From positions 4,724 through 68,723 of the forward strand of contig JAIPFV010000003.1 of NCBI GenBank assembly GCA_021736475.1: a stretch of 64,000 bases of DNA, written 5' to 3'. Origin of the DNA: Spirochaetia bacterium (GTDB lineage: Bacteria > Spirochaetota > Spirochaetia > DSM-16054 > Sediminispirochaetaceae). Below the pieces are notes generated by a model, which searched no databases, had not been told where the DNA came from, and worked only from the letters and a program-made list of their open reading frames with translations. The position numbers and the translations under genes were made by a program. Within the stretch, counting starts at the first letter, position 1; each line of letters opens with the position of its first letter. Of the stretch, positions 1-64,000 are shown piece after piece.

Positions 1-47
1 ACGAACGCGCGCTTGAGCTCTCCCCGCCGGCAGAAGCGCAGCGGATT

Positions 48-1232
48 ATGTGGTATATCTTTGACTGTACCTTCCGGGCTAACACTTCGGAGGCGGTATC
101 CCTGCTGCCGGATGCAGCGGTGCAGTGGCAGGACCCTTCTTATTATTCTGATGTGCTGTACAATCTGATCGATCGCCTGGTCAGCCGTCGCCAGTGGACA
201 CAGATTGCAGTAGTTGCCGATGAACTCTCGCAGGCTGTTCCCGGTGTTGCTTCTGCGCGGGCTGCATATATCTCGGCCCGGGCTGCGGAAGCGGGGTATC
301 TTTCCGCCCACCGTCAGCAGATTATCCAGTGGCTGTATACAGCGGTAAATAACTCGTGGGGTACTGGTGCCGGCCTTTATTACCGTCTGATGGCGGCGGC
401 CGCCCTGGAACGCTACGATATTTCTATCGATGTAATGCAGCCCTCCGATTTCTGCCGGCTGCTGCCGGATCAGGAACCGAAGAGCAGCGGTGTCACCCGC
501 TCCTGGGGCCCGGCGGAGGACGCCCTCATAAGCGGCTATGTCAAGTTTGGGCTGGATGATGAGGCTTACCGCCGCTACGGTACAGACCGTGAATATGTGG
601 CGGGGCTGCAACTTTCCACGGTCAGGGAATGGACGGCAACTCTACAGGCTCGCGGAATGTACCTTGAGTCGCTGCGGATGTTCGGGCGCTATTGCCGGGA
701 TACCCGGGCCAGGATAAGCCGCGAGGATGTTCGACTGCTGTACCCGGCGGCCTACGATTATTTTATTGAGCCACTAACCGCCGAGTATGAACTGCCCCCG
801 CATATCTTCTATGCTCTGGTACGAGAGGAGAGCCACTTTAAAGCGGATATAAACTCTTCCGCCGGCGCGGTAGGGCTGAGCCAGCTGATGCCCTCCACCG
901 CAGAGGATGTGGCCGGGAGGATCGGGGTTTCCATACATACCCTGACCGACCCGCAGTTGAACCTGCAACTGGGAACCTGGTACTTGGCACACCTGGTTGG
1001 CCGTACAGAGAATCTGAGCCAAGCCCTGTTTGCATATAACGGGGGCATTACACGGGTCAGGCGCTGGGTTCGGGATGCAGACGGGGTTCCTGAGGATCTG
1101 CTCCTCGAACTAATTCCCTTTCAGGAAACCTCACATTACGGGCGCAAGGTGCTTGTATCGTCGGTGCTTTACGGGTATTTTTATCAGGATATTGAACCTA
1201 CAAGGCTTATCAAAGAATATTTCGGCCAGTAG
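48..1232 (+). CDS. Lytic murein transglycosylase (SLT domain); true start may lie upstream of the window
   Basis: 394-aa ORF; C-terminal SLT catalytic region 'VREESHFKADINSSAGAVGLSQLMPSTA ... AYNGG'. Confidence 0.8.
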   Translation: MWYIFDCTFRANTSEAVSLLPDAAVQWQDPSYYSDVLYNLIDRLVSRRQWTQIAVVADELSQAVPGVASARAAYISARAAEAGYLSAHRQQIIQWLYTAVNNSWGTGAGLYYRLMAAAALERYDISIDVMQPSDFCRLLPDQEPKSSGVTRSWGPAEDALISGYVKFGLDDEAYRRYGTDREYVAGLQLSTVREWTATLQARGMYLESLRMFGRYCRDTRARISREDVRLLYPAAYDYFIEPLTAEYELPPHIFYALVREESHFKADINSSAGAVGLSQLMPSTAEDVAGRIGVSIHTLTDPQLNLQLGTWYLAHLVGRTENLSQALFAYNGGITRVRRWVRDADGVPEDLLLELIPFQETSHYGRKVLVSSVLYGYFYQDIEPTRLIKEYFGQ

Positions 1233-1261
1233 AAAAAAATAAAGACAAGTTAGGAGTATCT

Positions 1262-2056
1262 ATGACCTTCGTACAATCAATTCTTTTAGGCGCAATGCAG
1301 GGGGTCACCGAATTTTTGCCGGTATCAAGCTCCGGACATTTAGTGGTGTTCCGCCGTTTTATGGCTTTGGAAGATGTCCCAATGCTCTTCGATGTTATTA
1401 TGCACGTGGCAACCCTGTTTGTAGTGTTGATTGTGTTTCGCGACCGGGTAGGGCGTCTTCTTCTGTCCCTGGGGCGAACTTTGATATTCCGCCGCAGCGA
1501 GGAGGATATGGAGAACCTGCGCTTGTTTGGGGTAATAATGATAGCCACCGTGCTGACCGGAGTGTTGGGGCTTGGAATTGAGACCCTGGACCCCGGTGCA
1601 AATATAAAACTGGTGTCGGTCCTGTTCATCGTGACCGGCCTAATTCTGGTGTGGACCCGTTTTCAACAGGGAACGGTGAGCTACGGAACCATCGGAGTAA
1701 AACAGGGTATTTATACCGGTATAGCCCAGGGATTAGGTGTTTTCCCGGGGATATCCCGGGCGGGAATCACTATTTCTGCGGCCCTGATGTCGGGAATGAA
1801 CCGCGAAAAAGCCGGTGAATACTCTTTCCTCATTTCTATCCCGGCAATTCTCGGAGCACTGCTGCTGAAACTCAAGGAGGCAGACGCTCTGTTTGTCTCG
1901 GTTGCCCCGGTAACGGTGGCTGTCGGGTTCTGCAGTGCCTTTATAGTAGGACTGTTAAGTTTACTGCTGCTGCTGAAAATAGTGCACCGGGGAAAACTTT
2001 ACCTGTTCAGTTTCTATCTGATTCCCCTCGGAATTATCGGTCTGGTTATTTTCTGA
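1262..2056 (+). CDS. uppP: Undecaprenyl-diphosphate phosphatase (BacA/UppP)
   Basis: 'GVTEFLPVSSSGHL' N-terminal motif and 'PGISRAGITI' motif; polytopic membrane protein of typical length (264 aa). Confidence 0.93.
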   Translation: MTFVQSILLGAMQGVTEFLPVSSSGHLVVFRRFMALEDVPMLFDVIMHVATLFVVLIVFRDRVGRLLLSLGRTLIFRRSEEDMENLRLFGVIMIATVLTGVLGLGIETLDPGANIKLVSVLFIVTGLILVWTRFQQGTVSYGTIGVKQGIYTGIAQGLGVFPGISRAGITISAALMSGMNREKAGEYSFLISIPAILGALLLKLKEADALFVSVAPVTVAVGFCSAFIVGLLSLLLLLKIVHRGKLYLFSFYLIPLGIIGLVIF

Positions 2057-2069
2057 CGTTCTTGAAAAA

Positions 2070-4592
2070 TTGGTCGATAATAGAAAAGAGGAGGTACGTG
2101 TGCAGCGGCGTGTGATTAAAAGCAGTGCAGCGGTTTTAAGTATCGCTGGCGGATTATATGTGTTTCTATCCCTTATATTCTATTCACTTGGTTTTACTAC
2201 TCTTCCGGATGTAGTTGCCCGGCCGGGACAGTTTTTGGGGCGGAGCTATAGCCTTTTAGCCTATTATGTGCCCCTCTACCTGTGTGCCCTGGGTTTTATG
2301 GTTTTACTGTCCCGATTTATGAAGAAGACCTTGTTTGTTATGACGGCGGCCGTGGTGCCGCTGCTTACCTTTGCGCTGGTCATCCAGCTGACCCTGGGAA
2401 ATTACGGTCCCGCCGCTGGAGTGCTGGCCGCCGCCTTTGGTCCGAAAATAGCAGCCACTCTGATGCTGCTGTTAGGGGCTGCAGAGGTTGTAGCTGTGTA
2501 TATTTTAACGATGCACATATTCGAGGGCGTGCGACTGTTTGCTGCCGAACCAAAACTCCTGAGTGCTCCTGAGGCAGGGTCGGAAAACGAAGAGGAAAAA
2601 GAACCTAAACCGGAAGCTAAACTTGAACCTAAACTTGAACCAGAGCCGGAAAGCAGCGAGCCTATAGAGGAGCTCTATTCAGAGGCTGTGGACGAGGTAG
2701 AAGAGATAGAACCGCAGGAGTGGGAACCCTTTGAAGAACCGAAGGGCGGTATCTCCTTTCCCCATATCCCTGCAGCGCCGAAGTTGAAAATAAACGAAGA
2801 GTACATCCAACCATATTCGGAAGAGCCGATAGAAATCGATTTTGATAAGTTCCGCAATGACCAGGAAGATCACGAAGAAGATTTTGAAGAAGATTTTGAA
2901 GAAGATCTAGAAGATGACCTGGGGTATTACGCTGAGCTGAATGATGCCGAGCTTGATCCGGAACCGGACTTAGAGACAGACTTAGAGACAGAACTGGAAG
3001 ACTCGCCCCCTACGCCATCTTCGCCATCTAATACTGCGACCGGGGATGTGCAGGTGTACGAGGTGGTTAAGGCCGAGCCGGTCTCCCACACCGGGCCGCC
3101 GCCTCCCAAGGGGGCACAACTTCAGCTGCGGGAGGCCAAGCCGGTCAAACGCTTTACCTACAAGAATTACTCGGTACCTGAAGAGGAACTGCTGAAGGAG
3201 TATCCCGACCGTCACTACTGGGTTATCGATGAGGAGACCCGCGAGTGGGCGGAGGTGCTAAAGCACACCCTGGAGGAGTTTAAAATTTCCGCCGAGGTGA
3301 CCGGCATTCAGAAGGGGCCGGTTATTACCATGTTCGAGATTCTTCCGGCACCGGGGGTGAAACTGTCAAAGATAGTAAACCTGGCCGACAACATCGCCTT
3401 GCGTCTGGCTGCCAGCCGGGTGCGTATTGTAGCCCCTATTCCGGGGAAACATGCAGTGGGTATTGAAGTGCCGAACAAAAAGCGGGCCTTGGTATCCTTT
3501 AAAGAGATGCTGCAGAGTGATGATCTGAAGGAGTCGGATAAAAAGATTCCCATCATACTGGGAAAGGATATTACCGGCGAAACTCAGATTGTTGATCTGG
3601 CCCAAACCCCCCATCTGCTTATTGCCGGAGCAACGGGCTCCGGTAAATCGGTCTCGGTAAACTCCATTATCTGCTCGGTGCTGTACACCCGCAGCCCCGA
3701 CGAGGTGCGGATGGTGCTGATCGATCCGAAAATCGTCGAGCTCAAGCTGTACAATGATATTCCTCACCTGCTTACCCCGGTTATCACCGAGGCCAAGCGC
3801 GCCTTCCAGGCCCTGCAATACCTGCTGTACGAAATGGAGCGGCGATATGCGCTGCTCGATGCGCTGGGGGTACGGGATATCGGCTCTTACAACCGCAAGA
3901 TCAAGCGCAAACGACTGGCCACCCAGCCTCTGCCCTACATCATGGTTATTGTGGATGAGTTTGCCGACCTTATGGCTACCAGCGGCAAAGAGCTGGAGTC
4001 GACCCTGGCACGGCTGGCTGCCATGAGCCGGGCGGTAGGCATCCATCTGGTACTGGCCACCCAGCGCCCCTCGATCGATGTGATTACCGGGCTGATCAAG
4101 GCCAATATTCCCTCGCGCATCGCCTTTATGGTGGCCAACAAGTTCGACTCCCGGATTATCATTGACTCGGTGGGGGCGGACAAACTGCTGGGGCAGGGGG
4201 ATATGCTGTTTACATCGGCCTGGAACCCGCACCCCACCCGTATACAGGGAGCATATCTGTCGGAGGAAGAGGTGGAGCATGTAGCTGACTATGTGCGTAC
4301 CCTCGGTGAGCCGGATTATATCGACGAGGATATCTTTTTCGAGGACGACGAAGAGGAGTGGGACGGAGGAGATACTACTGCGGCCAATGACCCTCTCATG
4401 AACAAAGCCCTGGAGGTAGTTGCCAGTGCCGGAAAAGCCTCCGCCAGCTATCTGCAGCGCCGTCTGAAAATCGGCTACAACCGCGCCGCCCGTCTGGTAG
4501 AGGAGATGGAGCATCGCGGCATTGTGGGGCCGCAAAACGGCAGCAAGGCCCGGGAAGTGCTGCACATGCCCGACGAGCACCGTCCCGAGTAA
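2070..4592 (+). CDS. ftsK: DNA translocase FtsK/SpoIIIE
   Basis: N-terminal TM segments, long acidic low-complexity linker, motor domain with Walker A 'AGATGSGKSVSVN', 'VVIVDEFADLM', 'ATQRPS', C-terminal gamma winged-helix 'ASASYLQRRLKIGYNRAARLVEEME'; TTG start in ORF track. Confidence 0.93.
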   Translation: MVDNRKEEVRVQRRVIKSSAAVLSIAGGLYVFLSLIFYSLGFTTLPDVVARPGQFLGRSYSLLAYYVPLYLCALGFMVLLSRFMKKTLFVMTAAVVPLLTFALVIQLTLGNYGPAAGVLAAAFGPKIAATLMLLLGAAEVVAVYILTMHIFEGVRLFAAEPKLLSAPEAGSENEEEKEPKPEAKLEPKLEPEPESSEPIEELYSEAVDEVEEIEPQEWEPFEEPKGGISFPHIPAAPKLKINEEYIQPYSEEPIEIDFDKFRNDQEDHEEDFEEDFEEDLEDDLGYYAELNDAELDPEPDLETDLETELEDSPPTPSSPSNTATGDVQVYEVVKAEPVSHTGPPPPKGAQLQLREAKPVKRFTYKNYSVPEEELLKEYPDRHYWVIDEETREWAEVLKHTLEEFKISAEVTGIQKGPVITMFEILPAPGVKLSKIVNLADNIALRLAASRVRIVAPIPGKHAVGIEVPNKKRALVSFKEMLQSDDLKESDKKIPIILGKDITGETQIVDLAQTPHLLIAGATGSGKSVSVNSIICSVLYTRSPDEVRMVLIDPKIVELKLYNDIPHLLTPVITEAKRAFQALQYLLYEMERRYALLDALGVRDIGSYNRKIKRKRLATQPLPYIMVIVDEFADLMATSGKELESTLARLAAMSRAVGIHLVLATQRPSIDVITGLIKANIPSRIAFMVANKFDSRIIIDSVGADKLLGQGDMLFTSAWNPHPTRIQGAYLSEEEVEHVADYVRTLGEPDYIDEDIFFEDDEEEWDGGDTTAANDPLMNKALEVVASAGKASASYLQRRLKIGYNRAARLVEEMEHRGIVGPQNGSKAREVLHMPDEHRPE

Positions 4593-4596
4593 GGTT

Positions 4597-5088
4597 ATGA
4601 AAAGTAAAGAAGTGAAAAGTGAAGCCCAGGGCCCCTCGGAACGTCCCGATAAACGTCCGTATAAAAAAAATACCGTTGCCATCTTGCTGCTGCTCTCGTA
4701 TCTCTGTCTGACCGCCGGACAGGTCAGTGCTAAACTGGCCGGTATGGTACTTAGTTCTAAGCAGGTTATCTCCGGAATTCCTTCGCCCCAGCTGGCCCTG
4801 GCCTTTGCCTTCGGAACCTATTTCTTTTTTCTCCTGCGCGGGCTGTTGTGGGTCTTTCTGCTGCGGAAGCTCAAGCTTGTGCTTGCCTATCCACTGATGA
4901 GCATCGGTTATATTCTAGTGCTGGCAGTCTCCTTTCTCTTTTTCAAAGAGCCTTTGACAGTCGGCAAGATGGCCGGCGCCCTGCTGTTGATGACCGGGGT
5001 CAGTTTAGTGTCTTACGGCGAAGTGCAACAAAAAAAAGCAGATGAAAAAAGCAACGAAAAGGGAAGTGAAAAGGGCAGCCTATTATGA
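4597..5088 (+). CDS. Small DMT/SMR-like 4-TM protein, ArnE/ArnF-type flippase subunit candidate
   Basis: ATG at 4597 just after the ftsK stop (ORF-track start 4522 overlaps ftsK); hydrophobic EamA-like half-size protein; paired with the next gene by a 4-nt overlap. Confidence 0.6.
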   Translation: MKSKEVKSEAQGPSERPDKRPYKKNTVAILLLLSYLCLTAGQVSAKLAGMVLSSKQVISGIPSPQLALAFAFGTYFFFLLRGLLWVFLLRKLKLVLAYPLMSIGYILVLAVSFLFFKEPLTVGKMAGALLLMTGVSLVSYGEVQQKKADEKSNEKGSEKGSLL

Positions 5089-5432
5089 ATCCCTATATTG
5101 CGTTACTTCTGATGGTGCTGCTCAATACCCTCGGGCAGCTGCTGGTTAAGCGGGGGGCGGTCCGCATCGAAAGTCGCCTCGGCAGGGTACAGCTTATCCG
5201 TTCCATGATCAATTGGCCCCTGGCCCTCGGTGGACTTTCGGTAATTGCCGGTCCCTTGCTGTATATGTACGCCCTCACAAAGGTCGAGCTGAGTGTCGGC
5301 TACAGTTTTTCCGGCCTCACGTATCTGATGGTAATCCTGGGCGGACACATCCTGCTGAAAGAACGTATTACCCTGTATCATGTAATCGGCACTTTGAGCA
5401 TCCTTGCGGGGCTTACAGTCTGGAATCTGTGA
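5085..5432 (+). CDS. Small DMT/SMR-like 4-TM protein, ArnE/ArnF-type flippase subunit candidate
   Basis: 115 aa, 'LNTLGQLLVKRG' N-terminus and 4 predicted TM helices; ATGA overlap with the preceding paralogous-type gene. Confidence 0.6.
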   Translation: MNPYIALLLMVLLNTLGQLLVKRGAVRIESRLGRVQLIRSMINWPLALGGLSVIAGPLLYMYALTKVELSVGYSFSGLTYLMVILGGHILLKERITLYHVIGTLSILAGLTVWNL

Positions 5433-5479
5433 ATTACCTTGATGCGTAAATCTGTAATCTAGTGTAGAGTATTGAAATT

Positions 5480-6859
5480 ATGAACCAACTATCTACTCGC
5501 AAAAAAATCGGCTACGGCATTGGAGATCTCGGGGGGAACCTCTTCTTTACGATAATGGGGTTTTATCTTCTGTTCTATTTTACCGACGTAGCGGGAATCG
5601 CTGCAGGGTTGGCCGGCACGGCTATTATGATCGGGAAGATCTGGGACGCAGTTACCGATCCCACGGTAGGCTATCTCTCGGACCGCAGCAAGTCCCGCTG
5701 GGGCCGGCGTCGACCCTTTATGTTCGCGGGGGCGATAATCCTGTTCTTCGGAATGGGCATTCTATTCATACCCTATGGCGTAACCAGCCAAATCGCCCTG
5801 TTTGTTCTGGCCACCCTGACCTACTGTCTGGTGAATACCGCTTATACGCTGGTAAATATTCCCTACGGAGCTCTTACCCCCGAACTCACCGACGACTATT
5901 ACGAGCGCACCGTACTCAACGGCTTTCGCATGAGTTTTGCCGTGGTGGGAACCTTTGTGGGGGTTTCAATAGTTCTGCCCCTGGTAGACCTCTTTGGCGG
6001 CACGCGGCTTGCATGGACCGGTATGGGCTTGGTTACCGGTGGTATCATGGCCGCCGCCACGCTTACGGTTGTGTTCTCGGTGCGGGAGAACCCTAAACCC
6101 CGGATCCATTCCCAGGAAAACATCTTCAAAAGCTATTTTCAGGTGCTCAGCATGAAGACCTTTCTCACCGCCCTCATTCCCTGGGCGCTCCATATGGCGG
6201 GGGTCAACGTACTGCAGACCTCGCTGCTGTATTACTTTCGCTACATCTACCAAAACGAGGCAGCCTTTCAGATCGCCCTGCCCATTCTGCTGGGAGCGGC
6301 GGTGTTGGCCATACCTGTATGGGTTCGCATCTCAAAACAGATCGGCAAAAAACTCAGTTATAACATCGGCATGCTTATATTCGCTGCGGGGGTCATCCTG
6401 TTCTTCTTTATCGGCCACCGCACGGGAGTTCAGGTCAGCTATGTTATCATGTTCTTCGCCGGACTGGGCTTTGCAACCCATTATGTTATGCCCTGGGCGA
6501 TCGTACCCGACGTGGTCGAATACGATTACGCCGAACGGGGCGTACGGCGGGAGGGGGTCTTTTACGGAATGTGGACCTTCTCCAGTAAAATCGGCCAGGC
6601 TGTGGGCATAGGACTCAGCGGCTGGATGCTGAGCATCTTCGGGTATCAGGAGAGTGTCGCGGGAGTGCAGGCGGCCACCCAGTCGGAAACTGCAATGCTG
6701 GGCATCCGTCTTCTCACCGGCCCCATCCCGGCGGCCTTCTTTATCGCCGGGGTAATCGTGCTGAGCTTTTTTCCCATTACCAACAAGAAGTATCAGGAAA
6801 TTATGAAAAGGGTAGAGCAGATGGAAAAGAAAGCGGAGATACGTGAATACCCAGATTGA
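5480..6859 (+). CDS. Glycoside-pentoside-hexuronide (GPH):cation symporter family MFS transporter
   Basis: 'KIGYGIGDLGGNLFFTIMGFYLLFYFTDV' and 'DAVTDPTVGYLSDR..SRWGRRRPF' are GPH/MelB-family signatures; 12-TM-like profile. Confidence 0.8.
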   Translation: MNQLSTRKKIGYGIGDLGGNLFFTIMGFYLLFYFTDVAGIAAGLAGTAIMIGKIWDAVTDPTVGYLSDRSKSRWGRRRPFMFAGAIILFFGMGILFIPYGVTSQIALFVLATLTYCLVNTAYTLVNIPYGALTPELTDDYYERTVLNGFRMSFAVVGTFVGVSIVLPLVDLFGGTRLAWTGMGLVTGGIMAAATLTVVFSVRENPKPRIHSQENIFKSYFQVLSMKTFLTALIPWALHMAGVNVLQTSLLYYFRYIYQNEAAFQIALPILLGAAVLAIPVWVRISKQIGKKLSYNIGMLIFAAGVILFFFIGHRTGVQVSYVIMFFAGLGFATHYVMPWAIVPDVVEYDYAERGVRREGVFYGMWTFSSKIGQAVGIGLSGWMLSIFGYQESVAGVQAATQSETAMLGIRLLTGPIPAAFFIAGVIVLSFFPITNKKYQEIMKRVEQMEKKAEIREYPD

Positions 6860-7715
6860 TCTTTCAGTTGTAATACCTACCTACCGCAGTGCCGCCCATA
6901 TCCAACCCCTTCTCCTTCGGCTGCTTCCTATTTTGGGGGGAATCCAGGCAGCCTCAGAGGTGATCTTTGTTGATGACGGTTCGGAGCCGGAAAGCCTTTC
7001 CCTTCTGCGCCACAGCATCAGCGCTGCCTCAGGGGCGGATGCACTCTTTTCAGAGGCGGAGTCAGAGACGGGGGCACCGCATCCGCCGGTACTGCGGGCG
7101 GTACTGCTGCAGCCTAACGCCGGGCAGCAGCAGGCTACCCTCTGCGGTATCTGCCACGCCACAGGCCGGACAGTGGTGACTATGGACGACGACCTGCAGC
7201 ACCGCCCCGAAGACATCCCCCGCCTCCTCGAAGCCCTGAGGGCCGGCCCGGCGCTCGTGTACGGGGTACCGGCAAAAGGCCCTGCCCGCCCGCTGCGTCG
7301 GGCCGGTTCGCGGGCCAGGGACCTTATCTTCCGTATAGCCTTCGGCAGGCGGGCGGCAGGAGTCCGTCCCACCAGCTTCCGGGCTTTTCACCGTGAGCTG
7401 ATCGAGGGTCTGTGTCGCGACCCGCGGGGTTTTCTGTACCTCTCGGCGGAGTTCTTCCGGGCCGGTGCCGAGCCCCTCCATCTGTCGGTAGACTACGCCC
7501 CCTCTCCGGCTCATCCCGCCCGTTATCCTTTGCCGAAACTACTGCGGGTGTTTGCCGGACTGACCTTGTACATACCAGTGTTTCCCCGCTTTTTGCGCCT
7601 GCTCTTTGGCGGGGCAAAGTGGAAAGTGGCCGAACGCATCAACTTCGACGGACCTTCGGGGAGTACCGCGGGCAAGGGCAGGAGCCAGAGTGGCCGGAGC
7701 AGGGTGGGGGGCTGA
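6843..7715 (+). CDS. Family-2 glycosyltransferase, ArnC/polyprenyl-phosphate sugar transferase-like
   Basis: 'LSVVIPTYRS', 'FVDDGSEPES', 'PNAGQQQATLCG', 'MDDDLQHRPEDIPRLL' match the ArnC/DPM1-type GT2 pattern; GTG start. Confidence 0.8.
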   Translation: MNTQIDLSVVIPTYRSAAHIQPLLLRLLPILGGIQAASEVIFVDDGSEPESLSLLRHSISAASGADALFSEAESETGAPHPPVLRAVLLQPNAGQQQATLCGICHATGRTVVTMDDDLQHRPEDIPRLLEALRAGPALVYGVPAKGPARPLRRAGSRARDLIFRIAFGRRAAGVRPTSFRAFHRELIEGLCRDPRGFLYLSAEFFRAGAEPLHLSVDYAPSPAHPARYPLPKLLRVFAGLTLYIPVFPRFLRLLFGGAKWKVAERINFDGPSGSTAGKGRSQSGRSRVGG

Positions 7716-8986
7716 TGAAACTGCTCATAGTAGGCGGCGGCCAGGGGCAGCTGCGGGCCATCCGGCGGGCTCAGCAGGCGGGCATCCGGACGGTGGTCTC
7801 GGACATGAACCCCGATGCCCCCGGCGCGGCCATTGCCGATGCCTTTGCCCGGGCGGACACCTTCGACCCCGAGGCCACCGCCGCTGCAGCCCGCTGCCAC
7901 GGGGTCGACGGCATTGCTACATTGGGCACCGATCAGCCGGTGCTTACAGTTACCCGGGCCGCAGAGCAGCTGGGCCTGCCCCGCTGCCTGAGTGTAGAGC
8001 AGGCTCTGGCACTTACCAACAAGCGGTATATGAAGCGCTGGTTCGATGAATGCGGCATTCCCCACAGCCCCTACCGTATAGTGGGCCCCGGGTTTCAGCC
8101 GGGGGAGCTGGAGGGGCTGCGGCCGCCGCTGGTGCTCAAGCCGGTGGACAGCCAGGGCCAGCGCGGGGTGGTGCGTATAGAGTCGGCCGCCCAGGTGGCC
8201 AACTACCTGCCAGAGACCCTCAGCTATTCCCGGGAGGGTTTTGCGGTAGTGGAGGAGTTCTATCCCGGCCAGGAGATCACCTTCAGCGGCTGGGTTCGGG
8301 AGGGACGCATGTTCCCCCTGGCCATCACCGACCGCCTTACCAAGCCCTTTTATCCGCACATCGGCGTTTGCATTGCCCACACATATCCCAGCCGAAGTTT
8401 CGCCAAGCACGGCAGGGAGATTGTGGATATAAGCCGCCGAATTGTGGAGGGCTTCGGTATTCGGCAGGGTCCGCTCTATTTTCAGATGCTAATCGGCCCG
8501 GAGGGGCCGCGGGTAAACGAGGTGGCCGCCCGCATTGGCGGGGCCTACGAGGATGAGTTTATCCCGGCCCTGACCGGAGTGGATATCGACCTGCTGAACT
8601 TCGGCGAGGCCCTGGGCAGTCCGGGTCGACCGGGCGGTATCGATGCCGAAGCGAGCGCTGCCCTGGAGGCCTTTCGCTGCCCCGCCGCCGGGGCGCTGGC
8701 GGTGCTGCTGTTTTTTACCGAGCCCATGGAAGTGGCCGGCGTGGGCTCCGAGGCGGCCCTGCGGGAGATCCCGGGGGTGCTCTCCGCCCGCTACCTGCTG
8801 CAGCCGGGCCGCAGGGTAGGGCCAATGCACAACTCGACGGGCCGGGCCGGGTACGTTATTATAAAAGGCAGCGGCCCAGCTGCGGTCAACCGCAGCATCG
8901 ACAGAGTGTACCGAAGCTTGGTGTTGCGGGACCCCTCCGGCAAAAACCGGGTACTGAACTTTGCCCGGGAGAGCCGCGTAGAATAA
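7715..8986 (+). CDS. ATP-grasp domain protein (substrate unknown)
   Basis: ATG at 7715 overlaps the GT2 stop (ATGA); 'MKLLIVGGGQGQL' Rossmann-like pre-ATP-grasp, 'PLVLKPVDSQGQRGV', 'VEEFYPGQEITFSG', 'NEVAARIGG'. The ORF-track extension 7412-7714 overlaps the GT2 gene and was discarded. Confidence 0.75.
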   Translation: MKLLIVGGGQGQLRAIRRAQQAGIRTVVSDMNPDAPGAAIADAFARADTFDPEATAAAARCHGVDGIATLGTDQPVLTVTRAAEQLGLPRCLSVEQALALTNKRYMKRWFDECGIPHSPYRIVGPGFQPGELEGLRPPLVLKPVDSQGQRGVVRIESAAQVANYLPETLSYSREGFAVVEEFYPGQEITFSGWVREGRMFPLAITDRLTKPFYPHIGVCIAHTYPSRSFAKHGREIVDISRRIVEGFGIRQGPLYFQMLIGPEGPRVNEVAARIGGAYEDEFIPALTGVDIDLLNFGEALGSPGRPGGIDAEASAALEAFRCPAAGALAVLLFFTEPMEVAGVGSEAALREIPGVLSARYLLQPGRRVGPMHNSTGRAGYVIIKGSGPAAVNRSIDRVYRSLVLRDPSGKNRVLNFARESRVE

Positions 8987-9006
8987 ACCTCTGGGAGCAG
9001 AAAAGT

Positions 9007-10092
9007 ATGCGATTAAAAGATATCACAATTTTACTAGCGGTGCTGGTGCTGGCCGGGAGCTGTGGCGGCTCCGAGCCGGCTTCCGAATCCGACCACCAAG
9101 CTTCGAAAGAGCATCCATCCCCCCAAAAAAATCAAAAGACCCTGGTGGTGGCTGAACAGTACGGTTTGGCCTATGCTCCCCTGCAGATAATGCGGGCCCA
9201 GGGTTTGCTGGAGGCGGAGCTGCCGGAGTATGAGGTGGAGTGGCGCCGCCTGGGCAATACGGCGGCGATTCGCGAGGCGATGCTGGCCGGGAGACTGGAT
9301 GCGGGTTTTATGGGGATTCCCCCCTTTCTGATCGGCTACGACCGGGGAATGGAGTGGCGGATTTTTACAGGGCTGTCGGAAGCACCCCTGGGGCTGGTTA
9401 GCGGGGAAGAGGGGCTGCGTAGTCTGGCCGATTTCGAGCCGGATGACCGGATTGCCCTGCCCCAGCCGGGTAGTATTCAACACATTCTGCTGTCCATGGC
9501 TTGTGAGCGGGAGTTGGGCCAGGCCCGGGCGCTGGACGACCGGCTGGTGACCATGAACCACCCCGACGGGATGAACGCCCTGCTCAGCGGCAGGGGAGTC
9601 AGCGCCCATTTTACCAGTCCCCCCTACCTGATGGAGGAGCTGGCGGCGAAGGGGACCCATTTGGTGGTCTCCGGCCGTGAGGCGATGGGCGGCGATTTTA
9701 CCTTTATCGTCGGTGTGGCTACCAACAGTTTGCTGCAGGAGTCGCCCGAGGCGATCGGGGCGCTGCGGCGGGCCCTGGCCCAGGCGGTTTACCTGCTGGA
9801 AAACGAGCGGGAGCAGGTGCTGGAGCTGCTAAGCAGCGAGTACGGGCTGGAACAGGAGACCCTCTCCGGCTACCTTGACTGGGAGGGTATGAAGTACTCC
9901 CAGCAGGTGGCGGGGGTAGAACGTTTTATCGAGTTTATGCGGGCTCAGGACTACCTGGAGAGCTCTTTTAGCGTGGGCCAGGTGCTGGCCGGCTGCGTGC
10001 AGCCCCAGGAGCTGCAGGCTAATGAGCTGCCGGAGTCCAAAGAGCTGCCGGAGCTGCAGGTAAGCGGGCAGGGCGGCACGGATGACGATTAA
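9007..10092 (+). CDS. ABC transporter substrate-binding lipoprotein, NMT1/SsuA/TauA-like
   Basis: Lipobox 'LAGSCGG'; followed by matching permease and ATPase genes. Confidence 0.75.
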   Translation: MRLKDITILLAVLVLAGSCGGSEPASESDHQASKEHPSPQKNQKTLVVAEQYGLAYAPLQIMRAQGLLEAELPEYEVEWRRLGNTAAIREAMLAGRLDAGFMGIPPFLIGYDRGMEWRIFTGLSEAPLGLVSGEEGLRSLADFEPDDRIALPQPGSIQHILLSMACERELGQARALDDRLVTMNHPDGMNALLSGRGVSAHFTSPPYLMEELAAKGTHLVVSGREAMGGDFTFIVGVATNSLLQESPEAIGALRRALAQAVYLLENEREQVLELLSSEYGLEQETLSGYLDWEGMKYSQQVAGVERFIEFMRAQDYLESSFSVGQVLAGCVQPQELQANELPESKELPELQVSGQGGTDDD

Positions 10093-10933
10093 GGGATTGG
10101 CTGTAAGACAAAAGCCGGGAAAACAAAGGCCGGGAAAACCGGCGGCCGCCAACAGGAATAATTTAGGCCGGTGGCGCAGCCACATTTTGTTTTTAGCGGC
10201 GGTGCTGGCGGTCTGGGAGCTGACCGCCCGTTTTAGCGGGGTCTCGCCCCTGCTGCTGCCGCCGCTGAGCCGGGTGATGGGCTCCTTTTGGAGCGACCTG
10301 GGCAGCGGAGTTCTGGGACAGCGGATCGGCTTCTCTCTGCTGATCATCTTCCAGGGGGTGGCCCTGGGTGCCGCCGGGGCGCTGCTGTTGAGTGGGGCGG
10401 TGTGGAGCGGCGGCCGGGCAGCGGCGCGGGTGGTCGATTCGCTGGTGGCCTTTTTGCATCCCCTGCCGGGTATTGCCCTGCTGCCCCTGGTAATTTTGTG
10501 GGCCGGAACCGGCCGCACGGCGGTGCTGCTGATTATCGTTCATTCGGTTATCTGGCCCCTGACCACCAACCTCACCGGAGGCATCCGCGGGGTACCCGAA
10601 CACCTGTACGATGTCAGCCGCAACTACCGGCTGGGTCATCTGCAGATGATGACCCACCTCATTCTGCCTTCTACCCTGCCGTATCTGATCGCCGGGCTGC
10701 GGATAGGCTGGGCCAGAGCCTGGCGGGCGCTAATTGCCGCGGAGATGGTCTTTGGCGCGGCCGGCGGCCGGGGCGGACTGGGCTGGTACCTGTTTCAGCA
10801 GCGGGTGTTTATGGATACCGAGGGGCTGTTCGCCGGAATCCTGGTGATCATGATCATCGGCGTGCTGTTCGAAGAGCTGCTCTTTGAGTCCCTCGAGCGC
10901 AGCACCGTCCGCAAGTGGGGCATGAGCCGGTGA
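10082..10933 (+). CDS. ABC transporter permease (SsuC/TauC-type)
   Basis: Polytopic; EAA-loop-like 'ARAWRALIAAEMVFGAAGG.GGLGW'; overlaps flanking ABC genes. Confidence 0.8.
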   Translation: MTIKGLAVRQKPGKQRPGKPAAANRNNLGRWRSHILFLAAVLAVWELTARFSGVSPLLLPPLSRVMGSFWSDLGSGVLGQRIGFSLLIIFQGVALGAAGALLLSGAVWSGGRAAARVVDSLVAFLHPLPGIALLPLVILWAGTGRTAVLLIIVHSVIWPLTTNLTGGIRGVPEHLYDVSRNYRLGHLQMMTHLILPSTLPYLIAGLRIGWARAWRALIAAEMVFGAAGGRGGLGWYLFQQRVFMDTEGLFAGILVIMIIGVLFEELLFESLERSTVRKWGMSR

Positions 10934-11751
10934 GTGAAGCGAATAAAGCGAGCAAAGCGAACCAACCAGCAGGCGGGTTTCCGCTGCTGCTGGCCGAGCA
11001 GGTTTCATTCGGCTACCTTCACAAACCCCAAGAATCAGATTTGACCGCAGCGCCGGTAATTCATAATTTCTCGCTTTCCGCCGCCGCCGGCGATTTTATT
11101 GCGGTGGTGGGGCCTTCGGGCTGCGGTAAAACAACCCTGCTCAAACTGTTAGGCGGTTTCCTGCACCCCGATGAAGGGCGGGTCCTGTGGCGCGGTGAGC
11201 CCCTGGGCAGTCCCGACCCCAGCCGGGTGATGGTGTTTCAGGAGTTTGATCAGCTGTTTCCGTGGAAACGGGTATGGGCGAATGTGGAATTTTCTCTTAA
11301 GCACAGCCTTAAGCACAGCTTTGAACAAGGCCAGAGGCAGGTTCACAGCCAGAGGGTAGCGGAGATGCTGCAGCAGGTGGGCCTCTACGAGGCACGCAGG
11401 CAGTTTCCATATCAGCTCTCCGGGGGGATGAAGCAGCGCACCGCCCTGGCGCGGGCGCTGGTCTGCCGCCCGGATATGCTGCTGATGGACGAGCCCTTCG
11501 GCAGCCTGGATGCCCAGAAGCGTGAGGAGCTGCAGTGGCTGCTGCTTCGGATGTGGCAGCAGCACCGTTTTGCCGCCCTCTTTGTCACCCATGACATCAG
11601 CGAGGCCCTGTTTCTGGCCGACCGTATTGTGGTGCTGCCCCGGCCGGGCAGCGCAGAGCACACCGAGATTGCGGTTGATCTTCCGCGCCCCCGCGAGCGC
11701 AGCGCCCCCGAGTTCCGCGAGTATTACCGCCGGATCTACGGGCTGCTATGA
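10915..11751 (+). CDS. ABC transporter ATP-binding protein (SsuB/TauB-type)
   Basis: Walker A 'GPSGCGKTT', signature 'LSGGMKQRTALARAL', Walker B 'LLMDEPFGSLD', H-loop 'VTHD'. Confidence 0.9.
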   Translation: MGHEPVSEANKASKANQPAGGFPLLLAEQVSFGYLHKPQESDLTAAPVIHNFSLSAAAGDFIAVVGPSGCGKTTLLKLLGGFLHPDEGRVLWRGEPLGSPDPSRVMVFQEFDQLFPWKRVWANVEFSLKHSLKHSFEQGQRQVHSQRVAEMLQQVGLYEARRQFPYQLSGGMKQRTALARALVCRPDMLLMDEPFGSLDAQKREELQWLLLRMWQQHRFAALFVTHDISEALFLADRIVVLPRPGSAEHTEIAVDLPRPRERSAPEFREYYRRIYGLL

Positions 11752-11790
11752 AGCCTTGTTCAAACCCTATGGGCTGTTATGAAAAACGAG

Positions 11791-12765
11791 CTATGAGCGT
11801 ATTGACCGTTCAAAGCCGCGCAGCTCTTGCGGCAGCCCCTCGTCTTTAGTCACTTGCGCGAACAGGACCGAAGCCAGGCCTAACAGCTGCTCCCGTTGGG
11901 ATTCATCCACGGGTATGTGAAAAAACCGCCCCTTAGGAATGAGCGCAGCAAGCTTGGGGTAGTGCTCTTGCTCGTGAATTTTGTCCTGCACCCCGTTCAT
12001 CACCAGTACCTCTTGTTGGATATGAGGCATTGAGCGGTACAAATCCGCATCCTGCACCTGAATCCCCGAGCGCTTCCACTTCCAAAGAGTAGCGTTATCA
12101 ACAAACAACTCGGCCCGCCGGCGCTGGGTCGGCTCGTTCATACCCTTCAAGGCTATGCGTTTGCCCACCGGCCTAATCAGATTCCACAGCCACAGAGGAA
12201 TGAGGGGAACCACCCACTTCAGCAGCCACTTGGGAAACCAGAGGCTGTGCATGGGATCGAACAGCACCACCGTCGGCGCCGAGAGTATCCGTCGGGCTAA
12301 GCCGTGGGCAAGAATAGTCGAGCCCCAGCAGGTTGCTATCAATGCAAAATCACGCAGTTCCCCCGTATCGGCCGACTGCAGTTCGGTCTGCAGCACCTTC
12401 TGCACATCCCGGGCCAGCTGGTCCATCCCCAGCTGAGCCTTGCGTCGGTCCAGGCGGCTGCTGTTCTTTTCCCGGGTCTCGATGTAATAGCACTCAATCC
12501 GGCCGTTTACCACATCAAAGAAATCTTTGAACCCCTCGGGAATGGTACCCCAGCCGGATACAAATACTACCGGACGGCGGCCAACGGGATTTTTCGGAAG
12601 GTGATGAAACACACGAATCTCCCCGTCTTCAACCGGAAAGTAGTACTCTTTCGTACAGTCGGGATGAAAGAAATCATCTTCCCTTCGAGGCGGGTAGCTC
12701 TCAAACAGCTCTGTCACACGCCGCTGCTCTTCAGCAGAAGTCGCATATATGTCTTCTAAATTCAT
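11791..12765 (-). CDS. Hypothetical protein, alpha/beta-hydrolase-fold-like
   Basis: 324-aa ORF with good coding appearance; 'PVVFVSGWGT' and later 'ATCWGSTILAHG' resemble oxyanion/nucleophile-elbow regions. Weak call. Confidence 0.45.
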   Translation of the reverse strand: MNLEDIYATSAEEQRRVTELFESYPPRREDDFFHPDCTKEYYFPVEDGEIRVFHHLPKNPVGRRPVVFVSGWGTIPEGFKDFFDVVNGRIECYYIETREKNSSRLDRRKAQLGMDQLARDVQKVLQTELQSADTGELRDFALIATCWGSTILAHGLARRILSAPTVVLFDPMHSLWFPKWLLKWVVPLIPLWLWNLIRPVGKRIALKGMNEPTQRRRAELFVDNATLWKWKRSGIQVQDADLYRSMPHIQQEVLVMNGVQDKIHEQEHYPKLAALIPKGRFFHIPVDESQREQLLGLASVLFAQVTKDEGLPQELRGFERSIRS

Positions 12766-12859
12766 GGAATAAAAAATACCATACTTAACGGCTTTGGGGT
12801 ATATTAAAAAAAACGATGTGCTACAATTATAATTACTTTTCTATTTCCTGGAGGTGCCC

Positions 12860-14314
12860 ATGAATTTTCCGTGGAAGCTGTTGGTTGACCTTGGAATAAT
12901 CTCCGCCGCCCTGCTGCTGGCGACCTATCTGCGGGTGAAAATACGGTTCTTCCAGAAGTATTTAATTCCCAATGCCCTTACCGCCGGCTTTCTCCTGCTG
13001 CCATTTTACAATTTCGCAGCTCCCCATTTTAATCTTACGACGGCCGGATTGGGAGCGATGGTCTACCATCTGCTCAGCATCTCCTTTATCGCCATGACCC
13101 TGCGCAGAAACCCCGAGAAAAAGGCTCCGGAAAACGAGGGGCCGGCACCCCAGGGCGGTGACCGGCACGGCCTCTTCGGCACCGTAACCGTGGTGGTCTT
13201 TCAATACGGCATGCAGGCCAGTGTCGGCCTGCTGCTCACCTTTTTCTTTATCAGCACCTTTATTCCCGACCTCTTCCCTGCCATGGGCTTTTTTATTCCC
13301 CTGGGCTTTGCCCTGGGACCGGGGCAGGCGTATGCCATCGGCGAGGGCTGGGGCGCCTTCGGCCTGGTCGACGGCGGAAGCGTGGGTCTTACCTTTGCGG
13401 CTATCGGCTTTCTGTTTGCCTGCTTTGGCGGGGTGTGGCTTATAAACTACGGAATCCGCAAGGACTGGATTTCCGCCGACAAAAAGCAGATTATCCAGAA
13501 CCAGGGGGTCCGCACCGGAGTGTACTCGCGCAGCCAAAAAAGGAAGCTGGGGATGTACCTGACCACCGAGGCCGAGGCGATCGACTCGCTCAGCTACACC
13601 GCCGCTCTGGTGTTTCTGGTGTACTTTGTCAGTTATCTCTTTCTCAAGCTGCTGAGCTATCTGCTGGGCCTCATCGGCCCCCTGGGCGAGGAGCTGGCGG
13701 TTAACCTGTGGGGTATCAATTTCGTGTTTGCCGCCCTGGCGGCCATCCTGGCAAAAAAGCTCATCGGGCGCCTGGACATCCAGTTTACCGTCGATAACCA
13801 CGCCCTCACCCGCATCGCCGGCCTGTCGGTGGACCTGATGGTAGCCTCTGCAGTGGGTGCCATCTCCCTTGTGGTGGTTGCACGCTACTGGCTGCCCATC
13901 ACCGTCATGAGCCTTATCGGCGGCACCCTGGTGCTGCTCACCGTTCCCTATCTCTGTTCCCGCATATTTGACGACAACCGTTTCGACCGACTCATGATCA
14001 TCTTCGGCGGTGTTACCGGCACCATGCCCACCGGCCTGGCCCTGCTGCGGGTAATTGACCCCGACTTCGAAACCCCTGCGGCGGCGGACTACATGTTCTC
14101 GGCGGCGGTGGTTTTTGTAATCCTGATTCCCTTTATCCTGGCAATCAACCTGCCCGCCTACAGCTACACCACGGGCAACCCACTCTATTTCTGGGTCGCC
14201 CTGGGCATCGCCCTTACCTATTTTCTGCTGGGGATAATCGGCTTTATCCTGCTGGCTAAAAAGCGGGCCTTCCGCTCCCCCCACAGGCAGTGGCTGTTTC
14301 AGGACAGCCGCTAG
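12860..14314 (+). CDS. gltS: Sodium/glutamate symporter (GltS/ESS family)-like transporter
   Basis: ATG at 12860 after a GGAGG RBS; 'FFQKYLIPNALTAGFLLL' N-terminal and 'GGVTGTMPTGLALLRVIDP' C-terminal regions resemble GltS. Confidence 0.65.
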   Translation: MNFPWKLLVDLGIISAALLLATYLRVKIRFFQKYLIPNALTAGFLLLPFYNFAAPHFNLTTAGLGAMVYHLLSISFIAMTLRRNPEKKAPENEGPAPQGGDRHGLFGTVTVVVFQYGMQASVGLLLTFFFISTFIPDLFPAMGFFIPLGFALGPGQAYAIGEGWGAFGLVDGGSVGLTFAAIGFLFACFGGVWLINYGIRKDWISADKKQIIQNQGVRTGVYSRSQKRKLGMYLTTEAEAIDSLSYTAALVFLVYFVSYLFLKLLSYLLGLIGPLGEELAVNLWGINFVFAALAAILAKKLIGRLDIQFTVDNHALTRIAGLSVDLMVASAVGAISLVVVARYWLPITVMSLIGGTLVLLTVPYLCSRIFDDNRFDRLMIIFGGVTGTMPTGLALLRVIDPDFETPAAADYMFSAAVVFVILIPFILAINLPAYSYTTGNPLYFWVALGIALTYFLLGIIGFILLAKKRAFRSPHRQWLFQDSR

Positions 14315-14857
14315 GCTCAGCAGCCTGCTGGTCACACAGCCATGTTTCGGAATGGGCGGGGGAGGTCCCCCGCGCTCCATAGCCGCTGGGCCGTCCCCGG
14401 CCGTTCCCGGCCGGGCCTGTGGCCCCGACGCCTCGCCACTTATCCGGCTCCGCTCCTCCGCTCCGCCGGGTGGCTCGGGCGGCTATTCCGCTCCCCCCTT
14501 CGCATTAGCCCAGTCTCAGCGGCTCTTCCTACCTCATCTATCTTGCTAACGTCTATGAAGGCGGGGAAGGGGAAAAATTCGAAGAGCTTGACTACGAATA
14601 TGCAAACGATAGATTCTCCATACCCTTTGGCGAGGTCCTCGATACCGGAGAACTCATAACCCTCGACCTCGCTTTCTGCGATGAAGGGCTCTGTGGATTT
14701 ATGAGTGTCGGTGATAAGAAAAATGAATTGCGCCTTGCAAAACAAGAATAAGAAATGAAAGTTTCACCGGAATAAATAGCAAAGACAGACCCATCACTAA
14801 AGACGTCTAAAGACCTTATTATGTGATGGGTCAGCTATGCTTCACCCGCCAGCCTTA

Positions 14858-15577
14858 TTAGTGGTTCCAGGTAAGGCCGCCGCGCAGTCCAATCCGTGGC
14901 GGCGACATTTCCCCATACTTTTCTGAATCTAATGATGGTACTGGCAGCACTGTAATACCCAAGCGAGTCACAAATCTGAGGTTTTTCCCTAAAGGCAGGC
15001 CGCCCTCGATTCCGAGCTCGAATATAGGTCCTACAGGTTCATCAGCGAGATCATCTACCAGGTTGCTTTCATCCTCATTCTCATCATTGTTAATTATAAG
15101 GTCGGCACCGCCGGCAGCTATACCCGCCCCTATCTCGAAACCGAACACCGGGCTGTAATCACCTGTGCCCAGGGAAAAGCGGTAGCCGTGTTTCAGCATT
15201 AAAAAGCCGGAGGCTGCCATCATGCTTTCGACGGTGCCTGGTACAGTCTCTACACCGTCATCGAACGGAAATTGATCTCCTCCAAGATAAAAATTGGCCA
15301 ACAGTCCAATCTCATACCCGTAGTAAAAACCGCCGCTGCGCGGCACGTTCAGGCCGTTGAAGTGGCGTATATCAATTCCCGGCATCAGCAAAGTCTCACT
15401 TTGATCTCTATCAGGGCCATACTTAAGCTCAAAGAAGCCCATAGTGAGGCCGTAGGAAGGTGAGGCTATCCGCTTCTTCCAGTTCTCTTCTTCAGTTTCC
15501 TCGGACTGTCCGAACACCAGCCCTGCTGTTCCTCCAAGAAAACATACGCCCAATAATAATAAAACAATTCTCCGCAT
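14858..15577 (-). CDS. Outer-membrane beta-barrel protein (unknown function)
   Basis: Signal peptide 'MRRIVLLLLGVCFLGGTAGLVFGQ', alternating hydrophobic beta-strand pattern rich in G/Y, C-terminal 'GLRGGLTWNH'. Confidence 0.55.
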   Translation of the reverse strand: MRRIVLLLLGVCFLGGTAGLVFGQSEETEEENWKKRIASPSYGLTMGFFELKYGPDRDQSETLLMPGIDIRHFNGLNVPRSGGFYYGYEIGLLANFYLGGDQFPFDDGVETVPGTVESMMAASGFLMLKHGYRFSLGTGDYSPVFGFEIGAGIAAGGADLIINNDENEDESNLVDDLADEPVGPIFELGIEGGLPLGKNLRFVTRLGITVLPVPSLDSEKYGEMSPPRIGLRGGLTWNH

Positions 15578-16221
15578 GATTCTGCTCCTTTTCTATAGAT
15601 TGATATTTCCCACTAAGACAAGTATAGCACGAGCTTCCAATTACAAAAGATTAATTTAGCTATTGATTGAGCTCGAGGCCGGCACTTTCTACCTCAAACA
15701 GGTCATTTCCAAAATATCTTAAATACTCTTCCGCCATTAGACTGCGGGCGCTGTTATGCACACACACAAATAACACTCTGTCTTTACTTCCCATAACTGT
15801 ACTCTCTTTTCAAAGGTGGATACTGCCAGTGTGGCTTCAGGAAGGTTAGGCTTTGATGAGATTCCGGTAAGAATCGTGCTATTTAGATAAAATCATCACA
15901 CAATGCCTCAATTTTGGTTTATTAGAAAGCAATAATAGATGTATGATGAGTAAACCCAGTTTGGTTGGCCTTTCATGGTAGGGAATGTGAGTCTAAAAAA
16001 AATGTCAATACTAAAGCGACATTCTCGAAAGGCGATATTTTGTTCTTCGGAAAAATTTCAGGCTTATCGTGTGCGAATAGGACTCTATGAAACAAGAATA
16101 AAATTGATAAATTAAATTTATTGTTTTTATTGGTGTTTTTTTTATATTCAAGGGATAATTAAAGCAATTATCGTGACAGTTAATATTGAAGAAAGAAAAA
16201 CAATCTTTTACTTTATTATAC

Positions 16222-17559
16222 ATGAATGACAATTTTCATATATTAATTGTTGATGATGAAACCGAGATTCTCAGCAGTATAAAAAGGATGTTTCATACGT
16301 CAGCGTATGTTATCTATGGGGTGTCTACAGGGGAAGATGCACTGAACTTTCTTTGTACACATAAGGTGCATTTGGTGGTTTTGGATATGCGCTTGCCCGA
16401 GTCAGATGGTTTGAGTTTATTGGAAATTATCAAAATGAGACAGCCTGAAATAATTGTTCTCATCTTGACAGGATATGCAACTGTGCAGGATGCAGTTAGG
16501 GCTACTCACATCGGAGCGGCCGATTTTATCGAGAAACAGTATCTCAGTGAGCATCTACCCAAACGAATAGAACAGTTTCATCGACTGTGGTTGCTGGACA
16601 GAGAGAATGAACGGTTGCGCCAGGAACTTGCCGAGAAGCATAAACACGGCACTATAGCTGGTAATTCCACCGTAATGCTGAGCCTAAAGGAAACAATTTC
16701 CCGTATAGGTAAAACTGATACTTCGGTGCTGGTGATGGGAAAGACTGGTACCGGTAAAGAACTGGTTGCCCGTGAAATCCATTACCAGAGTCCTCGCGCT
16801 TCAGCTCCATTTGTAGCCGTAGATTGTGCGGCCATCAATGAATCTACCTTAGAGAGCGAGCTGTTCGGCCATGTAAAGGGAGCTTTTACCGGAGCACATG
16901 CTGTCCATGAAGGTCTTATACCAGCAGCCGATGGCGGAACTCTCTTTTTCGATGAGATAGGAGAGCTGCCGATTGCCGCCCAGGCTAAGCTGCTGAGATC
17001 TATACAGGAGCGAGAAATACGGCCGGTCGGAAGTACCAAGACCAAAGCTGTGGATATTCGAGTAGTAGCAGCTACAAACCGGAATCTTCAGGCTGAGGTG
17101 GAACAGGGTAATTTCAGGGAAGATCTTTTCTACCGATTGAATGTGATTGCTCTGGAGATTCCGCCGCTGCGCAAACGCGGTGACGATGTAATTCTTTTGT
17201 TCCGGTTCTTTCTGCGTCAGTTTTTCTTGAAGAGAGAAATGCCGCTAATAGATGTGGAAGTATTTGATATACTCAAGCAGTATTCATGGCCGGGGAATGT
17301 GCGCGAATTGCAGAATGTTGCCGGACATGTGGCCGCCTTTGCTCAGGGATCGAGAATTACACGCAGCGATGTGCCGGCAAAGTTGCTGGAAGCCACCGAG
17401 ATGAATAATCATTCCGAGCCGGTGACCATGGAAGACCAGGAACGCAGTGCTATTCTAAATGCATTGGCTTTGACCGGAGGAAACCGGAGAGCTGCGGCCA
17501 AAAAACTAAAAATTGGAGTTGCCACCCTTTACCGCAAGCTAAAAAAGTATAACATTTAA
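16222..17559 (+). CDS. Sigma-54-dependent response regulator (NtrC family EBP), REC-AAA+-HTH
   Basis: REC 'ILIVDDE...VLDMRLPESDG'; AAA+ '[15 protein letters not shown]', 'ESELFGHVKGAFTGA', '[11 protein letters not shown]'; C-terminal HTH 'RAAAKKLKIGVATLYRKLKKY'. ATG 16222 preferred over the TTG at 16186. Confidence 0.9.
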   Translation: MNDNFHILIVDDETEILSSIKRMFHTSAYVIYGVSTGEDALNFLCTHKVHLVVLDMRLPESDGLSLLEIIKMRQPEIIVLILTGYATVQDAVRATHIGAADFIEKQYLSEHLPKRIEQFHRLWLLDRENERLRQELAEKHKHGTIAGNSTVMLSLKETISRIGKTDTSVLVMGKTGTGKELVAREIHYQSPRASAPFVAVDCAAINESTLESELFGHVKGAFTGAHAVHEGLIPAADGGTLFFDEIGELPIAAQAKLLRSIQEREIRPVGSTKTKAVDIRVVAATNRNLQAEVEQGNFREDLFYRLNVIALEIPPLRKRGDDVILLFRFFLRQFFLKREMPLIDVEVFDILKQYSWPGNVRELQNVAGHVAAFAQGSRITRSDVPAKLLEATEMNNHSEPVTMEDQERSAILNALALTGGNRRAAAKKLKIGVATLYRKLKKYNI

Positions 17560-17565
17560 TAGAAA

Positions 17566-17580
17566 TGGCATGATATTTGC
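17566..17580 (+). promoter_or_regulatory. Sigma-54 (-24/-12) promoter candidate TGGCAT-N5-TTGC
   Basis: 'TGGCATGATATTTGC' lies 7 nt after the EBP stop and about 50 nt upstream of the REC gene at 17630. Confidence 0.6.
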
Positions 17581-17629
17581 TAATCATTATAGTCTCTACC
17601 GGACTAATGTAAAAATATAGGAGTACGAT

Positions 17630-18034
17630 ATGGAGAATAACGGCGGAGATAAAGTTCTCTTTGTTGACGATGAGAGGGAAATCCTACGGGCTTTGAAAAG
17701 ACGATTCCGCAAAGAAACTTTCAGTCTGTATACTGCCGGCGGCGGTGAGGAAGCTCTCGAATTCCTGAAAAACAATAATGTTCAGGTGATTATCAGTGAT
17801 GCCCGTATGGCCGGAATGAACGGTATCGAACTGCTCAGTGAGGTAAAGGGGATTAAACCTGATATTACCCGTATCATTTTTTCCGGTTATGTAGAAACTG
17901 AAGAACTTATGGACGCGATCAATAAGGCAGAAGTATTCCGCTTTATCGCAAAACCCTGGGATGAAGAGGAACTGCTCCGATTCATTTTTGAGGGTATTGA
18001 ACACTATTATTCAAAAAGGAGTACTGACAAATGA
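17630..18034 (+). CDS. Single-domain response regulator (CheY-like receiver)
   Basis: 'VLFVDDEREIL', 'IISDARMAGMNG', 'FIAKPWD' receiver signatures. Confidence 0.85.
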   Translation: MENNGGDKVLFVDDEREILRALKRRFRKETFSLYTAGGGEEALEFLKNNNVQVIISDARMAGMNGIELLSEVKGIKPDITRIIFSGYVETEELMDAINKAEVFRFIAKPWDEEELLRFIFEGIEHYYSKRSTDK

Positions 18035-18993
18035 ATGTAAAGTGTTGTACGGTGTTATCCTTATTGCTGTTTATTTTATTTATTTATACCGGCTGCTATA
18101 TGCAGAACGAACCAATTCGCATTGGTGTGAACAACTGGCCGCCCTGTGAGGTCTGGTATATAGCCGAAGCACAGGGTTTTTTTGGTGATGTTGAAGTGGA
18201 GCTTGAACGTTACTCTGCCTGGCGTGATAACATGAGCAATTTTTATAGAGGAAAAACCGACATTTCGCATGCTACCTATTTTAATGCCCTGTATTATACC
18301 AAAAAAGGAGTTTCAGCCAAGATAGTCATTACCGCCGACACTGTATTGGGTAGCGATGGGTTAGTTGTCGACCGGGCAATTGAGATGCCGGAAGGACTCA
18401 TCGGTAAAAAAATTGCGGTTGAAATTAACACTGACGAACATTTTCTGCTGAATAAAGCGCTTGAGGCATACGGATTAATGGAAGGTGATGTAATTTTAAT
18501 TCCTGCTACCAGTAAACAGGCAATGGAGCTGTTTGTGAACGGAGAAGTAGATGCCTGCTTTACCTATAATCCCTATCTGAATCAGGCCGCCGATTGGGGA
18601 AATGGCACTGTTGTATGGACGACTGAAGACGCGCCCGGCTATATGGAGGATGTGCTGGTAGTGAGCCAGGAAATGTTGAATGAACGTTGCAAAGAAGTAC
18701 AGGTTGTAATAGAAGCCTGGTTCAAGGCTCTCGAGTATATCAAGGCAAATCCCGATACTTCGTACGCACTTATGGCAAAAAATGAAAGGATGAGCCCGGA
18801 GGTTTTCGGGCCCTTCTTTAGTAGTTTTCATTTTTATTCCCCTGAGGAAAATATGAACATTTTCCGTTCGGAAGGATTTCTGCACCGCCTTAATGAGATT
18901 GGAAATTTTCTAGAAGAACATCATTCGAATAATGTTGAAATTGATATGAGTAAAGTCTATACCGATAAAATTATCTCCGGGATTGTGGAATAG
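18031..18993 (+). CDS. Periplasmic solute-binding lipoprotein, NMT1/SsuA-like (probable sensor partner)
   Basis: Lipobox 'IYTGC'; ATGA overlap with the upstream REC gene and 8 nt before the kinase gene. Confidence 0.65.
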   Translation: MNVKCCTVLSLLLFILFIYTGCYMQNEPIRIGVNNWPPCEVWYIAEAQGFFGDVEVELERYSAWRDNMSNFYRGKTDISHATYFNALYYTKKGVSAKIVITADTVLGSDGLVVDRAIEMPEGLIGKKIAVEINTDEHFLLNKALEAYGLMEGDVILIPATSKQAMELFVNGEVDACFTYNPYLNQAADWGNGTVVWTTEDAPGYMEDVLVVSQEMLNERCKEVQVVIEAWFKALEYIKANPDTSYALMAKNERMSPEVFGPFFSSFHFYSPEENMNIFRSEGFLHRLNEIGNFLEEHHSNNVEIDMSKVYTDKIISGIVE

Positions 18994-19001
18994 GAGATAC
19001 T

Positions 19002-20672
19002 ATGATGAGGAAGCTTACCGGTTCGCTGCGTTCTCGTTTCATGCTGTTTATCGGGATGTATGGAATAATCGTCGTGGTAATATTAATTCTTTTTTTTAGT
19101 ATTCATATTGAAAACATAGTAAGACGACAGGTCAAAGAGCAGGCGGCTATGGTAGCCTCATCTCTGGATTGGGCAATTGCCCCCTTGCTGAATTCCGGAT
19201 CGGTTATAGATATCCAGCGACTGTTGGAAAACATCGGCAGTTATCGGCAAATAGTGGCAGTACGGATATACGACTGGAAAGACAAAATAATCGCCTCGAG
19301 CGATTATTCTGATATAGGGAAACATGAGCCGATTGAGATTGTGCAGCGGGTTTTTGAAGGCCATCTGCTTTATGCCACGAACGAAGATTATGCTACCGGC
19401 CTGTATGCACGGGCTGTTCCCATCCGCAGCTCAGATTATTTACAGAGCCAGGGCAGCAATCTTACTCATGTTCTGTACCTGCAGTCGGATGTCACTTATA
19501 TGCAAAATACTCTGGGAGTATTGTTCAACGGAATGCTAGCCCAGAATGTAGGTCTGATAGTTCTGATGCTGCTTACGGCGTTCATCTTTTTTACCTACTG
19601 GGTCTTGAAGCCGTTGAGGCTTTTCATGGAGGCAACCCGCCACATGCAGAAAGGGGAATACCATCAGAAAGTGCAAATCAGCAGCCACGACGAGTTCGAG
19701 ACTTTCGCAAATATGTTCAACTCGATGGCTGAAGAGATCGAAGAAAAAAGGCTAAGTCTTAAGAATTACTCTGAAAAGCTGGAACTGATGGTGCAAGAGC
19801 GCACTCAGGAACTCTCTGATTCGGTGAAAAAGTTGCAAAAGGCAAATGAGACCATTCTGCAGCAGGAAAAGCTGGCGTCGATCGGGCAGTTGGCTGCCGG
19901 AGTAGCCCATGAAATCAACAACCCGGTTGGTTACATTATGAGTAATCTGTCTACTCTGCAGGAATATTTGCAGGTATTAACGCGTTTGTGTGAACAAGAG
20001 GAGACGCTTGAGCAGTCCGTGCTGAATGAAGATTTACCCGGCTCTAAATCCGTCATCAGCTCTATTCGTGATTACAAGCAGCGGGAAGACTATAACTTTA
20101 TTCTAGAAGACGTGGGCCCACTGCTGAAAGCCTCGCTCAGCGGTACGAAGCGGGTGCGCAACATTATTGCCGACCTAAAGGACTTCGCCCGCATGGACGA
20201 GGCCAAACTGGATTTCTGCAATGTCAACGATTCGATAGAAAAGGCGCTGCAGATAAGCTGGAACGAACTGAAGTACAAGAGCGAGGTAGTGAGAAATTTC
20301 GGCAATATACCGTTGATAGAGGCAAATCAAATGCAGCTGACCCAGGTGTTTATCAATATGCTGGTGAATGCCGCCCAAGCTATTGAATCACACGGGACGA
20401 TAACTATAGCTACCCGCAGAGAAGAAAATACAGTTGCGATTGCAATTAGCGATACTGGCCATGGAATGTCTCGTGAGGATATAAAGAGAATTTTTGATCC
20501 GTTTTTTACTAAAAAGAAGGTCGGGCGGGGAACCGGAATGGGGTTATCGATATCGCACGGTATTATTCAACGACACGGCGGCAGTATTCAGGTGGAGAGT
20601 GAACAGGGGAAGGGAACTACATTTATCACTCGTCTTCCCATAAGAGCTACAGAGGAGGGGGATAAGGAATGA
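19002..20672 (+). CDS. Membrane sensor histidine kinase (periplasmic domain-HAMP-HisKA-HATPase)
   Basis: Two TM segments, HAMP-like 'LKPLRLFMEATRHMQKGEY', H-box 'LAAGVAHEINNPVGYI', N/G boxes 'NMLVNAAQA', 'DTGHGMS', 'GRGTGMGLSISHGII'. Confidence 0.9.
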   Translation: MMRKLTGSLRSRFMLFIGMYGIIVVVILILFFSIHIENIVRRQVKEQAAMVASSLDWAIAPLLNSGSVIDIQRLLENIGSYRQIVAVRIYDWKDKIIASSDYSDIGKHEPIEIVQRVFEGHLLYATNEDYATGLYARAVPIRSSDYLQSQGSNLTHVLYLQSDVTYMQNTLGVLFNGMLAQNVGLIVLMLLTAFIFFTYWVLKPLRLFMEATRHMQKGEYHQKVQISSHDEFETFANMFNSMAEEIEEKRLSLKNYSEKLELMVQERTQELSDSVKKLQKANETILQQEKLASIGQLAAGVAHEINNPVGYIMSNLSTLQEYLQVLTRLCEQEETLEQSVLNEDLPGSKSVISSIRDYKQREDYNFILEDVGPLLKASLSGTKRVRNIIADLKDFARMDEAKLDFCNVNDSIEKALQISWNELKYKSEVVRNFGNIPLIEANQMQLTQVFINMLVNAAQAIESHGTITIATRREENTVAIAISDTGHGMSREDIKRIFDPFFTKKKVGRGTGMGLSISHGIIQRHGGSIQVESEQGKGTTFITRLPIRATEEGDKE

Positions 20673-21841
20673 AGCAAGCGGCAATTTTACTGGTCGATGA
20701 CGAACCGGAAATTCTCAACTCGGTATATCGCAGTATACGCAAATGGAGCATCCAGGCGGGGCTCCATATTCTTACTGTCGAATCGGCCGAGGCTGCCGAG
20801 CAAATCGTACAAAGTGAAGATTGGGAAGTGCGGATAACCATCACCGATCAGCGTATGCCGGGCAAGCAGGGCGACGAGTTTGTAGTCAGGCTTAGGGAGA
20901 TAGAGCCGGATGCTGTTCCAATTGTACTGACCGGCTATACTGATGCGGCGGATATCGAAAAACTGCTCAACAGCGAGATTTTTGCCTATATTCTGAAACC
21001 TTGGAATACGGAGCGACTGATACTGGAACTTTCAAAAGCTTTGAAAATGTATCATTTGAAGGTACGGGAACGCAAAGCCCGACAACATATCGAACAGGAA
21101 CTGAAGATGGGAGCTCTTTTTCAAAAGGCTCTTCAGCACAATGTAGTAACACCGCGTAATAAGGATATCGATTTCTTTGTAGACGGTCAGTGTGCCTCGA
21201 AGCTTAATTTCAGTGGGGATTATTATGACATTATTGAGTTGGACAATAACCGATATCTGGCACTAGTCGGAGATGTCGCCGGGCACGGGCTTAACACTGC
21301 TTTTATGGGTGGAATTTTGAAGTCGATAATCTATCCGGAATTCATAAAACCCTTTCTTGCCAGTACATTTTCCCCATCTCGATTTCTGCATGGACTGAAC
21401 TCGAGAATATTAGCTATTACTGAGAATTTGCCTGACATGCTGGTTTCCTTTAGTGCAGCACTAATTGATGTTCGAACCAGGACACTTAACTACTCCAACG
21501 CGGGATTGCCGCCAGCAGTAGTAGTGCGAGATGGAAAGGTCTCCATTTTAGAAAATCGAACCATGCCATTGGGAACTTCACCGAAACTTCAGTTTGAAGA
21601 ACGTAAGTTTGTTTTGGAAAAAGGCGATTGCTGTGTGTTCTATACCGACGGACTGCATCCGAGCGGCAATAGCGGTGAAGGTTTTACGGAACAGAATCTT
21701 TTTAGCGTGTTCTCGAATGCATTCAGCAGCTGTCACTCGGACGCCAGGTGTCATGAAACCGTATTTGCCCATACTAAAAAGCTGCTGCATACCGATTCAT
21801 TTGAGGATGATGTAACTCTGCTCTCCTGTGTATTGAAATAA
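20669..21841 (+). CDS. Response regulator fused to PP2C/SpoIIE-type phosphatase (RsbU-like)
   Basis: REC 'ILLVDDEPEIL...ITDQRMPGKQG...ILKPW'; PP2C 'FSGDYYDIIELDNNRYLALVGDVAGHGLNTAF', 'FYTDGL'. Confidence 0.8.
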   Translation: MKQAAILLVDDEPEILNSVYRSIRKWSIQAGLHILTVESAEAAEQIVQSEDWEVRITITDQRMPGKQGDEFVVRLREIEPDAVPIVLTGYTDAADIEKLLNSEIFAYILKPWNTERLILELSKALKMYHLKVRERKARQHIEQELKMGALFQKALQHNVVTPRNKDIDFFVDGQCASKLNFSGDYYDIIELDNNRYLALVGDVAGHGLNTAFMGGILKSIIYPEFIKPFLASTFSPSRFLHGLNSRILAITENLPDMLVSFSAALIDVRTRTLNYSNAGLPPAVVVRDGKVSILENRTMPLGTSPKLQFEERKFVLEKGDCCVFYTDGLHPSGNSGEGFTEQNLFSVFSNAFSSCHSDARCHETVFAHTKKLLHTDSFEDDVTLLSCVLK

Positions 21842-21844
21842 CAG

Positions 21845-23059
21845 TTAGGAGGCCCGCGGAAGACGCACTGTAAAACAGGTCGACTCTTGATCAGAGTGCA
21901 GAAAGATGTATCCTCCGAAGGAGTTAATTATTACCTGATGTACGGCAGTCAGGCCCAAACCGGTTCCCTGTCCGACCTCTTTTGTAGTAAAAAACGGATC
22001 GAATACTCTGTTCTGATGCTCTTTAGGAATAGCCGGGCCGTTGTTGATAATATCGCAATACACCCAGGTTTCATCTGATCTGGTGTGGATCCTCACTACC
22101 CCGGATTCTGATTTCTCAGCCGCTTCGATGGCATTGAAAAGCAGATTGTTGAACGCCTGAACCAGTTCCTTCATCGGGCCTTTTACAGGCGGTAACGAAT
22201 GGATATTTGTTTTCAGTCGAAGCGAGTCTCTTTCTGCTGCTCGGGTCAGCACGAGAGCTGTATGCAGAGCCTCGTCAACCAAAATTTCACCGTGTTTTTC
22301 TGTTTTTGGAGTTGTGAATATGCTTAAACTTCGAATAATTTCACTCATACGGGAAATTCCTGATTCCGTTTCCCGCCACAGCTCTTTTACATCACTATAA
22401 ATTTCTTCAATTCCATATTGTTCTTTCAATTTACCTATTGTTTCAGCATGTGCGGACATATCGCCCGCTTTCTTCTGTAGTAGTCCTTCGAGGGATTTTA
22501 TGTATTTCTCGAGTTCTTCGAAGTACTCTATACAGGTTTTTAGATTACCCTTTAGGAAACTGAGCGGATTATTCATCTCATGGGCCAGCCCGGCTGCCAG
22601 TGTACCAAGCGAGGCCATATTCTTCTCCTGAGCTAACTGACTGTGCATAGCGTGCAGCTTGGCATTTAAGTCCATAAGCTCCATATTTGTACTCATGATC
22701 TCGCCCTCAAGACGGACCCGCTGGGAGATATCGCGACCAATAATAGTTATTTTGTTCTTATCTGTGATGTGGCTGCTTTCAATTGCTACCGCTTGGTTAC
22801 CATCAATAGTCTTGTACATCACCTCGAATTCCCGTACTTCCGTTTCTTTGTAGAGACGTTCTACTAATACGCGCCAATCTTCAGGATAGCGGTAGAAGTT
22901 GACCAACTGTTTGCCTTGCAGTTGTTCGGCTGAATCGAGACCCAGAAAGATAGCTGCATTCTGGTTACAGTGGATTACAACACTCTCGGGATTTACAATG
23001 AAAACTGGTATTGGTAACCACTTGAGCCATTCAGAAAAATAAGCTGCTGAGTTTATCAC
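21845..23059 (-). CDS. Cytoplasmic PAS-domain sensor histidine kinase
   Basis: PAS region, H-box 'LAAGLAHEMNNPLSFL', 'NNGPAIP', 'GQGTGLGLTAVHQVI'; GTG start abuts the STAS gene stop. Confidence 0.88.
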   Translation of the reverse strand: MINSAAYFSEWLKWLPIPVFIVNPESVVIHCNQNAAIFLGLDSAEQLQGKQLVNFYRYPEDWRVLVERLYKETEVREFEVMYKTIDGNQAVAIESSHITDKNKITIIGRDISQRVRLEGEIMSTNMELMDLNAKLHAMHSQLAQEKNMASLGTLAAGLAHEMNNPLSFLKGNLKTCIEYFEELEKYIKSLEGLLQKKAGDMSAHAETIGKLKEQYGIEEIYSDVKELWRETESGISRMSEIIRSLSIFTTPKTEKHGEILVDEALHTALVLTRAAERDSLRLKTNIHSLPPVKGPMKELVQAFNNLLFNAIEAAEKSESGVVRIHTRSDETWVYCDIINNGPAIPKEHQNRVFDPFFTTKEVGQGTGLGLTAVHQVIINSFGGYIFLHSDQESTCFTVRLPRAS

Positions 23060-23464
23060 TTAATCTGCATCCTTCATCTCGTTATTCGTGCCATCGAGAA
23101 TTGGAAAATGCTTTAGAAACCCCAGCAGTGCAAGCACATCGGTTACTTTGTGCGGTACCTGGCTCAGGAAGAAATCAATACCTTTTGTTCTACATTTAAT
23201 AAGAATTGAGGTAAAACTTCCCACTCCGGTGGAGGAGATATAATCAATATTCCGGCAATTTACTACTATCCGTTCGGGCTGGTGATCGAGCTCATCGATT
23301 ACTTCGAACAGGCTAATAAACTCGTAGCTGTTGCGGGTGTCGAGGTCACCATTCAGGAACAAGGTAAGTGTGATAATCTGAGTTTCAGATGTTTCGTAGG
23401 CTATCGAAAGCCGGTTGTGTTGGGAATTGAATTGTTGTATCTCTTTTTCGAGTATATTGTTCAT
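23060..23464 (-). CDS. STAS-domain protein (anti-sigma-factor antagonist/SpoIIAA-like)
   Basis: 'LNGDLDTRNSYEF...VVNCRNIDYISSTGVGSF...IDFFLSQVPHKVTDVLALLGF'; start at ATG 23464 ('MNNILEKE') preferred over 23518. Confidence 0.75.
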   Translation of the reverse strand: MNNILEKEIQQFNSQHNRLSIAYETSETQIITLTLFLNGDLDTRNSYEFISLFEVIDELDHQPERIVVNCRNIDYISSTGVGSFTSILIKCRTKGIDFFLSQVPHKVTDVLALLGFLKHFPILDGTNNEMKDAD

Positions 23465-23796
23465 GGAATCCCTTATTATTTGTCTTCTTATTTTAAGGTG
23501 AAAAAAAAAAGACTGCAAGTAGTTTGCTGTTTAATCTAATAGTAGGTTGAATAGTATCCGTAATTAAGCTTGTCCTCCATGCCGAAAGCAAAAAAGGGCG
23601 TCTGGACCGTCACAATTCGGGCAAAATAAGTACTTGCGATTTTAAAGACTATGCGAGCCGGCGACTTGCAAAATAAAAGCCGGTTGAGTGAGACTATCAG
23701 AAAATTGCGGCCGTAAAGGCTTGAATCAGGTCTAAAAAAGGCCCATTGCACGGCAAATAACTCTTAAAAATATAAAAAGAGGGACATGTGCGGTTT

Positions 23797-23811
23797 TGGC
23801 ACGAAGCCTGC
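23797..23811 (+). promoter_or_regulatory. Sigma-54 promoter candidate TGGCAC-N5-CTGC
   Basis: 'TGGCACGAAGCCTGC' lies about 245 nt upstream of the REC-GAF gene; the -12 element is CTGC rather than TTGC. Confidence 0.45.
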
Positions 23812-24054
23812 ATTATATAATTTCAGAGGAAGTAGTTTTCCATCGACTTACCCCCCCGTGCGGACGAAGTTGGCGGAACAGCATCCGCTACGGGCGGGGT
23901 TTTTAAAAGGTAGAACGAAGGCGGAGGACGAAAGTTTTGGTGTACGCAGGCTCAATAAGCTCTTGTATGCTGTGAATGCCGGATTGCCCGAAGACGGTAT
24001 TTTAGTGACCAGCTACCGGTACGGATATTATCATGAGAAAGGAAAGGGGGAGAG

Positions 24055-26040
24055 ATGTTTTCACAAAAAAATCCTTATCAGGTTCTGGTTGTAGATGACG
24101 AGAAGGAGACCCTGCTCAGTATTCAGCGGGTGCTGCGTACAGAACCACAGATAGAGGTGCAAACCGCTGCCTCAGCCGACGATGCCTTCAGCGTGCTGAA
24201 AAAACGGCCTATACATGCCTTGCTGGTTGACTGGAGAATGCCGGGCGTTAACGGCGACGAGCTGTTGCGGCGGCTAAAACGGACTTATCCCAGCATTCCG
24301 GCCTGCATGTTAAGTGCCTGCGTCGACCCCCGAACGCTGGATAAAGTGCATAACGAAGGGCTTGTTATCGAATATCTGGCCAAGCCTTTCACGAACGATG
24401 AGCTGCGCAACACTGTCCGCCGTCTGGTCGGCGGGAGTGCAGGCAGCGCAAATAGAAGAGCCGGCGGCGCTGGCGCGGCAGCCGGTATCGATGCTCATGC
24501 CGGAGCCGATGTCAGCACTGGGGCTGCACAAGTCCAGAAGGGTGCTGCCGAGGTTGCGGTAATGCCTCGTGAAGTATACCCCGACCAAGCCCTGAAGTAT
24601 ATGCTGCATGATTCGTTGACGGCCCTCAATGCCGATTCCGGAACCGTGTATGCCGTGGAGGCGAAGCATGAAGGCGGATACGTGCTGGCGTCGTGTGTTA
24701 CGATCAACAGTTCCATTACCATAGACTTTAAGGCCCGTGAGGTGGCGCTGGACACTACCAGCATTCCCGGTTATGTGGCGCTTACCGGCCGGGCGCTTGC
24801 AATTCCCGATGTGTATGATATCGGCACCGATAAAAGTTATTCCTTTGATACCTACATCGACACTATCTACGGCTACCGTACAAAATCGATGCTCTGCATG
24901 CCGATTTTCGATAAAAATGAAATGGTGATCGGGCTCATCGAGGTTGTGAACCGTAAAAACGGTCAGGCCGTATTGGACAGCTACCGGCAGGTTCAGCAAT
25001 ACGTAAAGGCTTTTGACCGCTGGGCGTATTTCGACTTGCGGTCGATTGTCCGTATGGAGTCCTTCGTGCTCGAAAAACAACGGAATAACCGCTTTATACA
25101 TCGGCAGATGGGCGGTTACCAGGCCCCGCTGGTAGCCCTGCTGGCCGAGAGCAACACCGACGCGGCAATTCACGCGGAAAAGGTGGGACAGGTTGCCGCG
25201 GTTATTGCAGCGGGAATCGACAGTACGACGAATTGGCCGTTTGCATCGGAATTCTTTTCCGGGGAGCGCACAGATTTCGTGCGTAGTCTGGCGGTTATGA
25301 AGGAACTCGGAAAAATGTTTCTGCAGAACTCAGTGGTCAGGAAACGGAGCAAGTTGCTGACGCATCAGCGCCGGCAGCTTGATCTGCACATCAATTATGC
25401 CCAGAAGAGCATAGACATCAAGTTTATGAAGCGGGAACGGAATGTGGCTTTGCGGGTGTCCGACGATCAGCAGCGGCGTATGTACCTGTCGGAAATTGCC
25501 GATGAGCGCAATGCGGTGGTGAACAATATTCAAAGGGCCCGGTTAGTCCTGTTTTCGGCAATAGGGGTGCAGAACAGCCCCGGACGGGAACAGATTATGA
25601 ATGCAATAAAAACCCTCAACGAACTTGATCTCTCTGAAACCGGCGAGAACGGCTTAAAAGTGGTGCCCGATTATATTGCAGCCGAACTGCTGAACAACAA
25701 TAAGAGTATCGGAGCGCTGAACCAAAGGCTCGAAACACAAACTCCTATATTTGTATACGAGTCTCTCAACCGGCAGATGCAGAGCGGGAATACTCAGAGT
25801 GAGCAGCCGGATAGGCTTGAAGAACAGATTGTGTTAGTGGCCGAAAAGTTTGTGGTTATAAATTCGGTTCATAGTACGGCCTGCAGGCCGGGCGGACAGT
25901 CTTCCTATAGTAAGGCAATCCTGAAAATCATCAAGACACTCCGCGAGGATGCCCGGAACGGCTTGCTGAACGCTAATATTGTAGATGTGCTGTCGGAGGC
26001 TTTGCTGGATGGCACTATACGGCTTGATCTCTACACCTAA
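24055..26040 (+). CDS. Response regulator with GAF domain and a degenerate HD-GYP-like C-terminal region
   Basis: REC 'VLVVDDEKETL...LVDWRMPGVNG...YLAKPF'; Ala/Gly linker; GAF-like 'SIPGYVALTGRALAIPDVYD...SMLCMPIFD'; then 'IHAEKVGQVAAVIA' and 'MKELGKMF' where HD-GYP proteins have H..RV and HDIGK. Confidence 0.7.
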   Translation: MFSQKNPYQVLVVDDEKETLLSIQRVLRTEPQIEVQTAASADDAFSVLKKRPIHALLVDWRMPGVNGDELLRRLKRTYPSIPACMLSACVDPRTLDKVHNEGLVIEYLAKPFTNDELRNTVRRLVGGSAGSANRRAGGAGAAAGIDAHAGADVSTGAAQVQKGAAEVAVMPREVYPDQALKYMLHDSLTALNADSGTVYAVEAKHEGGYVLASCVTINSSITIDFKAREVALDTTSIPGYVALTGRALAIPDVYDIGTDKSYSFDTYIDTIYGYRTKSMLCMPIFDKNEMVIGLIEVVNRKNGQAVLDSYRQVQQYVKAFDRWAYFDLRSIVRMESFVLEKQRNNRFIHRQMGGYQAPLVALLAESNTDAAIHAEKVGQVAAVIAAGIDSTTNWPFASEFFSGERTDFVRSLAVMKELGKMFLQNSVVRKRSKLLTHQRRQLDLHINYAQKSIDIKFMKRERNVALRVSDDQQRRMYLSEIADERNAVVNNIQRARLVLFSAIGVQNSPGREQIMNAIKTLNELDLSETGENGLKVVPDYIAAELLNNNKSIGALNQRLETQTPIFVYESLNRQMQSGNTQSEQPDRLEEQIVLVAEKFVVINSVHSTACRPGGQSSYSKAILKIIKTLREDARNGLLNANIVDVLSEALLDGTIRLDLYT

Positions 26041-26063
26041 ACAAGGGGGTAACCAGGCTGCCT

Positions 26064-27440
26064 TTATTCGGGGTTGAAGTCCAGCCGTTTGAGCTTGCGG
26101 TGCAGAGTGGCCTCGGCAATCCCCAGCAGCTTGGCGGCTTGTTTCTTGTTGCCCCAGGTCTGATCGAGGGCCCGCTGGATTGCCTGCTGTTCATAGCTCT
26201 CGATCGAAAATTCATCGGATCGTCTTTCGGTAACTGCCGGCGAGTTGCGGACCGCCTCGGGAAGATCGATCATCTGGATTTGGGGCGGCTCGGCAAAGAC
26301 GATTGCCCGGCGAACAACGTTCTGCAGTTCGCGTACATTTCCTGGCCAGGCATACTGCAGCAGTCGTGTCATTGCGGAATCTTCAATTCTGGTTACTTCC
26401 GGGGAATCAGTCAGGTGAAGTGAAAGAAAGTGCTTGAGCAGCGGTTCTATATCTTCAGTTCTCTCTCTGAGCGCCGGTACGTTGATGGTAATGGTATTGA
26501 ACCGGTAGTACAGGTCTTCACGGAATTCGCCCTGTTCGACGGCTTGCTGCAGGTTGCGGTTGGTGGCAGCCAGTATACGTATGTTTACTGAAACCGGTGT
26601 AGTGGCACCGATTGGTCGCACCTCCTGCTCCTGTACCAGCCGCAGCAGTTTGGTTTGCAGTGCCAGCGGCAGCTCGCCGATTTCATCGAAAAAAACTGTA
26701 CCGCCGTCGGCCTCTTGGATTAGACCGTTGTGTGAATGAGTGGCGCCGGTAAATGAGCCTTTCCGGTATCCGAACAGTTCGCTTTCGATGACCGAACCGT
26801 TGATGGCCCCGCAGTCTACCACTGTAAAGGGGTTGTCCTTGCGTTCGCTATGGGCGTGGATCGCGCGAGCCACCAGCTCTTTGCCGGTGCCGGTTTCGCC
26901 CTGAATAAGCACATTCATGTCGGTGTGTCCCACGTTTACGATAGTTTTCTTGAGCCTGAGCATTGGCTCCGAGTTGCCTATTAGTCCGTCAAAGTGAAAA
27001 TGCTCGTTTGTCCGCCGCCGCAGGTCGGACATTTCCTGCTCCAGCTCCCACGTACGTTTTACCTGCGACACTTTGTTTACCAGCAGTTCGTTAGTAATCG
27101 GTTTTTCAATCAGATCTTTGGCTCCCTGTTTTATGGCCTTTACCGCGTCTCGGATGGTTGCGCGTCCGGTGACCATATATACTGGAATACCGGGATTGCG
27201 ATGCTGTATCATCTCCAGAACCTGGTGGCCATTGCAGCGGGGCATGCAGAGGTCAAGCAGAATGAGGTCCGGCGGAGTGTCGTTCAGTGCTCCGAGGGCT
27301 TGCTTGGCATCCTGGAAACACCTCAGGTTGTCTACTATCTTTCTAAGAGTGCGTTTATATACACTCAGACTTTCTTCTTCGTCATCAATACAGAATACGG
27401 TGAATCCGCTGTATATGTTTTCATTGCTTTTTTCTTTCAT
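26064..27440 (-). CDS. Sigma-54-dependent response regulator (NtrC family EBP)
   Basis: REC 'VFCIDDEEE...[11 protein letters not shown]'; '[17 protein letters not shown]', '[15 protein letters not shown]', '[12 protein letters not shown]'; HTH '[21 protein letters not shown]'. Confidence 0.92.
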
Positions 27441-27643
27441 AGTAAGACAATACCCCTGCTAATAACATTAATCAAGATGATTTTTGTTTAAAGAAAACAG
27501 TATTCATTTAGCGGAACAGCTGTAGTATGAGGTTCGAGGAGATGAATGTTACCTTTGAATCCCTCCTATATGAGGTCGTGATTATCCACGCAGTCAGTCG
27601 GTAAGATTCCTTCCACTTTCTCCCCATCTGTTTCCGATCACGG

Positions 27644-27700
27644 CGTACATTGTCCGTACAGTGTCCGAAAACGCGACTCCTACTGTACGATTACCGTACA
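27644..27700. promoter_or_regulatory. Candidate EBP upstream activating sites (CGTACA repeats; palindrome TGTACG-N5-CGTACA)
   Basis: CGTACA at 27644 and 27655 (11-nt phasing: CGTACATTGTC/CGTACAGTGTC) and the perfect palindrome TGTACGATTACCGTACA at 27684-27700, about 170-220 nt upstream of the sigma-54 promoter at 27867. Confidence 0.35.
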
Positions 27701-27866
27701 CCCGAGGCGTCCTTCCGGCGCTTGGGCGTGTCGTCTTATACTGTACCACCCACTGGAAGTGTACTCTCGCAAGAATTATATTGCGGAGATAAATTGTTTA
27801 TGTATAATAAATTGAAAACATCTTTGTACAGGCTTAGTCTAAAAATTAGCCTGCGAAACGGAAACT

Positions 27867-27881
27867 TGGCACGTTACTTGC
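27867..27881 (+). promoter_or_regulatory. Sigma-54 promoter TGGCAC-N5-TTGC
   Basis: 'CTTGGCACGTTACTTGCT'; perfect -24 GG / -12 GC elements and spacing; about 195 nt upstream of ATG 28076. Confidence 0.7.
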
Positions 27882-28075
27882 TAAATATTGGGTACATTGG
27901 ATCTTTGAAACAGTACCAGGGACGGAATACAGCGGAACAAAGAATTGCAGAATCGGCGGCATTCGAAAGGCAATTCCCGAATGTTATTCGGGAGTAAAAA
28001 AAAGGAGCCTACCGAACGGTAGAACTCCCTATCACAACTTTTATAAATTTACTGCATTGTATGGAGGATGTCAAT

Positions 28076-28636
28076 ATGAAGATTCGAATAATTCACATAG
28101 CTCTCGTAGTTCTTTTCGTGTTCAGCTCTGTGGTCGTTGGGTTTGCAGACCCGCCTTCTTCGCTTAGCACCGAGGATTCGATCACTACCGATATCAGTCT
28201 GAGTGTCGAGCCGCAGATCATCGCCCACAAGGGATCTGACATCGTTATGAGCGTGCCTGCCCTCGATGCCTCCTCAGAAGAAGATGAGGGTGGAGCTCTG
28301 GCCTTTGGGTCGGGAAGCATCGGCTACTTTGACAGCAACGCACCGACGACCTTCTCCTTCGAGGCGAACGCGCTGAGCAACAGTGAAAGCGATGGCGACG
28401 ACGTGATGACCACCCGCTACGCGGCGAACTTCTCCGGCTACGACGGAAAAGAGGACGAAGGGTACGCGAGTGGTGACGTGAACAGCGCAAATCTCGATGA
28501 CCTTGACGGGTCTGTAAACATCACTCCCCGCAGCGGACGTATCGACGTAGCGCTCGATGTGGAAGCCGACGTGGAGTGGGGTGACGATGCAGGGCTTTAC
28601 GGCTCGCAGTTCGTCATGACCGCCACAGTCAACTAA
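28076..28636 (+). CDS. Sec-exported protein, paralogue A of an unrecognised family (candidate major structural subunit)
   Basis: GGAGGA RBS; signal peptide 'MKIRIIHIALVVLFVFSSVVVGFA'; shares 'G.G.(I/L)GYFDSN', 'TRY', 'D(V/I)EADV(E/D)W...Y...FV(M/L)TAT' blocks with 30533-31657 and 31662-32420. Confidence 0.75.
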   Translation: MKIRIIHIALVVLFVFSSVVVGFADPPSSLSTEDSITTDISLSVEPQIIAHKGSDIVMSVPALDASSEEDEGGALAFGSGSIGYFDSNAPTTFSFEANALSNSESDGDDVMTTRYAANFSGYDGKEDEGYASGDVNSANLDDLDGSVNITPRSGRIDVALDVEADVEWGDDAGLYGSQFVMTATVN

Positions 28637-28796
28637 GAGGTAGAGAGAAAGCATTTAGCTAAAAACGGACAGAGAGGAGGGGCCCGGGCCCATGCCGACC
28701 CGGGACTCCTCGAACCGATGCCGCCGACTGCAGTGGGGTTCCGTAGTTCGTTCCCATAAGGTACCTGGTAAAATGAGAAGAGCAAGAAGAGCGAAA

Positions 28797-28828
28797 GGCG
28801 CCCCTCAACGTGGGCGCCAATCGTTTTT
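28797..28828 (+). terminator. Rho-independent terminator candidate after paralogue A
   Basis: GGCGCCC-ctcaacgt-GGGCGCC (7-bp all-GC stem) followed by aatcgTTTTT. Confidence 0.5.
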
Positions 28829-28849
28829 CGTAGTGAGGAGAAAACACAC

Positions 28850-30463
28850 ATGAATAGCGTCTACGAGGCCATGACCGATGCTGTTTTCATTGCCGACATC
28901 GAAACAAAGAAGCTGCTCTTCTGCAATAGCCAAGCCGAGACAATGACTGGACGAAGCAGAGATGAGCTCATTGGCATGCAAGCGGAGGACCTGCACCCGA
29001 CACAATTTGCGGAGCCAATCCGGCAGGTATTCGAAGAGAGTAAGGTCAGACTTCCTTCGGTAGAAGATTCCGAAGTTCTCACCGCCAGCGGACGGCGAAT
29101 TCCCGTATTTATAAGCACCTCATTCATCAGATTCGAAGGTAGAGGGGCGTTGCTCGGCATATTCAGGGACATAAGCTCATGGAACGAGGCAGATCTCGAG
29201 CGGAGACGTTTGTGGGCTGCCATCGAGCAGCTCTCCGAGGCGGTGCTCATCACCGACGCCGAAGCCTCTATTATCTACGCAAATCATGCCTTTTTCCGCA
29301 TGACCGGTTACGGGGAGGAGGAAGTCATAGGAATGATTCCGGGCTTCTTGAACAGCGGCGAACAGAACCAAGAGACAGTTGAGGAGATGTGGAAAACTCT
29401 CAGGGCAGGCAGGAAGTGGAAGGGGGAGTTCGTCAACCGGAAGAAGGATGGAACGCACTACATCGACGAGACCGCTATTTCCCCGGTATTCGATCGGGGC
29501 GGAGAACTCGTCAACTACGTCTCGGTGAAACGGGATGTGACCGGCCGCAAAGCCGAGGAGGATCGCAGGAGATTAGAAAGAGAGGAAATGGAGGATGTGG
29601 TGGAGCTCCGGCTGCAAGAGCTCAGGGAGGCTTACGACACCATCACCCTGCAGGAGAAAATGGCCTCCCTAGGCCGCCTCACGGCGGGCATCGCTCACGA
29701 ACTGAACAACCCGCTGCAGTTGGTGAGGATGAATGCAGATATTCTCGCCTACCAGATCCGGGAGATGAAGAGCCTCTTCTCATCGTATCGGGATTATATT
29801 ATGGAACGTTCATGCCCGGATGCCACCTCTTCTCTGCCTGAGGATCTGCAGCGGCTGGAGGAGGAAAGCGATTTCGATACTCGAGATGAGGAGATGAGAA
29901 AGGCATACGAGGTATTGATGAATGGTGTGCAGAGGATGGAGCGAATTATATCGAACGTGCAGAAGACCTTCTCAATCGAGAAGACGAGCGAACAGCAGGA
30001 ATGGGATCTTAACATCGGTATACGTGAGATCGTCGAAATCCTCTACAACGAGTATAAGTACGGGACAAAAGTAGAGGTGTACAGTGAGGGGGTGCTTCCT
30101 CTGATGTGTAACCGGCAGGAAATACAGCAGGTACTGATAAGCCTCATGTCCAACGCTTTTGAGGCGATCCGGAGCATTGGAAAGAGCACGGGTACGGGGA
30201 GCGGAGAAATCGTCATTCGCAGTTGGAGCGGCGAAGAGACGGTCTCGTTCTCGATAAGCGACAACAGTTCCGGCATAGGGCCCGAAGAGCGGAAGAAGGT
30301 CTTCGAGCCGTTCTACACCACCCGCTCGCAGAAAAGTAACACAGGCTTCGGTTTGAGCCTTGTCTACGAGATCGTGGTTAACAGACACGGAGGCACCATA
30401 GCCTTCGAGAACTCGGAGAGTGGCGGAACGTTGGTAACGGTGAGCCTGCCGCGGGGTGTATAA
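28850..30463 (+). CDS. Cytoplasmic double-PAS sensor histidine kinase
   Basis: Two PAS modules ('IADIETKKLLFCNSQAETMTG', 'ITDAEASIIYANHAFFRMTGY...GKWKGEFVNRKKDGT'), H-box 'LTAGIAHELNNPLQ', 'DNSSGIGPE', 'GFGLSLVYEIV'; no TM segment. Confidence 0.9.
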   Translation: MNSVYEAMTDAVFIADIETKKLLFCNSQAETMTGRSRDELIGMQAEDLHPTQFAEPIRQVFEESKVRLPSVEDSEVLTASGRRIPVFISTSFIRFEGRGALLGIFRDISSWNEADLERRRLWAAIEQLSEAVLITDAEASIIYANHAFFRMTGYGEEEVIGMIPGFLNSGEQNQETVEEMWKTLRAGRKWKGEFVNRKKDGTHYIDETAISPVFDRGGELVNYVSVKRDVTGRKAEEDRRRLEREEMEDVVELRLQELREAYDTITLQEKMASLGRLTAGIAHELNNPLQLVRMNADILAYQIREMKSLFSSYRDYIMERSCPDATSSLPEDLQRLEEESDFDTRDEEMRKAYEVLMNGVQRMERIISNVQKTFSIEKTSEQQEWDLNIGIREIVEILYNEYKYGTKVEVYSEGVLPLMCNRQEIQQVLISLMSNAFEAIRSIGKSTGTGSGEIVIRSWSGEETVSFSISDNSSGIGPEERKKVFEPFYTTRSQKSNTGFGLSLVYEIVVNRHGGTIAFENSESGGTLVTVSLPRGV

Positions 30464-30493
30464 AATCTGTACAGCTTAAGCATACCCTTCGCT

Positions 30494-30508
30494 TGGCACA
30501 CTTATTGC
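30494..30508 (+). promoter_or_regulatory. Sigma-54 promoter TGGCAC-N5-TTGC
   Basis: 'CTTGGCACACTTATTGCAAT' lies about 25 nt upstream of ATG 30533; 18 nt are identical to the minus-strand promoter at 37133-37147. Confidence 0.7.
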
Positions 30509-30532
30509 AATAAGAATATTAAGGGATTAGTG

Positions 30533-31657
30533 ATGGAAAATATGAATACAGGAACGAACATACACCACGTACTGATGCACATACTCAATCTCTTTTTACT
30601 CCTCCCCCTCGCGCTCTCCGCTGGGGAAGTGACGGCGGGAATACGGATGGGATTACAGTCGGGAATCGTGGCGCATCCCACGGGGGAGGATATTGTAATG
30701 GAGGTTTCCCCGTTTACTAGCGCAGAGACGGATGTGACGGCCCGCGGTAACGGCTTTCTGGGCTACTTTGACAGCAATGTGCGCACCACTATCACTTACC
30801 AAGGCAACAGCCTGCATCACGGCGATGAGCCCCACACCGATGTAATGTCGACTCGCTACCACGTCCGTCTCTACGGACATGGCTCGGGGGATGTGAACTA
30901 CAGGAGCCCCACAGTGGAAGATGAGCGGATCGAATGGCTTCCGGGCTCGTCGGTAGTGGAACCGAATACGGGAAAAATCTACGTCGACCTCGAGGTGGAA
31001 GCGGATGTCGACTGGAGTCATGGCATAGGACAATATGAGGCGGTATTCGTGCTCACGGCTACTAAGAGCGGCGGAATGAGTGAGGAAGACATTGAACGGT
31101 ATAGCAGTGTCTTCAGTGAATCTAACCAGCCTCACGATGTGCTCATCGCCCCGGAGACCTCTCCGAATCTTTCCCTCTCCGAAGACGTGGAGATCATGAC
31201 TACCTTTATTGAGGAGACCGCCGGCTACCGGAACACGATCGGCTACTTCCTTTTCCCCGAGGAACCGTTGGTGGATATCGGGGAGATAGAGACGAGCTCG
31301 AAGGTACTCTATGAAAACGCCTCCATGGAAAATTCGGGGGAAGAGCTGATACCGGGAGACAGTAGAGACCTTGGCCTATTCGAATCGGAGTTTGACTTGG
31401 GATTCTGGATTGCCAGCGACGGCTATAAGAGGACGAACCCGGAGGTGTACTACAGTATCGATGAGTACAATGCAGACGGACTGCGGCACGTGTCGATTTT
31501 CTCGGACCTCGCACAGAATCGCATCGTCGTCGGATTCGAGGATCTTCCCGGAGGTGGCGACAAGGATTACAACGACGTGCTCATAGGGCTGGATATCTAC
31601 CCGTTTTCAGCTGTGGATCTCGACAACATACCCGACATATCGGAGCTAAGGGAGTGA
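30533..31657 (+). CDS. Sec-exported protein, paralogue B, with C-terminal DUF4114-like domain
   Basis: Signal 'LNLFLLLPLALSA'; family blocks 'GNGFLGYFDSN', 'VMSTRYHVRLYGHGSG', 'VDLEVEADVDWSHGIGQYEAVFVLTATKSG'; C-terminus 'VVGFEDLPGGGDKDYNDVLIGLD' is the DUF4114 signature. Confidence 0.8.
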   Translation: MENMNTGTNIHHVLMHILNLFLLLPLALSAGEVTAGIRMGLQSGIVAHPTGEDIVMEVSPFTSAETDVTARGNGFLGYFDSNVRTTITYQGNSLHHGDEPHTDVMSTRYHVRLYGHGSGDVNYRSPTVEDERIEWLPGSSVVEPNTGKIYVDLEVEADVDWSHGIGQYEAVFVLTATKSGGMSEEDIERYSSVFSESNQPHDVLIAPETSPNLSLSEDVEIMTTFIEETAGYRNTIGYFLFPEEPLVDIGEIETSSKVLYENASMENSGEELIPGDSRDLGLFESEFDLGFWIASDGYKRTNPEVYYSIDEYNADGLRHVSIFSDLAQNRIVVGFEDLPGGGDKDYNDVLIGLDIYPFSAVDLDNIPDISELRE

Positions 31658-31661
31658 GAGA

Positions 31662-32420
31662 ATGATAGACACGGGAACGAAGGGATGTTTTGTGTTGCTT
31701 TACAGCCTCATCCTCATCTTTGGCATACTCTTTGTCCTCCGCGGCGAGCAGGTGAAGACGGGCGTCCACATGGGAGTGCCCGCGGGTATCGTCGCGCATC
31801 CATCGGGAGAGGAGATCATCCTTCATTCGCCTCCACTGTCCGAGAGTGAAGAGGGTGAGGTGACAGCCAAGGGCGAAGGGTATATAGGCTACTTCGACAG
31901 CAATGCCTGCACCATCATCAGCTACGAGGCGAACTGCCTACACCATGGCAAAGATAAGGACAAGGAGGAGATGATCGACCTGCTTCCGACCCGCTACAGC
32001 GTGACCCTCTATGGGCACGGATCGTCGCCGATTCACTACCACAGCCCTACCGTATTGAAGGTGGAGAAGGAAACGCTTCCCGGCTCATCGGTTGTGGACC
32101 CTCATACGGGGAAGATCCACGCGGAGTTGGACATCGAGGCTGACGTAGACTGGAGTCACGACTCTGGAGAGTACGAGGCCGCCTTCGTTCTCACCGCCAC
32201 CGAGAGCGGAGGAATATGCACGGAGGAGATAGCCTACTACAGGAGCCGCTTCGAAGAGGGTCGTATACCCGTGGATCTGGTTAGATTCGCCACTCCAGAT
32301 AACGACAGCTATGTGCTCGATTCCGAAAGGGCATCCTTCGGAGGTGCAGCGGACGAGACGAACATCAAGAGCGAAATCGGCTACCGCCTCCCCGAAAGGC
32401 CGGAAGATGGCGGTGAGTAG
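31662..32420 (+). CDS. Sec-exported protein, paralogue C (B-like, ends where the DUF4114 domain of B begins)
   Basis: 'GEGYIGYFDSN', 'LLPTRYSVTLYGHGSS', 'AELDIEADVDWSHDSGEYEAAFVLTATESGG'; the tail 'SEIGYRLPERPED' aligns to 'NTIGYFLFPEEP' of B. Confidence 0.8.
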   Translation: MIDTGTKGCFVLLYSLILIFGILFVLRGEQVKTGVHMGVPAGIVAHPSGEEIILHSPPLSESEEGEVTAKGEGYIGYFDSNACTIISYEANCLHHGKDKDKEEMIDLLPTRYSVTLYGHGSSPIHYHSPTVLKVEKETLPGSSVVDPHTGKIHAELDIEADVDWSHDSGEYEAAFVLTATESGGICTEEIAYYRSRFEEGRIPVDLVRFATPDNDSYVLDSERASFGGAADETNIKSEIGYRLPERPEDGGE

Positions 32421-32517
32421 AATGATAAGCAGTGATACCGAGACAGTGAAAACGAAGGAGTTGGTAAGAAGAATGTACGCATTGATCAATTGCACAGAAT
32501 ATCGCATCGAAGAGACC

Positions 32518-33732
32518 ATGGAGCGGAGCTCCGGCGGCAGGCTGCAGAGACTGCCCCTCCTTCCTCTGCTTGTTTTTATGTTGATGACCACAGGTCTGGA
32601 TGCCTTCCAGGTTACTCCTGCCTCGAAGGCGATCAGCATGAACCAGGGAACGGAGCAGGTCGTTACCATTCGTCTTGTCGGCACGAAGGATGAAAGGGTT
32701 CTTATCTACCTTGGCGACTACTTCATCGACAGGAGGGGGACCGTCGTCTTCGAGGCCGGACCCGAGATGAACGCGCCCTCGGCAAAAGGGTGGATATCTC
32801 CGATTACTGCAGCTCAGGAGGTCACCTATTTCGACCCGGCGGAGCAGGGTATGATAACAAGAAACGCCCCGGTAGTGGAATTGCAGCAGGGGGAGGTCAA
32901 GGAAGTCTCCTTCAGGGTCGCTCCGCCAGCGGATGCCCAGGGCGAGTACTACGCCACCCTCCACTTCCGTGATCTCACCACATCGACACAGGATGATGAT
33001 ACGCCGCAGGTAGCGATCTACTTTGCCGTGGCGGCCCGCCTGAGCATCGCCATCAAGGGAAGCTTCGTCCCGAGACGCGAGGGAGGCGTGCTTTCCGACG
33101 CGGGGAGCATCCACCAGGGAGAGGGTGCTACCCGCATAAGCACTTCCTTCGAGAACAGTGGCAACGTGCACTTGAATGTGACCGCACTGACGTACATCAG
33201 GCGGGCGAAGGACAATCGGGTCTTTGCAGAGCTGACGCTCACTCCCGCAGGTTCCCAGCCTGATGGGAGCGCATTCATCCTGCCCGGTGGGGTGAGGGAT
33301 TTCGAGGGCTATCTGAGGCGACCCCTTCCTCCAGGCGAGTATGTAGCCGAAACAGTCTACGATTACGGCTCCTACCTGAGGCCTAAAAATAGAGTAGAGT
33401 TTACCGTGGAGAGGGACACGAATGCGGAGTTCATGACCTTCGACTACGAGCCGAAGGAGCTGAAGGTCGTCGGTGCGCCGGGGAGCACCTCGATACGGAA
33501 GATCACGGTCTACAATATGGGTGCAGAGCCGCTGGAACTGCGAATAGACGCTGATGAAGGGCTGCTGCGCATCCTTACTCCCCAGCTTATCATTCCCGAG
33601 GGAAGCTCTCGCAACGTCGGCATCATGTTGCGCGTCCCCGAGGATGCCTCACGAACAAAGATCAATCTCACCCCATCTAGGGGGAGCCCTGCGGACCTGC
33701 TGGTGTTGATCAACGAAACGGGGGAGGACTGA
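32518..33732 (+). CDS. Periplasmic multi-beta-sandwich protein (PapD/MSP- or DUF916-like repeats); chaperone/assembly-factor candidate
   Basis: Signal peptide 'MERSSGGRLQRLPLLPLLVFMLMTTGLDAFQ' (ATG 32518; alternative ATG 32422); three segments with Ig-like strand patterns, e.g. 'ELKVVGAPGSTSIRKITVYNMGAEPLELRID...IIPEGSSRNVGIMLRVP'. Confidence 0.7.
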   Translation: MERSSGGRLQRLPLLPLLVFMLMTTGLDAFQVTPASKAISMNQGTEQVVTIRLVGTKDERVLIYLGDYFIDRRGTVVFEAGPEMNAPSAKGWISPITAAQEVTYFDPAEQGMITRNAPVVELQQGEVKEVSFRVAPPADAQGEYYATLHFRDLTTSTQDDDTPQVAIYFAVAARLSIAIKGSFVPRREGGVLSDAGSIHQGEGATRISTSFENSGNVHLNVTALTYIRRAKDNRVFAELTLTPAGSQPDGSAFILPGGVRDFEGYLRRPLPPGEYVAETVYDYGSYLRPKNRVEFTVERDTNAEFMTFDYEPKELKVVGAPGSTSIRKITVYNMGAEPLELRIDADEGLLRILTPQLIIPEGSSRNVGIMLRVPEDASRTKINLTPSRGSPADLLVLINETGED

Positions 33733-33733
33733 G

Positions 33734-35002
33734 ATGCGGGGTCGCTGCCTGCAATGTGCCCTCCGGTCCGGTCTCCGAGGCAGTCTTCCGATTGCACTGC
33801 TTGCGGCGATGCTGCTGTCAGGCTGTGCTACGCCGATGGAGCAAACCGTCGATACGCCCGATCTCGTGATCTCCCGGCGCTCTGCGGACTCGCCAGATCC
33901 TCTGAAGCAGGAGCTGGTAGCCCGAGGCGCAAAGGATTCGGAAAGGGAAGCGGGGCCGTCGGTCAGCGGCAACTACTTCGACACCGACCTGCGGGCGGTG
34001 CTAATGGAGCTTTCAATGAAGACCGGGATTAATATAATTCCCGACCAGACAGTCAGAGGCATGATTACTGTCAGCTTCGAAAAGATGCCCCTCGAGAAGG
34101 TCCTGCGCATGATCCTCTTTCCCGGGGGTTACTCATTCAAAAAGGAGGAGGGCTACTATCTCGTTGGCAGCGTCGACCCTAAGAATCCTCACACTTCCCG
34201 CCTCATTAGCACCGAGATGCTTCGCACCAACTACGACGCGAAGGAGGTTATCGAGAGCCTTCCTCAGATGTATCGCCCCTTCGTCACCATGGCCGACGGC
34301 ATAGCAAACCGCCTCGTCATAAATGCCCCGGAGCATGTGATGTGGAAAATCAAGGAGTCCATAGTAGCCATGGACGAGCCGAGGAAACTTATCTCCATCG
34401 ACGTGGTCGTGGCGGAGATGAGTTACTCGCAGGCGAACTCACTCGGGGTGGACTGGGACGATCCCATTGTCTCTGTCGACGGGGCAGGCGGTCTTTTCAT
34501 CGAGAACGGCGGCGGTGCGTTCACCGGCAGCCTTACCTCAGAGTTTGTCCTCTCACTCTCGGCGATGTCGAAGAACGGGAGTATCGAAATACGGGCCAAT
34601 CCGAAGATCGTCACGCTCGACGGAGAGACTGCTAAGGTGCAGATCATCGACGAGTATTACATCCCCATCATCGGTAACATAGATGACCTCTCTTCGAGCG
34701 ATGTGAGGAAGATCGACGCCGGCATCAGCCTCATCGTGCGGCCAAGGTTGACGCGGAACGGTGAGATCCTCATCGACATAGAACCTTCGGTGAGCAACCA
34801 GAGCGGCGTATCCATGCAGAGCGCTATGCCCATAATCAACACTCGTCAGGCTAAGACGACCGTCAAGCTCAAGAGTGGAGAAACCTTCATCCTCGGCGGA
34901 CTAATTCAGGAGAGCACACAAAACGAACGCAAGAATGCCGCCCGTAGCACCGCGCAAAGCAAGAAGGAGCTGGTGATATTTATTACCCCCCGGGTTCTGT
35001 GA
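33734..35002 (+). CDS. Secretin-family outer-membrane channel, lipoprotein, short form
   Basis: Lipobox 'LLSGCATP'; N0/STN-like 'NYFDTDLRAVLMELSMKTGINIIPDQTVRGMITVSFEKMPLEKVLRMIL'; secretin domain 'IEIRANPKIVTLDGETAKVQI', 'INTRQAKTTVKLKSGETFILGGLIQ', 'ELVIFITPRVL'. Confidence 0.88.
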   Translation: MRGRCLQCALRSGLRGSLPIALLAAMLLSGCATPMEQTVDTPDLVISRRSADSPDPLKQELVARGAKDSEREAGPSVSGNYFDTDLRAVLMELSMKTGINIIPDQTVRGMITVSFEKMPLEKVLRMILFPGGYSFKKEEGYYLVGSVDPKNPHTSRLISTEMLRTNYDAKEVIESLPQMYRPFVTMADGIANRLVINAPEHVMWKIKESIVAMDEPRKLISIDVVVAEMSYSQANSLGVDWDDPIVSVDGAGGLFIENGGGAFTGSLTSEFVLSLSAMSKNGSIEIRANPKIVTLDGETAKVQIIDEYYIPIIGNIDDLSSSDVRKIDAGISLIVRPRLTRNGEILIDIEPSVSNQSGVSMQSAMPIINTRQAKTTVKLKSGETFILGGLIQESTQNERKNAARSTAQSKKELVIFITPRVL

Positions 35003-36508
35003 CTAATCCAGCCCGTAGTCGCGCATCTTCTTGTAGAGGGTCGATCGGGTAATCCCGAGTATTTCTGCAGCTCGTGCCTTGTTGAGACCTGTGATCTCCA
35101 GAATATGTTGGATGTGCCGCTTCTCGACCTCTCTCATGCTGAGCTCGACGGTGTCGGAGAATTCTGCCTCAGATGCCTTTTCACCGCCGCCTATTCTCTC
35201 CGCTTCCGGATTACCTGATGTGTCCTCGTAACCCAGGGGAACCCGGTAGCCCCTGGTCGTCTCTTCGGGGTCGAAGAGATTTTCTGTGTCGATGACATCG
35301 GAATCGCTTAGGTAGTAGGCTTTCTCCACGATGTTCTGCAGTTGCCGAATGTTGCCCGGCCAGCCATTGCTGCTTCGTTTTAGCTTCTCCAATGACACGG
35401 GTGAAATTGACCTTGTAAGCCCGTTGTTTTTTTTGGCTAGTTTGAGGAGGAACATCGATATCAACAGGGAGAAATCGTCGCCCCGCTCACGCAGGGGAGG
35501 AACGAAAAGGGTGAAGACCTGCAGCCGGAAGTAGAGGTCTGCCCGGAATCGCCTCTCCTCGACGGCTTTCCAGAGGTCGATGTTTGAGGCGGCAATGATG
35601 CGCACATCGGCGCTGCGGGTCACCGTGCTGCCTACCCGCGAGTAGGTCCCCTCCTGGAGGAAACGCAGCAGGCGAGTCTGCATCGCCGGCGTCAGCTCGG
35701 CCACCTCGTCGAGAAAGACCGTCCCGCCGTCCGAGGCCTCGAAGACCCCCTTGGCGGTGTCTACCGCCCCGGTAAAGGATCCCTTCTCGTGGCCGAAGAG
35801 GTGGCTGTCGATAAGGGACTCCTGAATCGCCCCGCAGTTGACGGCGGTGAAGGTCATGTCGCTGCGATTGCTGCGGTGGTAGATTGCGTGGGCAACCAGT
35901 TCCTTTCCCGTGCCCGTCTCTCCCTGGATGAGCACCGGGGCTGAGGTCGGGGCGATCTTCAGGATCTGCCGGTAGAGCCGATGCATCGCCGGACTCTCGC
36001 CTACGAAGAGGTCGAAGTGGAACTGGAGTCCCTCGTCCCATACCGCCGGTACAGGTGCCTCTGCCGGCTCCTTCCTTCGCAGCCTGGCTATTTCGATAAG
36101 CTCATCAACGGTGGAGATGAGGCCCTGCTGGTCCACCGGTTTCTGTATGACCCGCACGGCGGAAGTGCTGTTTATGAGCTCGATGACGAGGTCGAGATTC
36201 ATGTAGGCCGAGAGCATGGCGCAGACCGTTTCGGGGTACAGCTCCTTCACCTTCTTAAGCAGCGACTCGCCATTCTCTCCAGGCATGTTCTGGTCGGTAA
36301 TGAGCACGTCGATGCGCTGCGCCTCGAGAGTGGAAAGTGCCTCTTCGCTACTATGGGCAGTAAATAGCTCGATGGAAGGAGTATTCCTGAAGAGCATTTG
36401 TATCGTGGTGAGGAAATCGATCTCGTCATCGACGAAGAGCAACTGTGTGGCAGCCTGCTGCTGCTTTTTATTAGCAGTCGCCTGAGGCGAATTCTCTGCG
36501 TGGTCCAT
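35003..36508 (-). CDS. Sigma-54-dependent response regulator (NtrC family EBP)
   Basis: REC 'LLFVDDEIDFL...LITDQNMPGENG'; '[17 protein letters not shown]', 'DSHLFGHEKGSFTGA', 'WPGNIRQLQNIV'; HTH 'ARAAEILGITRSTLYKKMRDYGL'. Confidence 0.92.
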   Translation of the reverse strand: MDHAENSPQATANKKQQQAATQLLFVDDEIDFLTTIQMLFRNTPSIELFTAHSSEEALSTLEAQRIDVLITDQNMPGENGESLLKKVKELYPETVCAMLSAYMNLDLVIELINSTSAVRVIQKPVDQQGLISTVDELIEIARLRRKEPAEAPVPAVWDEGLQFHFDLFVGESPAMHRLYRQILKIAPTSAPVLIQGETGTGKELVAHAIYHRSNRSDMTFTAVNCGAIQESLIDSHLFGHEKGSFTGAVDTAKGVFEASDGGTVFLDEVAELTPAMQTRLLRFLQEGTYSRVGSTVTRSADVRIIAASNIDLWKAVEERRFRADLYFRLQVFTLFVPPLRERGDDFSLLISMFLLKLAKKNNGLTRSISPVSLEKLKRSSNGWPGNIRQLQNIVEKAYYLSDSDVIDTENLFDPEETTRGYRVPLGYEDTSGNPEAERIGGGEKASEAEFSDTVELSMREVEKRHIQHILEITGLNKARAAEILGITRSTLYKKMRDYGLD

Positions 36509-36558
36509 TTGCTTATCCTCTTACGTGTATTTGCATTTGTACATGCAGGAAACAATTA

Positions 36559-36573
36559 GCAAGTACTGTGCCA
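36559..36573 (-). promoter_or_regulatory. Sigma-54 promoter TGGCAC-N5-TTGC (minus strand)
   Basis: The reverse complement reads 'CTTGGCACAGTACTTGCT'; it lies about 50 nt upstream of the EBP ATG at 36508. Confidence 0.65.
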
Positions 36574-36717
36574 AGTGAACCATTTTCGAGCCAAGAAAAG
36601 CCGTCTGTGACTAAACCTGTATACCTCTCCGGGCTTTCTGAGGTGGTGTGCGAAGGAGCCCAGCCGGTTTCTCTCTCCAGTGCGGCTATCAAAATGATAG
36701 AATAACTCAAGTTAGTA

Positions 36718-37086
36718 TCAATTTGAAAAACTCCGGCGCCTAGGCAAACGTTGAACCTGCGGCTTACAAGCAGCACATAGGAGAGGACCACCGAGGCCAT
36801 GAGATTTCGCCGGAAGCGGTAGCGAACGTCCATCGAGGCGTAGCGGCGCAGCCAGGTTCCGCACGAAGTCGATAGGCTCCTCATGCAGCTCCCGGTAACT
36901 TTGCGTGAGCTCACGGGCCAGGTCAAAGACCGCATCCCGAACAAACTCGATTTCCCTCTCAGTCCCAGGGCCCTGACCGACCACATTGTCGTCCCCGCCT
37001 GCCTCGTCCGCCGCAGCGGTCAGAACCATATCCGAAAACGCGAATATAAAGAACAGCAGCATCGCCGTAATCCAGAAGTTTTTCAT
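36718..37086 (-). CDS. Small exported protein, unknown function
   Basis: ATG 37086 preceded by a GGAGG RBS; 'MKNFWITAMLLFFIFAFSDMVLTAAA' signal-like N-terminus; sits directly downstream of the promoter at 37133-37147. The C-terminal third is low-complexity, so the 3' end is uncertain. Confidence 0.45.
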   Translation of the reverse strand: MKNFWITAMLLFFIFAFSDMVLTAAADEAGGDDNVVGQGPGTEREIEFVRDAVFDLARELTQSYRELHEEPIDFVRNLAAPLRLDGRSLPLPAKSHGLGGPLLCAACKPQVQRLPRRRSFSN

Positions 37087-37132
37087 TCCATACCTCCAAA
37101 AAAAAATTATTGAATGAGTCGAAAAACTAATT

Positions 37133-37147
37133 GCAATAAGTGTGCCA
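37133..37147 (-). promoter_or_regulatory. Sigma-54 promoter TGGCAC-N5-TTGC (minus strand)
   Basis: The reverse complement reads 'TGGCACACTTATTGCAAT', identical over 18 nt to the plus-strand promoter at 30494. Confidence 0.65.
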
Positions 37148-37387
37148 CCAAGAGACATGACGGCGCGTTTGTGGTCGGAATTTCATTTTGATATACCCAG
37201 AGTTGAGCCGGCTTGCAGAATGAGAGTGCATCTCCGAATAGAGTAGGAGGGTGAGGCATACCGATTGTGTGAGAGTCCTCCCTGCGACACGGAGAGATCT
37301 TGTTATTTATTCCAGTGCAGTAAAATAAAAAATGATATCAGGGGGGGAGACGAATTTTCGCGCATTTCGATTACCGGGGATCCCGCT

Positions 37388-37402
37388 TGGCACGGGCTTT
37401 GC
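37388..37402 (+). promoter_or_regulatory. Sigma-54 promoter TGGCAC-N5-TTGC
   Basis: 'CTTGGCACGGGCTTTGCT' lies about 230 nt upstream of ATG 37633; it is divergent from the 37133-37147 promoter. Confidence 0.65.
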
Positions 37403-37632
37403 TATACAGGGATAGTACATCGAACCGGGCGTCGGCAGAGTGTGTTTCGGCCGCCTGAGCAACGAACCGGTTTTTTTATGCGCATGAGCGGCGCCGCCGC
37501 CCGTGTAGCCGTAATGCCGTCGTGAGCGATCAAAACGATCGCCGCAGGCGGAATGGGAGTGCTGTGCGCTCACCGCAGTCCTGCTCTCATCACTTTTTCA
37601 ATTACAAAAAAACCGGAGGAAGCACTACCACA

Positions 37633-38622
37633 ATGAGCGGAAAAGTATACAGGAAAAGAACAAAAAAAGTTGCCCTGGTCGGCGTTGGAAGAATATCCAA
37701 TCGTCACATAGAGGCCATAGCGTCCGAACCCGGGGTAGAAGTAACCCTGGTATGCGACACCTACGAGGATCTGGCTCGAAAGAAGGCGGGAGAACTCGGG
37801 GTTCCCTACATCACCGACTACCGGCAGATAAGCAAGGTGGCGCCGGAAGTCGACATCGCGGCGGTGCTCACCCCTTCGGGAAATCACCCTACCCATGCAG
37901 CGGAGATCGCCGAGACGACTGATGTGCCGTACATCCTCCTGGAGAAACCCATAAGCCTCACCCTGCGGGAGGCATACGACCTGTTCAACCGGATCGACAG
38001 GGCAGGGAAGGTTCTCCTTCCCGTGTTTCAGAACCGCTACAACCTTCTCGTCTCCTACATAAAGCAGCTCATCGACAGCGGTGTTCTCGGGACGATCTAC
38101 CAGTTCAACTGTAACGTCTTCTGGAACAGGAACAACGGGTACTTTCGCAACAGCTGGCACGGTACTCGGGAGCTCGACGGCGGGGTGCTCTACACCCAGG
38201 CTAGCCATTACGTCGACATGCTCCACTTTTTTTTCGGCGAGCTGGTCGAGAGCAAGGGACTCTGCTCGTCGCTGCGGGGCATGGATGTGCACGACACCGT
38301 CTCGGCGGTCTGCAGGTTTGCCGGCGGTACGGTCGGCTCCCTCAACGCAACCGTCAGCGTGTTCCGAGAGAACTATCTCACCGAGTTCACCCTCATCGCC
38401 GAGAAGGGGACCATTCGCCTCTCGGGAACGAACCTCAACACCATTGCGAACTGGGACGTGGCGGGGATAGAGAAGCCGGACCTGGATTTTTCCATCAACC
38501 ATCAATACGGCCTGGGCCACAACACACTCTACTCCTACATCGCCGGAGAGAAGTGGGCAAAGTTTCCCACACGGCAAGAGATCATATCGGGAATACGGAT
38601 GATGGAGCAGCTGAGCTATTAA
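37633..38622 (+). CDS. wbpB: Gfo/Idh/MocA oxidoreductase, WbpB-like UDP-GlcNAcA 3-dehydrogenase
   Basis: ATG 37633 after GGAGG; 'VALVGVGRISNRH', 'EKPISLTL', 'VFQNRYN', 'WHGTRELDGGVLYTQASHYVDML' parallel the WbpB motifs. Confidence 0.8.
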   Translation: MSGKVYRKRTKKVALVGVGRISNRHIEAIASEPGVEVTLVCDTYEDLARKKAGELGVPYITDYRQISKVAPEVDIAAVLTPSGNHPTHAAEIAETTDVPYILLEKPISLTLREAYDLFNRIDRAGKVLLPVFQNRYNLLVSYIKQLIDSGVLGTIYQFNCNVFWNRNNGYFRNSWHGTRELDGGVLYTQASHYVDMLHFFFGELVESKGLCSSLRGMDVHDTVSAVCRFAGGTVGSLNATVSVFRENYLTEFTLIAEKGTIRLSGTNLNTIANWDVAGIEKPDLDFSINHQYGLGHNTLYSYIAGEKWAKFPTRQEIISGIRMMEQLSY

Positions 38623-38675
38623 ACGTATCGCCGTACAGGCAGGTCGGCCACAACACAAAGGGAGGTGGATACAAT

Positions 38676-39848
38676 ATGAAATTCGTAGACCTAGGACTGC
38701 AGTACTATGCCTACAAGAACGAGATAGATGAGGCGCTGCGAGAGGTCGTCGAGTCCGGCTCGTTCATCAACGGGCCGCAGATTGCCGCTCTCGAGAAAGA
38801 GCTCGCCGAGTTCAGCGGGGCGCGCTACGCCGTAGCCTGCAGCTCCGGTACCGACGCCCTTATGCTGGCTATGTTTGCTTTGGGTGTGAAACCAGGAGAC
38901 GAGATCATCGTACCGGCCTTCTCTTTCATCGCAACCGCGTCGATGGTCTCCTTTCTCGGTGCCATCCCCGTATTTGTAGACGTGGGGCCGGAGAGTTATA
39001 CCATGGATCCTGAGAGGATCGAGGAGAAGATAAGCGAACGGACGAAGGGCATTATTCCCGTTTCCCTCTTCGGGCAGTGCGCCAGGCTCGAGGAGATCGA
39101 GGCCATAGCACGCCGCAACGGACTTTTTGTCCTCGAAGACGGCGCACAGTCCTTCGGGGCTGTCAGGGGAATCGTCGACGGGCCGAGTCACATCGAGCGA
39201 TGCCGGTCCTGCTCCTGCACCGACAGCGACATCGCCGTCACCTCCTTCTTTCCTGCCAAGCCTCTCGGCGGCTACGGGGACGGGGGAGCGGTCTTTACCA
39301 ACGACGCGCAGACTGCCGAGACCCTCCGGAGACTGCGCAACCACGGGCAGGAGAGCCGCTACCGGCACGAGATTATCGGACTAAACGCCCGGATGGACAG
39401 CCTGCAGGCGGCAGTTCTTCTAGTGAAGCTACGCCACTTCTCCGTGGAGATCGAGCGACGTCGCAACGCTGCAGCTATCTACCAGGCCTGCCTCAGCGGG
39501 CTGAGGCAGGTGGAGACGCCGATGCAGGATATACTCAACGAATCAACCTGGGCACAGTATACAATTCGTGTTCCCTACCGCGATAAGGTCCGAGAGGAGC
39601 TCCTGCGGCGAGGAATCCCGAGCGCTGTGCACTATCCTTTGCCTCTGCCTATGCAGAAGGCTTTCGGCGGTTCAGGCCAGAATGTGCGGCGCGGCTACCG
39701 CGTCTCCGAGGAGCTCTCGATGAGCGTTCTTTCCCTGCCCATGCACGCCTTTCTCACCGAAGCCGAGCAGTGTGAGGTCTGCGTGGCCCTCGACGAGGTG
39801 CTCGCCGGCCTGGGCGAAGATGCGATGGCTGAGGTGTCCTATGGATGA
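38676..39848 (+). CDS. wbpE: DegT/DnrJ/EryC1 aminotransferase, WbpE-like
   Basis: 'GAQSFGA', '[22 protein letters not shown]', '[32 protein letters not shown]'; ATG 38676. Confidence 0.88.
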
Positions 39849-40371
39849 GGAAAAAATGAAGTACTTCCTGCACGAGTCAAGCTACGTCGATGCGGGGGTA
39901 GTGGTGGGAGAAGGAACGAAGATCTGGCATTTTTCCCACATCATGTCCGGGGCTCGCATCGGCCGCAACTGTTCGATCGGGCAGAACGTCAACATCGGCG
40001 GGAAGGCCGTGGTGGGCGACGAGGTGAAGGTGCAGAACAACGTATCCATCTACGACGAGGTGCTAATTGAGGACCGGGTCTTTTGCGGGCCTTCCTGCGT
40101 ATTTACCAACGTCGTCAATCCGCGGGCCTTCGTCGAGCGCAAGGACAAGTACAGGAAGACCCTCGTACGTGAGGGGGCAAGCATTGGGGCGAACGCTACC
40201 ATCGTCTGCGGCGTTACCCTCGGCCGCTATTGCTTAGTCGGGGCGGGGGCGGTTGTCACTAGGGACGTGCCCGACTACGCCCTCGTTTACGGAAGTCCTG
40301 CCCGGATTTGCGGTTGGGTAAATGAGGCGGGCGAGAAAGTAGACAGCCCGCCCGATGAAAAGGAATTATAA
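39841..40371 (+). CDS. wbpD: Left-handed beta-helix (hexapeptide) N-acetyltransferase, WbpD-like
   Basis: Hexapeptide repeats '[31 protein letters not shown]', '[17 protein letters not shown]'; start at 39841 or 39856. Confidence 0.75.
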
Positions 40372-40610
40372 TGAAGAAAAACGTATTATTACATCTGGAT
40401 GAGGAAACCTTAGAGATCGCCTTGCAATTCGCCGAGAGCCACGGGATAAGCCTCAGCGACTACGTGGAGCTGCTTATCGAGGAGTCCGTGACTGTGAGAC
40501 GCAGCAACGAACTGTGGATAAAGGGAACGATAGCCAGGATGCAGGCCCGGGAGATACTGAAGGACATGGATCACTACGATGAAGAGCAGGACGAGTATGG
40601 ACCGATATAA
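40371..40610 (+). CDS. Small hypothetical protein, ribbon-helix-helix-like N-terminus
   Basis: 79-aa ORF; ATG overlaps the wbpD-like stop (TAATG); 'VLLHLDEETLEIALQFAESHGISLSDYVELLIEE' resembles CopG/RHH antitoxin-type folds. Confidence 0.4.
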   Translation: MKKNVLLHLDEETLEIALQFAESHGISLSDYVELLIEESVTVRRSNELWIKGTIARMQAREILKDMDHYDEEQDEYGPI

Positions 40611-41925
40611 GAGCGGAGCCGAAGAGCTCCTTGAACGGATCGAGGGAAACGATATTATTATAGGTATTCTGGGCCTTGGGTATGTAGGCCTGCCCCTGGC
40701 GGTAACCTTTGCCCGGGCCGGCGTGCAGGTTATCGGCTTCGAGAAGAACGCCGAAAAGGCGCAGATGGTCAACCGGGGACAGAACTACATTGCCGATGTG
40801 GATGACTCGGAACTCAGCGAGTGTGTGGAGATAGGGCGGCTCGGAGCTACTACCGACTTTTCCCGCCTCGCGGAGGTGGATGCGGCCATAGTCTGCGTTC
40901 CCTCTCCCCTGGATAAGTTCCGCAAGCCCGATATCTCCTTCATCGAAGCCGCCGGGCGGGATATCGCACGCTACATCAGGCGGGGCCCCGGGGTCTTTAT
41001 CTCTCTCGAGAGTACCACCTATCCCACCACCACCGAGGAGACGATGCTGCCGATTCTCGAGGAGCAGGGGCTCGTCCTCGACCGGGACTTCTGGCTCTGC
41101 TTCTCACCCGAGCGGGTGGACCCGGGCAACAAGAGCTGGAAGACGAAGAACACCCCCAAGGTGGTGGGGGCTCTCGGCGCGGAGGCACAGCGCATCGCCA
41201 TGGCCATCTACGGTCGTGCGGTGGAGAATCTGCATGCAGTTTCCAGTCCCCGGGTGGCGGAGATGGTCAAGATCCTCGAGAACACCTACCGGCTTGTGAA
41301 CATATCGCTAGTCAACGAATTGGCCCTCCTGGCCGGCAAGATGGGCATCGACTTCTGGGAGGTGATCGAGGCGGCAAAAACCAAGCCTTACGGCTTCCAG
41401 CCTTTCTACCCCGGGCCGGGGGTGGGGGGGCACTGCATTCCCCTCGACCCCTTCTACCTCGAGCACATCGCCAGGAACTACGACTTCGACCTGACGATGA
41501 TCGAGACCGCCGGGCGCATCAACACCATCATGCCGCACCGGATGGTCGTCAAGATCATCTTCAGCCTCAACAAGCAGGAAAAGTCCATAAAGGGCTCGCG
41601 GATACTCTTCCTGGGGGTCGCCTACAAGGCGGATATCGGCGACGAGAGGGAGTCTCCGGCACTGGAGATTATAAACGAGGTGTACCGCAAGGGCGGGCTG
41701 GTGGACTACCACGACCCCTACCTGCCGACAATTGCCACCGCCGAAGGGATCGAGCTCGAGAGTGTTGAGCTCAACGAAGAAGTTCTTGCCGGCTACGACT
41801 GCGTGGTGATAACGACGAATCACCGCAGCTTCGACGGTCGCTGGATCGCCGAGCATGCAAAGCTGGTGGTGGACCTGCGAAACGTGGTACCCGCCGGCAT
41901 CAACGACCACGTGTATAGGCTCTAA
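40597..41925 (+). CDS. wbpA: Nucleotide-sugar dehydrogenase, WbpA/WecC-like UDP-GlcNAc 6-dehydrogenase
   Basis: 'IGILGLGYVGLPLAVTFA', 'PGPGVGGHCIPLDPFYL', 'GVAYKADIGDERESPA'. Confidence 0.85.
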   Translation: MDRYKSGAEELLERIEGNDIIIGILGLGYVGLPLAVTFARAGVQVIGFEKNAEKAQMVNRGQNYIADVDDSELSECVEIGRLGATTDFSRLAEVDAAIVCVPSPLDKFRKPDISFIEAAGRDIARYIRRGPGVFISLESTTYPTTTEETMLPILEEQGLVLDRDFWLCFSPERVDPGNKSWKTKNTPKVVGALGAEAQRIAMAIYGRAVENLHAVSSPRVAEMVKILENTYRLVNISLVNELALLAGKMGIDFWEVIEAAKTKPYGFQPFYPGPGVGGHCIPLDPFYLEHIARNYDFDLTMIETAGRINTIMPHRMVVKIIFSLNKQEKSIKGSRILFLGVAYKADIGDERESPALEIINEVYRKGGLVDYHDPYLPTIATAEGIELESVELNEEVLAGYDCVVITTNHRSFDGRWIAEHAKLVVDLRNVVPAGINDHVYRL

Positions 41926-41926
41926 G

Positions 41927-42487
41927 ATGGGACGAATGTACGTACAATGGGCACATTTATCGGCGCTGGTTTTCGCGATACTTGCCGCCTCCTGCGCGGG
42001 AGGACCTGCGGCGGCGGAGCAGAATAAGGGCCGGAGGTCTGCTTACTTGAGCAGAAACTGGCACTACGATGTCATTATTACTAAAGAGGGTACCCGCAGC
42101 GAGGGCCGGATCGGAAGGCTTTCCTACCGGGGCTTCGAGATAGATGGGTACTTCGACACGGTGGTCACTGCCTACGGCTGCTACGTCTTTCGCCGGCGGT
42201 CTCAGCTGTGGGGCTTCGGCGGCTACAGGAGTATAGAACTTCCTGCAGAACCACGTGAGATCAAAGAGAGTTTCTCCGCGGCCGACGCAGAACGGGGCTG
42301 GTATTTTGGTGCTTTGTACGAGCGCAAGAGGGGCACACCGGAGTCCTGGCTCTGCATTTCACGCGAAGGAGCCCTCCCGGGCGGCGAGGATATCGAGGCC
42401 TGGATCTACCCCGAGGACATTGCGGATTTTGTTGAGAGCTTCAGTCTCGAGATCCGTCTGCCGACGGCCGAACCGAAGCGGCGATAG
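41927..42487 (+). CDS. Lipoprotein, unknown function
   Basis: ATG 41927 one base after the wbpA-like stop; lipobox 'ILAASCAGG'. Confidence 0.55.
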   Translation: MGRMYVQWAHLSALVFAILAASCAGGPAAAEQNKGRRSAYLSRNWHYDVIITKEGTRSEGRIGRLSYRGFEIDGYFDTVVTAYGCYVFRRRSQLWGFGGYRSIELPAEPREIKESFSAADAERGWYFGALYERKRGTPESWLCISREGALPGGEDIEAWIYPEDIADFVESFSLEIRLPTAEPKRR

Positions 42488-42490
42488 GAG

Positions 42491-42862
42491 ATGGATATTT
42501 CAATTCGATTAAGCTCCCTTGCTTTCCCGGCCTACGCGGTCCTGCTGCTGTTGGGGACGGTGCTGCCGATAAACCCGAGCGGCTCCGCACTGAATGAGAA
42601 CTACTTCCTGCAGATACGCTGGGACTACCTGCTGCATGGGGCGGTCTACTTTCCGCTTCCGCTCCTGCTGTCCCAGGGCGCCCGGCGCCTGACGGCAGCG
42701 GTATTCCTCTCCCTGGCCATCGCCGCTGTTTTCGAGCTGCTGCAGCTGCCGCTGTCCTACCGGACCTTCAATATCAACGACCTGGCGGCAAACTGTCTCG
42801 GCATCCTGGCGGGTGTACCGATCGCGGCGCTTCTACGGCGTCGTGAAAACCAACAAAAGTGA
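42491..42862 (+). CDS. VanZ-like family membrane protein
   Basis: 123 aa, 4 TM-like segments, 'FNINDLAANCLGILAGV' VanZ-type C-terminal motif. Confidence 0.6.
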   Translation: MDISIRLSSLAFPAYAVLLLLGTVLPINPSGSALNENYFLQIRWDYLLHGAVYFPLPLLLSQGARRLTAAVFLSLAIAAVFELLQLPLSYRTFNINDLAANCLGILAGVPIAALLRRRENQQK

Positions 42863-43002
42863 GGACACGTCCATGAAAGGAATTATTCTTGTATGCGGCA
42901 GGGGCTTTGCCTGGTTGTATACGGGAACACCGCAGAGCATGCTCGAGGCGGGCAAGTTCGTAAAGATTATACAGGAGCGTCAAGGCTTTGTGGTCAGTTC
43001 CA

Positions 43003-44283
43003 ATGCTAAACAGTAACTTTGCCCGAAACGTTGCTATCGTTGCCAGCGGGACCGCTGCGGCCCAGGCCATCGGCATGGCTTTTACCCCGTTTATTACCCG
43101 TTTATACGGACCGGAAGCTTTTGGTTTGCTTGGTGTGTTCACTTCACTGACAGGCGTTTTGGTGCCTGTTGCCGCGCTGACGTATCCGATTGCCATTGTT
43201 CTGCCGAAAGAAGATTCAGATGCACGGGGTATTGCTCGCTTATCTCTCTACATTGCCTTTGTTGTTTCGACACTCGTAGCCGTGGCCCTGTATGTCGGTG
43301 GAGAGAAATTGCTAACCCTGCTGGATTCGCAGACCATTGCCCCGTATGTGATGCTGATTCCCTTGTTTATGCTGTTTGCAGCATGTCAGCAGATTGCCCG
43401 CCAGTGGTTGATTCGGAAAAAACAGTTCAGCATCACTGCCAGAGTCGCGGTTTTGCAGGCATTTATCATTAACAGTGCCAAGTCAGGTTTCGGTTGGTTT
43501 AACCCGGTTGGTGCTGTGCTGATTCTGTTAGCCACGGGCGGCCAGGCATTTCATGCCGCAATGTTATGGATAGGGATTCGCAAGAGTAAACATTATCAAA
43601 ATGGTGAAAAACGTGAATCGACAAGCCTGAAGGTATTAGCAAAAAGGCACCGTGATTTTCCAATCTACAGAATGCCTCAAATGTTGGTTAATTCACTATC
43701 ACTGAGTTTGCCAGTGCTGTTGTTGTCGAGTTTTTTTGGCCCAACAGTTGTGGGTCTTTACACCCTTACGCGGAAAGTACTTTGGATTCCGGTTACCCTG
43801 ATCGGTCAGTCTATATCAACCGTATTTTATCCGCAATTTTCTGAAAAAATAAATTCAGGTAAATGTGGGAAAAACTTACTTGTCAAGTCGTGTATAACTT
43901 TAGGGTTGATAGGTTTTTTTCCTTTCCTTCTGTTGTTTATATTTGGACCTGAACTGTTTTCTCTGGTGTTTGGCCAAGATTGGGATGTCTCAGGTGAATT
44001 TGCACGCTGGATGGCCCTTTGGCTATTTTTTGTGCTGATAACAAGGCCGGTCATCGCTGCAATACCTGTGTTGTCATTACAAGGAGTGTTTCTATTTTTA
44101 GAGTTTTTTGCTTTAATTCTTCGAGCTTCAGCGATTTCCATCGGATATTTTTTAGCAAACTCAGCCATGCTGTCTATAGGTTTATTTAGTCTGGTAAATG
44201 TTTTGGTTTACTTAGTATTAATGGCTATTGTTTTAAGAAAATCAGGTGTAACTCCTGGATGTTCGCATCGGGGTACGGCATAA
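43003..44283 (+). CDS. wzx: Oligosaccharide/O-antigen flippase (Wzx, polysaccharide biosynthesis protein family)
   Basis: 'NFARNVAIVASGTAAAQAIGMAFTPFITRLYGPEAFG' typical Wzx N-terminus; about 12 TM segments. Confidence 0.75.
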   Translation: MLNSNFARNVAIVASGTAAAQAIGMAFTPFITRLYGPEAFGLLGVFTSLTGVLVPVAALTYPIAIVLPKEDSDARGIARLSLYIAFVVSTLVAVALYVGGEKLLTLLDSQTIAPYVMLIPLFMLFAACQQIARQWLIRKKQFSITARVAVLQAFIINSAKSGFGWFNPVGAVLILLATGGQAFHAAMLWIGIRKSKHYQNGEKRESTSLKVLAKRHRDFPIYRMPQMLVNSLSLSLPVLLLSSFFGPTVVGLYTLTRKVLWIPVTLIGQSISTVFYPQFSEKINSGKCGKNLLVKSCITLGLIGFFPFLLLFIFGPELFSLVFGQDWDVSGEFARWMALWLFFVLITRPVIAAIPVLSLQGVFLFLEFFALILRASAISIGYFLANSAMLSIGLFSLVNVLVYLVLMAIVLRKSGVTPGCSHRGTA

Positions 44284-44639
44284 ATAATTGGTGCAAAACA
44301 TTTCATTGACGAGGATTAATGACACAAGTCAATTCATAATATTGAAAAGCAGCGTTATATGGAAAAGGACTATGCTGGAGAAGGCTATTTTCAAGATCCC
44401 TTCATTGCGAAATTTACCGGTACAGGAGTAGCTAAATTTGGCTGCTCTAAGATTATTGACGATCGAATTTTCCGAGCATGTGATTGCTTTTGGCAGCTTG
44501 AAGTAGAAATAACTTCGCCATCTGGCAGATGATAAAAGAGAACTCAAAGCGGCAGCGTGTGTGTTAAGCTCGTGGAGCTGATTCAAGTAAGCACAAGTGA
44601 TTGCTCAGAATTTATGATACCTTATTCAGGAGGCAAACT

Positions 44640-45053
44640 ATGGCTGAACAATCCTATAAAATTGATTTTGACGGTTATTGGCGTGAGCCAAACAAGAAAG
44701 GGGTTCCCTCTAAATCTGGCATATACTGCGTTTATGCGTGTACACATAATTCTCAAGAAAAAACAGTAAGCATTCGTAAACTGATATATATCGGAGAATC
44801 AGACAATGTAGTTGCGCGCATTGCTGATCATGAAAAACAATCTGACTGGGAGAGTCATCTGAAATCAGTCGAACAACTCTGCTATAGTTTCGGTCCAGTT
44901 AATCGCGCTTCCCGTGAACGCTGCGAAGCCGCACTTATTTTCAAGCACAAACCACCGGAAAACATCGAATATATCAATTCATTTCCTTATGACCGAACAA
45001 CCATGAATTTGAGGGGAAAAATAGCTTTGCTTGATCCGTCATTCGCTGTATAG
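44640..45053 (+). CDS. Hypothetical protein with GIY-YIG-like motif arrangement
   Basis: AGGAGG RBS; 'SGIYCVY ... LIYIGESDNVVARI ... CEAALI'. The spacing between GIY and YIG is longer than canonical. Confidence 0.4.
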   Translation: MAEQSYKIDFDGYWREPNKKGVPSKSGIYCVYACTHNSQEKTVSIRKLIYIGESDNVVARIADHEKQSDWESHLKSVEQLCYSFGPVNRASRERCEAALIFKHKPPENIEYINSFPYDRTTMNLRGKIALLDPSFAV

Positions 45054-45272
45054 TCAATCTGTGTATCCCCCTGTGTCAGGTACATGCTAGGTGTGGCTTG
45101 TTTTCAGTTGATGTTGACGACAACCCCACCCGCATCAAGTAACTTGAATTTTCAGATGCTCATCGTTATCTGCTCTCAGTGATCATGAAAATCTCCCCCG
45201 TGTTACAGACCTGAATCCTCTTCTATCCGGCTTAAATCTGGGCTTATGAATATTGCGAGGTAGAAAAAAAGA

Positions 45273-46556
45273 ATGATTGTTTTTATTAGGAAAAAAATAA
45301 GCAGATTGAGTGTTGCGAATGCTATTTTTATAATTATATCAATTAATATTTTTGGTGTACATAACTTTGGCACTGATAAACTATTTTTTGTACTTAATAC
45401 TTATGACCTGTTGTTATTGATACTACTTGTTTATTTTACTAAATTATTTTTCTTTAATAGATATGAGCATCTATTGAAAAATGATAAAGGTTTGTATTAT
45501 TATTTTATTTATTCAGCATTTATATTTGTTGTTGTTTTGTCGATGCCGTTCAGGGGTGAAATATCTGTCATTGATTCAGCAAGGGTAGCTAGAGATTACA
45601 TATTATTGATATTAGGTTTAATTGTATATTACGATATATATAAAAACAGTAACCATTTATTTTATATAAAATTATTCATATTTATATCGTTTGTGACTTC
45701 ACTTCAAATAATTGTTAACTCAGTTAATCCATCTCTTGTTGAGAGCTTTTTTCCAGAATTGAGGGCGAGAGAAGGATATAAATTAGGATTTCAGAGAAAT
45801 CATTTATTATCACATGCGATGCTGTTTCCGCATATCTCAACGATATACCTGATTTGTAAATCGCAAATTAAAAAGCTGAAAATGAACGAAACTGCTTTAT
45901 TGTTAATTTTCTTTGTAGCAAGTGGACTGCAAGGTTTTAGAATTTATTTTGTCTCATTAACTGCAATAATTGTAATTGTAAAAATATCAAAAATTAGTTT
46001 TAGAAAAATCTTTCTTTATTTATTCATGGTTCTTGTGTTCGTTCCGGCTATAAATCTATTAGATACTTATTACCTGAATAATCAAATAAAAGGGAAATTT
46101 ATTACTACGATCTACGAAATCTCCGGTAGCAGTCAAGGCACGTTACAAGGCCGCTTTAACCGGGACAACATTTATATGTATCCAATGTTTTATGAAAAAC
46201 CGTATTTTGGATGGGGCTTTATCTATTACGGTTCAGAATATGGAAAAGAAATCGGTATGATGAGAACATCAGAAGATAGGCGGTATAGTCTCTATTCTAT
46301 CGATTCCGGATATCTCACTGTGTTAATTCAGTTCGGAATAATTGGTTCTGTGATTATGCTCCTACTAATTAGTAAGCAACTTAAAATATTAAACACTAAA
46401 AATAATTATCTTAGTTCTACTGTCTTTTGGTTATGGATTTTTTTACTAATGTCACTTCCGACCCATGGTGCTTTTTTCTCTATTCATGGGCTGTTGCCCC
46501 TTTCTATTTTTATGGGGCTCATGGCTCGACCATTATCCGTTGCAAGTTTGTCATAG
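45273..46556 (+). CDS. wzy: O-antigen polymerase (Wzy)/O-antigen ligase-like polytopic membrane protein
   Basis: Extremely AT-rich, at least 10 hydrophobic segments, periplasmic loop 'RFNRDNIYMYPMFYEKPYFGWGF'; positioned between wzx and GT genes. Confidence 0.55.
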   Translation: MIVFIRKKISRLSVANAIFIIISINIFGVHNFGTDKLFFVLNTYDLLLLILLVYFTKLFFFNRYEHLLKNDKGLYYYFIYSAFIFVVVLSMPFRGEISVIDSARVARDYILLILGLIVYYDIYKNSNHLFYIKLFIFISFVTSLQIIVNSVNPSLVESFFPELRAREGYKLGFQRNHLLSHAMLFPHISTIYLICKSQIKKLKMNETALLLIFFVASGLQGFRIYFVSLTAIIVIVKISKISFRKIFLYLFMVLVFVPAINLLDTYYLNNQIKGKFITTIYEISGSSQGTLQGRFNRDNIYMYPMFYEKPYFGWGFIYYGSEYGKEIGMMRTSEDRRYSLYSIDSGYLTVLIQFGIIGSVIMLLLISKQLKILNTKNNYLSSTVFWLWIFLLMSLPTHGAFFSIHGLLPLSIFMGLMARPLSVASLS

Positions 46557-46599
46557 GCTTTTTGTGTTAACCCAAATAGCTTTTCAGTATAGAGGTGTT

Positions 46600-47691
46600 A
46601 TGAAAAAAATTATTATTTACCTTGTCAACTTTAATAAGGGCGGGGCCGAATGGGTCATAACAAATTTAGCGAATACCATGGCCGATAATGGCAGGCCTGT
46701 AACCATCGTGAGTATCAAATTCGGAAACATGTCTACTGAGTTGAGTTCAACCGTCAATTATAAGCATTTTTCAGGGCAATGGCTAAAAGCGTTTTGGTAC
46801 ATGTATCGTAAACTTTGGCTAAACCGTTTTGACGTCATGTTAACAACCCAGCGAGGGGGAACTGTTTTTGCGTACTTATTGAAGATTTTCTCATTTTCAA
46901 AAACAAAGCACGTTGTCCGTGAAGCGGCCTCAAATTTCAACCAGCACTTTGAATCAAAGGGTTTTTTGACTGCTGCTATCTGGCGACGGTTGTTTCGCCT
47001 TTCCTACGGACATGCTTATCGTCTGATCGTTAACAGCGCAGGAACCGGTGAAGATTTAATAAGTGCCGGAATCATATCAGATAAGAGTTACTATCAAATC
47101 GACAATCCTTTGGACATTGATCGTATTCGCCAGAAAGCCTTAATGGAGAATAAATTTACAAAACCGCCTGATATGATTCAAATAGTCACTATTGCCAGAC
47201 TGGTTCCCAAAAAGTGTATTGACGTTCTGATTCATGCTTATGAACGGGTCCGCGTACACTACCCGCAATCGAGGTTAGTCATTGTTGGTGATGGTCCCCT
47301 CAAGGAGGAGCTTGAACAGATTGTGAGTAAACTTGGTTTAAATAATCATGTTGTTTTTGCCGGCTGGTTATCAAATCCTTATCCTGTTTTAAGGGAATCA
47401 AACCTTTTTGTGTTACCATCAAAATGGGAAGGATTCGGGCAGGTGCTCATCGAAGCTCTGGCTTTGGGTGTACCTTGTGTCTCTACGGATACGTCGGATA
47501 GCCCTTCCTACATATTAGACAAAGGACAATACGGGATTTTAGTCGAACCTGAATCATTTGATGGGTTAGCTGCCGGTATTTTACAATCATTGAATCAGAA
47601 CCATAAGGCTTTACGGTTGATTAAACGGGCTGAAATGTTCAACAAACAGGCAATTACTGGAAAATACGAACAGGTATTTTTTCTTGAATAA
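46600..47691 (+). CDS. GT4-family (GT-B) glycosyltransferase
   Basis: 'FNKGGAEWV', 'LVIVGDGPLKEELE', 'LPSKWEGFGQVLIEALALGVPCVSTD'. Confidence 0.85.
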   Translation: MKKIIIYLVNFNKGGAEWVITNLANTMADNGRPVTIVSIKFGNMSTELSSTVNYKHFSGQWLKAFWYMYRKLWLNRFDVMLTTQRGGTVFAYLLKIFSFSKTKHVVREAASNFNQHFESKGFLTAAIWRRLFRLSYGHAYRLIVNSAGTGEDLISAGIISDKSYYQIDNPLDIDRIRQKALMENKFTKPPDMIQIVTIARLVPKKCIDVLIHAYERVRVHYPQSRLVIVGDGPLKEELEQIVSKLGLNNHVVFAGWLSNPYPVLRESNLFVLPSKWEGFGQVLIEALALGVPCVSTDTSDSPSYILDKGQYGILVEPESFDGLAAGILQSLNQNHKALRLIKRAEMFNKQAITGKYEQVFFLE

Positions 47692-47866
47692 AAAGCAAAA
47701 CCTGAAACTACAGTTCCTGGCTCAATAGACAATGATGTAAAAATGAGTACCGACGAAGCGAAAAAGACACACAATTTATTTTATGCTTTGATGGATGATG
47801 TTCGTGTAGCTGCCGAGCTGTGTTGCCCATTATGCCTCCGCTTATTTTCCATAAGTCGAACTTTTT

Positions 47867-49030
47867 ATGAATAATCCAGAAAACACGGATAACACAATAA
47901 ATTTGCTTTTTGCTGGTGACTTTGCACCGCACGGTGGTTACGAAAAACCTGTCATTACCCTCGGTGCAGCTATTTTCGGCGATTTGCAGGAAGATATCGC
48001 TACTGCCGATATAGCATTTTTGAATCTTGAAGCGCCATTGTGCCTTCACGGTAAGCCTATTCGCAAAACGGGGCCTAGCTTGCGGGCGCACCCTGATTGC
48101 TTGCATGCAGTTGCTGATGCCGGATTCAATGTCGCAGGCTTGGCGAATAATCACATTATGGATTATGGCGTCACTGGTTTTGGCGAAACACTGCGTGCTG
48201 TAACGAGCCATGGTTTAAAGGTGTGTGGTGCGGGTCAATATTTGCAGCAGGCACAACAAGCCTGCCATGTTGAAGTTAAAGGCTTGAGGATTGCCTTAAT
48301 TGCAGTCGCTGAGCACGAATTCAGTATTGCATCGAGCGATCATCCGGGTGCCGCGCCGCTTGATTCGATTGATAATGTGTTGCAGATCGAACAAGCTCAT
48401 AAAGAAGCTGACCTGGTTTTTGTCTCGGTTCATGGTGGGAACGAATACTTTCCACTTCCCCGCCCTGGACTGAGGAAGCTTTGTCAATATTTAACTAACC
48501 GTGGTGCTGATGCGGTCATTTGCCACCACACGCATATTCCGGGTGCTTATGAAATTCACGAAGGTAAGCCAATAATCTACAGCTTGGGCAATTTAATTTT
48601 CGACCATCCACACCCCCCCGAAAATTGGGATAAAGGTTATGCCGCAATTCTGAAATACTCTTCGGATACCAGGAAATTCATCGCTTTTAATTTTTTGCCT
48701 TACAGTCAATCAGTTAGCCAAAAGGGTGTCAGAAAAATGTACGGTGATCAAAAAGCCAATTTCCTGCTCCAATTAGATAAATTCTACACCGTCTTGCAGA
48801 ATAATGAACTTTACCTTTCCGAATGGAAACGATTCTGTTTTTCAAAGAAAAACCTTCTGTTGTTGAAGCAGTATTCACCTTTTATGTTTCGTGGAATGAG
48901 AAAAGTGAGTTCAATACTAAATTCTGAAAAAATATTTCTGTTGAATAAGACCAGTAGAAATGTAAAATTAAATATGATTCGTTGCGAGTCTCATCTTGAG
49001 ATGTTGAGAACTATCCTTACAGAAGAGTAG
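47867..49030 (+). CDS. CapA/PGA_cap-family metallophosphatase-fold protein
   Basis: 'LLFAGDFAPHGG', 'AFLNLEAPL', 'GFNVAGLANNHIMDYG', 'VSVHGGNEY', 'VICHHTH', 'YSLGNLIFD'. Confidence 0.65.
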   Translation: MNNPENTDNTINLLFAGDFAPHGGYEKPVITLGAAIFGDLQEDIATADIAFLNLEAPLCLHGKPIRKTGPSLRAHPDCLHAVADAGFNVAGLANNHIMDYGVTGFGETLRAVTSHGLKVCGAGQYLQQAQQACHVEVKGLRIALIAVAEHEFSIASSDHPGAAPLDSIDNVLQIEQAHKEADLVFVSVHGGNEYFPLPRPGLRKLCQYLTNRGADAVICHHTHIPGAYEIHEGKPIIYSLGNLIFDHPHPPENWDKGYAAILKYSSDTRKFIAFNFLPYSQSVSQKGVRKMYGDQKANFLLQLDKFYTVLQNNELYLSEWKRFCFSKKNLLLLKQYSPFMFRGMRKVSSILNSEKIFLLNKTSRNVKLNMIRCESHLEMLRTILTEE

Positions 49031-49045
49031 GTTGAAAAATTTATT

Positions 49046-50080
49046 ATGAAAAAAATTATTTGTCTTACCGATTATCATAATTATTTCGGCAGTAAGTGGA
49101 ATTCTGATCCGTATCGATCCGGTATGGATAAAGAGTACTTAACTCGCTTGTTTTCGGATTCGGGCTATGTCGTCGAATATATATCCATGGCGGAGGTTGA
49201 TTTTTCTGATCCTAAATGGAAAGGGCAACCTGTACTTTACACTTCGTCCGAGGAACATGGTTACCACTACAAAAGTTTCATTGAAGATGTGGTTTTTGGT
49301 CTTGACCGCGCTGGTGCCGTATTGATTCCCAGGGCTGATTTTTTAAGAGCCAATAACAACAAGGTCTATATGGAAATACTGCGCCAGGTGGCCTTACCTG
49401 ATAAATTTAATACGTTAAATGCACAAATATTTGGAACTTACGAAGAACTGGACGCCGTATTAAGTGCAAATCAAGTAACTTTTCCTTGTGTCCTTAAAAC
49501 GGCGTCTGGTGCAATGAGCAGTGGAGTATTCTTGGCGCATGATGAGAATGAATTGCGCCGGCAAGTCCGGAAAATTGGTCGTACAGCACCATTGAAGGTC
49601 ATTCTAAAGGAGAAGGCGAGAAGCTATAAGCATCAAGGGTACAAAACCGAATCGTCCTATCAAGGTAAATTTATCATTCAGCCGTTTGTGGCGGGCCTTA
49701 AAAATGATTGGAAGGTTATTTCTTTTGGTCACAAATATTATTGTTTTGAGAGGCCGGTCAGAAAAAATGATTTCCGAGCGAGTGGAAGTGGTAGCAAAAA
49801 CTACATATATGGATCTGAAACAAAGGTGCCGGAAGGGTTGCTGGATTTCGCACGTGAATTGAAAAATATATTTAGTGTACCAAGTTTATCAATAGATATT
49901 GCCTATGATGGCAATAAACTACATCTTGTCGAGTTCCAAGCGATACATTTTGGTACGGTAGGTCAGGTTAAAAGTAAAGATTTTTACGAATACTGCCAAG
50001 GTAAATGGGAATTGAGGAAAAACATATACGATATAGAGCACGTTTATGTGGACAGCATCGTAGAATATTTAAATCGATAG
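49046..50080 (+). CDS. ATP-grasp-like protein (substrate unknown)
   Basis: 'FPCVLKTASGAMSSGVFLA', 'FIIQPFV', 'LSIDIAYDGNKLHLVEFQ' resemble ATP-grasp strand motifs; weak call. Confidence 0.5.
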   Translation: MKKIICLTDYHNYFGSKWNSDPYRSGMDKEYLTRLFSDSGYVVEYISMAEVDFSDPKWKGQPVLYTSSEEHGYHYKSFIEDVVFGLDRAGAVLIPRADFLRANNNKVYMEILRQVALPDKFNTLNAQIFGTYEELDAVLSANQVTFPCVLKTASGAMSSGVFLAHDENELRRQVRKIGRTAPLKVILKEKARSYKHQGYKTESSYQGKFIIQPFVAGLKNDWKVISFGHKYYCFERPVRKNDFRASGSGSKNYIYGSETKVPEGLLDFARELKNIFSVPSLSIDIAYDGNKLHLVEFQAIHFGTVGQVKSKDFYEYCQGKWELRKNIYDIEHVYVDSIVEYLNR

Positions 50081-50081
50081 C

Positions 50082-50334
50082 ATGAAAACCCTCTTCATCT
50101 AAAGCGGTAACTTTAAAAAACGGTATCAGCTCGATTGTGAAAAATCAGGGCAGTTCCCTGGAAGAATGCGACTTCACAATTGACTGTTGCAGCATTCAGG
50201 ACAATGGCCTGCCGGGTTACCTGAAAAAGAAACACCACGATATTATCCACGTCCATTATTCCTTGTCCGCTTTTACGGACACGCTGGCCGTTTGTCGGCT
50301 GTTGGTTGTTTCGCTGATGGGCAGTGATATCTGA
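50082..50334 (+). pseudogene. Degraded 5' fragment of a GT4 glycosyltransferase (paralogue of 50395-51366)
   Basis: 'MKTLFI*SGN' vs 'MKVLFVSSGN'; after a frameshift, 'VKNQGSSL...IIHVHYSLSAFTDTLAV...VVSLMGSDI*' vs 'IKSQGESL...LIHAHYTLSGWAAVLSK...ILSLMGTDA'. Confidence 0.65.
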
Positions 50335-50394
50335 TCGAATTCGTTTGAATCAAAATTTTCACATAACGATTTAACATAATAAGGTTGTAGCTGC

Positions 50395-51366
50395 ATGAAA
50401 GTTCTTTTTGTCAGTAGTGGAAATTCTAAAAATTTTGATGTAGCTCCCTTCATAAAGTCGCAAGGAGAGTCCCTCGTTGGCCGAGGTGTTGAGGTCGATT
50501 ATTTTACAGTAAAGGGAAAGGGTATCTTTGGCTATTTAAATGCGGCAAAAGAATTAAAAAAACATATAAAAGGGAAAAACATAGATCTTATTCATGCACA
50601 CTATACTTTGAGCGGTTGGGCTGCTGTTTTGTCGAAACCAAGAATTCCAATCATCTTGTCTTTGATGGGAACCGATGCGTACGGTGAGTATGTTGGTGTC
50701 AATAAAATCAAATTTTCCAGCCGATATCTTATTTTTTTAACGTACCTCATTCAACCGTTTGTCAATGCGATTATTTGTAAATCAAAGCACATTGAAAGTT
50801 TTGTGTATTTGAAGAAAAAATCTCAGGTCATTCCCAATGGCATCTTGCTTGACAAAATTAATTGCGATAAGTCGGGTTTTGAAAAAGAATTGGGGTTGAA
50901 TCCTACAAAAAAGCATGTGTTGTTTCTAGGAAACAAAACAAATCGTCGAAAAAACTATCAATTGCTTCAAAGTACCGTAGATAGAATTAATTCAGATGAA
51001 ATTTCTATTGTTGCACCATATCCGGTATCTCATGACCAGGTAATCAAGCATATGAGATCAGTAGATGTGTTGGTGGTCCCATCTTTAATGGAAGGCTCCC
51101 CCAACGTGATCAAAGAAGCCATGGCCTGCAACTGCCCGATTGTGGCGACCAACGTAGGGGATATTGCCTGGTTGTTCGGGGATGAGCCGGGGCATTTTAT
51201 CACCAGTTTCGAACCTGACGATGTTGCGGAAAAAATCCGGAAGGCGCTTGAATTCGCGCAAACTGTCGGCAAGACCAATGGCCGTAAACGGATCATTCAG
51301 CTTGGTCTGGATTCTCAGACCGTGGCCCAACGCATTGTTGCTGTGTATCGGTCGGTTCTTTCCTAG
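50395..51366 (+). CDS. GT4-family glycosyltransferase
   Basis: 'VPSLMEGSPNVIKEAMACNCPIVATNVGD' E-x7-E region. Confidence 0.8.
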   Translation: MKVLFVSSGNSKNFDVAPFIKSQGESLVGRGVEVDYFTVKGKGIFGYLNAAKELKKHIKGKNIDLIHAHYTLSGWAAVLSKPRIPIILSLMGTDAYGEYVGVNKIKFSSRYLIFLTYLIQPFVNAIICKSKHIESFVYLKKKSQVIPNGILLDKINCDKSGFEKELGLNPTKKHVLFLGNKTNRRKNYQLLQSTVDRINSDEISIVAPYPVSHDQVIKHMRSVDVLVVPSLMEGSPNVIKEAMACNCPIVATNVGDIAWLFGDEPGHFITSFEPDDVAEKIRKALEFAQTVGKTNGRKRIIQLGLDSQTVAQRIVAVYRSVLS

Positions 51367-51379
51367 CATTTCATACGCT

Positions 51380-51654
51380 ATGAAAATCATCACCATTATC
51401 GTTGCCAGGCCGCAGTTTATCAAATCAACCACGGTTTCGCGTGCTATCCGCAGACACAATGACCTGAACAGCACAATCGCCAAGGCAACGTCGATTGATG
51501 GAATCATCGTGCATACCGGCCAGCATTTTGACGACAACATGTCCGGGCTGTTTTTCAGTGAGCTAGCCCCCCACACGCCCGATTAAAACCTGGGGATCGG
51601 CGGCGGGTCGCATGGGCAGGCACAATCCTTTAAAAATCATAGGTATTTATTATG
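51380..51654 (+). pseudogene. Truncated UDP-N-acetylglucosamine(uronate) 2-epimerase gene (WecB/WbpI family)
   Basis: 'MKIITIIVARPQFIKSTTVSRAI...IIVHTGQHFDDNMSGLFFSEL...PD*NLGIGGGSHGQ'. There is an in-frame TAA where Tyr is expected, and homology ends about 85 codons in, at the start of the next gene. Confidence 0.7.
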
Positions 51655-52725
51655 AGAATAATGATCGATATAGGTCATCCAGCACATGTGCATTACTTTA
51701 AAAACTTTATCTCCATCATGGAATCCAAAGGGCATGAATTTTTCGTTACCGCTAGAGATAAAGAAGTAACGCATGATCTTTTAAAATTAAACAATATGGA
51801 TTACATAAGCAGAGGGAAGGGGCGTCGGGGCTTATTGGGTAAATTTTTTTATATATTTCAAGCCGATTATATTTTATGGCGATTGGCTAGAAAGTTAAAA
51901 CCCGATATTTTTTTGAGTTTTGCTTCACCATACGCTGCCCATGTTTCATGGCTTATGAAAAAACCTCACATTGTATTTGATGACACAGAACATGCAAAAA
52001 TGGCACATGCGCTGTATGCTGATTTTTCAGATGTTATTTTAAGCCCGAGTTGTTTCCTGGAACCGTTTAATAAGAAACAACTGTTTTTCGATTCATACAT
52101 GGAACTTTGCTATTTACATCCGAAATACTTCAATGCTGATGACTCAATATATGAAGTCTTAGGTTTAACAAAAAAAGATCGTTATGTTATATTACGTTTC
52201 GTTTCCTGGAATGCGAACCACGACATCGGGCAAGAAGGATTTTCAAATTCAATGAAATATCGTTTAATTAATGAAATCGGAAAGTATGCGAAAATCTTCA
52301 TATCCTCTGAGAATAAATTGCCAAAAGACTTTGAAGAATACCGATTAACAGTTTCTCCTGAGAAATTGCATCAAGTTCTTGCTTTCGCAGATTTATATAT
52401 CGGTGAAGGTTCTACAACTGCCTCTGAGTGTTCAGTGTTAGGCGTACCGAATATATATGTGAATAGTTTGAAAGTAGGGCACTGTGATGAGCAGGATAAA
52501 AAATATAACATTTGCCATGTTATAAACGATGAAAATAGTATTCTTGACATATCAAAAAAGATACTAAATACACCTGCGTATCGAATAGAGATAGAAGAAA
52601 ACCATAAAAGAATGCTTGAAGATAAAATCGATATAACAGCATTTATGGTCTGGTTCATCGAAAACTACCCCGAAAGTGCACATATATTGCGTGAGAATCC
52701 CGAGTATCAAAAACGATTCACCTGA
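51652..52725 (+). CDS. DUF354-family protein (GT-B/epimerase-like fold)
   Basis: 'MRIMIDIGHPAHVHYFKNFISIMESKGHEFFVTARDKEV' is the characteristic DUF354 N-terminus. Confidence 0.6.
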   Translation: MRIMIDIGHPAHVHYFKNFISIMESKGHEFFVTARDKEVTHDLLKLNNMDYISRGKGRRGLLGKFFYIFQADYILWRLARKLKPDIFLSFASPYAAHVSWLMKKPHIVFDDTEHAKMAHALYADFSDVILSPSCFLEPFNKKQLFFDSYMELCYLHPKYFNADDSIYEVLGLTKKDRYVILRFVSWNANHDIGQEGFSNSMKYRLINEIGKYAKIFISSENKLPKDFEEYRLTVSPEKLHQVLAFADLYIGEGSTTASECSVLGVPNIYVNSLKVGHCDEQDKKYNICHVINDENSILDISKKILNTPAYRIEIEENHKRMLEDKIDITAFMVWFIENYPESAHILRENPEYQKRFT

Positions 52726-52896
52726 AAAAATTCAATTTTAAGATAAATAACTGCCAGATGCGGTAATGGTTTGGCATTACACACAAAATAACCCGGGACC
52801 TGAATGGAGACCGACGGAAGGATTATTAGAGACGAAGAAGGAAATATAAGAGATGTGATCTTTAGCGTAAGAGATGCAAGGAAAAAAATGTAGCAA

Positions 52897-53541
52897 ATGA
52901 GTAAAGAGAAAGAATTAGAAAGACTATTAAAGGAAAAAGAGAATTTACTCCATGAAGTCCATCACCGTGTTAAAAATCACATGGGTACAATCTCGAGTAT
53001 GATCTCCCTGCGTATAAACACCATTGATAACCCCCAAATACGTGAAGTTCTTGAAGATTTACAGGACAAAGTACACCTTATGCAAAATATCTATCAGTCC
53101 CTCTACACCCGGGAGGATGTAGGGACTATTAATATCTCCTCTTACTTACTACCTGTTATCCATGATATTCAGTATGCCTATATCGACAGCCGGTCGATAT
53201 CGTTAACCACCGATATAGAGGATATAGAAGTTAGTTCAAAACAGTCTTTACCTGTCGGCATAATAACAACGGAGCTCATAAGCAACTCAATTAAATACGC
53301 ATTTACTAAAAACGGAGAAGGGAAAATCCATGTATCAATTCACACAGAAAAAGAGAATGCCGATTTTCTCTGTATCGAAGTCTCCGACAACGGAAAAGGC
53401 ATGCCCCTCGAACTAGTAGAGAATAGAGAATACGGCTATGGGCTCACTCTGGTAGAATCCTATACAAAACAGTTTGACGGAATCATGAGTATACACAACG
53501 CCGGAGGAACAACTGTTCGTGTGATATTGGAGCTGGGATAG
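52897..53541 (+). CDS. Histidine kinase core only (HisKA_2 + HATPase); N-terminal sensor lost
   Basis: 'LLHEVHHRVKNHM' HisKA_2 H-box, 'ELISNSIKYAF', 'DNGKGMP', 'GYGLTLVE'. Upstream and in frame, 'METDGRIIRDEEGNIRDVIFSVRDARKKM' (PAS tail, 52804-52890) is separated by a TAG at 52891. Confidence 0.75.
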   Translation: MSKEKELERLLKEKENLLHEVHHRVKNHMGTISSMISLRINTIDNPQIREVLEDLQDKVHLMQNIYQSLYTREDVGTINISSYLLPVIHDIQYAYIDSRSISLTTDIEDIEVSSKQSLPVGIITTELISNSIKYAFTKNGEGKIHVSIHTEKENADFLCIEVSDNGKGMPLELVENREYGYGLTLVESYTKQFDGIMSIHNAGGTTVRVILELG

Positions 53542-53609
53542 TCTCTATGAAATGGATTTTCAATATATCCTCACCCCTTGCCGTCGGGAATTGAATGAAA
53601 ATTTTTCTA

Positions 53610-53638
53610 TTGACAAACAAAAATATTGTGAATATATT
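53610..53638 (+). promoter_or_regulatory. Sigma-70-type promoter candidate for the TA pair
   Basis: TTGACA (53610) - 17 nt - TATATT (53633), 40 nt upstream of the antitoxin ATG. Confidence 0.5.
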
Positions 53639-53677
53639 AGAATACATAAGAACATTATTTATTCTGGAGGCTATTCA

Positions 53678-53917
53678 ATGTCTAAAACCGTAACACTGCG
53701 ATTAGATGATAAAAGTTATGAAATTATTAAACAACATGCTCAAGCGGATAACCGTCCTTTATCCAACTATATTGAAACAGCTACATTAAAATATATTGAA
53801 GAAATTGACTACGTTGATGATTACGAAATGGAACAGATTTTAAATGATAAAGAATTATTAGAGTCTTTAAGAGACGGCAGTGCTGATGCTGCACATAAAA
53901 AAGGCCGATTTGTTTGA
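53678..53917 (+). CDS. Type II antitoxin (RHH/RelB-ParD-like)
   Basis: 79 aa; GGAGG RBS; 'KTVTLRLDDKSYEIIKQHAQADNRPLSNYIETA'; 4-nt overlap with the toxin gene. Confidence 0.65.
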   Translation: MSKTVTLRLDDKSYEIIKQHAQADNRPLSNYIETATLKYIEEIDYVDDYEMEQILNDKELLESLRDGSADAAHKKGRFV

Positions 53918-54192
53918 TGAATTACCGTATTTTTGAGACTGATTATTTCATTAAAAAAAAGAACAAATTTAATAAAAAACAAAAAGATATTATAGAACAC
54001 AGATTACATCTAAAAGTGTATCCACAACTCTCTGAGCAACCATATTTTGGTAACAATATCAAGAAACTAAAAAATTACCATCCGGAAACGTGGAGATATC
54101 GAATGGGCAATTTCAGGCTCTTTTATGAAATATCTGAAAAAGAAAAAATAATATTTATCACTACTATTAGTACAAGACAACGTGCATATTAG
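53914..54192 (+). CDS. Type II toxin, RelE/ParE superfamily
   Basis: 92 aa; 'WRYRMGNFRLFYEISEKEKIIFITTISTRQRAY' matches the RelE/StbE C-terminal pattern. Confidence 0.75.
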   Translation: MMNYRIFETDYFIKKKNKFNKKQKDIIEHRLHLKVYPQLSEQPYFGNNIKKLKNYHPETWRYRMGNFRLFYEISEKEKIIFITTISTRQRAY

Positions 54193-54794
54193 AGAAGTCG
54201 TTGCTATTGTCACACATTTCTTGAAACCGTCACATAAGAGACCAATGGACTTTACCCACAACACCTACACACAGCTCGTACATGCCCTGAAGGAGCATTG
54301 CTATCCCTTCTACCCCTTTGCCAGCCGTGTTTCCCTCATCATAAACACCCACCCGGAGCACTGGGCGCGCAAAGGAAGCGAGTGGATGCGCATAAAGGCA
54401 GTCAGGACGGTACGGAACGGTGCGAAGCGTGTTTTTTTCCGCAAGCGCTGAAAGCATAAAGACACTAATAAATAAAGGAAAAACCGATGAAAACAAAACT
54501 ACCTCCTACCGGGCCTGGGACAAATACGACGACCTTACCACATTTACCGACCTCGAGAACGAAGATCCTGAAGATATATTTACAGAAATAGACTGAACCT
54601 AACCGAAGGAGACCTCCAGGCTCGCATTCGCATTCCCATTTTGATAAGAGTGATAGAGACCGGTTAGCAAAATGAATGCCGGATGCGGAAGACAGGGAGG
54701 GACACGAATAAAAAATGGGCCTGTATGAGGTCAAAAATTAGCAAATAATCCAAAAAAGTGCCGATCTGTGGCCTTTTCTCAAAAAAATCGAACT

Positions 54795-54809
54795 TGGCAC
54801 GATGCTTGC
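54795..54809 (+). promoter_or_regulatory. Sigma-54 promoter TGGCAC-N5-TTGC
   Basis: 'CTTGGCACGATGCTTGCT' lies about 160 nt upstream of ATG 54969. Confidence 0.65.
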
Positions 54810-54968
54810 TTTACATGGGTAAAGGGGAGCATTCACCTTTGAAGTTCTTTCGGAGGGCAGACCAGCCCTTACGGAACGAAAGCGAAATGCGGCAACAGCC
54901 ACGGTCGGAGTTCTTTTTTCCGGCAGAGATTAATTACCCACCAATATCTTGAAAAGGAGGAAAAAGCT

Positions 54969-55502
54969 ATGAAAAAATTATTAGGAATGTTCTTGTTAGC
55001 TGTTTTTGTGTTCACCGCTGCAGCGGAAGCTAAGGAGAATTATGAATTCGAACATGTGAAAGTAACTACTCGCGACAATAATGTATTAAAGGTATCGGCA
55101 AATGATCAAGTAATAATGTTCAACTACATACAATTCAATTACTTTATTACTGTTTCCAATGCAGAAAAAATGATCGAAATACTGGAAGTTGCCATGGATA
55201 AGCTAACGGAAGAAATAGATTATAGCAAGGATTATGTGACAAACAATAACCCATCGCTTACCAATATCTATAAGGGAGAAGACTATGGATACGATTTTTA
55301 TCTTTGGTCGAAACCAAGAAGGCTTATCCTTTACCTAATAGGGAATGACAACTCGAAAAAACTCACGTTTGAACCCGAAAGTGTGAGACAACTTATGAAT
55401 GCACTTAAAAACAAAGTTGAACTGGTACACATGCTCAAACAGGAACAGGAAGAGTGGATGTGGCCTGAGGAAATCGATGAGAGAATTTTGGAGGTGAAAT
55501 AA
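54969..55502 (+). CDS. Exported protein, unknown function
   Basis: GGAGG RBS; signal peptide 'MKKLLGMFLLAVFVFTAAAEA'. Confidence 0.6.
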   Translation: MKKLLGMFLLAVFVFTAAAEAKENYEFEHVKVTTRDNNVLKVSANDQVIMFNYIQFNYFITVSNAEKMIEILEVAMDKLTEEIDYSKDYVTNNNPSLTNIYKGEDYGYDFYLWSKPRRLILYLIGNDNSKKLTFEPESVRQLMNALKNKVELVHMLKQEQEEWMWPEEIDERILEVK

Positions 55503-56266
55503 TGAAATATACAGTTACACAGAGAAGTATTTTTAGAAGTGTCGTACTCTTTTTTTTACTGATAACCGCTTACAGTTTTCTCGAAGCCCAGTCTTACACA
55601 TATGACGCTTCCCGGCAACCCGAAACGCAACCGGGTGAATCAGTAACCGGTAAATCAATAGAAGAATTGTACCTCTCCTCTACCGTCAGCCTTGATGCCC
55701 TCGGTATCCAACTTGAGGGAGGGACCCCTGACCAAAAGATGCTGGCCATGGCCACCCTGGAAAATCAGATGGAAAGGAATATTGAGGAGGGGAAAGAAGA
55801 TGATATATACAACATTCTCGTTCCCATAGTCGAGAAGGGAGTCCTCGACGTAACCGGAAACGAAAATTCCATTGAGGGATACAACGCCGTTGCCAGAAAA
55901 GAGGCGGTGCGCCTTTTGGGAGTGCTCGGCACCACCACGGCGCGGGACCAGCTGGTACTTACCGTCAAGTACGATCCCGATCCGATGGTGCGGGCGCAGG
56001 CCCTCTTCGGGCTGGGGAAAATCGGCACCGACGATAACGGAGATGTGACCAGAGCCATTGCCAAAATGCTTTTCAAAGAGACACTGCGGAGGCCGCCGAG
56101 CGAGAACGCCGTGTATGCGGGTATTCTGGCAATCGAGCAAATATCCGCCGATCCCCTGAATACGGTCGACGATTATGTACGGGAAGTGCTGGTGGATATT
56201 GCCGCCTGTGGAAGCTGTGTGCGTCTGCTGCGTAATAATGCGCTCAGGGTGCTATCTAAGATGTAA
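55502..56266 (+). CDS. Exported HEAT-repeat protein
   Basis: TAATG junction with the upstream gene; signal-like N-terminus; 'ARKEAVRLLGVLG', 'DPDPMVRAQALFGLGKIG' HEAT/PBS-lyase-type repeats. Confidence 0.65.
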   Translation: MKYTVTQRSIFRSVVLFFLLITAYSFLEAQSYTYDASRQPETQPGESVTGKSIEELYLSSTVSLDALGIQLEGGTPDQKMLAMATLENQMERNIEEGKEDDIYNILVPIVEKGVLDVTGNENSIEGYNAVARKEAVRLLGVLGTTTARDQLVLTVKYDPDPMVRAQALFGLGKIGTDDNGDVTRAIAKMLFKETLRRPPSENAVYAGILAIEQISADPLNTVDDYVREVLVDIAACGSCVRLLRNNALRVLSKM

Positions 56267-56307
56267 ATAGGTGCAAGGATGATTCTCGCCTCGAACCCGG
56301 GAAAAAC

Positions 56308-58038
56308 TCATACCCGTTTCGCGTAGAGCTCATTGTCGAAGGTTAAACGAAAGCTCAAACCGTTTCGTTTAGTCAGGGTAACCGAACCTCCGAGTTGATC
56401 CTTCACGAGACTGTAGACGATTTGAAGACCGAGATTGCCTTGAGTTATGGGATCGAAACCTTCCGGCACGCCTACGCCGTTGTCGCCGATCTCCAAAACC
56501 GGGACCATATTATCTACAAAAAAGAGCTTCACTTCGATAATTCCCTTTCTGCCGTTGGGAAAAGCGTGTTTGAAGGCGTTGCTTATGAGTTCGGTCACAA
56601 CCAGTCCGACAGGAACGGCGATGTCGATGAGTACGGGGATATCGTCCATGGAGTACCGGATAGAAACGTCTGTGAGTTCATCTGAATGAAAATCCTTTAT
56701 TATAAGAATGAGGCTTTCGAGATAGTCACGGAGATTGAGTTGCGAGAGGTCTTCTGATTCGTACAGCTTCTGGTGGGCCAGTGCCATCCCGAGGATTCGA
56801 TTTTCGATTTCCTTAAATGTCGTGCTAAGCTGTGGATCATTCACCTCGTGAGTTCTTAGTCGGAGCATGGAAGCGATAACTTGCATGTTGTTTTCCGTAC
56901 GGTGATAGAGCTCACGCAGCAGGATCTTTTTTTGAGACAGTTCATGTGCAATTTGTTCACTAGTCCGTTTTCGCTCCGTCACATCCTGCAGAGTCCCATG
57001 CAAGCCGGTAATTCGTCCATCCGTATCGTAGACCGGTTTGATGATCGTTGCAAACACGACTAATGTGCCGCCGGCGGTGGTGGCGCGGAGGTCTAACTCC
57101 TTGCTTTCCCCGCTTTCAAGAGCTTTGTCTGCATAGCTCCTGAAAAGCTTTGCCTGCTCAGGAGCGTAGTGGGTGGATGGTTCATCGAATCGAACCGGCT
57201 CCGATTCGGCATCCAATTCGTGAAGACGGTACATTTCATCTGACCAGGTGAAGGTGTCGCCGACGAGATCGTATTCCCAGCTGCCGATTTTTCCCACCTT
57301 TTGTGCCTCTTTGAGCTTGGCTTCACTTTTCCGCAGCTTACGGGACGTGTTCAGGGCGTCTCTCATGGCATCAAAGGCTTTCCGTCGTGATGCTTCCAGT
57401 TCCTGGTTGCTCTTCCGGAGATCGAGTGTGCGAAGTACAATCTTTTCCTCGAGGCCGGCTTGGTGTTCCAGTAATCTCCGTTCGAGATTTTTCTGGAATG
57501 AAATATCCGTCAACGTGAGGCTTACGAATAAATCCCGTTGGGTTCTCTTAGACGCCATATTATTGGGTGAATCGTAGACAAAGGGTGCCATCGAACAAAG
57601 ATAGTGCGTGTCATCGGACGAATTATCGTTAGAAGAAGAGTTAAACATCATGAGATCCTTCTGAACGTGTTCCGAAATACCTCGTTTCAGTAGGGAAGTA
57701 AATTGGGCGTTTACTCCCTCCGGAAGGATATCGATGATCTGTCGGCCCATCACTTTTTCTATGGGTACTCTTATCATCTCCGCGAATCTCCTGTTGCAAT
57801 AGATTAGTGTACCCCCCTCGGAAATAATAGCAGCCCCTTCATGCATCTGTTCGATGAGAATACGATAGGTTGTTTCCGCCGAGGAGAGGGAGTAGATTTG
57901 CTCTCCGACATCAGTCTTCACTACGATTGCATCTACTTCACCGGAGCGTATTGCCGCCAGTGTCTCTTCAAGTTCCTTAAGGCGGGTTCGGAGGATTTCG
58001 TTTTCCTCAGCGAGCCGACAGCCCTCTTCCGGCTTCAT
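56308..58038 (-). CDS. Cytoplasmic multi-PAS sensor histidine kinase (HisKA_2 type), kai-operon output kinase candidate
   Basis: 'AIRSGEVDAIVV' N-terminal coil, two PAS regions, coiled-coil linker, H-box 'LRELYHRTENNMQVIASML', 'ELISNAFKHAF', 'DNGVGVP'; starts 3 nt after the kaiB stop. Confidence 0.88.
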   Translation of the reverse strand: MKPEEGCRLAEENEILRTRLKELEETLAAIRSGEVDAIVVKTDVGEQIYSLSSAETTYRILIEQMHEGAAIISEGGTLIYCNRRFAEMIRVPIEKVMGRQIIDILPEGVNAQFTSLLKRGISEHVQKDLMMFNSSSNDNSSDDTHYLCSMAPFVYDSPNNMASKRTQRDLFVSLTLTDISFQKNLERRLLEHQAGLEEKIVLRTLDLRKSNQELEASRRKAFDAMRDALNTSRKLRKSEAKLKEAQKVGKIGSWEYDLVGDTFTWSDEMYRLHELDAESEPVRFDEPSTHYAPEQAKLFRSYADKALESGESKELDLRATTAGGTLVVFATIIKPVYDTDGRITGLHGTLQDVTERKRTSEQIAHELSQKKILLRELYHRTENNMQVIASMLRLRTHEVNDPQLSTTFKEIENRILGMALAHQKLYESEDLSQLNLRDYLESLILIIKDFHSDELTDVSIRYSMDDIPVLIDIAVPVGLVVTELISNAFKHAFPNGRKGIIEVKLFFVDNMVPVLEIGDNGVGVPEGFDPITQGNLGLQIVYSLVKDQLGGSVTLTKRNGLSFRLTFDNELYAKRV

Positions 58039-58040
58039 AG

Positions 58041-58388
58041 TTATGTGTCTCCGACCTTCTTCAGATCAAGTCCAATGAGCAGCTTGTCCTTGTCCGACAT
58101 GTCCCCGATGATCTTCCGCAATGGTTCCGGGAGTTTTTTAACTAGAGTCGGCACGGCAATTATCTGTTCTCCCTCCGCCAGGGTGGGTTTTTGATAAAGG
58201 TCTACCACGTGCAGATCGTAGCGGCCCCCCAGATGTTCGTCACATACGTTTTTTACGTTTTCTATCGCACGTTTTGACGTGGTAGACATTCCGGCCACGT
58301 ATAGGCGTAAGACATAGTTAGAGGCAGTGGATTCTGAAGATACGAGGGCCTCATACTCCTCAGTGTTCATTTCATCATTGTTATGCAT
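58041..58388 (-). CDS. kaiB: Circadian clock protein KaiB homologue (copy 2)
   Basis: '[85 protein letters not shown]'. Confidence 0.9.
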
Positions 58389-58722
58389 CTGCTGCCTCTT
58401 GTGTAAGGGGTTGTATGTCTAGTCCCACTAGTACTTTCTCCTCGTTCGACAGGTCGCCGATGATCTTCTTGACCGGTTCCGGCAGCTGGCGTATCAGCGT
58501 AGGTACGGCGAGAATTTGGTCACCCTTGGCGAGTGTCGGGTTCTTGATGAGGTCGATGATTTTGATCTGGTATTTCCCCTTGAGGTGTCGTTCACAGATC
58601 TGCTTCAAATTGCGGAACGCAGCAATCGATTTCGGGGATTGTCCGGCAACGTACAACTTCAGAATCCAGATGTCATCGCTATGTGCTGCATGGTTGTGCT
58701 CTTGTGAGAATGTGTCGGACAT
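58381..58722 (-). CDS. kaiB: Circadian clock protein KaiB homologue (copy 1)
   Basis: '[85 protein letters not shown]'; 8-nt overlap with copy 2. Confidence 0.9.
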
Positions 58723-58725
58723 ATG

Positions 58726-59637
58726 CTACTCCCCTATGCCTTTTTTGCTTTCCAGCATGCCCTGCCGCCGTAGCTGGGTTTGTTCGAACTGCCGGGTGAG
58801 TTCATCGATCTCGTTCTGCGTCTCTATTTCATCGGCTTTCATTTGTATCTGGGTGAGCTCGATCTGCGATTCCGCCGCCTTCTTCTTCCTCTGGAGCGTG
58901 TTTTTCAAACGATCGATCCTTGTTTTAAGCATTTCGGTCTCTTCCTCGTCAATTTGTTCCTGCACGTAGCGGGCCGAGCCGGTCAGAATTCCCTCCGTTC
59001 CCAGGTAGACTTCCTTGAGCTGGACTCCATGGGAAGTGATGAGGAACTCCCGTATTTGATTCGAATTGGCGATCCCACGGGATTTCAGCACGTACAGTCC
59101 CCGGTTTCGCTCTCCGTTTTCCTCGATGTCGCGAAGCAACAACCACGAATCCATGAGAGAGGAGATACCGACATCAGTCCCCGCTTCCGCTAGGGTTCCC
59201 GATGTAAGGGCGGTGAAGTAGCCGGTTACCGGCTTGGCCTTGAGAAAATCGATCAGTCGTGTCAGCATAGACTTGACTTCCAGTTCGTTCTCGTTGGACA
59301 GATACGCATTGATTGGATCGATGATCACCACCGAAGGTCTGTACTCGGAGGTAAGACGGTGAAGCATAGTGAGGTGTGATTCCAGACCGTATATGCTGAC
59401 CCGTTCAGAATGGAACTTCAGGAGCCCGGATTGCTCCCATGACGACAGATCGAGTCCGATCGAGGAAAGATTTCTCTTTACCTGGGTACCCGATTCCTCG
59501 AAGCTGAGGTACAGGACCTTCTCTCCTCGTCGGCAGGCAGCATCCGCTATGTGACCGCACAAGCTCGTTTTTCCGGTTCCGGCCGTACCCGAAACGAGTA
59601 TGCTGGTTCCGTGGTAGAATCCTTCCCCCCCGAGCAT
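58726..59637 (-). CDS. kaiC: KaiC-family ATPase, CII-like half only plus coiled-coil tail; apparently 5'-truncated
   Basis: 'LDEMLGGEGFYHGTSILVSGTAGTGKTS', 'VLYLSFEES', 'VVIIDPI', 'GISSLMDSWLLLRD', 'VLKSRGIANSNQIREFLITSHG'. The in-frame upstream sequence loses KaiC similarity within 5 codons and hits a TAA at 59701-59703. Confidence 0.8.
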   Translation of the reverse strand: MLGGEGFYHGTSILVSGTAGTGKTSLCGHIADAACRRGEKVLYLSFEESGTQVKRNLSSIGLDLSSWEQSGLLKFHSERVSIYGLESHLTMLHRLTSEYRPSVVIIDPINAYLSNENELEVKSMLTRLIDFLKAKPVTGYFTALTSGTLAEAGTDVGISSLMDSWLLLRDIEENGERNRGLYVLKSRGIANSNQIREFLITSHGVQLKEVYLGTEGILTGSARYVQEQIDEEETEMLKTRIDRLKNTLQRKKKAAESQIELTQIQMKADEIETQNEIDELTRQFEQTQLRRQGMLESKKGIGE

Positions 59638-59676
59638 CTCATCCAGAGTGTACCGCCACAGATGAATTGACCAAAA

Positions 59677-59734
59677 TCCACACCTGGTTTGACCAAATTT
59701 TTAACTTTTTTCCACACCTGGTTTGACCAAATTT
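59677..59734. repeat. Perfect 24-bp direct repeat x2 (10-bp spacer), plus a partial third copy at 59667-59677
   Basis: TCCACACCTGGTTTGACCAAATTT at 59677-59700 and 59711-59734; TTGACCAAAAT at 59667-59677. Confidence 0.9.
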
Positions 59735-59769
59735 CCGTGTTTTTCCCTGCCTAAGCTTGCTTTTTCGTG

Positions 59770-60858
59770 CTATCTCCATGAACCGTCAATATAGACTTTT
59801 CTCGAAACGGATCCGTCTCCCGGATTATACAGCAAGTGCTCTTGTCCGTTTATCGGATTGCTTGGGTATGTAGGAGAAACACCGTCCCAGTATGATAATG
59901 TTCCTACGATAGCGCCGTTGATTCTATGCGCTACAAGTTCAGCGTTTCTCGGCGATTGATGGTCTCTAATTTTTACAGACTCCATGTAGTTGATAGCCCC
60001 ATCCATGATCACTACATTGTCTAAAACCCCCTTAAAGTACCTATTATCAGCCCTTCCAAGGTAGTTTAATCCGTCTTGAGTGTTTATTGCTAACGAGAAG
60101 GGAGCCGACTCGACGGTGTCTATAAAAGAGATCCAATCAGTACCATTGTAATAAACTTGAATGAAGTGCCATATATTGTCATTAACTAATGTGGAATTAA
60201 TCTCATACAAACCCCCCAAATATCTCACCGATAACTTCCCGTCGATTATCTCAATTGATGTCTCGGATCCCAATTGTACAATAGGTCCGCCGTCAGAAGT
60301 TTTAACGGCGCAAGAAAAGCCTCTCTCTGCGTTAGATCTGAACCCGTAATCAGGCAAAGTCACGTAGTCGTATTCCCCGTTCATCTCTATTGCTTTATGA
60401 GTGATCCCTTGTACTCTTTTTAGGGATCCGACAGTCCCTGTGTATGTATCATAGCCGTCTATTAGCTGAGCGTTTGGAATGAGTTGAAGAGTGTATGAAA
60501 TGGATCTCACAATGGGTTGAACCCCGTTAGAAACAAAAGAAACGACAATATTCAGCGTGTGAGTTCCTGCTCCTATCGAGATTTCCGCCCACTCTCCTTC
60601 CGGTAATATAGGCCCTCCTATGCCAAGAGAAAGGTTTAACTTAGTGTTTAAATTCTTGTTGTAATCTACGTCGATTTTAACCCAAAGCGACTGCTCCGGA
60701 AGGACGGAAACTTGAATTGGACGTATCGCTCTTACTTCACGCTCAATAGAATGGTTAGGGAGGCCGTACAACCTGCCGGTGTTGCCCGATATTGATGCGT
60801 AGAATCTTGGAGACTCGTAACTAACTGATGCGCCATAGACGGCGTTACCAATTATCAC
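59770..60858 (-). CDS. LamG/concanavalin-A-like lectin-domain protein (tail-fibre/receptor-binding candidate)
   Basis: 'FSCAVKTSDGGPIVQLGSE..IEIIDGKLSV', 'DNIWHFIQVYYNGTD', 'YLGRADNRYFKGVLDNVVIM' follow the Laminin_G_3 pattern. Confidence 0.6.
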   Translation of the reverse strand: MIIGNAVYGASVSYESPRFYASISGNTGRLYGLPNHSIEREVRAIRPIQVSVLPEQSLWVKIDVDYNKNLNTKLNLSLGIGGPILPEGEWAEISIGAGTHTLNIVVSFVSNGVQPIVRSISYTLQLIPNAQLIDGYDTYTGTVGSLKRVQGITHKAIEMNGEYDYVTLPDYGFRSNAERGFSCAVKTSDGGPIVQLGSETSIEIIDGKLSVRYLGGLYEINSTLVNDNIWHFIQVYYNGTDWISFIDTVESAPFSLAINTQDGLNYLGRADNRYFKGVLDNVVIMDGAINYMESVKIRDHQSPRNAELVAHRINGAIVGTLSYWDGVSPTYPSNPINGQEHLLYNPGDGSVSRKVYIDGSWR

Positions 60859-61154
60859 TGTATAAGCTCCTCCTCCTCTGCTACGGTCATACCGATGCGG
60901 TCAAGGAGGTTTCCTGGCATTATTCCCCATACTTCTTGATAGTATTCACTGCCCTCTTCCGCGGACCCTTTGTCCACTACTCTGTGGGTGGCGTCGTTTA
61001 TACCGTCAGCCTCAGATTCCAGCTTTCCGGCAAGCACCCATCCCTCTCTGTTTTCAATTGCCCGTCGGATAAGGCTCTTCGTTTTTTCCGCGTTAATTTC
61101 CAGTGCATTGATAACATCTTGTTTACTGTTGATGTGTTTCGGATATCCTCTCAT
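60855..61154 (-). CDS. Hypothetical phage-region protein
   Basis: 99-aa ORF with a 4-nt overlap onto the LamG-like gene; no recognisable motif. Confidence 0.5.
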   Translation of the reverse strand: MRGYPKHINSKQDVINALEINAEKTKSLIRRAIENREGWVLAGKLESEADGINDATHRVVDKGSAEEGSEYYQEVWGIMPGNLLDRIGMTVAEEEELIQ

Positions 61155-61165
61155 TTCATTTCTCC

Positions 61166-61477
61166 TTAAGTAAATGTATAATATCTATCCACCTTTTGTA
61201 TTTTGGTTGCAAAAGGTAAGTATTCACGATATTTCCCGATCTGGCCGATCAAGACCTCAGACCCCGTAAACAGGACGCATGGATCATCATCTCCGTCGAT
61301 CGTAAACTGCAGCGTCATATATCTGCTTCTGCCCTCGTCCTTGTATCTACTCTCTTTGACCCGCGCATCATGAACGGTTATCTCGAGGTTTAAAACCTCG
61401 TCTATTCTCTTCTTTTTTCCCTCAATAGGCTTATCATCTCCGGCGAAGTCGGAGAATCTATGCACAGAGCCCATCAA
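61166..61477 (-). CDS. Hypothetical phage-region protein
   Basis: 103-aa ORF overlapping the RT 3' end by 20 nt; no recognisable motif; it does not look like a helical Avd. Confidence 0.5.
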   Translation of the reverse strand: MMGSVHRFSDFAGDDKPIEGKKKRIDEVLNLEITVHDARVKESRYKDEGRSRYMTLQFTIDGDDDPCVLFTGSEVLIGQIGKYREYLPFATKIQKVDRYYTFT

Positions 61478-62474
61478 TTTCCTCCTTTATTTCGTCAATA
61501 TGCATGGCTTGTCTTAGGTTGTAGGCATTAGCCCACCGAAGCCACCCCTCAGTAGAAGAGACAACAGATCTCGCTCTTTTTGCGTCTACTAACCCCTTAT
61601 TTATCTCCCATCTTAGGTGTGATATTCTTTTCTTCACTCTTCTTGCCGTGCTTTTTCTCACTAAAACATATTTTGCGAAATGCCTATATCCCACGAAATC
61701 TACACCCTGAGACACCGGATATACTCGATCCTTAGAAAGAGTAAGTTTGAGGCTTGATTTCAGAAACTCTCTTATCTGGTCCTGAAATTCTCGAAGAGCT
61801 TTTTTTGAATGAGAGAAAAGGAGAAAATCATCGTTGTAGCGTACATACCCTTCAGGCTTAAGGGTGTGGCGAACGTATGTGTCGAGTTCGTTGAGTACAA
61901 GATTCCCGATCCATTGGCTGGTCAGATTGCCGATAGGAATATTCCGGTCACCAGGAAATGATCGAATAATGTCCTCCATTATCCATAGGACCCATTGATC
62001 CTTTATCTTTCGTTCAACAATATTCATCGCCACGTCATGGCTGATCGATGGATAAAATTTCTTCACATCGCCCTGCAGACAATATCCGCCACGTCTCACA
62101 TTTTCCATTACCAATCTTGAGGCACTGTGCTGCCCTTTCCCTGGTCGGCATGCGTGAGAGACTGGATCGAACATCCGGTCCCAAATAGGAGCTATGACCG
62201 CCATTAGTGCATGCTGGACTATCCGATCAGGAAAGAACGGGAGAATAAATATTTCACGTTCTTTTGGCTCATACACCTTTTTACAGCGATACTCTGCGGT
62301 AGAAAAAGTTTGATCGGCCATCATACACCGAACTTCCTCCAGTGCAAGCTCTTTTCGGATTTCTACTTCTTGCACGGTGTTCTGCCAGGTCTTTCCTTTT
62401 TTTGCTCTACTATAGGCGAGCTCGATGTTCTCTTTGGTAATTATCTTTTCTTTGAGATTCCCATATCTTTTCAT
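61458..62474 (-). CDS. DGR reverse transcriptase
   Basis: Start 'MKRYGNLKEKIITKENIELAYSRAKKGK' (ATG 62474); 'FYPSISHD'; DGR-specific 'IGNLTSQWIGN' ((I/L)GxxxSQ); catalytic 'VRYNDDFLLF'. The ORF-track extension to 62888 is read-through of TR/VR. Confidence 0.9.
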   Translation of the reverse strand: MKRYGNLKEKIITKENIELAYSRAKKGKTWQNTVQEVEIRKELALEEVRCMMADQTFSTAEYRCKKVYEPKEREIFILPFFPDRIVQHALMAVIAPIWDRMFDPVSHACRPGKGQHSASRLVMENVRRGGYCLQGDVKKFYPSISHDVAMNIVERKIKDQWVLWIMEDIIRSFPGDRNIPIGNLTSQWIGNLVLNELDTYVRHTLKPEGYVRYNDDFLLFSHSKKALREFQDQIREFLKSSLKLTLSKDRVYPVSQGVDFVGYRHFAKYVLVRKSTARRVKKRISHLRWEINKGLVDAKRARSVVSSTEGWLRWANAYNLRQAMHIDEIKEEIDGLCA

Positions 62475-62601
62475 GATTTTTATAATGTGTTGCCGGACTT
62501 TCGCTATAACTACTAACCCGGCAACACCCCCGTTTTGTATTCGGCCATTCGGCCAGGCCGGTACAGCCAGCCGTAGGGTCAGCTCAGCTAACGCCTGCGT
62601 A

Positions 62602-62716
62602 TCCGTGACGCCCCGCCCCGCGTTATTCGCATTCAGATTCAGCGCGGCATTATTCGCATTCGCACTGCGTGAGCCGCAGTTCGCACTGTTGGACCAATTC
62701 ACGCTGAAGTGGGAGC
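62602..62716 (-). repeat. DGR template repeat (TR)
   Basis: 115-bp gapless alignment to 62793-62907; Asn(AAC)-rich in the coding frame ('NWSNSANCGSRSANANNAALNLNANNAGRGV'). Confidence 0.9.
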
Positions 62717-62767
62717 TATGTGCTGTACCAGCCTCTATATTCATACTAAATATCCTTGGGACCCGCT

Positions 62768-62784
62768 GCAGCGTCAAGCGCTGC
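62768..62784 (-). other. Hairpin just 3' of the VR (DGR target-recognition stem-loop candidate)
   Basis: The coding strand reads GCAGCG-CTTGA-CGCTGC; it overlaps the stop codon of the variable protein. Confidence 0.5.
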
Positions 62785-63994
62785 CCTTCGGCTCCGCGAC
62801 GCCCCGCCCCGCGCCATTCGCACTCAGAATCAGCGCGGCATGAGTCGCATGCGCACCGCGCGAGCCGCAGTACGCACCGTCGGACCAATTCACGCCGAAG
62901 CGGGAGCGGTTCGGCATCGAATAGTCTTGTCCAGCCACATTTACATCGTTCGCATCAAAGTTGTTGCCCCAGGAGGACCGAGAGTTGCTCGTAGAATCCC
63001 TGCCCCACTGATATTGCACACCGGTCATGTCCTCCATACCGATTAGAGATACGATTCTCTGGCCGTTTGTAGCAACGTGACCGCCGGTATTACCGGGATC
63101 AGCAGACCCGGAAATGTTTACCCCCTGCGGCGACCCGAGCGACATATTGACGTGCTCTTGTCGACTGATACTCATATAGCCGACGGCTCCGAGGTCCTGG
63201 TCAAACCTGTTTGCATGAAACTTTTCGAGACTGGTGCCATCTGCGGGATCTGCGCCATATACGCTCACCAGTTTTAATTGGGCTGCATCCCATGACGGTA
63301 GATAAATCATACCCCACCTATTATCTTTAGGTGAGAAAACAGCACCCTCTCTGGAGGCCCCTTCATGAGGTCGGTGTAGTATATCCTGCACGGAATGAGG
63401 AAGGATGTCTCCAACCAAAAACCCCTCAAGCCAGTGTTTTACATCCCCGTTACTGAGAGATTGCTCGGCTGCAAAGGCTTCATTAAAGTAGTCTTCATCC
63501 TTTCCTCTATTCTCGTATGGGTATACGTCGGTGCCGATATCCGCGCAAAGGCAGTGGAACTGGCCGACTTTGCGGGAATTGTCGGCGGTGTAGCCAGACG
63601 GGAATGTACTATTTGCCGATAAAATGAAGACCGGCACATATCCCGCTTCGGGCTCGCAAGCGTATATGTAAAAATCTTGTCCTGCTCTATTTGCCGGTGT
63701 CGTCCAGTCGGTTGTAAGGTCGTCCCAGGATGCGGTCTCGTTTAATCGGATCTCTATCTGTGACTCGAGCACGTACCCGTAGCCGTTTATATTAACCGTT
63801 AACTCGTCCGGAGAAACGAGGGTGTACCTGTCGGATCCAGTGTTGCCTTTTACTCTCCATCTAATGTTTCGCCCGTAATGGCCAGGTACGGATGCGGCGG
63901 CCAGTTTTCCGTTTATCGCTTTTTGAAAGTCCGCTACGGCCGCGTAGCTGTGATACAGCTCCACCCCTTCGTATGCCGCGTTAATTATCTGCAC
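62774..63994 (-). CDS. DGR variable (target) protein, Mtd-like receptor-binding protein with C-terminal CLec-type VR; possibly 5'-partial
   Basis: C-terminus 'GVNWSDGAYCGSRGAHATHAALILSANGAGRGV' is the diversified copy of the TR; the GTG start at 63994 has no upstream stop before the window end. Confidence 0.85.
   Translation of the reverse strand: MQIINAAYEGVELYHSYAAVADFQKAINGKLAAASVPGHYGRNIRWRVKGNTGSDRYTLVSPDELTVNINGYGYVLESQIEIRLNETASWDDLTTDWTTPANRAGQDFYIYACEPEAGYVPVFILSANSTFPSGYTADNSRKVGQFHCLCADIGTDVYPYENRGKDEDYFNEAFAAEQSLSNGDVKHWLEGFLVGDILPHSVQDILHRPHEGASREGAVFSPKDNRWGMIYLPSWDAAQLKLVSVYGADPADGTSLEKFHANRFDQDLGAVGYMSISRQEHVNMSLGSPQGVNISGSADPGNTGGHVATNGQRIVSLIGMEDMTGVQYQWGRDSTSNSRSSWGNNFDANDVNVAGQDYSMPNRSRFGVNWSDGAYCGSRGAHATHAALILSANGAGRGVAEPKGSA
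62793..62907 (-). repeat. DGR variable repeat (VR) at the 3' end of the target gene
   Basis: 15 mismatches to the TR, all at TR coding-strand adenines; shared GC-rich 3' block GGGGCGGGGCGTC (IMH-like). Confidence 0.9.
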
Positions 63995-64000
63995 TTGAGT

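What the first reader, a model, noticed from the sequence alone, without database searches (positions are those of the whole stretch)
27441..37147. Sigma-54-wired 'orphan secretin' locus: three paralogous Sec-exported proteins, a multi-Ig periplasmic protein and a lipoprotein secretin, with no ATPase, platform or pilin genes
**Gene content.** Two NtrC-type EBP genes (26064-27440 and 35003-36508) flank the locus.
- A monocistronic gene for a 186-aa signal-peptide protein (28076-28636) has its own TGGCAC-N5-TTGC promoter and a GC-stem/T-tract terminator.
- A cytoplasmic double-PAS histidine kinase follows (28850-30463).
- A second sigma-54 promoter (30494) leads, with gaps of 100 nt or less, into two paralogues of the first protein, a 404-aa periplasmic beta-sandwich protein and a 422-aa lipoprotein secretin.

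**What is missing.** The ORF track shows no traffic ATPase, inner-membrane platform, prepilin-type N-terminus, prepilin peptidase, usher or pilotin in or next to the locus.

**Why it is unusual.** Secretins are established only as OM channels of T2SS, T3SS, type IV/Tad pili, competence systems and filamentous phage. I recognise the cargo-like proteins here from none of those systems.

**Possible analogy.** A highly expressed structural gene under sigma-54, an EBP and a kinase mirrors the pilA/PilS-PilR arrangement. This suggests a regulated surface fibre or adhesin exported by a minimal chaperone-plus-secretin route. That mechanism is inference only.
Basis: partly seen in the sequence, partly recalled or inferred. 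Interest (0 to 1): 0.88.

Follow-up and report, generated by a model that had tools for sequence, protein, structure and literature searches.

The report
Secretin paired with WxLIP-like surface-protein cassette
A spirochaete operon pairs an outer-membrane secretin pore with a relative of the Gram-positive WxL-interacting surface protein and a few small secreted proteins, and the same pore-plus-partner pair recurs in many phyla without any secretion motor nearby, so it may be an undescribed route for putting adhesive proteins on the cell surface.

Summary
All genes, both sigma-54 promoters, the terminator and the lipoprotein secretin lie where stated. No T2SS, T4P or Tad ATPase, platform or prepilin is present anywhere in the 64 kb.

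The main new result concerns the 404-aa "multi-Ig" protein (D). It belongs to a rare family: 201 cluster representatives among 1.84 billion proteins. This family is homologous to the Gram-positive WxL-interacting protein WxLIP (DUF916/DUF3324); a family profile matches the solved EfmWxLIP1 structure at E = 8e-14.

In 17 independent loci a D-like gene is followed directly by a short pIV-like secretin. These loci come from Spirochaetota, Omnitrophota, a Bacillota-labelled MAG and unclassified metagenomes. One to five small signal-peptide proteins lie upstream, and no ATPase is nearby. The linked secretins form one clade, separate from PilQ- and GspD-named proteins.

The three paralogues are acidic jelly-roll proteins known only from spirochaetes. 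One carries a DUF4114 domain, described in the literature as a Ca-dependent lectin-like domain.

My best reading is a diderm counterpart of WxL surface-protein clusters. D would bind the small subunits in the periplasm, and the dedicated secretin would pass them to the surface under sigma-54 control. Export, independence from an ATPase, and fibre formation are all inferred. A motor encoded elsewhere in the genome was not excluded.

The parts
26064..27440 (-). NtrC-type sigma-54 enhancer-binding response regulator (REC + AAA+ + HTH_8), divergent from gene A
   Evidence: Pfam PF00158 at E = 4.8e-68, plus PF00072 and PF02954. An EBP also flanks the orthologous cassettes L001-L003.
27867..27881 (+). 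Sigma-54 -24/-12 element TGGCACGTTACTTGC upstream of gene A
   Evidence: Exact match. Equivalent GG-N10-GC elements lie upstream of the A orthologues in L001, L002 and L003.
28076..28636 (+). Gene A: 186-aa signal-peptide protein. The mature protein is 162 aa, very acidic (pI 4.05) and Cys-free, with a jelly-roll beta-sandwich fold. It is the candidate major subunit or cargo.
   Evidence: AF2 pLDDT is 78.4 and the model is all-beta. Foldseek finds only generic jelly rolls. The family has 7 proteins among 5.8 billion, all from spirochaetes.
28797..28828 (+). Intrinsic-terminator-like hairpin plus T-tract after gene A
   Evidence: 7 G-C pairs, tail AATCGTTTTT.
28850..30463 (+). Probably soluble double-PAS histidine kinase (no hydrophobic segment seen in its translation). 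It is inserted between A and B in this genome only.
   Evidence: Pfam PAS_9 at E = 6e-33, plus HisKA and HATPase_c. No kinase lies between A and B in L001-L003.
30494..30508 (+). Second sigma-54 -24/-12 element TGGCACACTTATTGC, 22 nt upstream of B
   Evidence: The identical 15-mer recurs at 37133-37147(-).
30530..31657 (+). Gene B: paralogue core plus a C-terminal DUF4114 domain, described in the literature as a Ca-binding, lectin-like domain. It is the candidate adhesin or large subunit.
   Evidence: PF13448 at E = 6.4e-11. Orthologues of 369-370 aa carrying DUF4114 occur in L001-L003. The role proposed for DUF4114 in Myxococcus PilY1.1 comes from PMC9109919.
31662..32420 (+). Gene C: third paralogue (252 aa), specific to this genome
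   Evidence: It is absent from L001-L003.
32518..33732 (+). Gene D: 404-aa signal-peptide, all-beta, multi-domain protein. It is a diderm homologue of the WxL-interacting protein (DUF916/DUF3324) with an extra PapD/ASH-like Ig domain and no C-terminal TM helix. It is the proposed periplasmic subunit-binding partner of the secretin.
   Evidence: The family profile A7 matches PDB EfmWxLIP1 9i1y at E = 8e-14 and 2qsv at E = 7e-7. PF06030 is hit in 26 of 61 family members. The family has 201 representatives at E <= 1e-3.
33734..35002 (+). Short lipoprotein secretin (N0 - one N domain - secretin domain; lipobox LLSGC). Its start codon lies 1 nt after the D stop codon.
   Evidence: PF00263 at E = 2.8e-28. 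PDB PilQ matches at E = 1e-20, including the N0 domain. phrog_1012 (M13 pIV) matches at E = 7.8e-36 over 28-400 of 403 profile positions. It scores below every NCBIfam secretin cut-off. It falls in the D-linked clade.
35003..36508 (-). Second NtrC-type EBP, convergent with the secretin. It has its own sigma-54 element at 36559-36573(-).
   Evidence: PF00158 at E = 1e-65. Promoter. The convergent EBP is conserved in L001 and L003.
36721..37147 (-). Small signal-peptide ORF (122 aa, 37086 to 36721). Its sigma-54 element (37133-37147) is identical to the one in front of B. It is a possible co-regulated accessory gene but is not conserved in the orthologous loci.
   Evidence: No Pfam or PHROG hit.

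Best explanation
The locus is a sigma-54-controlled member of a previously undescribed, multi-phylum gene cassette. It looks like a diderm counterpart of the Gram-positive WxL surface-protein cluster, fitted with its own outer-membrane secretin.

**Shown**
- The conserved core is a WxLIP-like multi-Ig protein (D) encoded directly before a short pIV-like secretin, often with translational coupling.
- One to five small signal-peptide beta-sandwich proteins are encoded upstream. Here these are A, B (with a DUF4114 domain) and C.

**Inferred mechanism**
1. The PAS kinase and the REC-EBPs switch on the two sigma-54 promoters.
2. All five products cross the inner membrane by Sec. The secretin is lipidated and reaches the outer membrane through the lipoprotein pathway without a separate pilotin.
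3. In the periplasm, D binds the small subunits by beta-strand complementation. This is what AlphaFold predicts for WxLIP and WxL.
4. D delivers the subunits to the short secretin.
5. The subunits emerge as a surface complex or short fibre. A would be the abundant unit, and B would present its DUF4114 domain to glycans, possibly the exopolysaccharide made by the neighbouring sigma-54-driven cluster.
6. No dedicated ATPase takes part. Binding or assembly energy would drive export, as in chaperone-usher pili and curli.
For: **Anatomy.** The genes, promoters and terminator are confirmed.

**Orthologous cassettes.** Three more spirochaete genomes carry A-B(DUF4114)-D-secretin plus an EBP, in different flanking contexts. 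A sigma-54-type element upstream of A is conserved in them.

**D is WxLIP-like.**
- The family profile matches EfmWxLIP1 at E = 8e-14 across both domains.
- 26 of 61 members hit PF06030 and 3 hit PF11797.

**D-secretin linkage.**
- It occurs in 17 independent loci, with gaps of -4 to +62 nt in 16 of them.
- The loci include an Omnitrophota MAG and a Bacillota-labelled MAG.
- All linked secretins fall in one neighbour-joining clade, apart from PilQ- and GspD-named proteins.

**A monoderm-type relative.** L028 has a TM-anchored D-like protein, small proteins and no secretin. This fits the idea that the secretin is the diderm-specific addition.

**No motor nearby.**
- Nothing was found in the 64 kb.
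- Nothing appears in the precomputed Pfam tables of the flanks in L001-L008 and L015-L019.

**Strand complementation.** It is predicted for WxLIP-WxL pairs (PMC10599100).

**DUF4114.** The literature describes it as a Ca-dependent sugar-binding adhesion domain (PMC9109919).

**Subunit features.** Unrelated small-protein families share an alternating-hydrophobic N-terminal strand and a C-terminal aG-x-Y-x3-h-T-h strand (sequences).
Against: - No experiment or expression data exists. Export, surface location and the D-subunit interaction are all inferred.
- D could not be modelled (pLDDT 41), and no complex prediction was possible.
- The small proteins show no detectable WxL domain: no Pfam hit even at E <= 10.
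- The small-protein families are not alignable between cassette subtypes. 'WxL-like' therefore holds only for D.
- The rest of the genome could not be inventoried, so a T2SS, T4P or Tad motor elsewhere may serve this secretin.
- Every characterised secretin works with an inner-membrane ATPase machine.
- One secretin of the clade (L015) lacks D.
- The link to the exopolysaccharide cluster is seen only in this genome.
Confidence: 0.5

Rival explanations
1. The secretin is the outer-membrane component of a T2SS, T4P or Tad machine whose ATPase, platform and (pseudo)pilins are encoded elsewhere in the genome. A, B and C are its substrates, and D is a substrate-specific periplasmic adaptor or a co-secreted protein.
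For: - All characterised secretins work with such machines (established knowledge).
- Secretin genes can lie apart from the ATPase genes, as with pilMNOPQ and pilBCD in Pseudomonas (from memory).
- The secretin's best PDB and NCBIfam matches are PilQ and GspD.
- I could not inventory the rest of the genome.
Against: - In 17 loci from several phyla the conserved neighbour is D, never GspC, PilP, PilMNO or RcpC, and no T4F gene lies within up to 10 kb.
- The linked secretins form their own clade.
- They score far below the PilQ, GspD, MshL and HofQ cut-offs.
- With only N0 and one N domain, the periplasmic part is short compared with T2SS and T4P secretins.
Confidence: 0.27
2. D and the secretin form an envelope structure that exports nothing, for example a peptidoglycan-tethered outer-membrane pore or an uptake channel. 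The small proteins would be periplasmic, or outer-membrane-associated partners or ligand binders.
For: - The WxLIP N-domain is annotated as peptidoglycan-binding (PF06030; PMC10599100).
- Some secretins of the clade carry a C-terminal TonB_C-like domain (P0014, P0021, P0032, P0042; also L012, read from its sequence).
- Some loci add a second secretin-like or OMP-like gene (L013, L016, L011, L017).
- The competence secretins HofQ and PilQ act in uptake (established knowledge).
Against: - B carries an adhesin-type DUF4114 domain, which is expected outside the cell.
- The small proteins vary greatly between lineages, as is typical of exposed surface proteins.
- The Gram-positive homologous clusters encode surface-displayed proteins (PMC10599100).
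Confidence: 0.13
3. The secretin is a remnant of a filamentous-phage (pIV-type) export gene and sits next to unrelated secreted-protein genes by chance.
For: The best full-length profile match is phrog_1012, the assembly protein IV of M13 (E = 7.8e-36 over 28-400 of 403 positions). The secretin shares pIV's size and its N0-N-secretin architecture.
Against: - No other gene of the locus hits any PHROG.
- There is no pI/Zot ATPase, coat protein or replication gene.
- The D-secretin pair is conserved, and often translationally coupled, in 17 loci with different flanks.
Confidence: 0.03

Closest known systems
WxL surface-protein clusters of Firmicutes (WxLIP = DUF916/DUF3324, plus a small WxL and a large WxL protein)
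   Same: - D is a sequence homologue of WxLIP across both of its Ig-like domains.
- The cluster logic matches: one WxLIP-like protein, one 'small' protein that is only the core domain (A), and one 'large' protein made of the core plus a binding domain (B).
- All products carry signal peptides.
   Different: - The host is diderm, and a dedicated secretin follows D.
- D lacks the C-terminal TM helix and has a third Ig-like domain.
- The small proteins have no detectable WxL domain.
- The binding domain of B is C-terminal, whereas in large WxL proteins the WxL domain is C-terminal.
- No LPXTG partner is present.
Chaperone-usher pili
   Same: The proposed logic is the same: Sec-exported beta-sandwich subunits, a periplasmic multi-Ig protein that completes or caps them by strand insertion, an outer-membrane pore, and no ATP. 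D has weak PapD/ASH/MSP-like matches.
   Different: - There is no usher (PF00577), and no PapD_N or PapD_C hit.
- The pore is a secretin.
- The subunit fold is predicted to be a jelly roll, not an incomplete Ig fold.
- Polymerisation has not been shown.
Curli / type VIII secretion (CsgG lipoprotein channel, CsgE/F, CsgA/B)
   Same: It also has a lipoprotein outer-membrane channel, a periplasmic accessory protein, major and minor Sec-exported subunits, and no ATPase. It shows that ATP-independent export through an oligomeric outer-membrane channel is possible (established knowledge).
   Different: None of the parts is homologous, and the subunits here are folded beta-sandwiches rather than amyloid repeats.
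Filamentous-phage secretin pIV
   Same: Same length and the same N0 - one N domain - secretin architecture. It gives the best full-length profile match.
   Different: There is no phage context and no pI/pXI ATPase partner. The conserved partner is D instead.
T2SS GspD and T4P PilQ secretins
   Same: They share the secretin and N0 domains.
   Different: - Scores are about one third of the family cut-offs.
- There are fewer N domains and no AMIN domain.
- The secretins fall in a separate clade.
- No GspC-M or PilMNOP neighbours are present.
PilS-PilR / sigma-54 control of pilA
   Same: In both, a kinase, a REC-AAA+ EBP and a sigma-54 promoter drive a small, probably abundant structural gene.
   Different: The resemblance is regulatory only. 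The kinase here appears soluble and has two PAS domains; it does not resemble the membrane protein PilS. Outside the spirochaetes, related cassettes sit next to LuxR- or BTAD-type regulators instead.

Membership tests
Secretin superfamily | C-terminal secretin domain (PF00263) | tested here: met
   E = 2.8e-28, 99 bits against a cut-off of 27.5. PDB PilQ, GspD, RcpA and pIV all match.
Secretin superfamily | N-terminal N0 (STN-like) domain plus at least one N1/N3-type domain | tested here: inconclusive
   N0 and STN matches are below cut-off (21.7 and 21.3 bits). The N0 region does align to PilQ N0 (27.8 bits) and to the pIV profile. Close relatives hit PF03958.
Secretin superfamily | Outer-membrane multimer of 12-15 subunits | not testable with these tools
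   Needs biochemistry or cryo-EM.
Type II secretion system | GspE ATPase, GspF platform, GspC/L/M, and pseudopilins with a prepilin motif, encoded with the secretin | tested here: not met
   None occurs in the 64-kb window. No prepilin motif was found. None appears in the flanks of the related loci. The rest of the genome was not examined.
Type II secretion system | Secretin reaches the GspD family score | tested here: not met
   TIGR02517: 111.7 bits against a cut-off of 351.
Type IV pilus (a, b, MSHA, Com) and Tad | PilB/CpaF ATPase, PilC/TadBC platform, a prepilin or Flp pilin, and a prepilin peptidase | tested here: not met
   Same scans as for the T2SS. The Flp motif search found nothing. 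PilQ scores 115.6 against 284, MshL 68 against 250, and HofQ 65 against 554.
Filamentous phage export module | pIV together with the pI/Zot ATPase and phage coat and replication genes | tested here: not met
   Only the secretin hits a PHROG.
WxL cluster (Firmicutes) | WxLIP protein with DUF916 (PGBD) and DUF3324 (HBD) domains | tested here: met
   Met at family level. Profile A7 matches EfmWxLIP1 at E = 8e-14 with stretches in both domains. PF06030 is hit in 26 of 61 members and PF11797 in 3 of 61. The window protein alone is not significant.
WxL cluster (Firmicutes) | At least two proteins with a WxL domain (PF13731) | tested here: not met
   A, and small proteins of related loci, have no Pfam hit at E <= 10. 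B and C gave no WxL hit at E <= 0.01.
WxL cluster (Firmicutes) | C-terminal TM helix on WxLIP | tested here: not met
   The highest C-terminal hydropathy of the window's D protein (P0008) is 0.43. Only 5 of 153 family members have a C-terminal TM-like segment.
Chaperone-usher pilus | Usher (PF00577), a PapD_N/PapD_C chaperone, and subunits with an incomplete Ig fold | tested here: not met
   No usher or PapD hit. The A model is a jelly roll.
DUF4114 (PF13448) domain proteins | Pfam match above the gathering score, including the GGGDxDYND Ca-type motif | tested here: met
   In B: 43.5 bits against a cut-off of 27. The sequence reads GGGDKDYNDV.
Sigma-54-dependent operon | -24 GG / -12 GC element with correct spacing upstream, plus a cognate EBP | tested here: met
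   By sequence only. Activity was not tested.

The most novel reading that the evidence does not exclude
The D-like protein and the short secretin are the core of a stand-alone, ATPase-independent export or assembly pathway. On this reading it is a new type of secretion or surface-display system in diderm bacteria. A WxLIP-type periplasmic Ig protein would hand variable beta-sandwich subunits to a dedicated secretin. The pathway would be evolutionarily continuous with the WxL clusters of monoderm Firmicutes, with the secretin present only where there is an outer membrane.
Probability: 0.35. Interest if true: 0.92.

Novelty: new variant of a known kind. Interest (0 to 1): 0.8.

Why it matters
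Secretins are textbook parts of ATPase-driven machines: T2SS, T3SS, type IV and Tad pili, competence systems and filamentous phage. This work finds a whole clade of short secretins whose only conserved partner is a WxLIP-like Ig protein, in several phyla.

If that pairing is functional, it would be the first secretin pathway without a cytoplasmic motor. It would also give WxL-type clusters, so far a poorly understood Gram-positive feature, a diderm counterpart. The presence or absence of the secretin would then track the presence or absence of an outer membrane, which bears on the diderm-monoderm transition.

In practical terms, it gives a role to about 200 protein clusters that have no annotation. 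It also points to a cultured host for experiments, Oceanispirochaeta sp. M1, which grows fast on glucose and pyruvate (PMC11129491).

Tried and rejected
1. **AF2 model of D.** From a 4-sequence alignment the model reached only pLDDT 41.5. It was unusable, so I ran no fold search on it.
2. **Foldseek with the A model.** It returned only generic jelly rolls (MAM, C1q/TNF, viral capsids) at TM 0.27-0.41. No family could be assigned, and no pilin or TasA-like hit appeared in the top 50.
3. **Sequence searches with single families.** Pfam, NCBIfam and PDB searches of A and of D's spirochaete-only alignment found nothing. The WxLIP link appeared only after the exhaustive HMM search deepened the D alignment.
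4. **Linking the small-protein families.** hhalign between cassette subtypes gave no convincing homology. The best results were S1-S2 at probability 52% and S2-S5 at 91% over 45 columns. I therefore do not claim a single cargo superfamily.
5. **PEP-CTERM/exosortase idea.** I considered it because of the EBP's similarity to PrsR and the neighbouring polysaccharide genes. I dropped it because the paralogues have no PEP-CTERM tail and the polysaccharide neighbourhood is not conserved in L001-L003.
6. **Filamentous-phage origin.** Rejected on gene context.
7. **Metagenome scans with broad D alignments.** The narrower A6 worked.
8. **Literature searches.** 'Orphan secretin', DUF916 + secretin and secretin + WxL found nothing relevant.

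Full report

Yes. The ORF map and translations give the following genes:
- gene A: 28076-28636, 186 aa, signal peptide
- a histidine kinase: 28850-30463, with no hydrophobic segment evident in its translation
- gene B: 30530-31657, 375 aa
- gene C: 31662-32420, 252 aa
- gene D: 32518-33732, 404 aa from the ATG that precedes a signal peptide
- a secretin: 33734-35002, 422 aa, lipobox LLSGC
- two flanking minus-strand EBP genes: 26064-27440 and 35003-36508

Pfam confirms the domains. The kinase has 2x PAS + HisKA + HATPase_c. Both EBPs have REC + Sigma54_activat + HTH_8. The secretin matches PF00263 at E = 2.8e-28.

A, B and C are true paralogues. They share 36-38% identity and 49 invariant columns over a core of about 160 aa.

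Exact TGGCAC-N5-TTGC elements lie at 27867 and 30494. A G+C-rich hairpin with a T-tract follows A at 28797-28828.

I scanned essentially every ORF of 150 aa or more in the 64 kb against Pfam. I also searched all six frames for prepilin and Flp motifs. No secretion ATPase, platform protein, usher, peptidase or pilin candidate was found.

The flanks are as follows:
- Upstream lie signalling genes.
- Downstream lies a Wzx/Wzy-type polysaccharide cluster.

B carries a C-terminal DUF4114 domain (PF13448, E = 6.4e-11). The kinase and paralogue C are peculiar to this genome.

**2. Who has it?**

The A/B/C family is tiny. A profile search of 5.8 billion proteins found 7 members, all from spirochaete genomes or metagenomes. 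The window itself is a Spirochaetaceae MAG.

Three further genomes carry the same cassette in different surroundings. One of them matches proteins of the cultured Oceanispirochaeta sp. M1. The order there is small paralogue (about 175 aa), DUF4114 paralogue (about 370 aa), a protein of about 400 aa, a secretin of about 415 aa, and an adjacent sigma-54 EBP.

A sigma-54-type GG-N10-GC element upstream of the small-subunit gene is conserved in all three. The core is therefore a four-gene sigma-54 operon. In the window it has been split by an inserted kinase gene and a duplicated promoter.

**3. What is D?**

D alone gave nothing in Pfam, NCBIfam or PDB, and its AF2 model failed (pLDDT 41).

An exhaustive HMM search of 1.84 billion cluster representatives with the spirochaete D alignment gave 201 proteins at E <= 1e-3 and 67 at E <= 1e-10. 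Most are 380-590 aa long.

I aligned 61 of them (A7) and obtained two results:
- Scanned one by one against Pfam, 26 hit WxLIP_PGBD (PF06030, formerly DUF916; best E = 1e-8) and 3 hit WxLIP_HBD (PF11797, formerly DUF3324). Many also hit Ig-like, ASH or Cep192 families.
- The A7 profile matches the solved Enterococcus faecium EfmWxLIP1 structure (9i1y) at E = 8e-14, with stretches in both of its domains. Its third domain matches the PapD/ASH-like protein 2qsv at E = 7e-7.

D is therefore a homologue of the WxL-interacting protein of Firmicutes, with an extra Ig-like domain. It has no C-terminal TM helix; only 5 of 153 family members have one.

According to PMC10599100:
- A WxL cluster typically encodes one WxLIP, a small WxL protein that is only a WxL domain, and a large WxL protein made of a WxL domain plus binding domains.
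- AlphaFold predicts that a WxLIP strand completes the WxL beta-sandwich.

**4. The secretin is not an orphan.**

The closest secretins outside the spirochaete cassette are short proteins of 400-450 aa at 29-34% identity, from WOR-3, Omnitrophota and unclassified metagenomes.

I examined gene neighbourhoods, a scan of species-representative genomes and a metagenome scan. I then searched these loci with my own HMMs for D and the secretin.

In 17 independent loci a D-like gene is followed directly by a secretin. In 16 of them the gap is -4 to +62 nt. Examples are the window (1 nt), L016 (0 nt) and L013, L017 and L018 (4-nt overlap).

Upstream there are always one to five small signal-peptide proteins of 160-315 aa. 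None of these flanks contains a T2SS, T4P or Tad component.

Two exceptions were found:
- L015 has a secretin of this clade without D.
- L028 has a TM-anchored D-like protein of 318 aa with small partner proteins and no secretin. This looks like a monoderm-type version.

A rough neighbour-joining tree, without bootstrap support, puts all D-linked secretins in one clade apart from PilQ- and GspD-named proteins.

The window's secretin scores at about one third of every NCBIfam secretin cut-off. Its best full-length match is the M13 pIV profile (E = 7.8e-36). That match reflects the same minimal architecture of N0, one N domain and the secretin domain. No other gene of the locus has any phage match.

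**5. The small proteins.**

The AF2 model of mature A is fairly confident (pLDDT 78). It is an all-beta jelly roll whose first 30 or so residues have lower confidence.

Foldseek finds only generic jelly rolls at TM 0.27-0.41. There is no pilin and no known T2SS substrate among the hits. A is very acidic (pI 4.05) and has no cysteine.

The small proteins of other cassette subtypes cannot be aligned with A, and none has a WxL domain.

By eye, two features recur in the sequences:
- an alternating-hydrophobic strand right after the signal-peptide cleavage site
- a C-terminal strand of the form aG-x-Y-x3-h-T-h

In strand-exchange systems these are the elements that take part in strand complementation. 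That is a lead, not a test.

The DUF4114 domain of B also occurs in Myxococcus PilY1.1. There it is proposed to be a Ca-dependent, sugar-binding adhesion module (PMC9109919).

**6. Most likely mechanism.**

What is shown:
- a conserved cassette built on a WxLIP-like protein coupled to a short secretin
- sigma-54-type promoters with adjacent EBPs
- signal peptides on all products
- a lipoprotein secretin

What is inferred:
- D binds A, B and C in the periplasm by strand complementation.
- D presents them to the secretin.
- They pass to the cell surface as a complex or short fibre, with A as the bulk unit and B as the glycan-binding unit.
- Binding or assembly energy, not ATP, drives the process, as in chaperone-usher pili and curli.

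My confidence in this full chain is about 0.5.

The main rival, at about 0.27, is that a T2SS, T4P or Tad motor encoded elsewhere serves this secretin. I could not inventory the genome. Against this rival stand the cross-phylum synteny with D, in place of GspC or PilP, and the separate secretin clade.

A non-export structural or uptake role is less likely (about 0.13). A phage remnant is close to excluded (about 0.03).

**7. Comparison and novelty.**

The system works most like a chaperone-usher or curli pathway. Its homologous parts come from two other worlds: the WxLIP of Gram-positive WxL clusters and a pIV-like secretin.

It fails the membership tests for T2SS, T4P/Tad, chaperone-usher pili, phage export and a bona fide WxL cluster (no WxL domains, no TM anchor on D).

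I found no paper that links DUF916/WxLIP with secretins.

I rate it a new variant of a known kind: a diderm, secretin-equipped relative of WxL clusters. There is a substantial chance, about 0.35, that it is a stand-alone, motor-less secretin pathway, which would be categorically new.

Oceanispirochaeta sp. M1 is cultured and fast-growing (PMC11129491), which makes the question directly testable.

Noticed in passing
window 59770-63994 (- strand): A probable diversity-generating retroelement. A reverse transcriptase (61458-62888, RVT_1 at E = 4.6e-14) lies next to an Mtd-like target protein (62774-63994, mtd_2nd at E = 2.9e-14) and a Laminin_G_3 protein (59770-60858). A KaiC-like ATPase lies at 58726-59637.
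   Followed up: no
window 36559-36573(-), 37133-37147(-), 37388-37402(+), 54795-54809(+): Four more exact TGGCAC-N5-TTGC elements. One lies in front of the EBP gene itself, which could mean autoregulation. One lies in front of a 122-aa signal-peptide ORF (36721-37086, -) and is identical in sequence to the promoter of B. One lies in front of the polysaccharide operon, and one in front of 54969-56266. Together they look like a local sigma-54 regulon hub.
   Followed up: partly
window 37522-52725: A Wzx/Wzy-type polysaccharide cluster: GFO/IDH oxidoreductase, DegT aminotransferase, hexapeptide acyltransferase, UDP-sugar dehydrogenase, flippase, Wzy_C, GT4 enzymes and PGA_cap. G+C drops to 0.35-0.43 from about 44 kb. 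This neighbourhood is not conserved in the orthologous cassettes.
   Followed up: partly
window 33734-35002: The public NCBI protein for this secretin (P0012) is 388 aa, so its N-terminus is 34 residues shorter than the ORF. That cuts off the lipoprotein signal peptide (LLSGC).
   Followed up: partly
L002 14388-16771: Two Laminin_G_3/DUF5018-like secreted proteins lie just downstream of the orthologous secretin. Each is preceded by the same sigma-54-like element, TTGGCATGATTATTGCG. They could be additional co-regulated cargo.
   Followed up: no
L013 10624-12438; L016 11260-12936; L011 3969-5288; L017 11249-12076: Some related cassettes add a gene after the secretin. In L013 and L016 it is a second, longer secretin- or STN-like gene (604 and 558 aa). 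In L011 and L017 it is a protein ending in an OMP-type C-terminal Phe (439 and 275 aa). L013 also has an extra two-domain D-like protein (263 aa) and five small proteins.
   Followed up: no
L028 4537-8554: A cluster with a D-like protein (318 aa) that has a C-terminal TM helix, plus small proteins ending ...YTxxHTYT..., and no secretin. It is flanked by LuxR-type regulators. It looks like a monoderm-type relative of the cassette.
   Followed up: partly
P0014, P0021, P0032, P0042 and L012 2708-4348: Several secretins of the D-linked clade carry a TonB_C-like domain (PF03544). In L012 it lies at the C-terminus, judged from the sequence. Its role is unknown.
   Followed up: no
L019, L021, L024 (D-like proteins of about 500 aa): In this subtype D keeps a C-terminal TM helix yet is still followed by a lipoprotein secretin. 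One subtype would therefore have an inner-membrane-anchored D bridging to the outer-membrane pore. P0027, a secretin of the same clade, is labelled Candidatus Portnoybacteria. That is a CPR lineage, generally thought to lack an outer membrane (from memory).
   Followed up: no

What the first reader, a model, noticed from the sequence alone, without database searches (positions are those of the whole stretch)
28076..32420. Unrecognised three-member exported protein family; one copy monocistronic, one carrying DUF4114, one a truncated duplicate
**Shared blocks.** After their signal peptides, all three proteins share collinear blocks.
- '(I/V)(I/V)AH(K/P).G.(D/E)I(V/I)'
- 'G.G.(I/L)GYFDSN...T(F/I/I)(S/T/S)(F/Y/Y)(E/Q/E).N.L'
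- '(T/S/P)TRY...(F/L/L)(S/Y/Y)G(Y/H/H)'
- a C-terminal 'D(V/L/I)EADV(E/D)W....G.Y...FV(M/L)TAT'

**B versus C.** B and C are much closer to each other than to A ('LPGSSVVEPNTGKIYVDLEVEADVDWSH' vs 'LPGSSVVDPHTGKIHAELDIEADVDWSH'). C stops exactly where B enters its DUF4114-like domain ('NTIGYFLFPEEP' vs 'SEIGYRLPERPEDGGE*'). It is followed by a 97-nt non-coding gap, as if the C-terminal domain had been deleted after duplication.

**Copy A.** A is the shortest and most acidic. It has a private promoter and terminator, which fits a major-subunit versus minor/tip-subunit division.

I could not match the family to pilins, chaperone-usher (CU) subunits, TasA or curli.
Basis: seen in the sequence. Interest (0 to 1): 0.7.

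Follow-up and report, generated by a model that had tools for sequence, protein, structure and literature searches.

The report
Secretin-linked surface adhesin gene cassette
The three look-alike exported proteins are real and belong to no described family, and together with the next two genes (a multi-Ig partner protein and a small outer-membrane secretin) they form a sigma-54-controlled cassette that probably puts a sugar-binding adhesin on the spirochaete surface and resembles the WxL surface-protein clusters of Gram-positive bacteria.

Summary
A (28076-28636), B (30533-31657) and C (31662-32420) are paralogues: A-B 40% identity, B-C 47%. B carries a DUF4114 lectin domain. C is a B-type copy that ends before that domain. 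The shared domain matches nothing in Pfam, NCBIfam or PDB sequences. A profile search of 1.84 billion representative proteins found only six relatives.

The two genes after C are a ~400-aa all-beta protein ("P4", 32518-33732) and a 422-aa lipoprotein secretin (33734-35002). The set A-like + B-like + P4 + secretin + a sigma-54 activator recurs in three other spirochaete loci. Remote versions (small A-like proteins + P4-like protein + short secretin) occur in other metagenomic loci I inspected. None has a type II/IV ATPase or platform gene nearby.

The P4 family consensus matches Pfam DUF916 (WxLIP_PGBD) above threshold. DUF916 is the partner protein of Gram-positive WxL clusters, which also pair a small protein with a large adhesin-bearing paralogue.

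Best reading: a self-contained, Sec-plus-secretin surface-display or assembly cassette, a diderm counterpart of WxL clusters. Whether A polymerises into a fibre is untested.

The parts
26064..27440 (-). Sigma-54-dependent response regulator (REC + AAA+ sigma-54 activator + Fis-type HTH), transcribed divergently from A
   Evidence: Pfam Sigma54_activat E 5e-68. It is 44-45% identical to the activators that flank the cassette in L002 and L008.
27867..27881 (+). Sigma-54 promoter of A (TGGCACGTTACTTGC), 195 nt upstream of the start codon
   Evidence: It is a perfect match to TGGCAC-N5-TTGC. The window has only six perfect matches, all in front of genes. Equivalent sites lie 153-173 nt upstream of the A-like gene in L001, L002 and L008.
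28076..28636 (+). A: small paralogue, a signal peptide plus one 162-aa acidic beta-sandwich domain. Candidate bulk component.
   Evidence: GGAGGA ribosome-binding site 6-7 nt before ATG 28076.
28797..28828 (+). Intrinsic terminator after A (GGCGCCC-loop-GGGCGCC followed by a T-run)
28850..30463 (+). Cytoplasmic PAS-PAS-HisKA-HATPase sensor kinase, inserted between A and B in this genome only
   Evidence: Pfam. It is absent between A and B in L001, L002 and L008.
30494..30508 (+). Second sigma-54 promoter (TGGCACACTTATTGC), driving B-C-P4-secretin
30533..31657 (+). B: large paralogue. Signal peptide, shared beta-sandwich domain (~residues 44-180), linker, then a C-terminal DUF4114 Ca-dependent lectin-like domain with GGGDKDYND.
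   Evidence: Pfam DUF4114 E 6e-11. In the AlphaFold2 (AF2) model the N-domain has pLDDT ~80-90. The role of DUF4114 in sugar binding comes from PMC9109919 and PMC11934332.
31662..32420 (+). C: B-type paralogue with the shared domain and the B-type linker but no lectin domain. Specific to this genome.
   Evidence: AGGGAG ribosome-binding site 8 nt before the ATG.
32421..32517 (.). Spacer between C and P4. It starts with a near-repeat of the B/C junction (GTGAG(T)AGAATGATA).
   Evidence: The repeat is marginal: 5 of 500 shuffles reach its score.
32518..33732 (+). P4: exported ~375-aa all-beta protein of three Ig-like domains. The N-terminal domain is DUF916/WxLIP_PGBD-like. There is no membrane anchor. 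The alternative start is 32473.
   Evidence: - Orthologues in L001, L002 and L008 are 54-59% identical by BLASTP (55-57% in the MAFFT alignment).
- Homologues sit next to short secretins in L011 (1e-42), L009/L012 (1e-10), L015 and L013.
- The family consensus hits PF06030 at 34-41 bits against a cutoff of 27.3.
- The AF2 model has low confidence and is all-beta.
- Foldseek returns tandem ASH/PapD-like Ig repeats.
33734..35002 (+). Short lipoprotein secretin (lipobox LLSG|C; N0/STN-like domain, one N domain, secretin domain)
   Evidence: Pfam Secretin E 2.8e-28. It falls below every NCBIfam equivalog cutoff for PilQ, GspD, SctC and MshL. Its nearest relatives are 400-450-aa secretins at 30-34% identity.
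35003..36508 (-). Second sigma-54-dependent response regulator, convergent with the secretin. It has its own sigma-54 promoter at 36559-36573 (-).

Best explanation
**What it is.** A, B and C are the cargo of a self-contained envelope cassette under sigma-54 control.

**Proposed steps.**
1. Each of A, B, C and P4 is exported to the periplasm by Sec. Signal peptides are seen in the sequence.
2. In the periplasm the acidic beta-sandwich proteins are received by P4, a soluble multi-Ig protein. Its N-terminal domain is related to DUF916, the WxL-interacting protein of Gram-positive bacteria. This step is inferred from conserved gene linkage and from what is predicted for WxLIP.
3. The dedicated short lipoprotein secretin takes them across the outer membrane. 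This step is inferred from strict adjacency and from the absence of any other outer-membrane component.

**Proposed product.**
- On the surface, A (small, abundant, with its own promoter) provides the base or bulk.
- B presents a Ca-dependent DUF4114 lectin domain that binds a glycan, possibly the cell's own exopolysaccharide.
- C is a lineage-specific B-derived variant without the lectin.

**Energy.** No ATPase is encoded in or near the cassette, so export would run on folding or assembly energy, as in chaperone-usher or curli systems. This is inferred.

**Place among known systems.** In architecture and in part by homology, this is the diderm counterpart of WxL/Csc surface-protein clusters (small protein + large adhesin-bearing paralogue + DUF916 protein). 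A secretin is added to cross the second membrane.

**Open question.** Whether the product is a polymeric fibre or a non-polymeric surface complex is open.
For: **1. Conserved gene set.**
- A-like + B-like (DUF4114) + P4 + secretin + sigma-54 activator occur in the window and in L001, L002 and L008. Flanking genes otherwise differ.
- P0005, a distant A relative, lies directly downstream of a short secretin of the same clade.

**2. Wider cassette.**
- Five of six short-secretin contexts inspected have a P4-like gene immediately upstream, preceded by 2-3 small exported proteins.
- All three longer P4-seeded loci examined in detail (L016, L017, L019) have a secretin immediately downstream. L019 lies on a 746-kb contig between housekeeping genes.

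**3. The small proteins of those loci are remote homologues of A.**
- hhalign on mature sequences against the L011 proteins: probability 93.6%, E 2e-7.
- Against seven small proteins from L011, L016, L017 and L019: probability 95.9%, E 6e-9, collinear over 142 columns.

**4. P4 is related to DUF916.**
- The family consensus scores 34.2 and 41.5 bits on PF06030 against a cutoff of 27.3. The match covers HMM positions 20-120 of 121 at the N-terminal domain.
- Four of eight single members hit below threshold.

**5. A monoderm-style relative exists.** L022 has a small protein, a large CBM96-bearing paralogue and a P4-like protein with a C-terminal transmembrane helix, and no secretin. That is the WxL-cluster layout described in PMC9772566 and PMC10599100.

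**6. No type II/IV machinery.** No ATPase, platform or prepilin peptidase gene was found among the window ORFs scanned or in the flanks of L008 and L019.

**7. Sigma-54 control.** Perfect sigma-54 promoters precede A and B. Matching sites precede the A-like gene in all relatives.

**8. DUF4114 binds sugars.** It is a Ca-dependent sugar-binding module in other proteins.

**9. The conserved N-terminal strand is left unplaced.** An amphipathic strand directly follows the signal peptide. The monomer model places it with low confidence (B residues 28-43). This fits an intermolecular role.
Against: - There are no experimental data. Localisation, export through the secretin and the P4-cargo interaction are all inferred from gene linkage.
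- The shared A/B/C domain has no detectable similarity to the Pfam WxL domain, even as a family consensus.
- The window's own P4 does not hit DUF916 on its own at E<=10.
- B has the shared domain at the N-terminus; large WxL proteins have it at the C-terminus.
- The P4 structure model has low confidence (mean pLDDT 51), so its Foldseek matches show only a generic tandem Ig fold.
- Foldseek of the B model gave only weak generic beta-sandwich matches (E ~1e-3).
- One related secretin (L014) stands without the cassette.
- A distant inner-membrane machine encoded elsewhere in the genome cannot be excluded from a 64-kb window.
Confidence: 0.6

Rival explanations
1. **True pilus or fibre.** A polymerises by donating its conserved N-terminal amphipathic strand to the next subunit. 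B is the lectin tip. C is an adaptor or terminator. P4 acts as a strand-donating periplasmic chaperone. The secretin replaces the usher.
For: - The N-terminal strand directly after the signal peptide has alternating hydrophobic residues. It is among the best conserved blocks in the remote relatives (gA) and its alternating pattern is kept in the spirochaete A family, yet it is left unplaced in the monomer model.
- The C-terminal 'DAGxYxxxhxhT' strand resembles the last strand of chaperone-usher-type pilins (my own knowledge, not tested).
- A has a separate strong promoter and terminator here, which would allow a subunit excess.
- For WxLIP, AlphaFold2 predicts a strand that completes the WxL sandwich (PMC10599100).
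- The low-confidence P4 model matches PapD-like/ASH Ig repeats, including a type 1 pilus assembly-complex chain (9fxs_C, identity of the chain not checked), and CfaE.
Against:
- Foldseek of the shared domain gave jelly-roll, lectin and CBM folds, not pilins and not TasA.
- There is no Pfam hit to Fimbrial, PapD, Usher, SCPU or Peptidase_M73.
- In the relatives A is simply the first gene of the operon.
Confidence: 0.3
2. **Released matrix proteins.** A, B and C are soluble proteins released through the secretin into the medium or biofilm matrix, like Vibrio RbmA, Bap1 and RbmC. They cross-link the exopolysaccharide made by the neighbouring gene cluster. P4 is a co-secreted scaffold or an adaptor.
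For: - B carries a lectin domain.
- A polysaccharide biosynthesis cluster with its own sigma-54 promoter starts 2.4 kb downstream (37388).
- The P4 model matches RbmA among other structures.
- The proteins are very acidic and lack any anchor motif.
Against: - The polysaccharide cluster is not conserved next to the cassette in L001, L002, L008 or L019.
- The strict P4-secretin pairing across phyla points to a machine part rather than a cargo.
Confidence: 0.2
3. **Unrelated secretin.** The secretin belongs to a type II secretion or type IV pilus system encoded elsewhere, and its position next to A, B, C and P4 has no functional meaning.
For: The secretin scores best against the PilQ and GspD models among NCBIfam families.
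Against: - All those scores are far below the equivalog cutoffs (116 against 284, and 112 against 351).
- The adjacency to a P4-like gene recurs in more than ten independent loci across divergent lineages.
- A, B and C have ordinary Sec signal peptides, not prepilin-type leaders.
Confidence: 0.04
4. **Periplasmic residents.** A, B and C stay in the periplasm as monomers, for example as glycan-binding or stress proteins, and are not exported at all.
For: Only Sec signal peptides are directly visible in the sequence. Nothing in the sequence proves passage across the outer membrane.
Against: - Linkage to a dedicated secretin is conserved.
- A lectin domain is typical of pilus tips and surface adhesins.
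- The monoderm relative L022 has the membrane-anchored layout of a surface cluster.
Confidence: 0.05

Closest known systems
WxL / Csc cell-surface protein clusters of Lactobacillales, Listeria and Enterococcus (small WxL + large WxL + DUF916-DUF3324 'WxLIP'; PMC1534035, PMC9772566, PMC10599100)
   Same: - Gene set logic: a small acidic protein that is just the shared ~160-180-aa beta domain; a large paralogue that adds carbohydrate- or host-binding domains; sometimes a second small copy; and a multi-Ig partner whose N-terminal domain is DUF916-type.
- All members are Sec-exported.
- The partner is predicted to bind the small protein by beta-strand insertion.
   Different: - The host is a diderm spirochaete, and a dedicated secretin is part of the operon.
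- The partner has a third Ig-like domain instead of DUF3324 plus a transmembrane helix.
- The shared domain has no detectable WxL motifs or PF13731 match.
- In B the shared domain is N-terminal rather than C-terminal.
- There is no LPXTG protein, and control is by sigma-54.
Chaperone-usher pili (Fim, Pap, Csu)
   Same: - Sec export.
- A periplasmic Ig-fold partner.
- A small major subunit plus a lectin-bearing adhesin.
- No ATPase.
- A conserved N-terminal amphipathic strand and a C-terminal G-x-Y...T strand in the subunits.
   Different: - There is no usher (PF00577), no PapD-family chaperone and no Fimbrial or SCPU pilin domain.
- The outer-membrane component is a secretin.
- The subunit fold is predicted as a larger jelly-roll-like sandwich.
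Secretin-based machines (type II secretion, type IV and Tad pili, filamentous-phage pIV)
   Same: The outer-membrane channel is of the secretin family. Its size and domain count (N0 + one N domain + secretin domain, ~420 aa) resemble phage pIV (my own knowledge).
   Different: - The cassette has no ATPase, no inner-membrane platform, no pseudopilins or prepilin peptidase and no pilotin.
- The cargo proteins use ordinary signal peptides.
TasA / archaeal bundling-pilus type donor-strand fibres
   Same: The subunits are jelly-roll-like beta-sandwiches with a conserved N-terminal strand. They would be extracellular matrix or adhesion fibres assembled without ATP.
   Different: - There is no sequence match to Peptidase_M73 (TasA family), and TasA is not among the top structural matches.
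- Those systems lack both a secretin and a DUF916-like partner.

Membership tests
WxL / Csc surface-protein cluster | A small protein made only of the shared domain, plus a large paralogue carrying adhesion or carbohydrate-binding domains, in one cluster | tested here: met
   A consists of the shared domain only. B is the shared domain plus DUF4114. C is a second copy.
WxL / Csc surface-protein cluster | WxL domain (Pfam PF13731) with two Trp-x-Leu motifs | tested here: not met
   No PF13731 hit at E<=10 for A, B, C, 15 relatives or four family consensus sequences. Profile-profile comparison with WxL could not be run.
WxL / Csc surface-protein cluster | Partner protein with a DUF916 (PF06030, WxLIP_PGBD) N-terminal domain | tested here: inconclusive
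   - The family consensus scores 34.2 and 41.5 bits against a cutoff of 27.3.
- Four of eight members hit below threshold, best E 7.6e-5.
- The window's own P4 gives no hit by itself.
WxL / Csc surface-protein cluster | DUF3324 second domain and a C-terminal transmembrane helix in the partner | tested here: not met
   No PF11797 hit, and the window P4 has no hydrophobic C-terminus. The relative L022 does have the transmembrane helix.
WxL / Csc surface-protein cluster | Shared domain at the C-terminus of the large protein; monoderm host with peptidoglycan attachment | tested here: not met
   In B the shared domain is N-terminal. The host is a spirochaete, and the operon has a secretin.
Secretin family (PF00263) | C-terminal secretin domain preceded by N0/N domains | tested here: met
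   PF00263 E 2.8e-28. N0 and STN are below threshold. Secretin_N is present in relatives.
Type II secretion / type IV pilus system | GspE/PilB ATPase, GspF/PilC platform, prepilin peptidase, and (pseudo)pilins with class III leaders encoded with the secretin | tested here: not met
   - None was found among the window ORFs scanned, in L008 or in L019.
- The secretin is below all NCBIfam equivalog cutoffs.
- The rest of the genome was not available.
Chaperone-usher pili | Usher (PF00577), PapD-type chaperone (PF00345/PF02753), Fimbrial or SCPU pilin domain | tested here: not met
   No such Pfam hits in A, B, C, P4 or their neighbours. There is only generic Ig-fold similarity from a low-confidence model.
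Chaperone-usher pili | Polymerisation by donor-strand exchange | not testable with these tools
   No multimer structure prediction was available. The only hints are a conserved N-terminal amphipathic strand and its low confidence in the monomer model.
TasA/camelysin fibres; curli | Peptidase_M73 (TasA) fold or sequence; CsgA repeats with a CsgG channel | tested here: not met
   No Pfam hits. TasA is not among the top 50 Foldseek matches. No CsgG-like gene is present.
DUF4114 (PF13448) lectin-like domain | Match to PF13448 above threshold, with the Ca-binding Asp-rich motif | tested here: met
   B residues 290-354 score 43.5 bits against a cutoff of 27. The GGGDKDYND motif is conserved in the B orthologues. 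Sugar binding itself was not tested.

The most novel reading that the evidence does not exclude
The cassette is a previously unrecognised, ATP-independent 'partner-protein plus secretin' pathway. It assembles beta-sandwich subunits into a lectin-tipped surface fibre by strand exchange. It is spread through several uncultured diderm lineages, and it is the ancestral form from which the Gram-positive WxL/DUF916 clusters derive by loss of the secretin and gain of a membrane anchor.
Probability: 0.25. Interest if true: 0.9.

Novelty: new variant of a known kind. Interest (0 to 1): 0.72.

Why it matters
- Secretins are known only as parts of large ATP-driven machines (type II and III secretion, type IV pili, phage export). 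A four-gene unit in which a short secretin is paired only with Sec-exported beta-sandwich proteins and a DUF916-like Ig protein would be a new and very compact route across the outer membrane.
- It would give the first mechanistic handle on DUF916/WxL-type clusters, whose function is still mostly predicted. It would also extend them from Firmicutes to diderm bacteria.
- The shared A/B/C domain has no family entry, so it is a candidate new Pfam family with a clear genomic signature.
- The cassette has only four genes, so it could be tested by transfer to a laboratory host.

Tried and rejected
**Searches that failed or found nothing.**
- The search for homologous proteins timed out three times on A and on the A/B/C alignment. 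The exhaustive profile search replaced it.
- PDB sequence searches found nothing with the A/B/C profile, the P4 profiles or a small-protein consensus. The only marginal hit was 2qsv, an Ig-like protein.
- NCBIfam gave nothing for A, B, C or P4.
- The first metagenome scan, with spirochaete P4 patterns, found nothing.
- Literature searches found no paper that joins a bacterial secretin with WxL/DUF916 or describes orphan secretins.

**Structure predictions with limited value.**
- Foldseek of the B model gave only weak generic jelly-roll, lectin and CBM matches. This is not evidence for any family.
- The P4 model is of low confidence, so its matches are used only as 'tandem Ig-like'.

**Ideas tested and dropped.**
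- The small proteins of L009, L012, L015 and L013 are homologues of A. They are paralogous among themselves (hhalign E 1e-7 to 3e-24) but show no significant link to A.
- The L022 small protein shows no significant link to A either.
- The 97-nt gap holds a relic of the lectin domain. No similarity was found.
- A terminator lies between A and B in the relatives. None was found.


Full report
**1. Observation**

The region holds three intact, same-strand ORFs:
- A: 28076-28636, 186 aa.
- B: 30533-31657, 374 aa (375 aa from the GTG at 30530).
- C: 31662-32420, 252 aa.

The source's own gene calls use the same starts. The proteins are clear paralogues:
- A-B: 40% identity over 150 aa, E 2e-28.
- B-C: 47% over 249 aa, E 3e-67.
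- A-C: 39% over 157 aa, E 4e-31.

All three begin with ordinary Sec-type signal peptides. Mature A is 162 aa with pI ~4.05.

B has Pfam DUF4114 at residues 290-354 (43.5 bits against a cutoff of 27). A and C have no Pfam match. C follows B through a B-specific linker and stops where B's C-terminal beta region begins. C falls in the B clade of a small tree, but its position relative to window B is unresolved. The duplication is therefore old. The 97-nt spacer after C holds no relic of the lectin domain.

**2. How rare the shared domain is**

The domain gave no hit in Pfam or PDB sequences and only one far-sub-threshold NCBIfam hit (LiaG, 16 bits against a cutoff of 285). A profile of the three proteins was scored against 1.84 billion representative proteins. 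It found six: C itself, one B-like protein, two A-like proteins and two distant ~200-aa proteins. A scan of one genome per prokaryotic species found two loci, both Spirochaetales MAGs.

**3.

Directly after C come two more genes:
- P4 (32518-33732): a ~400-aa exported all-beta protein.
- A 422-aa secretin (33734-35002) with a lipoprotein signal (LLSG|C). Pfam Secretin gives E 2.8e-28.

The cluster is bracketed by two sigma-54-dependent response regulators. Perfect sigma-54 promoters (TGGCAC-N5-TTGC) sit in front of A (27867) and in front of B (30494). The window has only six perfect matches, each in front of a gene. A hairpin plus T-run follows A.

The related loci L001, L002 and L008 each carry an A-like gene, a B-like gene with DUF4114, a P4 orthologue (54-59% identity), the secretin and a sigma-54 activator. 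Their flanks are otherwise different. In those loci:
- A and B are 86-89 nt apart with no terminator and no second promoter.
- A sigma-54 site lies 153-173 nt upstream of the A-like gene.

The ancestral unit is therefore one operon, A-B-P4-secretin. This window has gained a PAS histidine kinase between A and B, a second promoter, and the extra copy C.

**4. A wider cassette**

P4 itself has only four close relatives in 5.8 billion proteins. The secretin has about fifty relatives of similar short length at 30-34% identity. I inspected six of their contexts.
- Five have a P4-like gene immediately upstream, preceded by two or three small exported proteins without Pfam matches: L009/L010, L011, L012, L013 and L015.
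- One secretin stands alone: L014.

The P4-like proteins are homologous to the window's P4 by BLASTP: 1e-42 for L011, 1e-10 for L009/L012, weaker for L015 and L013.

A metagenome scan seeded with P4 gave eight more loci, of which I examined L016, L017, L019 and L022. In L016, L017 and L019 the P4-like gene is again followed at once by a lipoprotein secretin and preceded by small proteins. L019 lies on a 746-kb contig between a proton pyrophosphatase and trigger factor.

The distant A relative P0005 lies just downstream of a secretin that is 44% identical to that of L011.

No type II/IV ATPase, platform or prepilin peptidase gene was seen in the window ORFs scanned or in these flanks.

**5. Are the small proteins of the other loci related to A?**

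Signal peptides were removed before comparison.
- The spirochaete A family aligns to the three L011 small proteins with hhalign probability 93.6%, E 2e-7, over the full length.
- It aligns to seven small proteins from L011, L016, L017 and L019 with probability 95.9%, E 6e-9, over 142 columns.

Shared landmarks are:
- an N-terminal amphipathic strand directly after the signal peptide;
- an (S/A)N(A/C)P(T/F) block;
- P-H-x-G-x-(I/V);
- a C-terminal W...DAGxYxxxhxhT strand that ends the protein.

The small proteins of L009, L012 and L015 form another family of mutual paralogues with no significant link to A. So the cargo families diverge fast, or are swapped, while the P4 + secretin pair is the constant part.

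**6. What P4 is**

Single P4-family members give only sub-threshold Pfam hits. Four of eight hit PF06030 (DUF916, now WxLIP_PGBD), and four of eight hit an ASH/PapD-like Ig family. The window's own P4 gives neither.

Consensus sequences of the family hit PF06030 above its gathering score: 34.2 bits (all eight members) and 41.5 bits (the five non-spirochaete members), against a cutoff of 27.3. The match covers HMM positions 20-120 of 121 at the N-terminal domain.

The AF2 model of P4 is of low confidence (mean pLDDT 51). It is all-beta with three sandwich domains. Foldseek returns tandem ASH/PapD-like Ig repeats, RbmA, 2qsv and a type 1 pilus assembly-complex chain (9fxs_C). I use this only as 'tandem Ig-like'.

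**7. The link to WxL clusters**

DUF916 proteins are the conserved third member of Gram-positive WxL/Csc clusters. The other members are a small acidic protein that is only the shared ~180-aa domain and a large paralogue that carries adhesion domains. AlphaFold2 predicts that a hairpin strand of DUF916 completes the WxL beta-sandwich. About 91% of known WxL proteins are in Firmicutes (PMC9772566, PMC10599100).

The window's A (small, acidic, domain only), B (domain plus lectin) and P4 reproduce this logic.

Locus L022 shows a monoderm-style version of the same thing:
- a 169-aa small protein;
- a 513-aa protein with an N-terminal CBM96 and a C-terminal copy of the small protein's domain;
- a P4-like protein (family HMM E 1e-27) that ends in a transmembrane helix;
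- no secretin.

Against membership:
- Pfam WxL (PF13731) is never hit, not even by consensus sequences.
- There is no DUF3324.
- The window P4 has no transmembrane helix.
- In B the shared domain is N-terminal.

**8. Structure of the shared domain**

The AF2 model of B was built from an eight-sequence alignment. It gives a confident beta-sandwich of about nine strands for residues ~44-180 (pLDDT ~80-90). The DUF4114 part is poor. The conserved N-terminal strand (residues 28-43) is left unplaced.

Foldseek against the PDB gives only weak generic matches at E ~1e-3: viral jelly rolls, phage lambda gpJ, the FedF lectin domain, CBM61 and MAM. The fold class is a beta-sandwich, perhaps jelly-roll-like. 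No family can be assigned.

**9. Function of B's extra domain**

DUF4114 is described as a Ca-dependent sugar-binding module in Myxococcus PilY1.1 (PMC9109919). It was shown to be the mannose-binding domain of an Acanthamoeba adhesin (PMC11934332). B and its orthologues keep the GGGDKDYND motif.

**10. Interpretation**

Shown:
- paralogy;
- signal peptides;
- the lectin domain;
- sigma-54 promoters;
- conserved linkage of cargo, P4 and secretin;
- the DUF916 relationship at family level;
- absence of ATPase genes nearby.

Inferred:
- P4 binds A, B and C in the periplasm.
- The secretin exports them.
- No ATP is used.
- The product is a lectin-bearing surface structure.

Whether A polymerises is open. 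The conserved, unplaced N-terminal strand, the pilin-like C-terminal strand and the separate promoter of A here are hints only.

I rate the cassette model at 0.6. Within it, I rate the fibre version at about 0.3.

**11. Novelty**

I found no paper that links bacterial secretins with WxL/DUF916 or that describes such a minimal secretin cassette. I file it as a new variant of a known kind: a WxL/DUF916-type surface-protein cluster adapted to a diderm envelope with its own secretin, and with a cargo domain that has no family entry.

Noticed in passing
window 27867, 30494, 36559(-), 37133(-), 37388, 54795; regulators at 16186-17559, 26064-27440(-), 35003-36508(-): The window has six perfect sigma-54 promoters (TGGCAC-N5-TTGC) where about 0.1 is expected by chance (my own estimate). 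Each lies just upstream of a gene. There are also three sigma-54 activator response regulators. This looks like a local sigma-54 regulon that joins the cassette, a regulator, a small exported protein and a polysaccharide cluster.
   Followed up: partly
window 36718-37086 (-): A small ORF (122 aa, starting MKNFWITAMLL...) has a signal-peptide-like N-terminus and its own perfect sigma-54 promoter at 37133-37147 (-). It has no Pfam match. An overlapping ORF in another frame (36513-36986) makes the gene call uncertain.
   Followed up: partly
window 37522-52725: A polysaccharide biosynthesis cluster lies behind the sigma-54 promoter at 37388. It encodes a GFO/IDH oxidoreductase, a DegT aminotransferase, a hexapeptide acetyltransferase, a UDP-sugar dehydrogenase, a Wzx-type flippase, a Wzy-like polymerase, GT1/GT4 glycosyltransferases, PGA_cap, an ATP-grasp protein and DUF354. 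From 44 to 54 kb the GC content drops to 35-43% against 52-59% around it, which suggests a horizontally acquired part. It may supply the ligand of B's lectin domain.
   Followed up: partly
window 31647-31668 and 32412-32430: The B-stop/C-start junction (GTGAGAGAATGATA) is nearly repeated at the C stop (GTGAGTAGAATGATA). This may be the scar of the tandem duplication that created C. Only 5 of 500 shuffles reach this score, so it is marginal.
   Followed up: partly
L022 5594-9611 (SDBU01000519.1): This is a monoderm-style relative of the cassette. It has a 169-aa small protein, a P4-like protein with a C-terminal transmembrane helix, and a 513-aa protein with an N-terminal CBM96 and a C-terminal copy of the small protein's domain. 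It has no secretin and is flanked by two-component regulators. It may be an evolutionary bridge to WxL clusters.
   Followed up: partly
L013 8269-9936; L015 8249-9076: In two remote cassettes the secretin is followed by an extra gene whose product ends like an outer-membrane beta-barrel (...GFRFNF, ...GLAFYF). One of them has an STN domain. These are possible additional outer-membrane partners, absent from the spirochaete loci.
   Followed up: no
window 18031-23518; L002 9060-13615; L001 1-5004: A signalling block is conserved near the cassette in the window, L001 and L002: an NMT1-like binding protein (a different, unclassified periplasmic binding protein in L001), a HAMP histidine kinase, a response regulator and a REC-SpoIIE phosphatase. 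In the window it also includes a STAS protein and a PAS kinase. This hints at partner-switching control upstream of the sigma-54 regulators.
   Followed up: no
B orthologues, C-terminal ~20 residues (window 31590-31654): The tail PFSA(V/L)DL(D/S)NIPD(I/V)(S/N)(E/D)L is conserved at the C-terminus of B in all three lineages, after the DUF4114 match. Its role is unknown. It could be part of the lectin fold or a docking or sorting motif.
   Followed up: no
window 24055-26040: A 661-aa REC-GAF protein has a ~350-aa C-terminal region with no Pfam match. It lies just upstream of the cassette's divergent sigma-54 regulator.
   Followed up: no
L001 1200-3056 and 6402-7562: The same histidine-kinase sequence appears twice in this MAG contig, with identical C-terminal 386 aa. 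It is likely an assembly repeat or a recent duplication. It is not relevant to the cassette.
   Followed up: no

What the first reader, a model, noticed from the sequence alone, without database searches (positions are those of the whole stretch)
59635..59769. kaiC appears cut in half at the edge of a phage-like element; the junction carries TGT... and phased 24-bp direct repeats
**Breakpoint.** Reading kaiC upstream from 'LDEMLGG', similarity to KaiC is gone within about 5 codons (in-frame translation ...FWSIHLWRYT). An in-frame TAA lies at 59701-59703. No CI domain exists in the window, although a two-kaiB operon implies a full-length kaiC.

**Junction sequence.** From about 59649 the plus strand reads TGTACCGCCACAGATGAATTGACCAAAATCCACACCTGGTTTGACCAAATTT-10 nt-TCCACACCTGGTTTGACCAAATTT. 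That is a TG terminus followed by three phased copies of a TTGACCAAA-containing site, two of them perfect 24-mers at 34-bp spacing.

**Interpretation.** This resembles the multi-site transposase-binding ends of Mu-like transposable phages or Tn7/Tn552-class elements. Arm-type integrase sites of a temperate phage are the alternative. The adjacent genes form a tail-fibre/DGR module, as found at the right end of such phages. The rest of kaiC should lie beyond the far end of the element.
Basis: partly seen in the sequence, partly recalled or inferred. Interest (0 to 1): 0.7.

Follow-up and report, generated by a model that had tools for sequence, protein, structure and literature searches.

The report
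Mu-like prophage end splitting kaiC
This spot is the right-hand tip of a Mu-type "jumping" phage that has landed in the middle of a bacterial timer gene (kaiC), so only the gene's second half remains next to it; this is a well-documented but ordinary kind of gene disruption.

Summary
The 303-aa ORF at 58726-59637(-) is only the CII domain plus coiled-coil tail of a KaiC2-type KaiC. It is about 60% identical to residues 258-534 of Rhodobacter KaiC. Homology stops at 59646, and no CI domain is found anywhere in the window or in the remaining 3.4 kb of contig beyond its right end.

From 59649 the plus strand reads 5'-TGTACCGCC..., followed by three same-orientation sites (CCACA-N6-TTGACCA) at +8, +30 and +64. 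Two of them lie inside perfect 24-mers.

Related phages from other samples settle the interpretation. One has a tail protein J 81% identical to this phage's. They carry the same 121-125 nt non-coding end, with the terminal 28 nt 28/28 or 26/28 identical although the adjacent gene is only 60% identical. They stop at the same nucleotide, and there they join different flanking DNA.

That relative has a Mu-type portal and a Mu F protein. More distant portal relatives carry MuA-like transposase and Gam.

So this is the attR end of a DGR-carrying, Mu-like transposable siphophage inserted in kaiC. In one sample the host contig breaks exactly at the junction, which suggests the insertion is polymorphic.

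Not seen: the transposase of this phage, its other end, the target duplication, and the CI half of kaiC.

It is a new member of a known kind, of modest interest.

The parts
58726..59646 (-). kaiC remnant: CII domain plus C-terminal coiled-coil tail. The ORF is called from the conserved Met at 59637; KaiC homology runs up to the Leu codon at 59646-59644.
   Evidence: Pfam KaiC E = 2.3e-30. Aligns to residues 258-534 of Rhodobacter KaiC 8dba. tblastn homology ends at 59646.
59644..59648 (.). Host bases directly abutting the phage terminus (CAGAG on the plus strand). This is the predicted copy of a 5-bp target duplication if insertion was Mu-like.
   Evidence: Inference only. Host-side Logan contig L004 begins exactly at 59648.
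59649..59769 (-). Non-coding right end (attR) of the prophage, 121 nt, from the terminal 5'-TG (59649-59650) to the stop codon of the last phage gene.
   Evidence: Aligns without gaps to the ends of related phage contigs L041, L043 and L042. Terminal 28 nt are 28/28 (L043) and 26/28 (L041) identical, against 60% DNA identity in the adjacent gene.
59656..59673 (+). Terminal site R1: CCACAGATGAATTGACCA.
   Evidence: Motif CCACA-N6-(T/A)TGAC(C/T)A at +8 from the terminus in the window, L043 and L041.
59678..59695 (+). Site R2: CCACACCTGGTTTGACCA, inside the first perfect 24-mer (59677-59700). It starts 22 nt after R1.
59712..59729 (+). Site R3: CCACACCTGGTTTGACCA, inside the second perfect 24-mer (59711-59734). 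It starts 34 nt after R2.
   Evidence: Relative L042 carries one more 34-nt unit.
59770..60858 (-). Last phage gene: a 362-aa LamG/concanavalin-like putative tail-fibre protein.
   Evidence: Pfam Laminin_G_3. Its only homologues are in related phage contigs, always as the last gene before the end.
60855..61477 (-). Two small phage ORFs (99 aa and about 102 aa) of unknown function, between RT and LamG.
   Evidence: Gene tables. Syntenic in L041 and L042.
61458..62744 (-). DGR reverse transcriptase gene. The called ORF includes the template repeat (TR, about 62602-62716) at its 5' end.
   Evidence: Pfam RVT_1; PHROG reverse transcriptase E = 5.5e-110. TR/VR alignment.
62774..64000 (-). Mtd-like DGR target (tail-fibre) gene with its variable repeat (VR, about 62793-62907) at the 3' end. 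The gene starts beyond the window, and the J gene lies further on.
   Evidence: Pfam mtd_2nd. 20 VR/TR differences, all at TR adenines.
56308..58722 (-). Remainder of the host operon downstream of the kaiC remnant: kaiB (58381-58722), kaiB (58041-58388) and a PAS/HisKA_2 histidine kinase (56308-58038).
   Evidence: Pfam KaiB E = 2e-27 and 6e-27; HisKA_2, PAS and HATPase_c.

Best explanation
**What it is.** Position 59649 is the right-hand terminus (attR) of a Mu-like transposable siphophage that carries a diversity-generating retroelement (DGR). The phage inserted by DDE-type transposition into a KaiC2-type kaiC gene, one codon before the LDEM motif that opens the CII domain.

**How the end works.**
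- The 121-nt non-coding end carries the cleavage dinucleotide (5'-TG on the window's plus strand, ...CA-3' on the phage's coding strand).
- It also carries three same-orientation bipartite sites (CCACA-N6-TTGAC) at +8, +30 and +64. These are most likely the binding sites from which the phage transposase assembles on this end.

**Consequence for the host.**
- Only the CII domain and coiled-coil tail of KaiC, two kaiB genes and a histidine kinase remain on this side.
- Without CI, the domain to which KaiB binds in the Rhodobacter system, the timer is presumably inactivated.
- The phage's late genes read toward the operon. No terminator-like site was found between them, so read-through into the kaiC remnant and kaiB genes is possible.

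**Shown:** the truncation, the conserved terminus, the different flanks in relatives, and the Mu-type head genes in the close relative.

**Inferred:** transposase binding, the transposition mechanism, loss of clock function, and read-through.
For: 1. **CII only.** KaiC homology is confined to CII and stops at 59646. No CI domain is found in the window or in the 3.4 kb of contig beyond its right end. The 10.5 kb of contig left of the window was not examined.
2. **The junction is reproducible.** It is seen in an independent Logan assembly: L005 (SRR12088347) runs from kaiC across 59648/59649 to 59692.
3. **The junction looks polymorphic.** In SRR12088346 the host contig L004 starts exactly at 59648. 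That is what a k = 31 graph gives when the host sequence has two continuations there.
4. **Same terminus, different flanks.** Related phages end at the same nucleotide. L041 stops at ...GGCGGTACA+C. L043 reads ...GGCGGTACA followed by 30 nt of unrelated DNA (GTGATCGATG...). The window reads ...GGCGGTACA followed by kaiC.
5. **The terminus is under selection.** The terminal 28 nt are 28/28 and 26/28 identical, while the neighbouring LamG gene is 60% identical at DNA level. The three sites keep offsets +8, +30 and +64. Conserved CCACA and TGAC halves flank hexamers that differ between the two phage lineages.
6. **Mu-type head genes in the close relative.** The relative with J 81% identical has Portal_Mu (E = 1.3e-72) and Phage_Mu_F above Pfam thresholds. 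Its portal's best cultured matches are transposable phages such as KS10, phiE255 and RcapMu.
7. **Transposase in the wider clade.** IMG/VR phages with 40-51% portal identity carry RcapMu-A-like transposase and Gam 8-10 kb upstream of the portal.
8. **Same geometry as RcapMu.** In RcapMu the last tail gene is followed by about 120 nt and then the terminus ...GCGCGCTACA-3'. Two adjacent 22-24-nt direct repeats there are annotated attR1 and attR2.
9. **Literature.** TG-CA ends and a 5/6-bp duplication are the recognised marks of Mu- and B3-like prophages. Ends are identified by aligning related prophages that have distinct flanks (PMC8705779).
Against: - No transposase, MuB, repressor or left end has been seen for this phage or for its 81% relative. 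Their contigs stop before the early region.
- The other junction, the target-site duplication and the CI half of kaiC were not found. The MAG is not in the searchable genome collection.
- Mu-type portal and F proteins also occur in some non-transposing phages.
- A more distant relative (L007, Mtd 59% identical) has lysis genes after its LamG gene. The tail/DGR module is therefore mosaic, and gene order is not diagnostic.
- Binding of a transposase to the three sites is inferred from conservation, not shown.
- Contig breaks at 59692 and 59714, inside the repeat array, are not explained.
Confidence: 0.8

Rival explanations
1. The junction is an attR made by a site-specific recombinase. The three repeats would be arm-type sites of a tyrosine integrase, or the terminal site would be half of a serine-integrase attP. 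kaiC would be the dedicated attachment site.
For: - Three phased direct repeats next to a junction also fit arm-type sites such as lambda P'1-P'3 (own knowledge).
- Graph breaks exactly at the junction would also arise from mixtures of attP, attB and attR.
- Prophages that integrate inside genes are known.
Against: - Closely related phage ends abut different sequences at the same nucleotide: kaiC in the window; GTGATCGATG... in L043; C in L041 against G in L043, although those two are 92% identical in the LamG gene.
- No KaiC-like coding is left in the bases beyond 59646, so any shared core would be at most about 3 nt.
- The head genes of the relative are Mu-type.
Confidence: 0.07
2. The TG end and repeats belong to a separate non-phage transposon (Tn7/Tn552/Tn402-like) that sits between kaiC and an unrelated prophage, or that carries phage genes as cargo.
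For: - TGT termini followed by several roughly 20-bp transposase sites are typical of Tn7-like and Tn552-like elements (own knowledge).
- B3-type transposable phages themselves use Tn552-family transposases (PMC8705779).
Against: - The 121-125-nt end always follows the LamG tail gene directly in four related phage contigs. It co-varies with the phage.
- There is no room for another element.
- A search of the plus-strand stretch 59640-59775 against the cultured-phage collection found only short, non-significant hits. The plasmid collection was not searched.
Confidence: 0.05
3. The junction is not an insertion: it is either an assembly chimera, or a deletion that fused a prophage to the middle of kaiC.
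For: - Only the MAG contig covers 59693-59713.
- Logan contigs stop at 59692 and 59714.
- Mu-type phages are known to cause adjacent deletions, so the CI half may be gone rather than displaced (own knowledge).
Against: - The kaiC|TGTACC joint is present in an independent k = 31 assembly of another run (L005).
- The phage side ends at the nucleotide that is the conserved terminus in relatives. A random deletion or misjoin would not hit that position.
- A 24-nt repeat is too short to cause a misjoin, and the MAG shows two copies with a unique spacer.
Confidence: 0.05
4. The gene is a natural single-domain (CII-only) KaiC-like protein with this 5' end, not a truncated kaiC.
For: The 120 best database homologues are all 220-330 aa. 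In an alignment of 16 of them from contigs of 8 kb or more, 15 start at the same MLGG.
Against: - Where context was read, a CI-coding stretch lies immediately upstream and the split is a frameshift in the CI-CII linker (L012, L013, L014-16). The CII frame stays open through ...TGIxRLDxM.
- Other cases are contig ends (L017/L018).
- In the window the upstream sequence is the phage end, not a linker.
- Full-length 560-585-aa homologues top the unbiased search.
Confidence: 0.03

Closest known systems
Rhodobacter phage RcapMu and other Mu-like transposable siphoviruses (Mu, B3/D3112, BcepMu/KS10)
   Same: - Lambda-J-type tail genes at the right end.
- The last gene is followed by about 120 nt of non-coding DNA, then a ...TACA-3' terminus.
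- Adjacent 22-24-nt direct repeats lie at the terminus (RcapMu attR1/attR2).
- The close relative has a Mu-type portal and F protein.
- The end is fused to different host sequences in different assemblies.
   Different: - Protein identities are low: J 26% and portal about 30% to RcapMu.
- The repeat sequence is unrelated (CCACA-N6-TTGAC).
- The third site is spaced by 34 nt, and the number of 34-nt units varies among relatives.
- This phage carries a DGR.
- The transposase, the left end and the target duplication were not seen.
DGR-carrying transposable phages (hankyphage of Bacteroides; Mushuvirus of Faecalibacterium)
   Same: A temperate, transposable phage that also carries a DGR acting on a tail-fibre-like gene. 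Hankyphage is called transposable in the abstract of PMC12135933. PMC5883640 came up in the same search on DGR, Mu-like and transposable, but neither paper was read further.
   Different: - Different hosts and no detectable close sequence relationship.
- No match in the cultured-phage collection or IMG/VR to the end sequence.
KaiC2-type KaiBC hourglass timer of Rhodobacter sphaeroides (PDB 8DBA, 8FWJ)
   Same: - The CII domain is about 60% identical.
- The Ser-Ser pair aligns with the phosphosites.
- It has the roughly 50-aa coiled-coil C-terminal extension (PMC10076222).
- kaiB genes and a histidine kinase lie downstream.
   Different: - The whole CI domain is missing here. CI is where KaiB binds in the Rhodobacter complex.
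- There are two kaiB genes instead of one.
Gene-splitting prophages that act as regulatory switches (SPbeta in spsM, skin in sigK, A118 in comK)
   Same: A prophage sits inside a host regulatory gene and splits it in two.
   Different: Those elements use site-specific recombinases and excise precisely to restore the gene. Here the end behaves like a transposon end with varied targets, and Mu-type phages do not normally excise precisely (own knowledge).

Membership tests
Mu-like transposable phages (saltoviruses) | Genome termini 5'-TG...CA-3' | tested here: met
   - One end only. The window's plus strand starts TGTACC at 59649.
- The same terminus is found in L043 and L041.
- The TG-CA rule is stated in PMC8705779.
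Mu-like transposable phages (saltoviruses) | Several transposase-binding repeats within about 100 bp of each end | tested here: inconclusive
   - Three same-orientation sites at +8, +30 and +64 are conserved in position across two phage lineages.
- The layout matches RcapMu attR1/attR2.
- Protein binding was not tested.
Mu-like transposable phages (saltoviruses) | Insertion at many different host sites (the end is joined to unrelated flanks) | tested here: met
   The identical terminus abuts kaiC (window), GTGATCGATGTACG... (L043) and C... (L041).
Mu-like transposable phages (saltoviruses) | DDE transposase (MuA or B3/Tn552 type) with an ATPase partner | not testable with these tools
   - The early region is not on any contig I could read for this phage or its 81% relative.
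- Phages with 40-51% portal identity do carry RcapMu-A-like transposase and Gam.
Mu-like transposable phages (saltoviruses) | 5- or 6-bp target-site duplication flanking the prophage | not testable with these tools
   The other end is not in the contig. The MAG is not in genome contigs.
Mu-like transposable phages (saltoviruses) | Mu-type head module (portal PF06074, gpF PF04233) | tested here: met
   - Met in the close relative L045, whose J is 81% identical: Portal_Mu E = 1.3e-72 and Phage_Mu_F at 32 bits, above the 29.6-bit cutoff.
- The head genes of the window's own phage are not on the contig.
KaiC (two-domain clock ATPase, kaiC2 subgroup) | Tandem CI and CII RecA-like domains in one polypeptide | tested here: not met
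   Only CII is present. It is therefore a truncated remnant, not an intact member.
KaiC (two-domain clock ATPase, kaiC2 subgroup) | Roughly 50-aa C-terminal coiled-coil extension, a Ser-Ser phosphosite pair, and an adjacent kaiB | tested here: met
   - The alignment to 8dba runs through residue 534 and includes GISSLMD against GLSSLMD.
- Two kaiB genes follow.
- The subgroup features are described in PMC10076222.
Diversity-generating retroelement | RT plus a template/variable repeat pair that differs only at template adenines, with VR at the 3' end of a target gene | tested here: met
   - RT.
- VR of about 115 nt in the Mtd-like gene against TR upstream of RT: 20 differences, all A in TR.
- Avd was not identified in the window. 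A 95-aa ORF occupies that position in L041.
Integrase-type prophage att site with arm-type repeats | The same attB flank and a shared core sequence in related lysogens | tested here: not met
   The flanks differ from the first base after the terminus among related phages.

The most novel reading that the evidence does not exclude
The insertion is a live polymorphism. An actively transposing, DGR-carrying Mu-like phage has knocked out the KaiBC timer in part of a natural population. The leftover CII-plus-coiled-coil protein may be driven by read-through from the phage late operon and co-expressed with two KaiBs and the kinase. It could then act as a new or dominant-negative signalling module rather than dead DNA.
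Probability: 0.1. Interest if true: 0.45.

Novelty: new member of a known kind. Interest (0 to 1): 0.28.

Why it matters
- **Annotation.** The 303-aa "KaiC" in this MAG should be annotated as a phage-disrupted pseudogene fragment, not as a single-domain clock protein. The contig edge is a prophage.
- **A new phage lineage.** The work defines the right-end architecture of an uncultured lineage of Mu-like siphophages that carry a DGR: terminus TGTACCGCCACA and three CCACA-N6-TTGAC sites at fixed offsets. That signature can be used to find their insertion sites in metagenomes.
- **Biology.** This is one more example of a transposable phage inactivating a host regulatory operon. It does not change what is known about transposition, DGRs or Kai timers.

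Tried and rejected
- **Homologue search with the full ORF.** The search for homologous proteins with the full 303-aa ORF timed out twice. A 187-aa core worked.
- **Looking for the other end.** I searched public genomes and metagenomes with a two-site pattern. The MAG is not in genome contigs. The 2 + 19 hits are unrelated tandem repeats or coding sequence.
- **Looking for an intact allele.** An exact 36-mer from the kaiC side found nothing in JGI metagenomes.
- **Phage end in IMG/VR.** The exact 24-mer and the conserved terminal 24-mer found nothing in IMG/VR.
- **Phage end in cultured phages.** blastn of the plus-strand stretch 59640-59775 found nothing meaningful in the cultured-phage collection.
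- **LamG and J as IMG/VR queries.** Neither found a close relative.
- **Walking to the neighbouring contig.** A search with the first 100 aa of the contig-end ORF failed.
- **Left 10.5 kb of the contig.** A look-up failed because the ORF start is not on record.
- **Single-domain KaiC family.** Considered and rejected after reading contexts.
- **Perfect 65-nt terminal inverted repeat.** I considered this as the cause of the contig breaks. It was rejected because unitig ends would then lie 30 nt inside the repeat.
- **Copy-number change of the 34-nt unit.** This also does not predict the breaks at 59692 and 59714.
- **Papers.** No paper mentions the assembly or the runs.
Full report
**Where the window comes from.** The window is bases 10552-74551 of contig JAIPGH010000001.1 (77,933 bp) of the metagenome-assembled genome GCA_021736245.1. 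The contig runs only 3.4 kb past the window's right end. It stops inside a lambda-J-like tail gene, so the phage-like element is incomplete in the assembly. I could not establish the organism: no paper mentions the assembly or its runs, and names are withheld for window proteins.

**Checking the observation.**
- The plus strand from 59649 reads TGTACCGCCACAGATGAATTGACCAAAATCCACACCTGGTTTGACCAAATTT, then TTAACTTTTT, then TCCACACCTGGTTTGACCAAATTT.
- The 24-mer occurs exactly twice in 64 kb, at 59677 and 59711. None appeared in 100 shuffles, even allowing three mismatches.
- TTGACCAAA occurs three times in the window, all within 65 bp here, against 0.61 expected per window.
- On the minus strand the kaiC frame reads ...FWSIHLWRYT-LDEMLGG, with an in-frame stop at 59701-59703.

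**The kaiC piece is a CII half.**
- The 303-aa ORF (58726-59637, minus strand) matches Pfam KaiC.
- It aligns at about 60% identity to residues 258-534 of the 568-aa Rhodobacter sphaeroides KaiC. That is the CII domain and the coiled-coil extension typical of the kaiC2 subgroup: 264.6 bits to CII against 37.8 bits to CI (PMC10076222).
- A full-length homologue used in tblastn hits only 59646-58822, starting at its residue 263. A CI query from a closer relative (L014) hits nothing in the window or in the contig beyond it.
- Two kaiB genes and a PAS/HisKA_2 kinase follow on the same strand.
- In the Rhodobacter complex KaiB binds the CI domain. A CII-only product is therefore unlikely to work as a timer. 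This is an inference.

**A trap: apparent single-domain relatives.**
- The 120 best database homologues of the CII core are all 220-330 aa. In an alignment of 16 of them from contigs of 8 kb or more, 15 start at the same MLGG. That would have refuted the truncation idea.
- Reading their contexts shows otherwise. In L012, L013 and L014-16 a CI-coding stretch lies directly upstream (called as an ORF in L012 and L014-16). The CII frame stays open through ...TGIxRLDxM, and the two are separated by a one-base frameshift in the CI-CII linker.
- In L017 and L018 the contig simply starts one base before the ATG.
- The unbiased HMMER search puts 566-584-aa two-domain proteins on top.
- So the "short KaiC" family is a product of first-ATG gene calling plus the search tool's preference for short targets. 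Full-length kaiC followed by kaiB-kaiB is the normal state, as in L014.

**The junction is real and probably polymorphic.**
- Two Logan assemblies (k = 31, from my own knowledge of that resource) of runs from the same study carry this locus.
- In SRR12088347, contig L005 runs from the host side straight across 59648/59649 into the phage end, up to 59692. The kaiC|TGTACC joint therefore does not depend on the MAG assembler.
- In SRR12088346, the 19-kb host contig L004 begins exactly at 59648. In a de Bruijn graph, a long contig that ends at the last base shared by two paths indicates two continuations. Most simply these are an occupied and an empty site.
- The phage-side contig L002 stops at 59714. 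The breaks at 59692 and 59714 would both fit an 81-nt block (59663-59743) that exists in a second context. I could not resolve what that context is.

**Comparative evidence for a genome terminus.** The last phage gene encodes a LamG-like protein (59770-60858). It has one homologue cluster in 5.8 billion proteins (56% identity). Its members sit on four other contigs. In all four the gene is the last one, and the contig runs on only 63-155 nt past its stop. In the three longer ones it is followed by a non-coding stretch that aligns without gaps to window 59649-59769.

| Contig or window | Sequence at the terminus |
|---|---|
| L041 | ...GTGGCGGTACA+C, then the contig ends |
| L043 | ...GTGGCGGTACA, then 30 nt (k-1) of unrelated DNA, GTGATCGATGTACG... 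|
| window | ...GTGGCGGTACA, then CTCTGGATGAG (kaiC) |

- Three assemblies thus share the terminus to the nucleotide but have different flanks.
- The terminal 28 nt are 28/28 (L043) and 26/28 (L041) identical to the window, whereas the LamG gene next door is 60% identical at DNA level.
- The three sites lie at +8, +30 and +64 in every phage. Their CCACA and (T/A)TGAC halves are constant.
- The central hexamers and 3' flanks differ between the two lineages. They are identical (window) or similar (the L041/L043 lineage) between the two inner sites of one phage. This is the pattern expected of binding sites that evolve together with their protein.
- L042 has an extra 34-nt unit.

**What kind of phage.**
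- The relative on L043/L045 has a J protein 81% identical to the window's over 1,052 residues.
- Upstream it encodes a large terminase, a Mu-type portal (PF06074, E = 1.3e-72), a Mu F-like protein (above the Pfam cutoff), a lambda-E-type capsid, a tape-measure protein, DUF1833, NlpC/P60, J, Mtd and LamG.
- The portal's best cultured matches are transposable phages: KS10, phiE255, RR1-B and RcapMu.
- IMG/VR phages with 40-51% portal identity carry homologues of RcapMu transposase A and Gam 8-10 kb upstream of the portal.
- Among the best J matches in cultured phages (26-33% identity) are RcapMu and close relatives of it such as RcWaterboi.
- RcapMu's annotated right end has the same geometry. 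The last tail gene is followed by about 120 nt and the terminus ...GCGCGCTACA-3'. Its attR1 and attR2 are adjacent 24- and 22-nt direct repeats at the tip. Its left end starts TGTAGGGG.
- TG-CA ends and a 5/6-bp duplication are the accepted marks of such prophages. Aligning related prophages that have distinct flanks is the accepted way to find their ends (PMC8705779).

**Mechanism proposed.**
- A Mu-like transposable siphophage inserted by DDE transposition into kaiC, one codon before LDEM.
- The three sites are the right-end transposase-binding sites and the TG/CA is the cleavage point.
- The prophage's late genes (J, Mtd with VR, TR-RT, two small ORFs, LamG) are on the same strand as the kaiC remnant, kaiB, kaiB and the kinase, and read toward them.
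- No promoter-like or terminator-like site was found in 59400-60000. Expression of the remnant operon would therefore depend on read-through. This is an inference.
- The host genes on this side are intact, and the junction looks polymorphic. Both suggest a recent event.

**Rivals.**
- *Integrase att site.* This is disfavoured by the different flanks and by the absence of any shared core. KaiC-like coding stops at 59646.
- *A separate Tn7/Tn552-like transposon.* This is disfavoured because the end always follows the LamG gene and co-varies with the phage.
- *Chimera or random deletion.* This is disfavoured by the independent assembly and by the breakpoint falling on the conserved terminus. A Mu-mediated adjacent deletion remains possible, so the CI half need not lie at the far end.

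**Limits.** I did not see this phage's transposase, left end or target duplication, or the CI half of kaiC.

**Novelty.** Transposable phages that carry DGRs are already described: hankyphage, and phages of Faecalibacterium. Gene disruption by Mu-type phages is classical. This is a new, uncultured member of a known kind with a cleanly defined end. Interest is modest.

Noticed in passing
window 62587-62917 (minus strand): A bona fide DGR. The variable repeat lies at the 3' end of the Mtd-like gene and the template repeat just upstream of the RT. Over about 115 nt there are 20 differences, all at template adenines. The called RT ORF (428 aa) therefore includes the TR as a spurious N-terminal extension.
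   Followed up: yes
L012 7900-8000; L013 7930-8000; L014/L015/L016 4940-5000: In three unrelated relatives, kaiC carries a one-base frameshift in the same stretch of about 25 codons in the CI-CII linker, so gene callers call CII (and in L012 and L014-16 also CI) as a separate ORF. In L014-16 the same frameshift is present in three assemblies. This is probably selection bias plus sequencing errors or pseudogenes, but a recoding site is not excluded.
   Followed up: partly
L017 1-3 and L018 1-3: Two assemblies (JGI 3300030399 and ENA ERZ27250257) both start their contig one base before the MLGG ATG of a KaiC CII. That is another assembly break at the CI-CII boundary of a kaiC. The cause is unknown.
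   Followed up: no
window 59692/59693 and 59713/59714: Logan contigs L005 and L002 end inside the repeat array. The ends fit an 81-nt block (59663-59743) that is present in a second context in the samples. That context could be the other phage end or a second phage variant. Relative L041 differs from the window exactly at 59661-59662.
   Followed up: partly
L042 11130-11220 versus L041 4590-4678: The number of 34-nt repeat units at the phage end varies among close relatives. L042 has at least three inner units and its contig breaks inside them.
   Followed up: partly
L043 9625-10004 (same contig as L045): This relative lacks the Avd-like ORF, TR, RT and the 101-aa ORF between Mtd and the 100-aa gene. 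It is a DGR-less variant of the same tail module.
   Followed up: no
window 53552-54192: A ParE-toxin / DUF6290 antitoxin pair lies about 5.5 kb from the kaiBC operon. A second HisKA_2 kinase is at 52897-53541.
   Followed up: no
L007 7366-9525: A more distant relative (Mtd 59%, LamG 30% identical) continues after its LamG gene with a lipase-like gene and an amidase endolysin instead of ending. The J-DGR-LamG module is therefore shared between phages with different genome layouts.
   Followed up: partly
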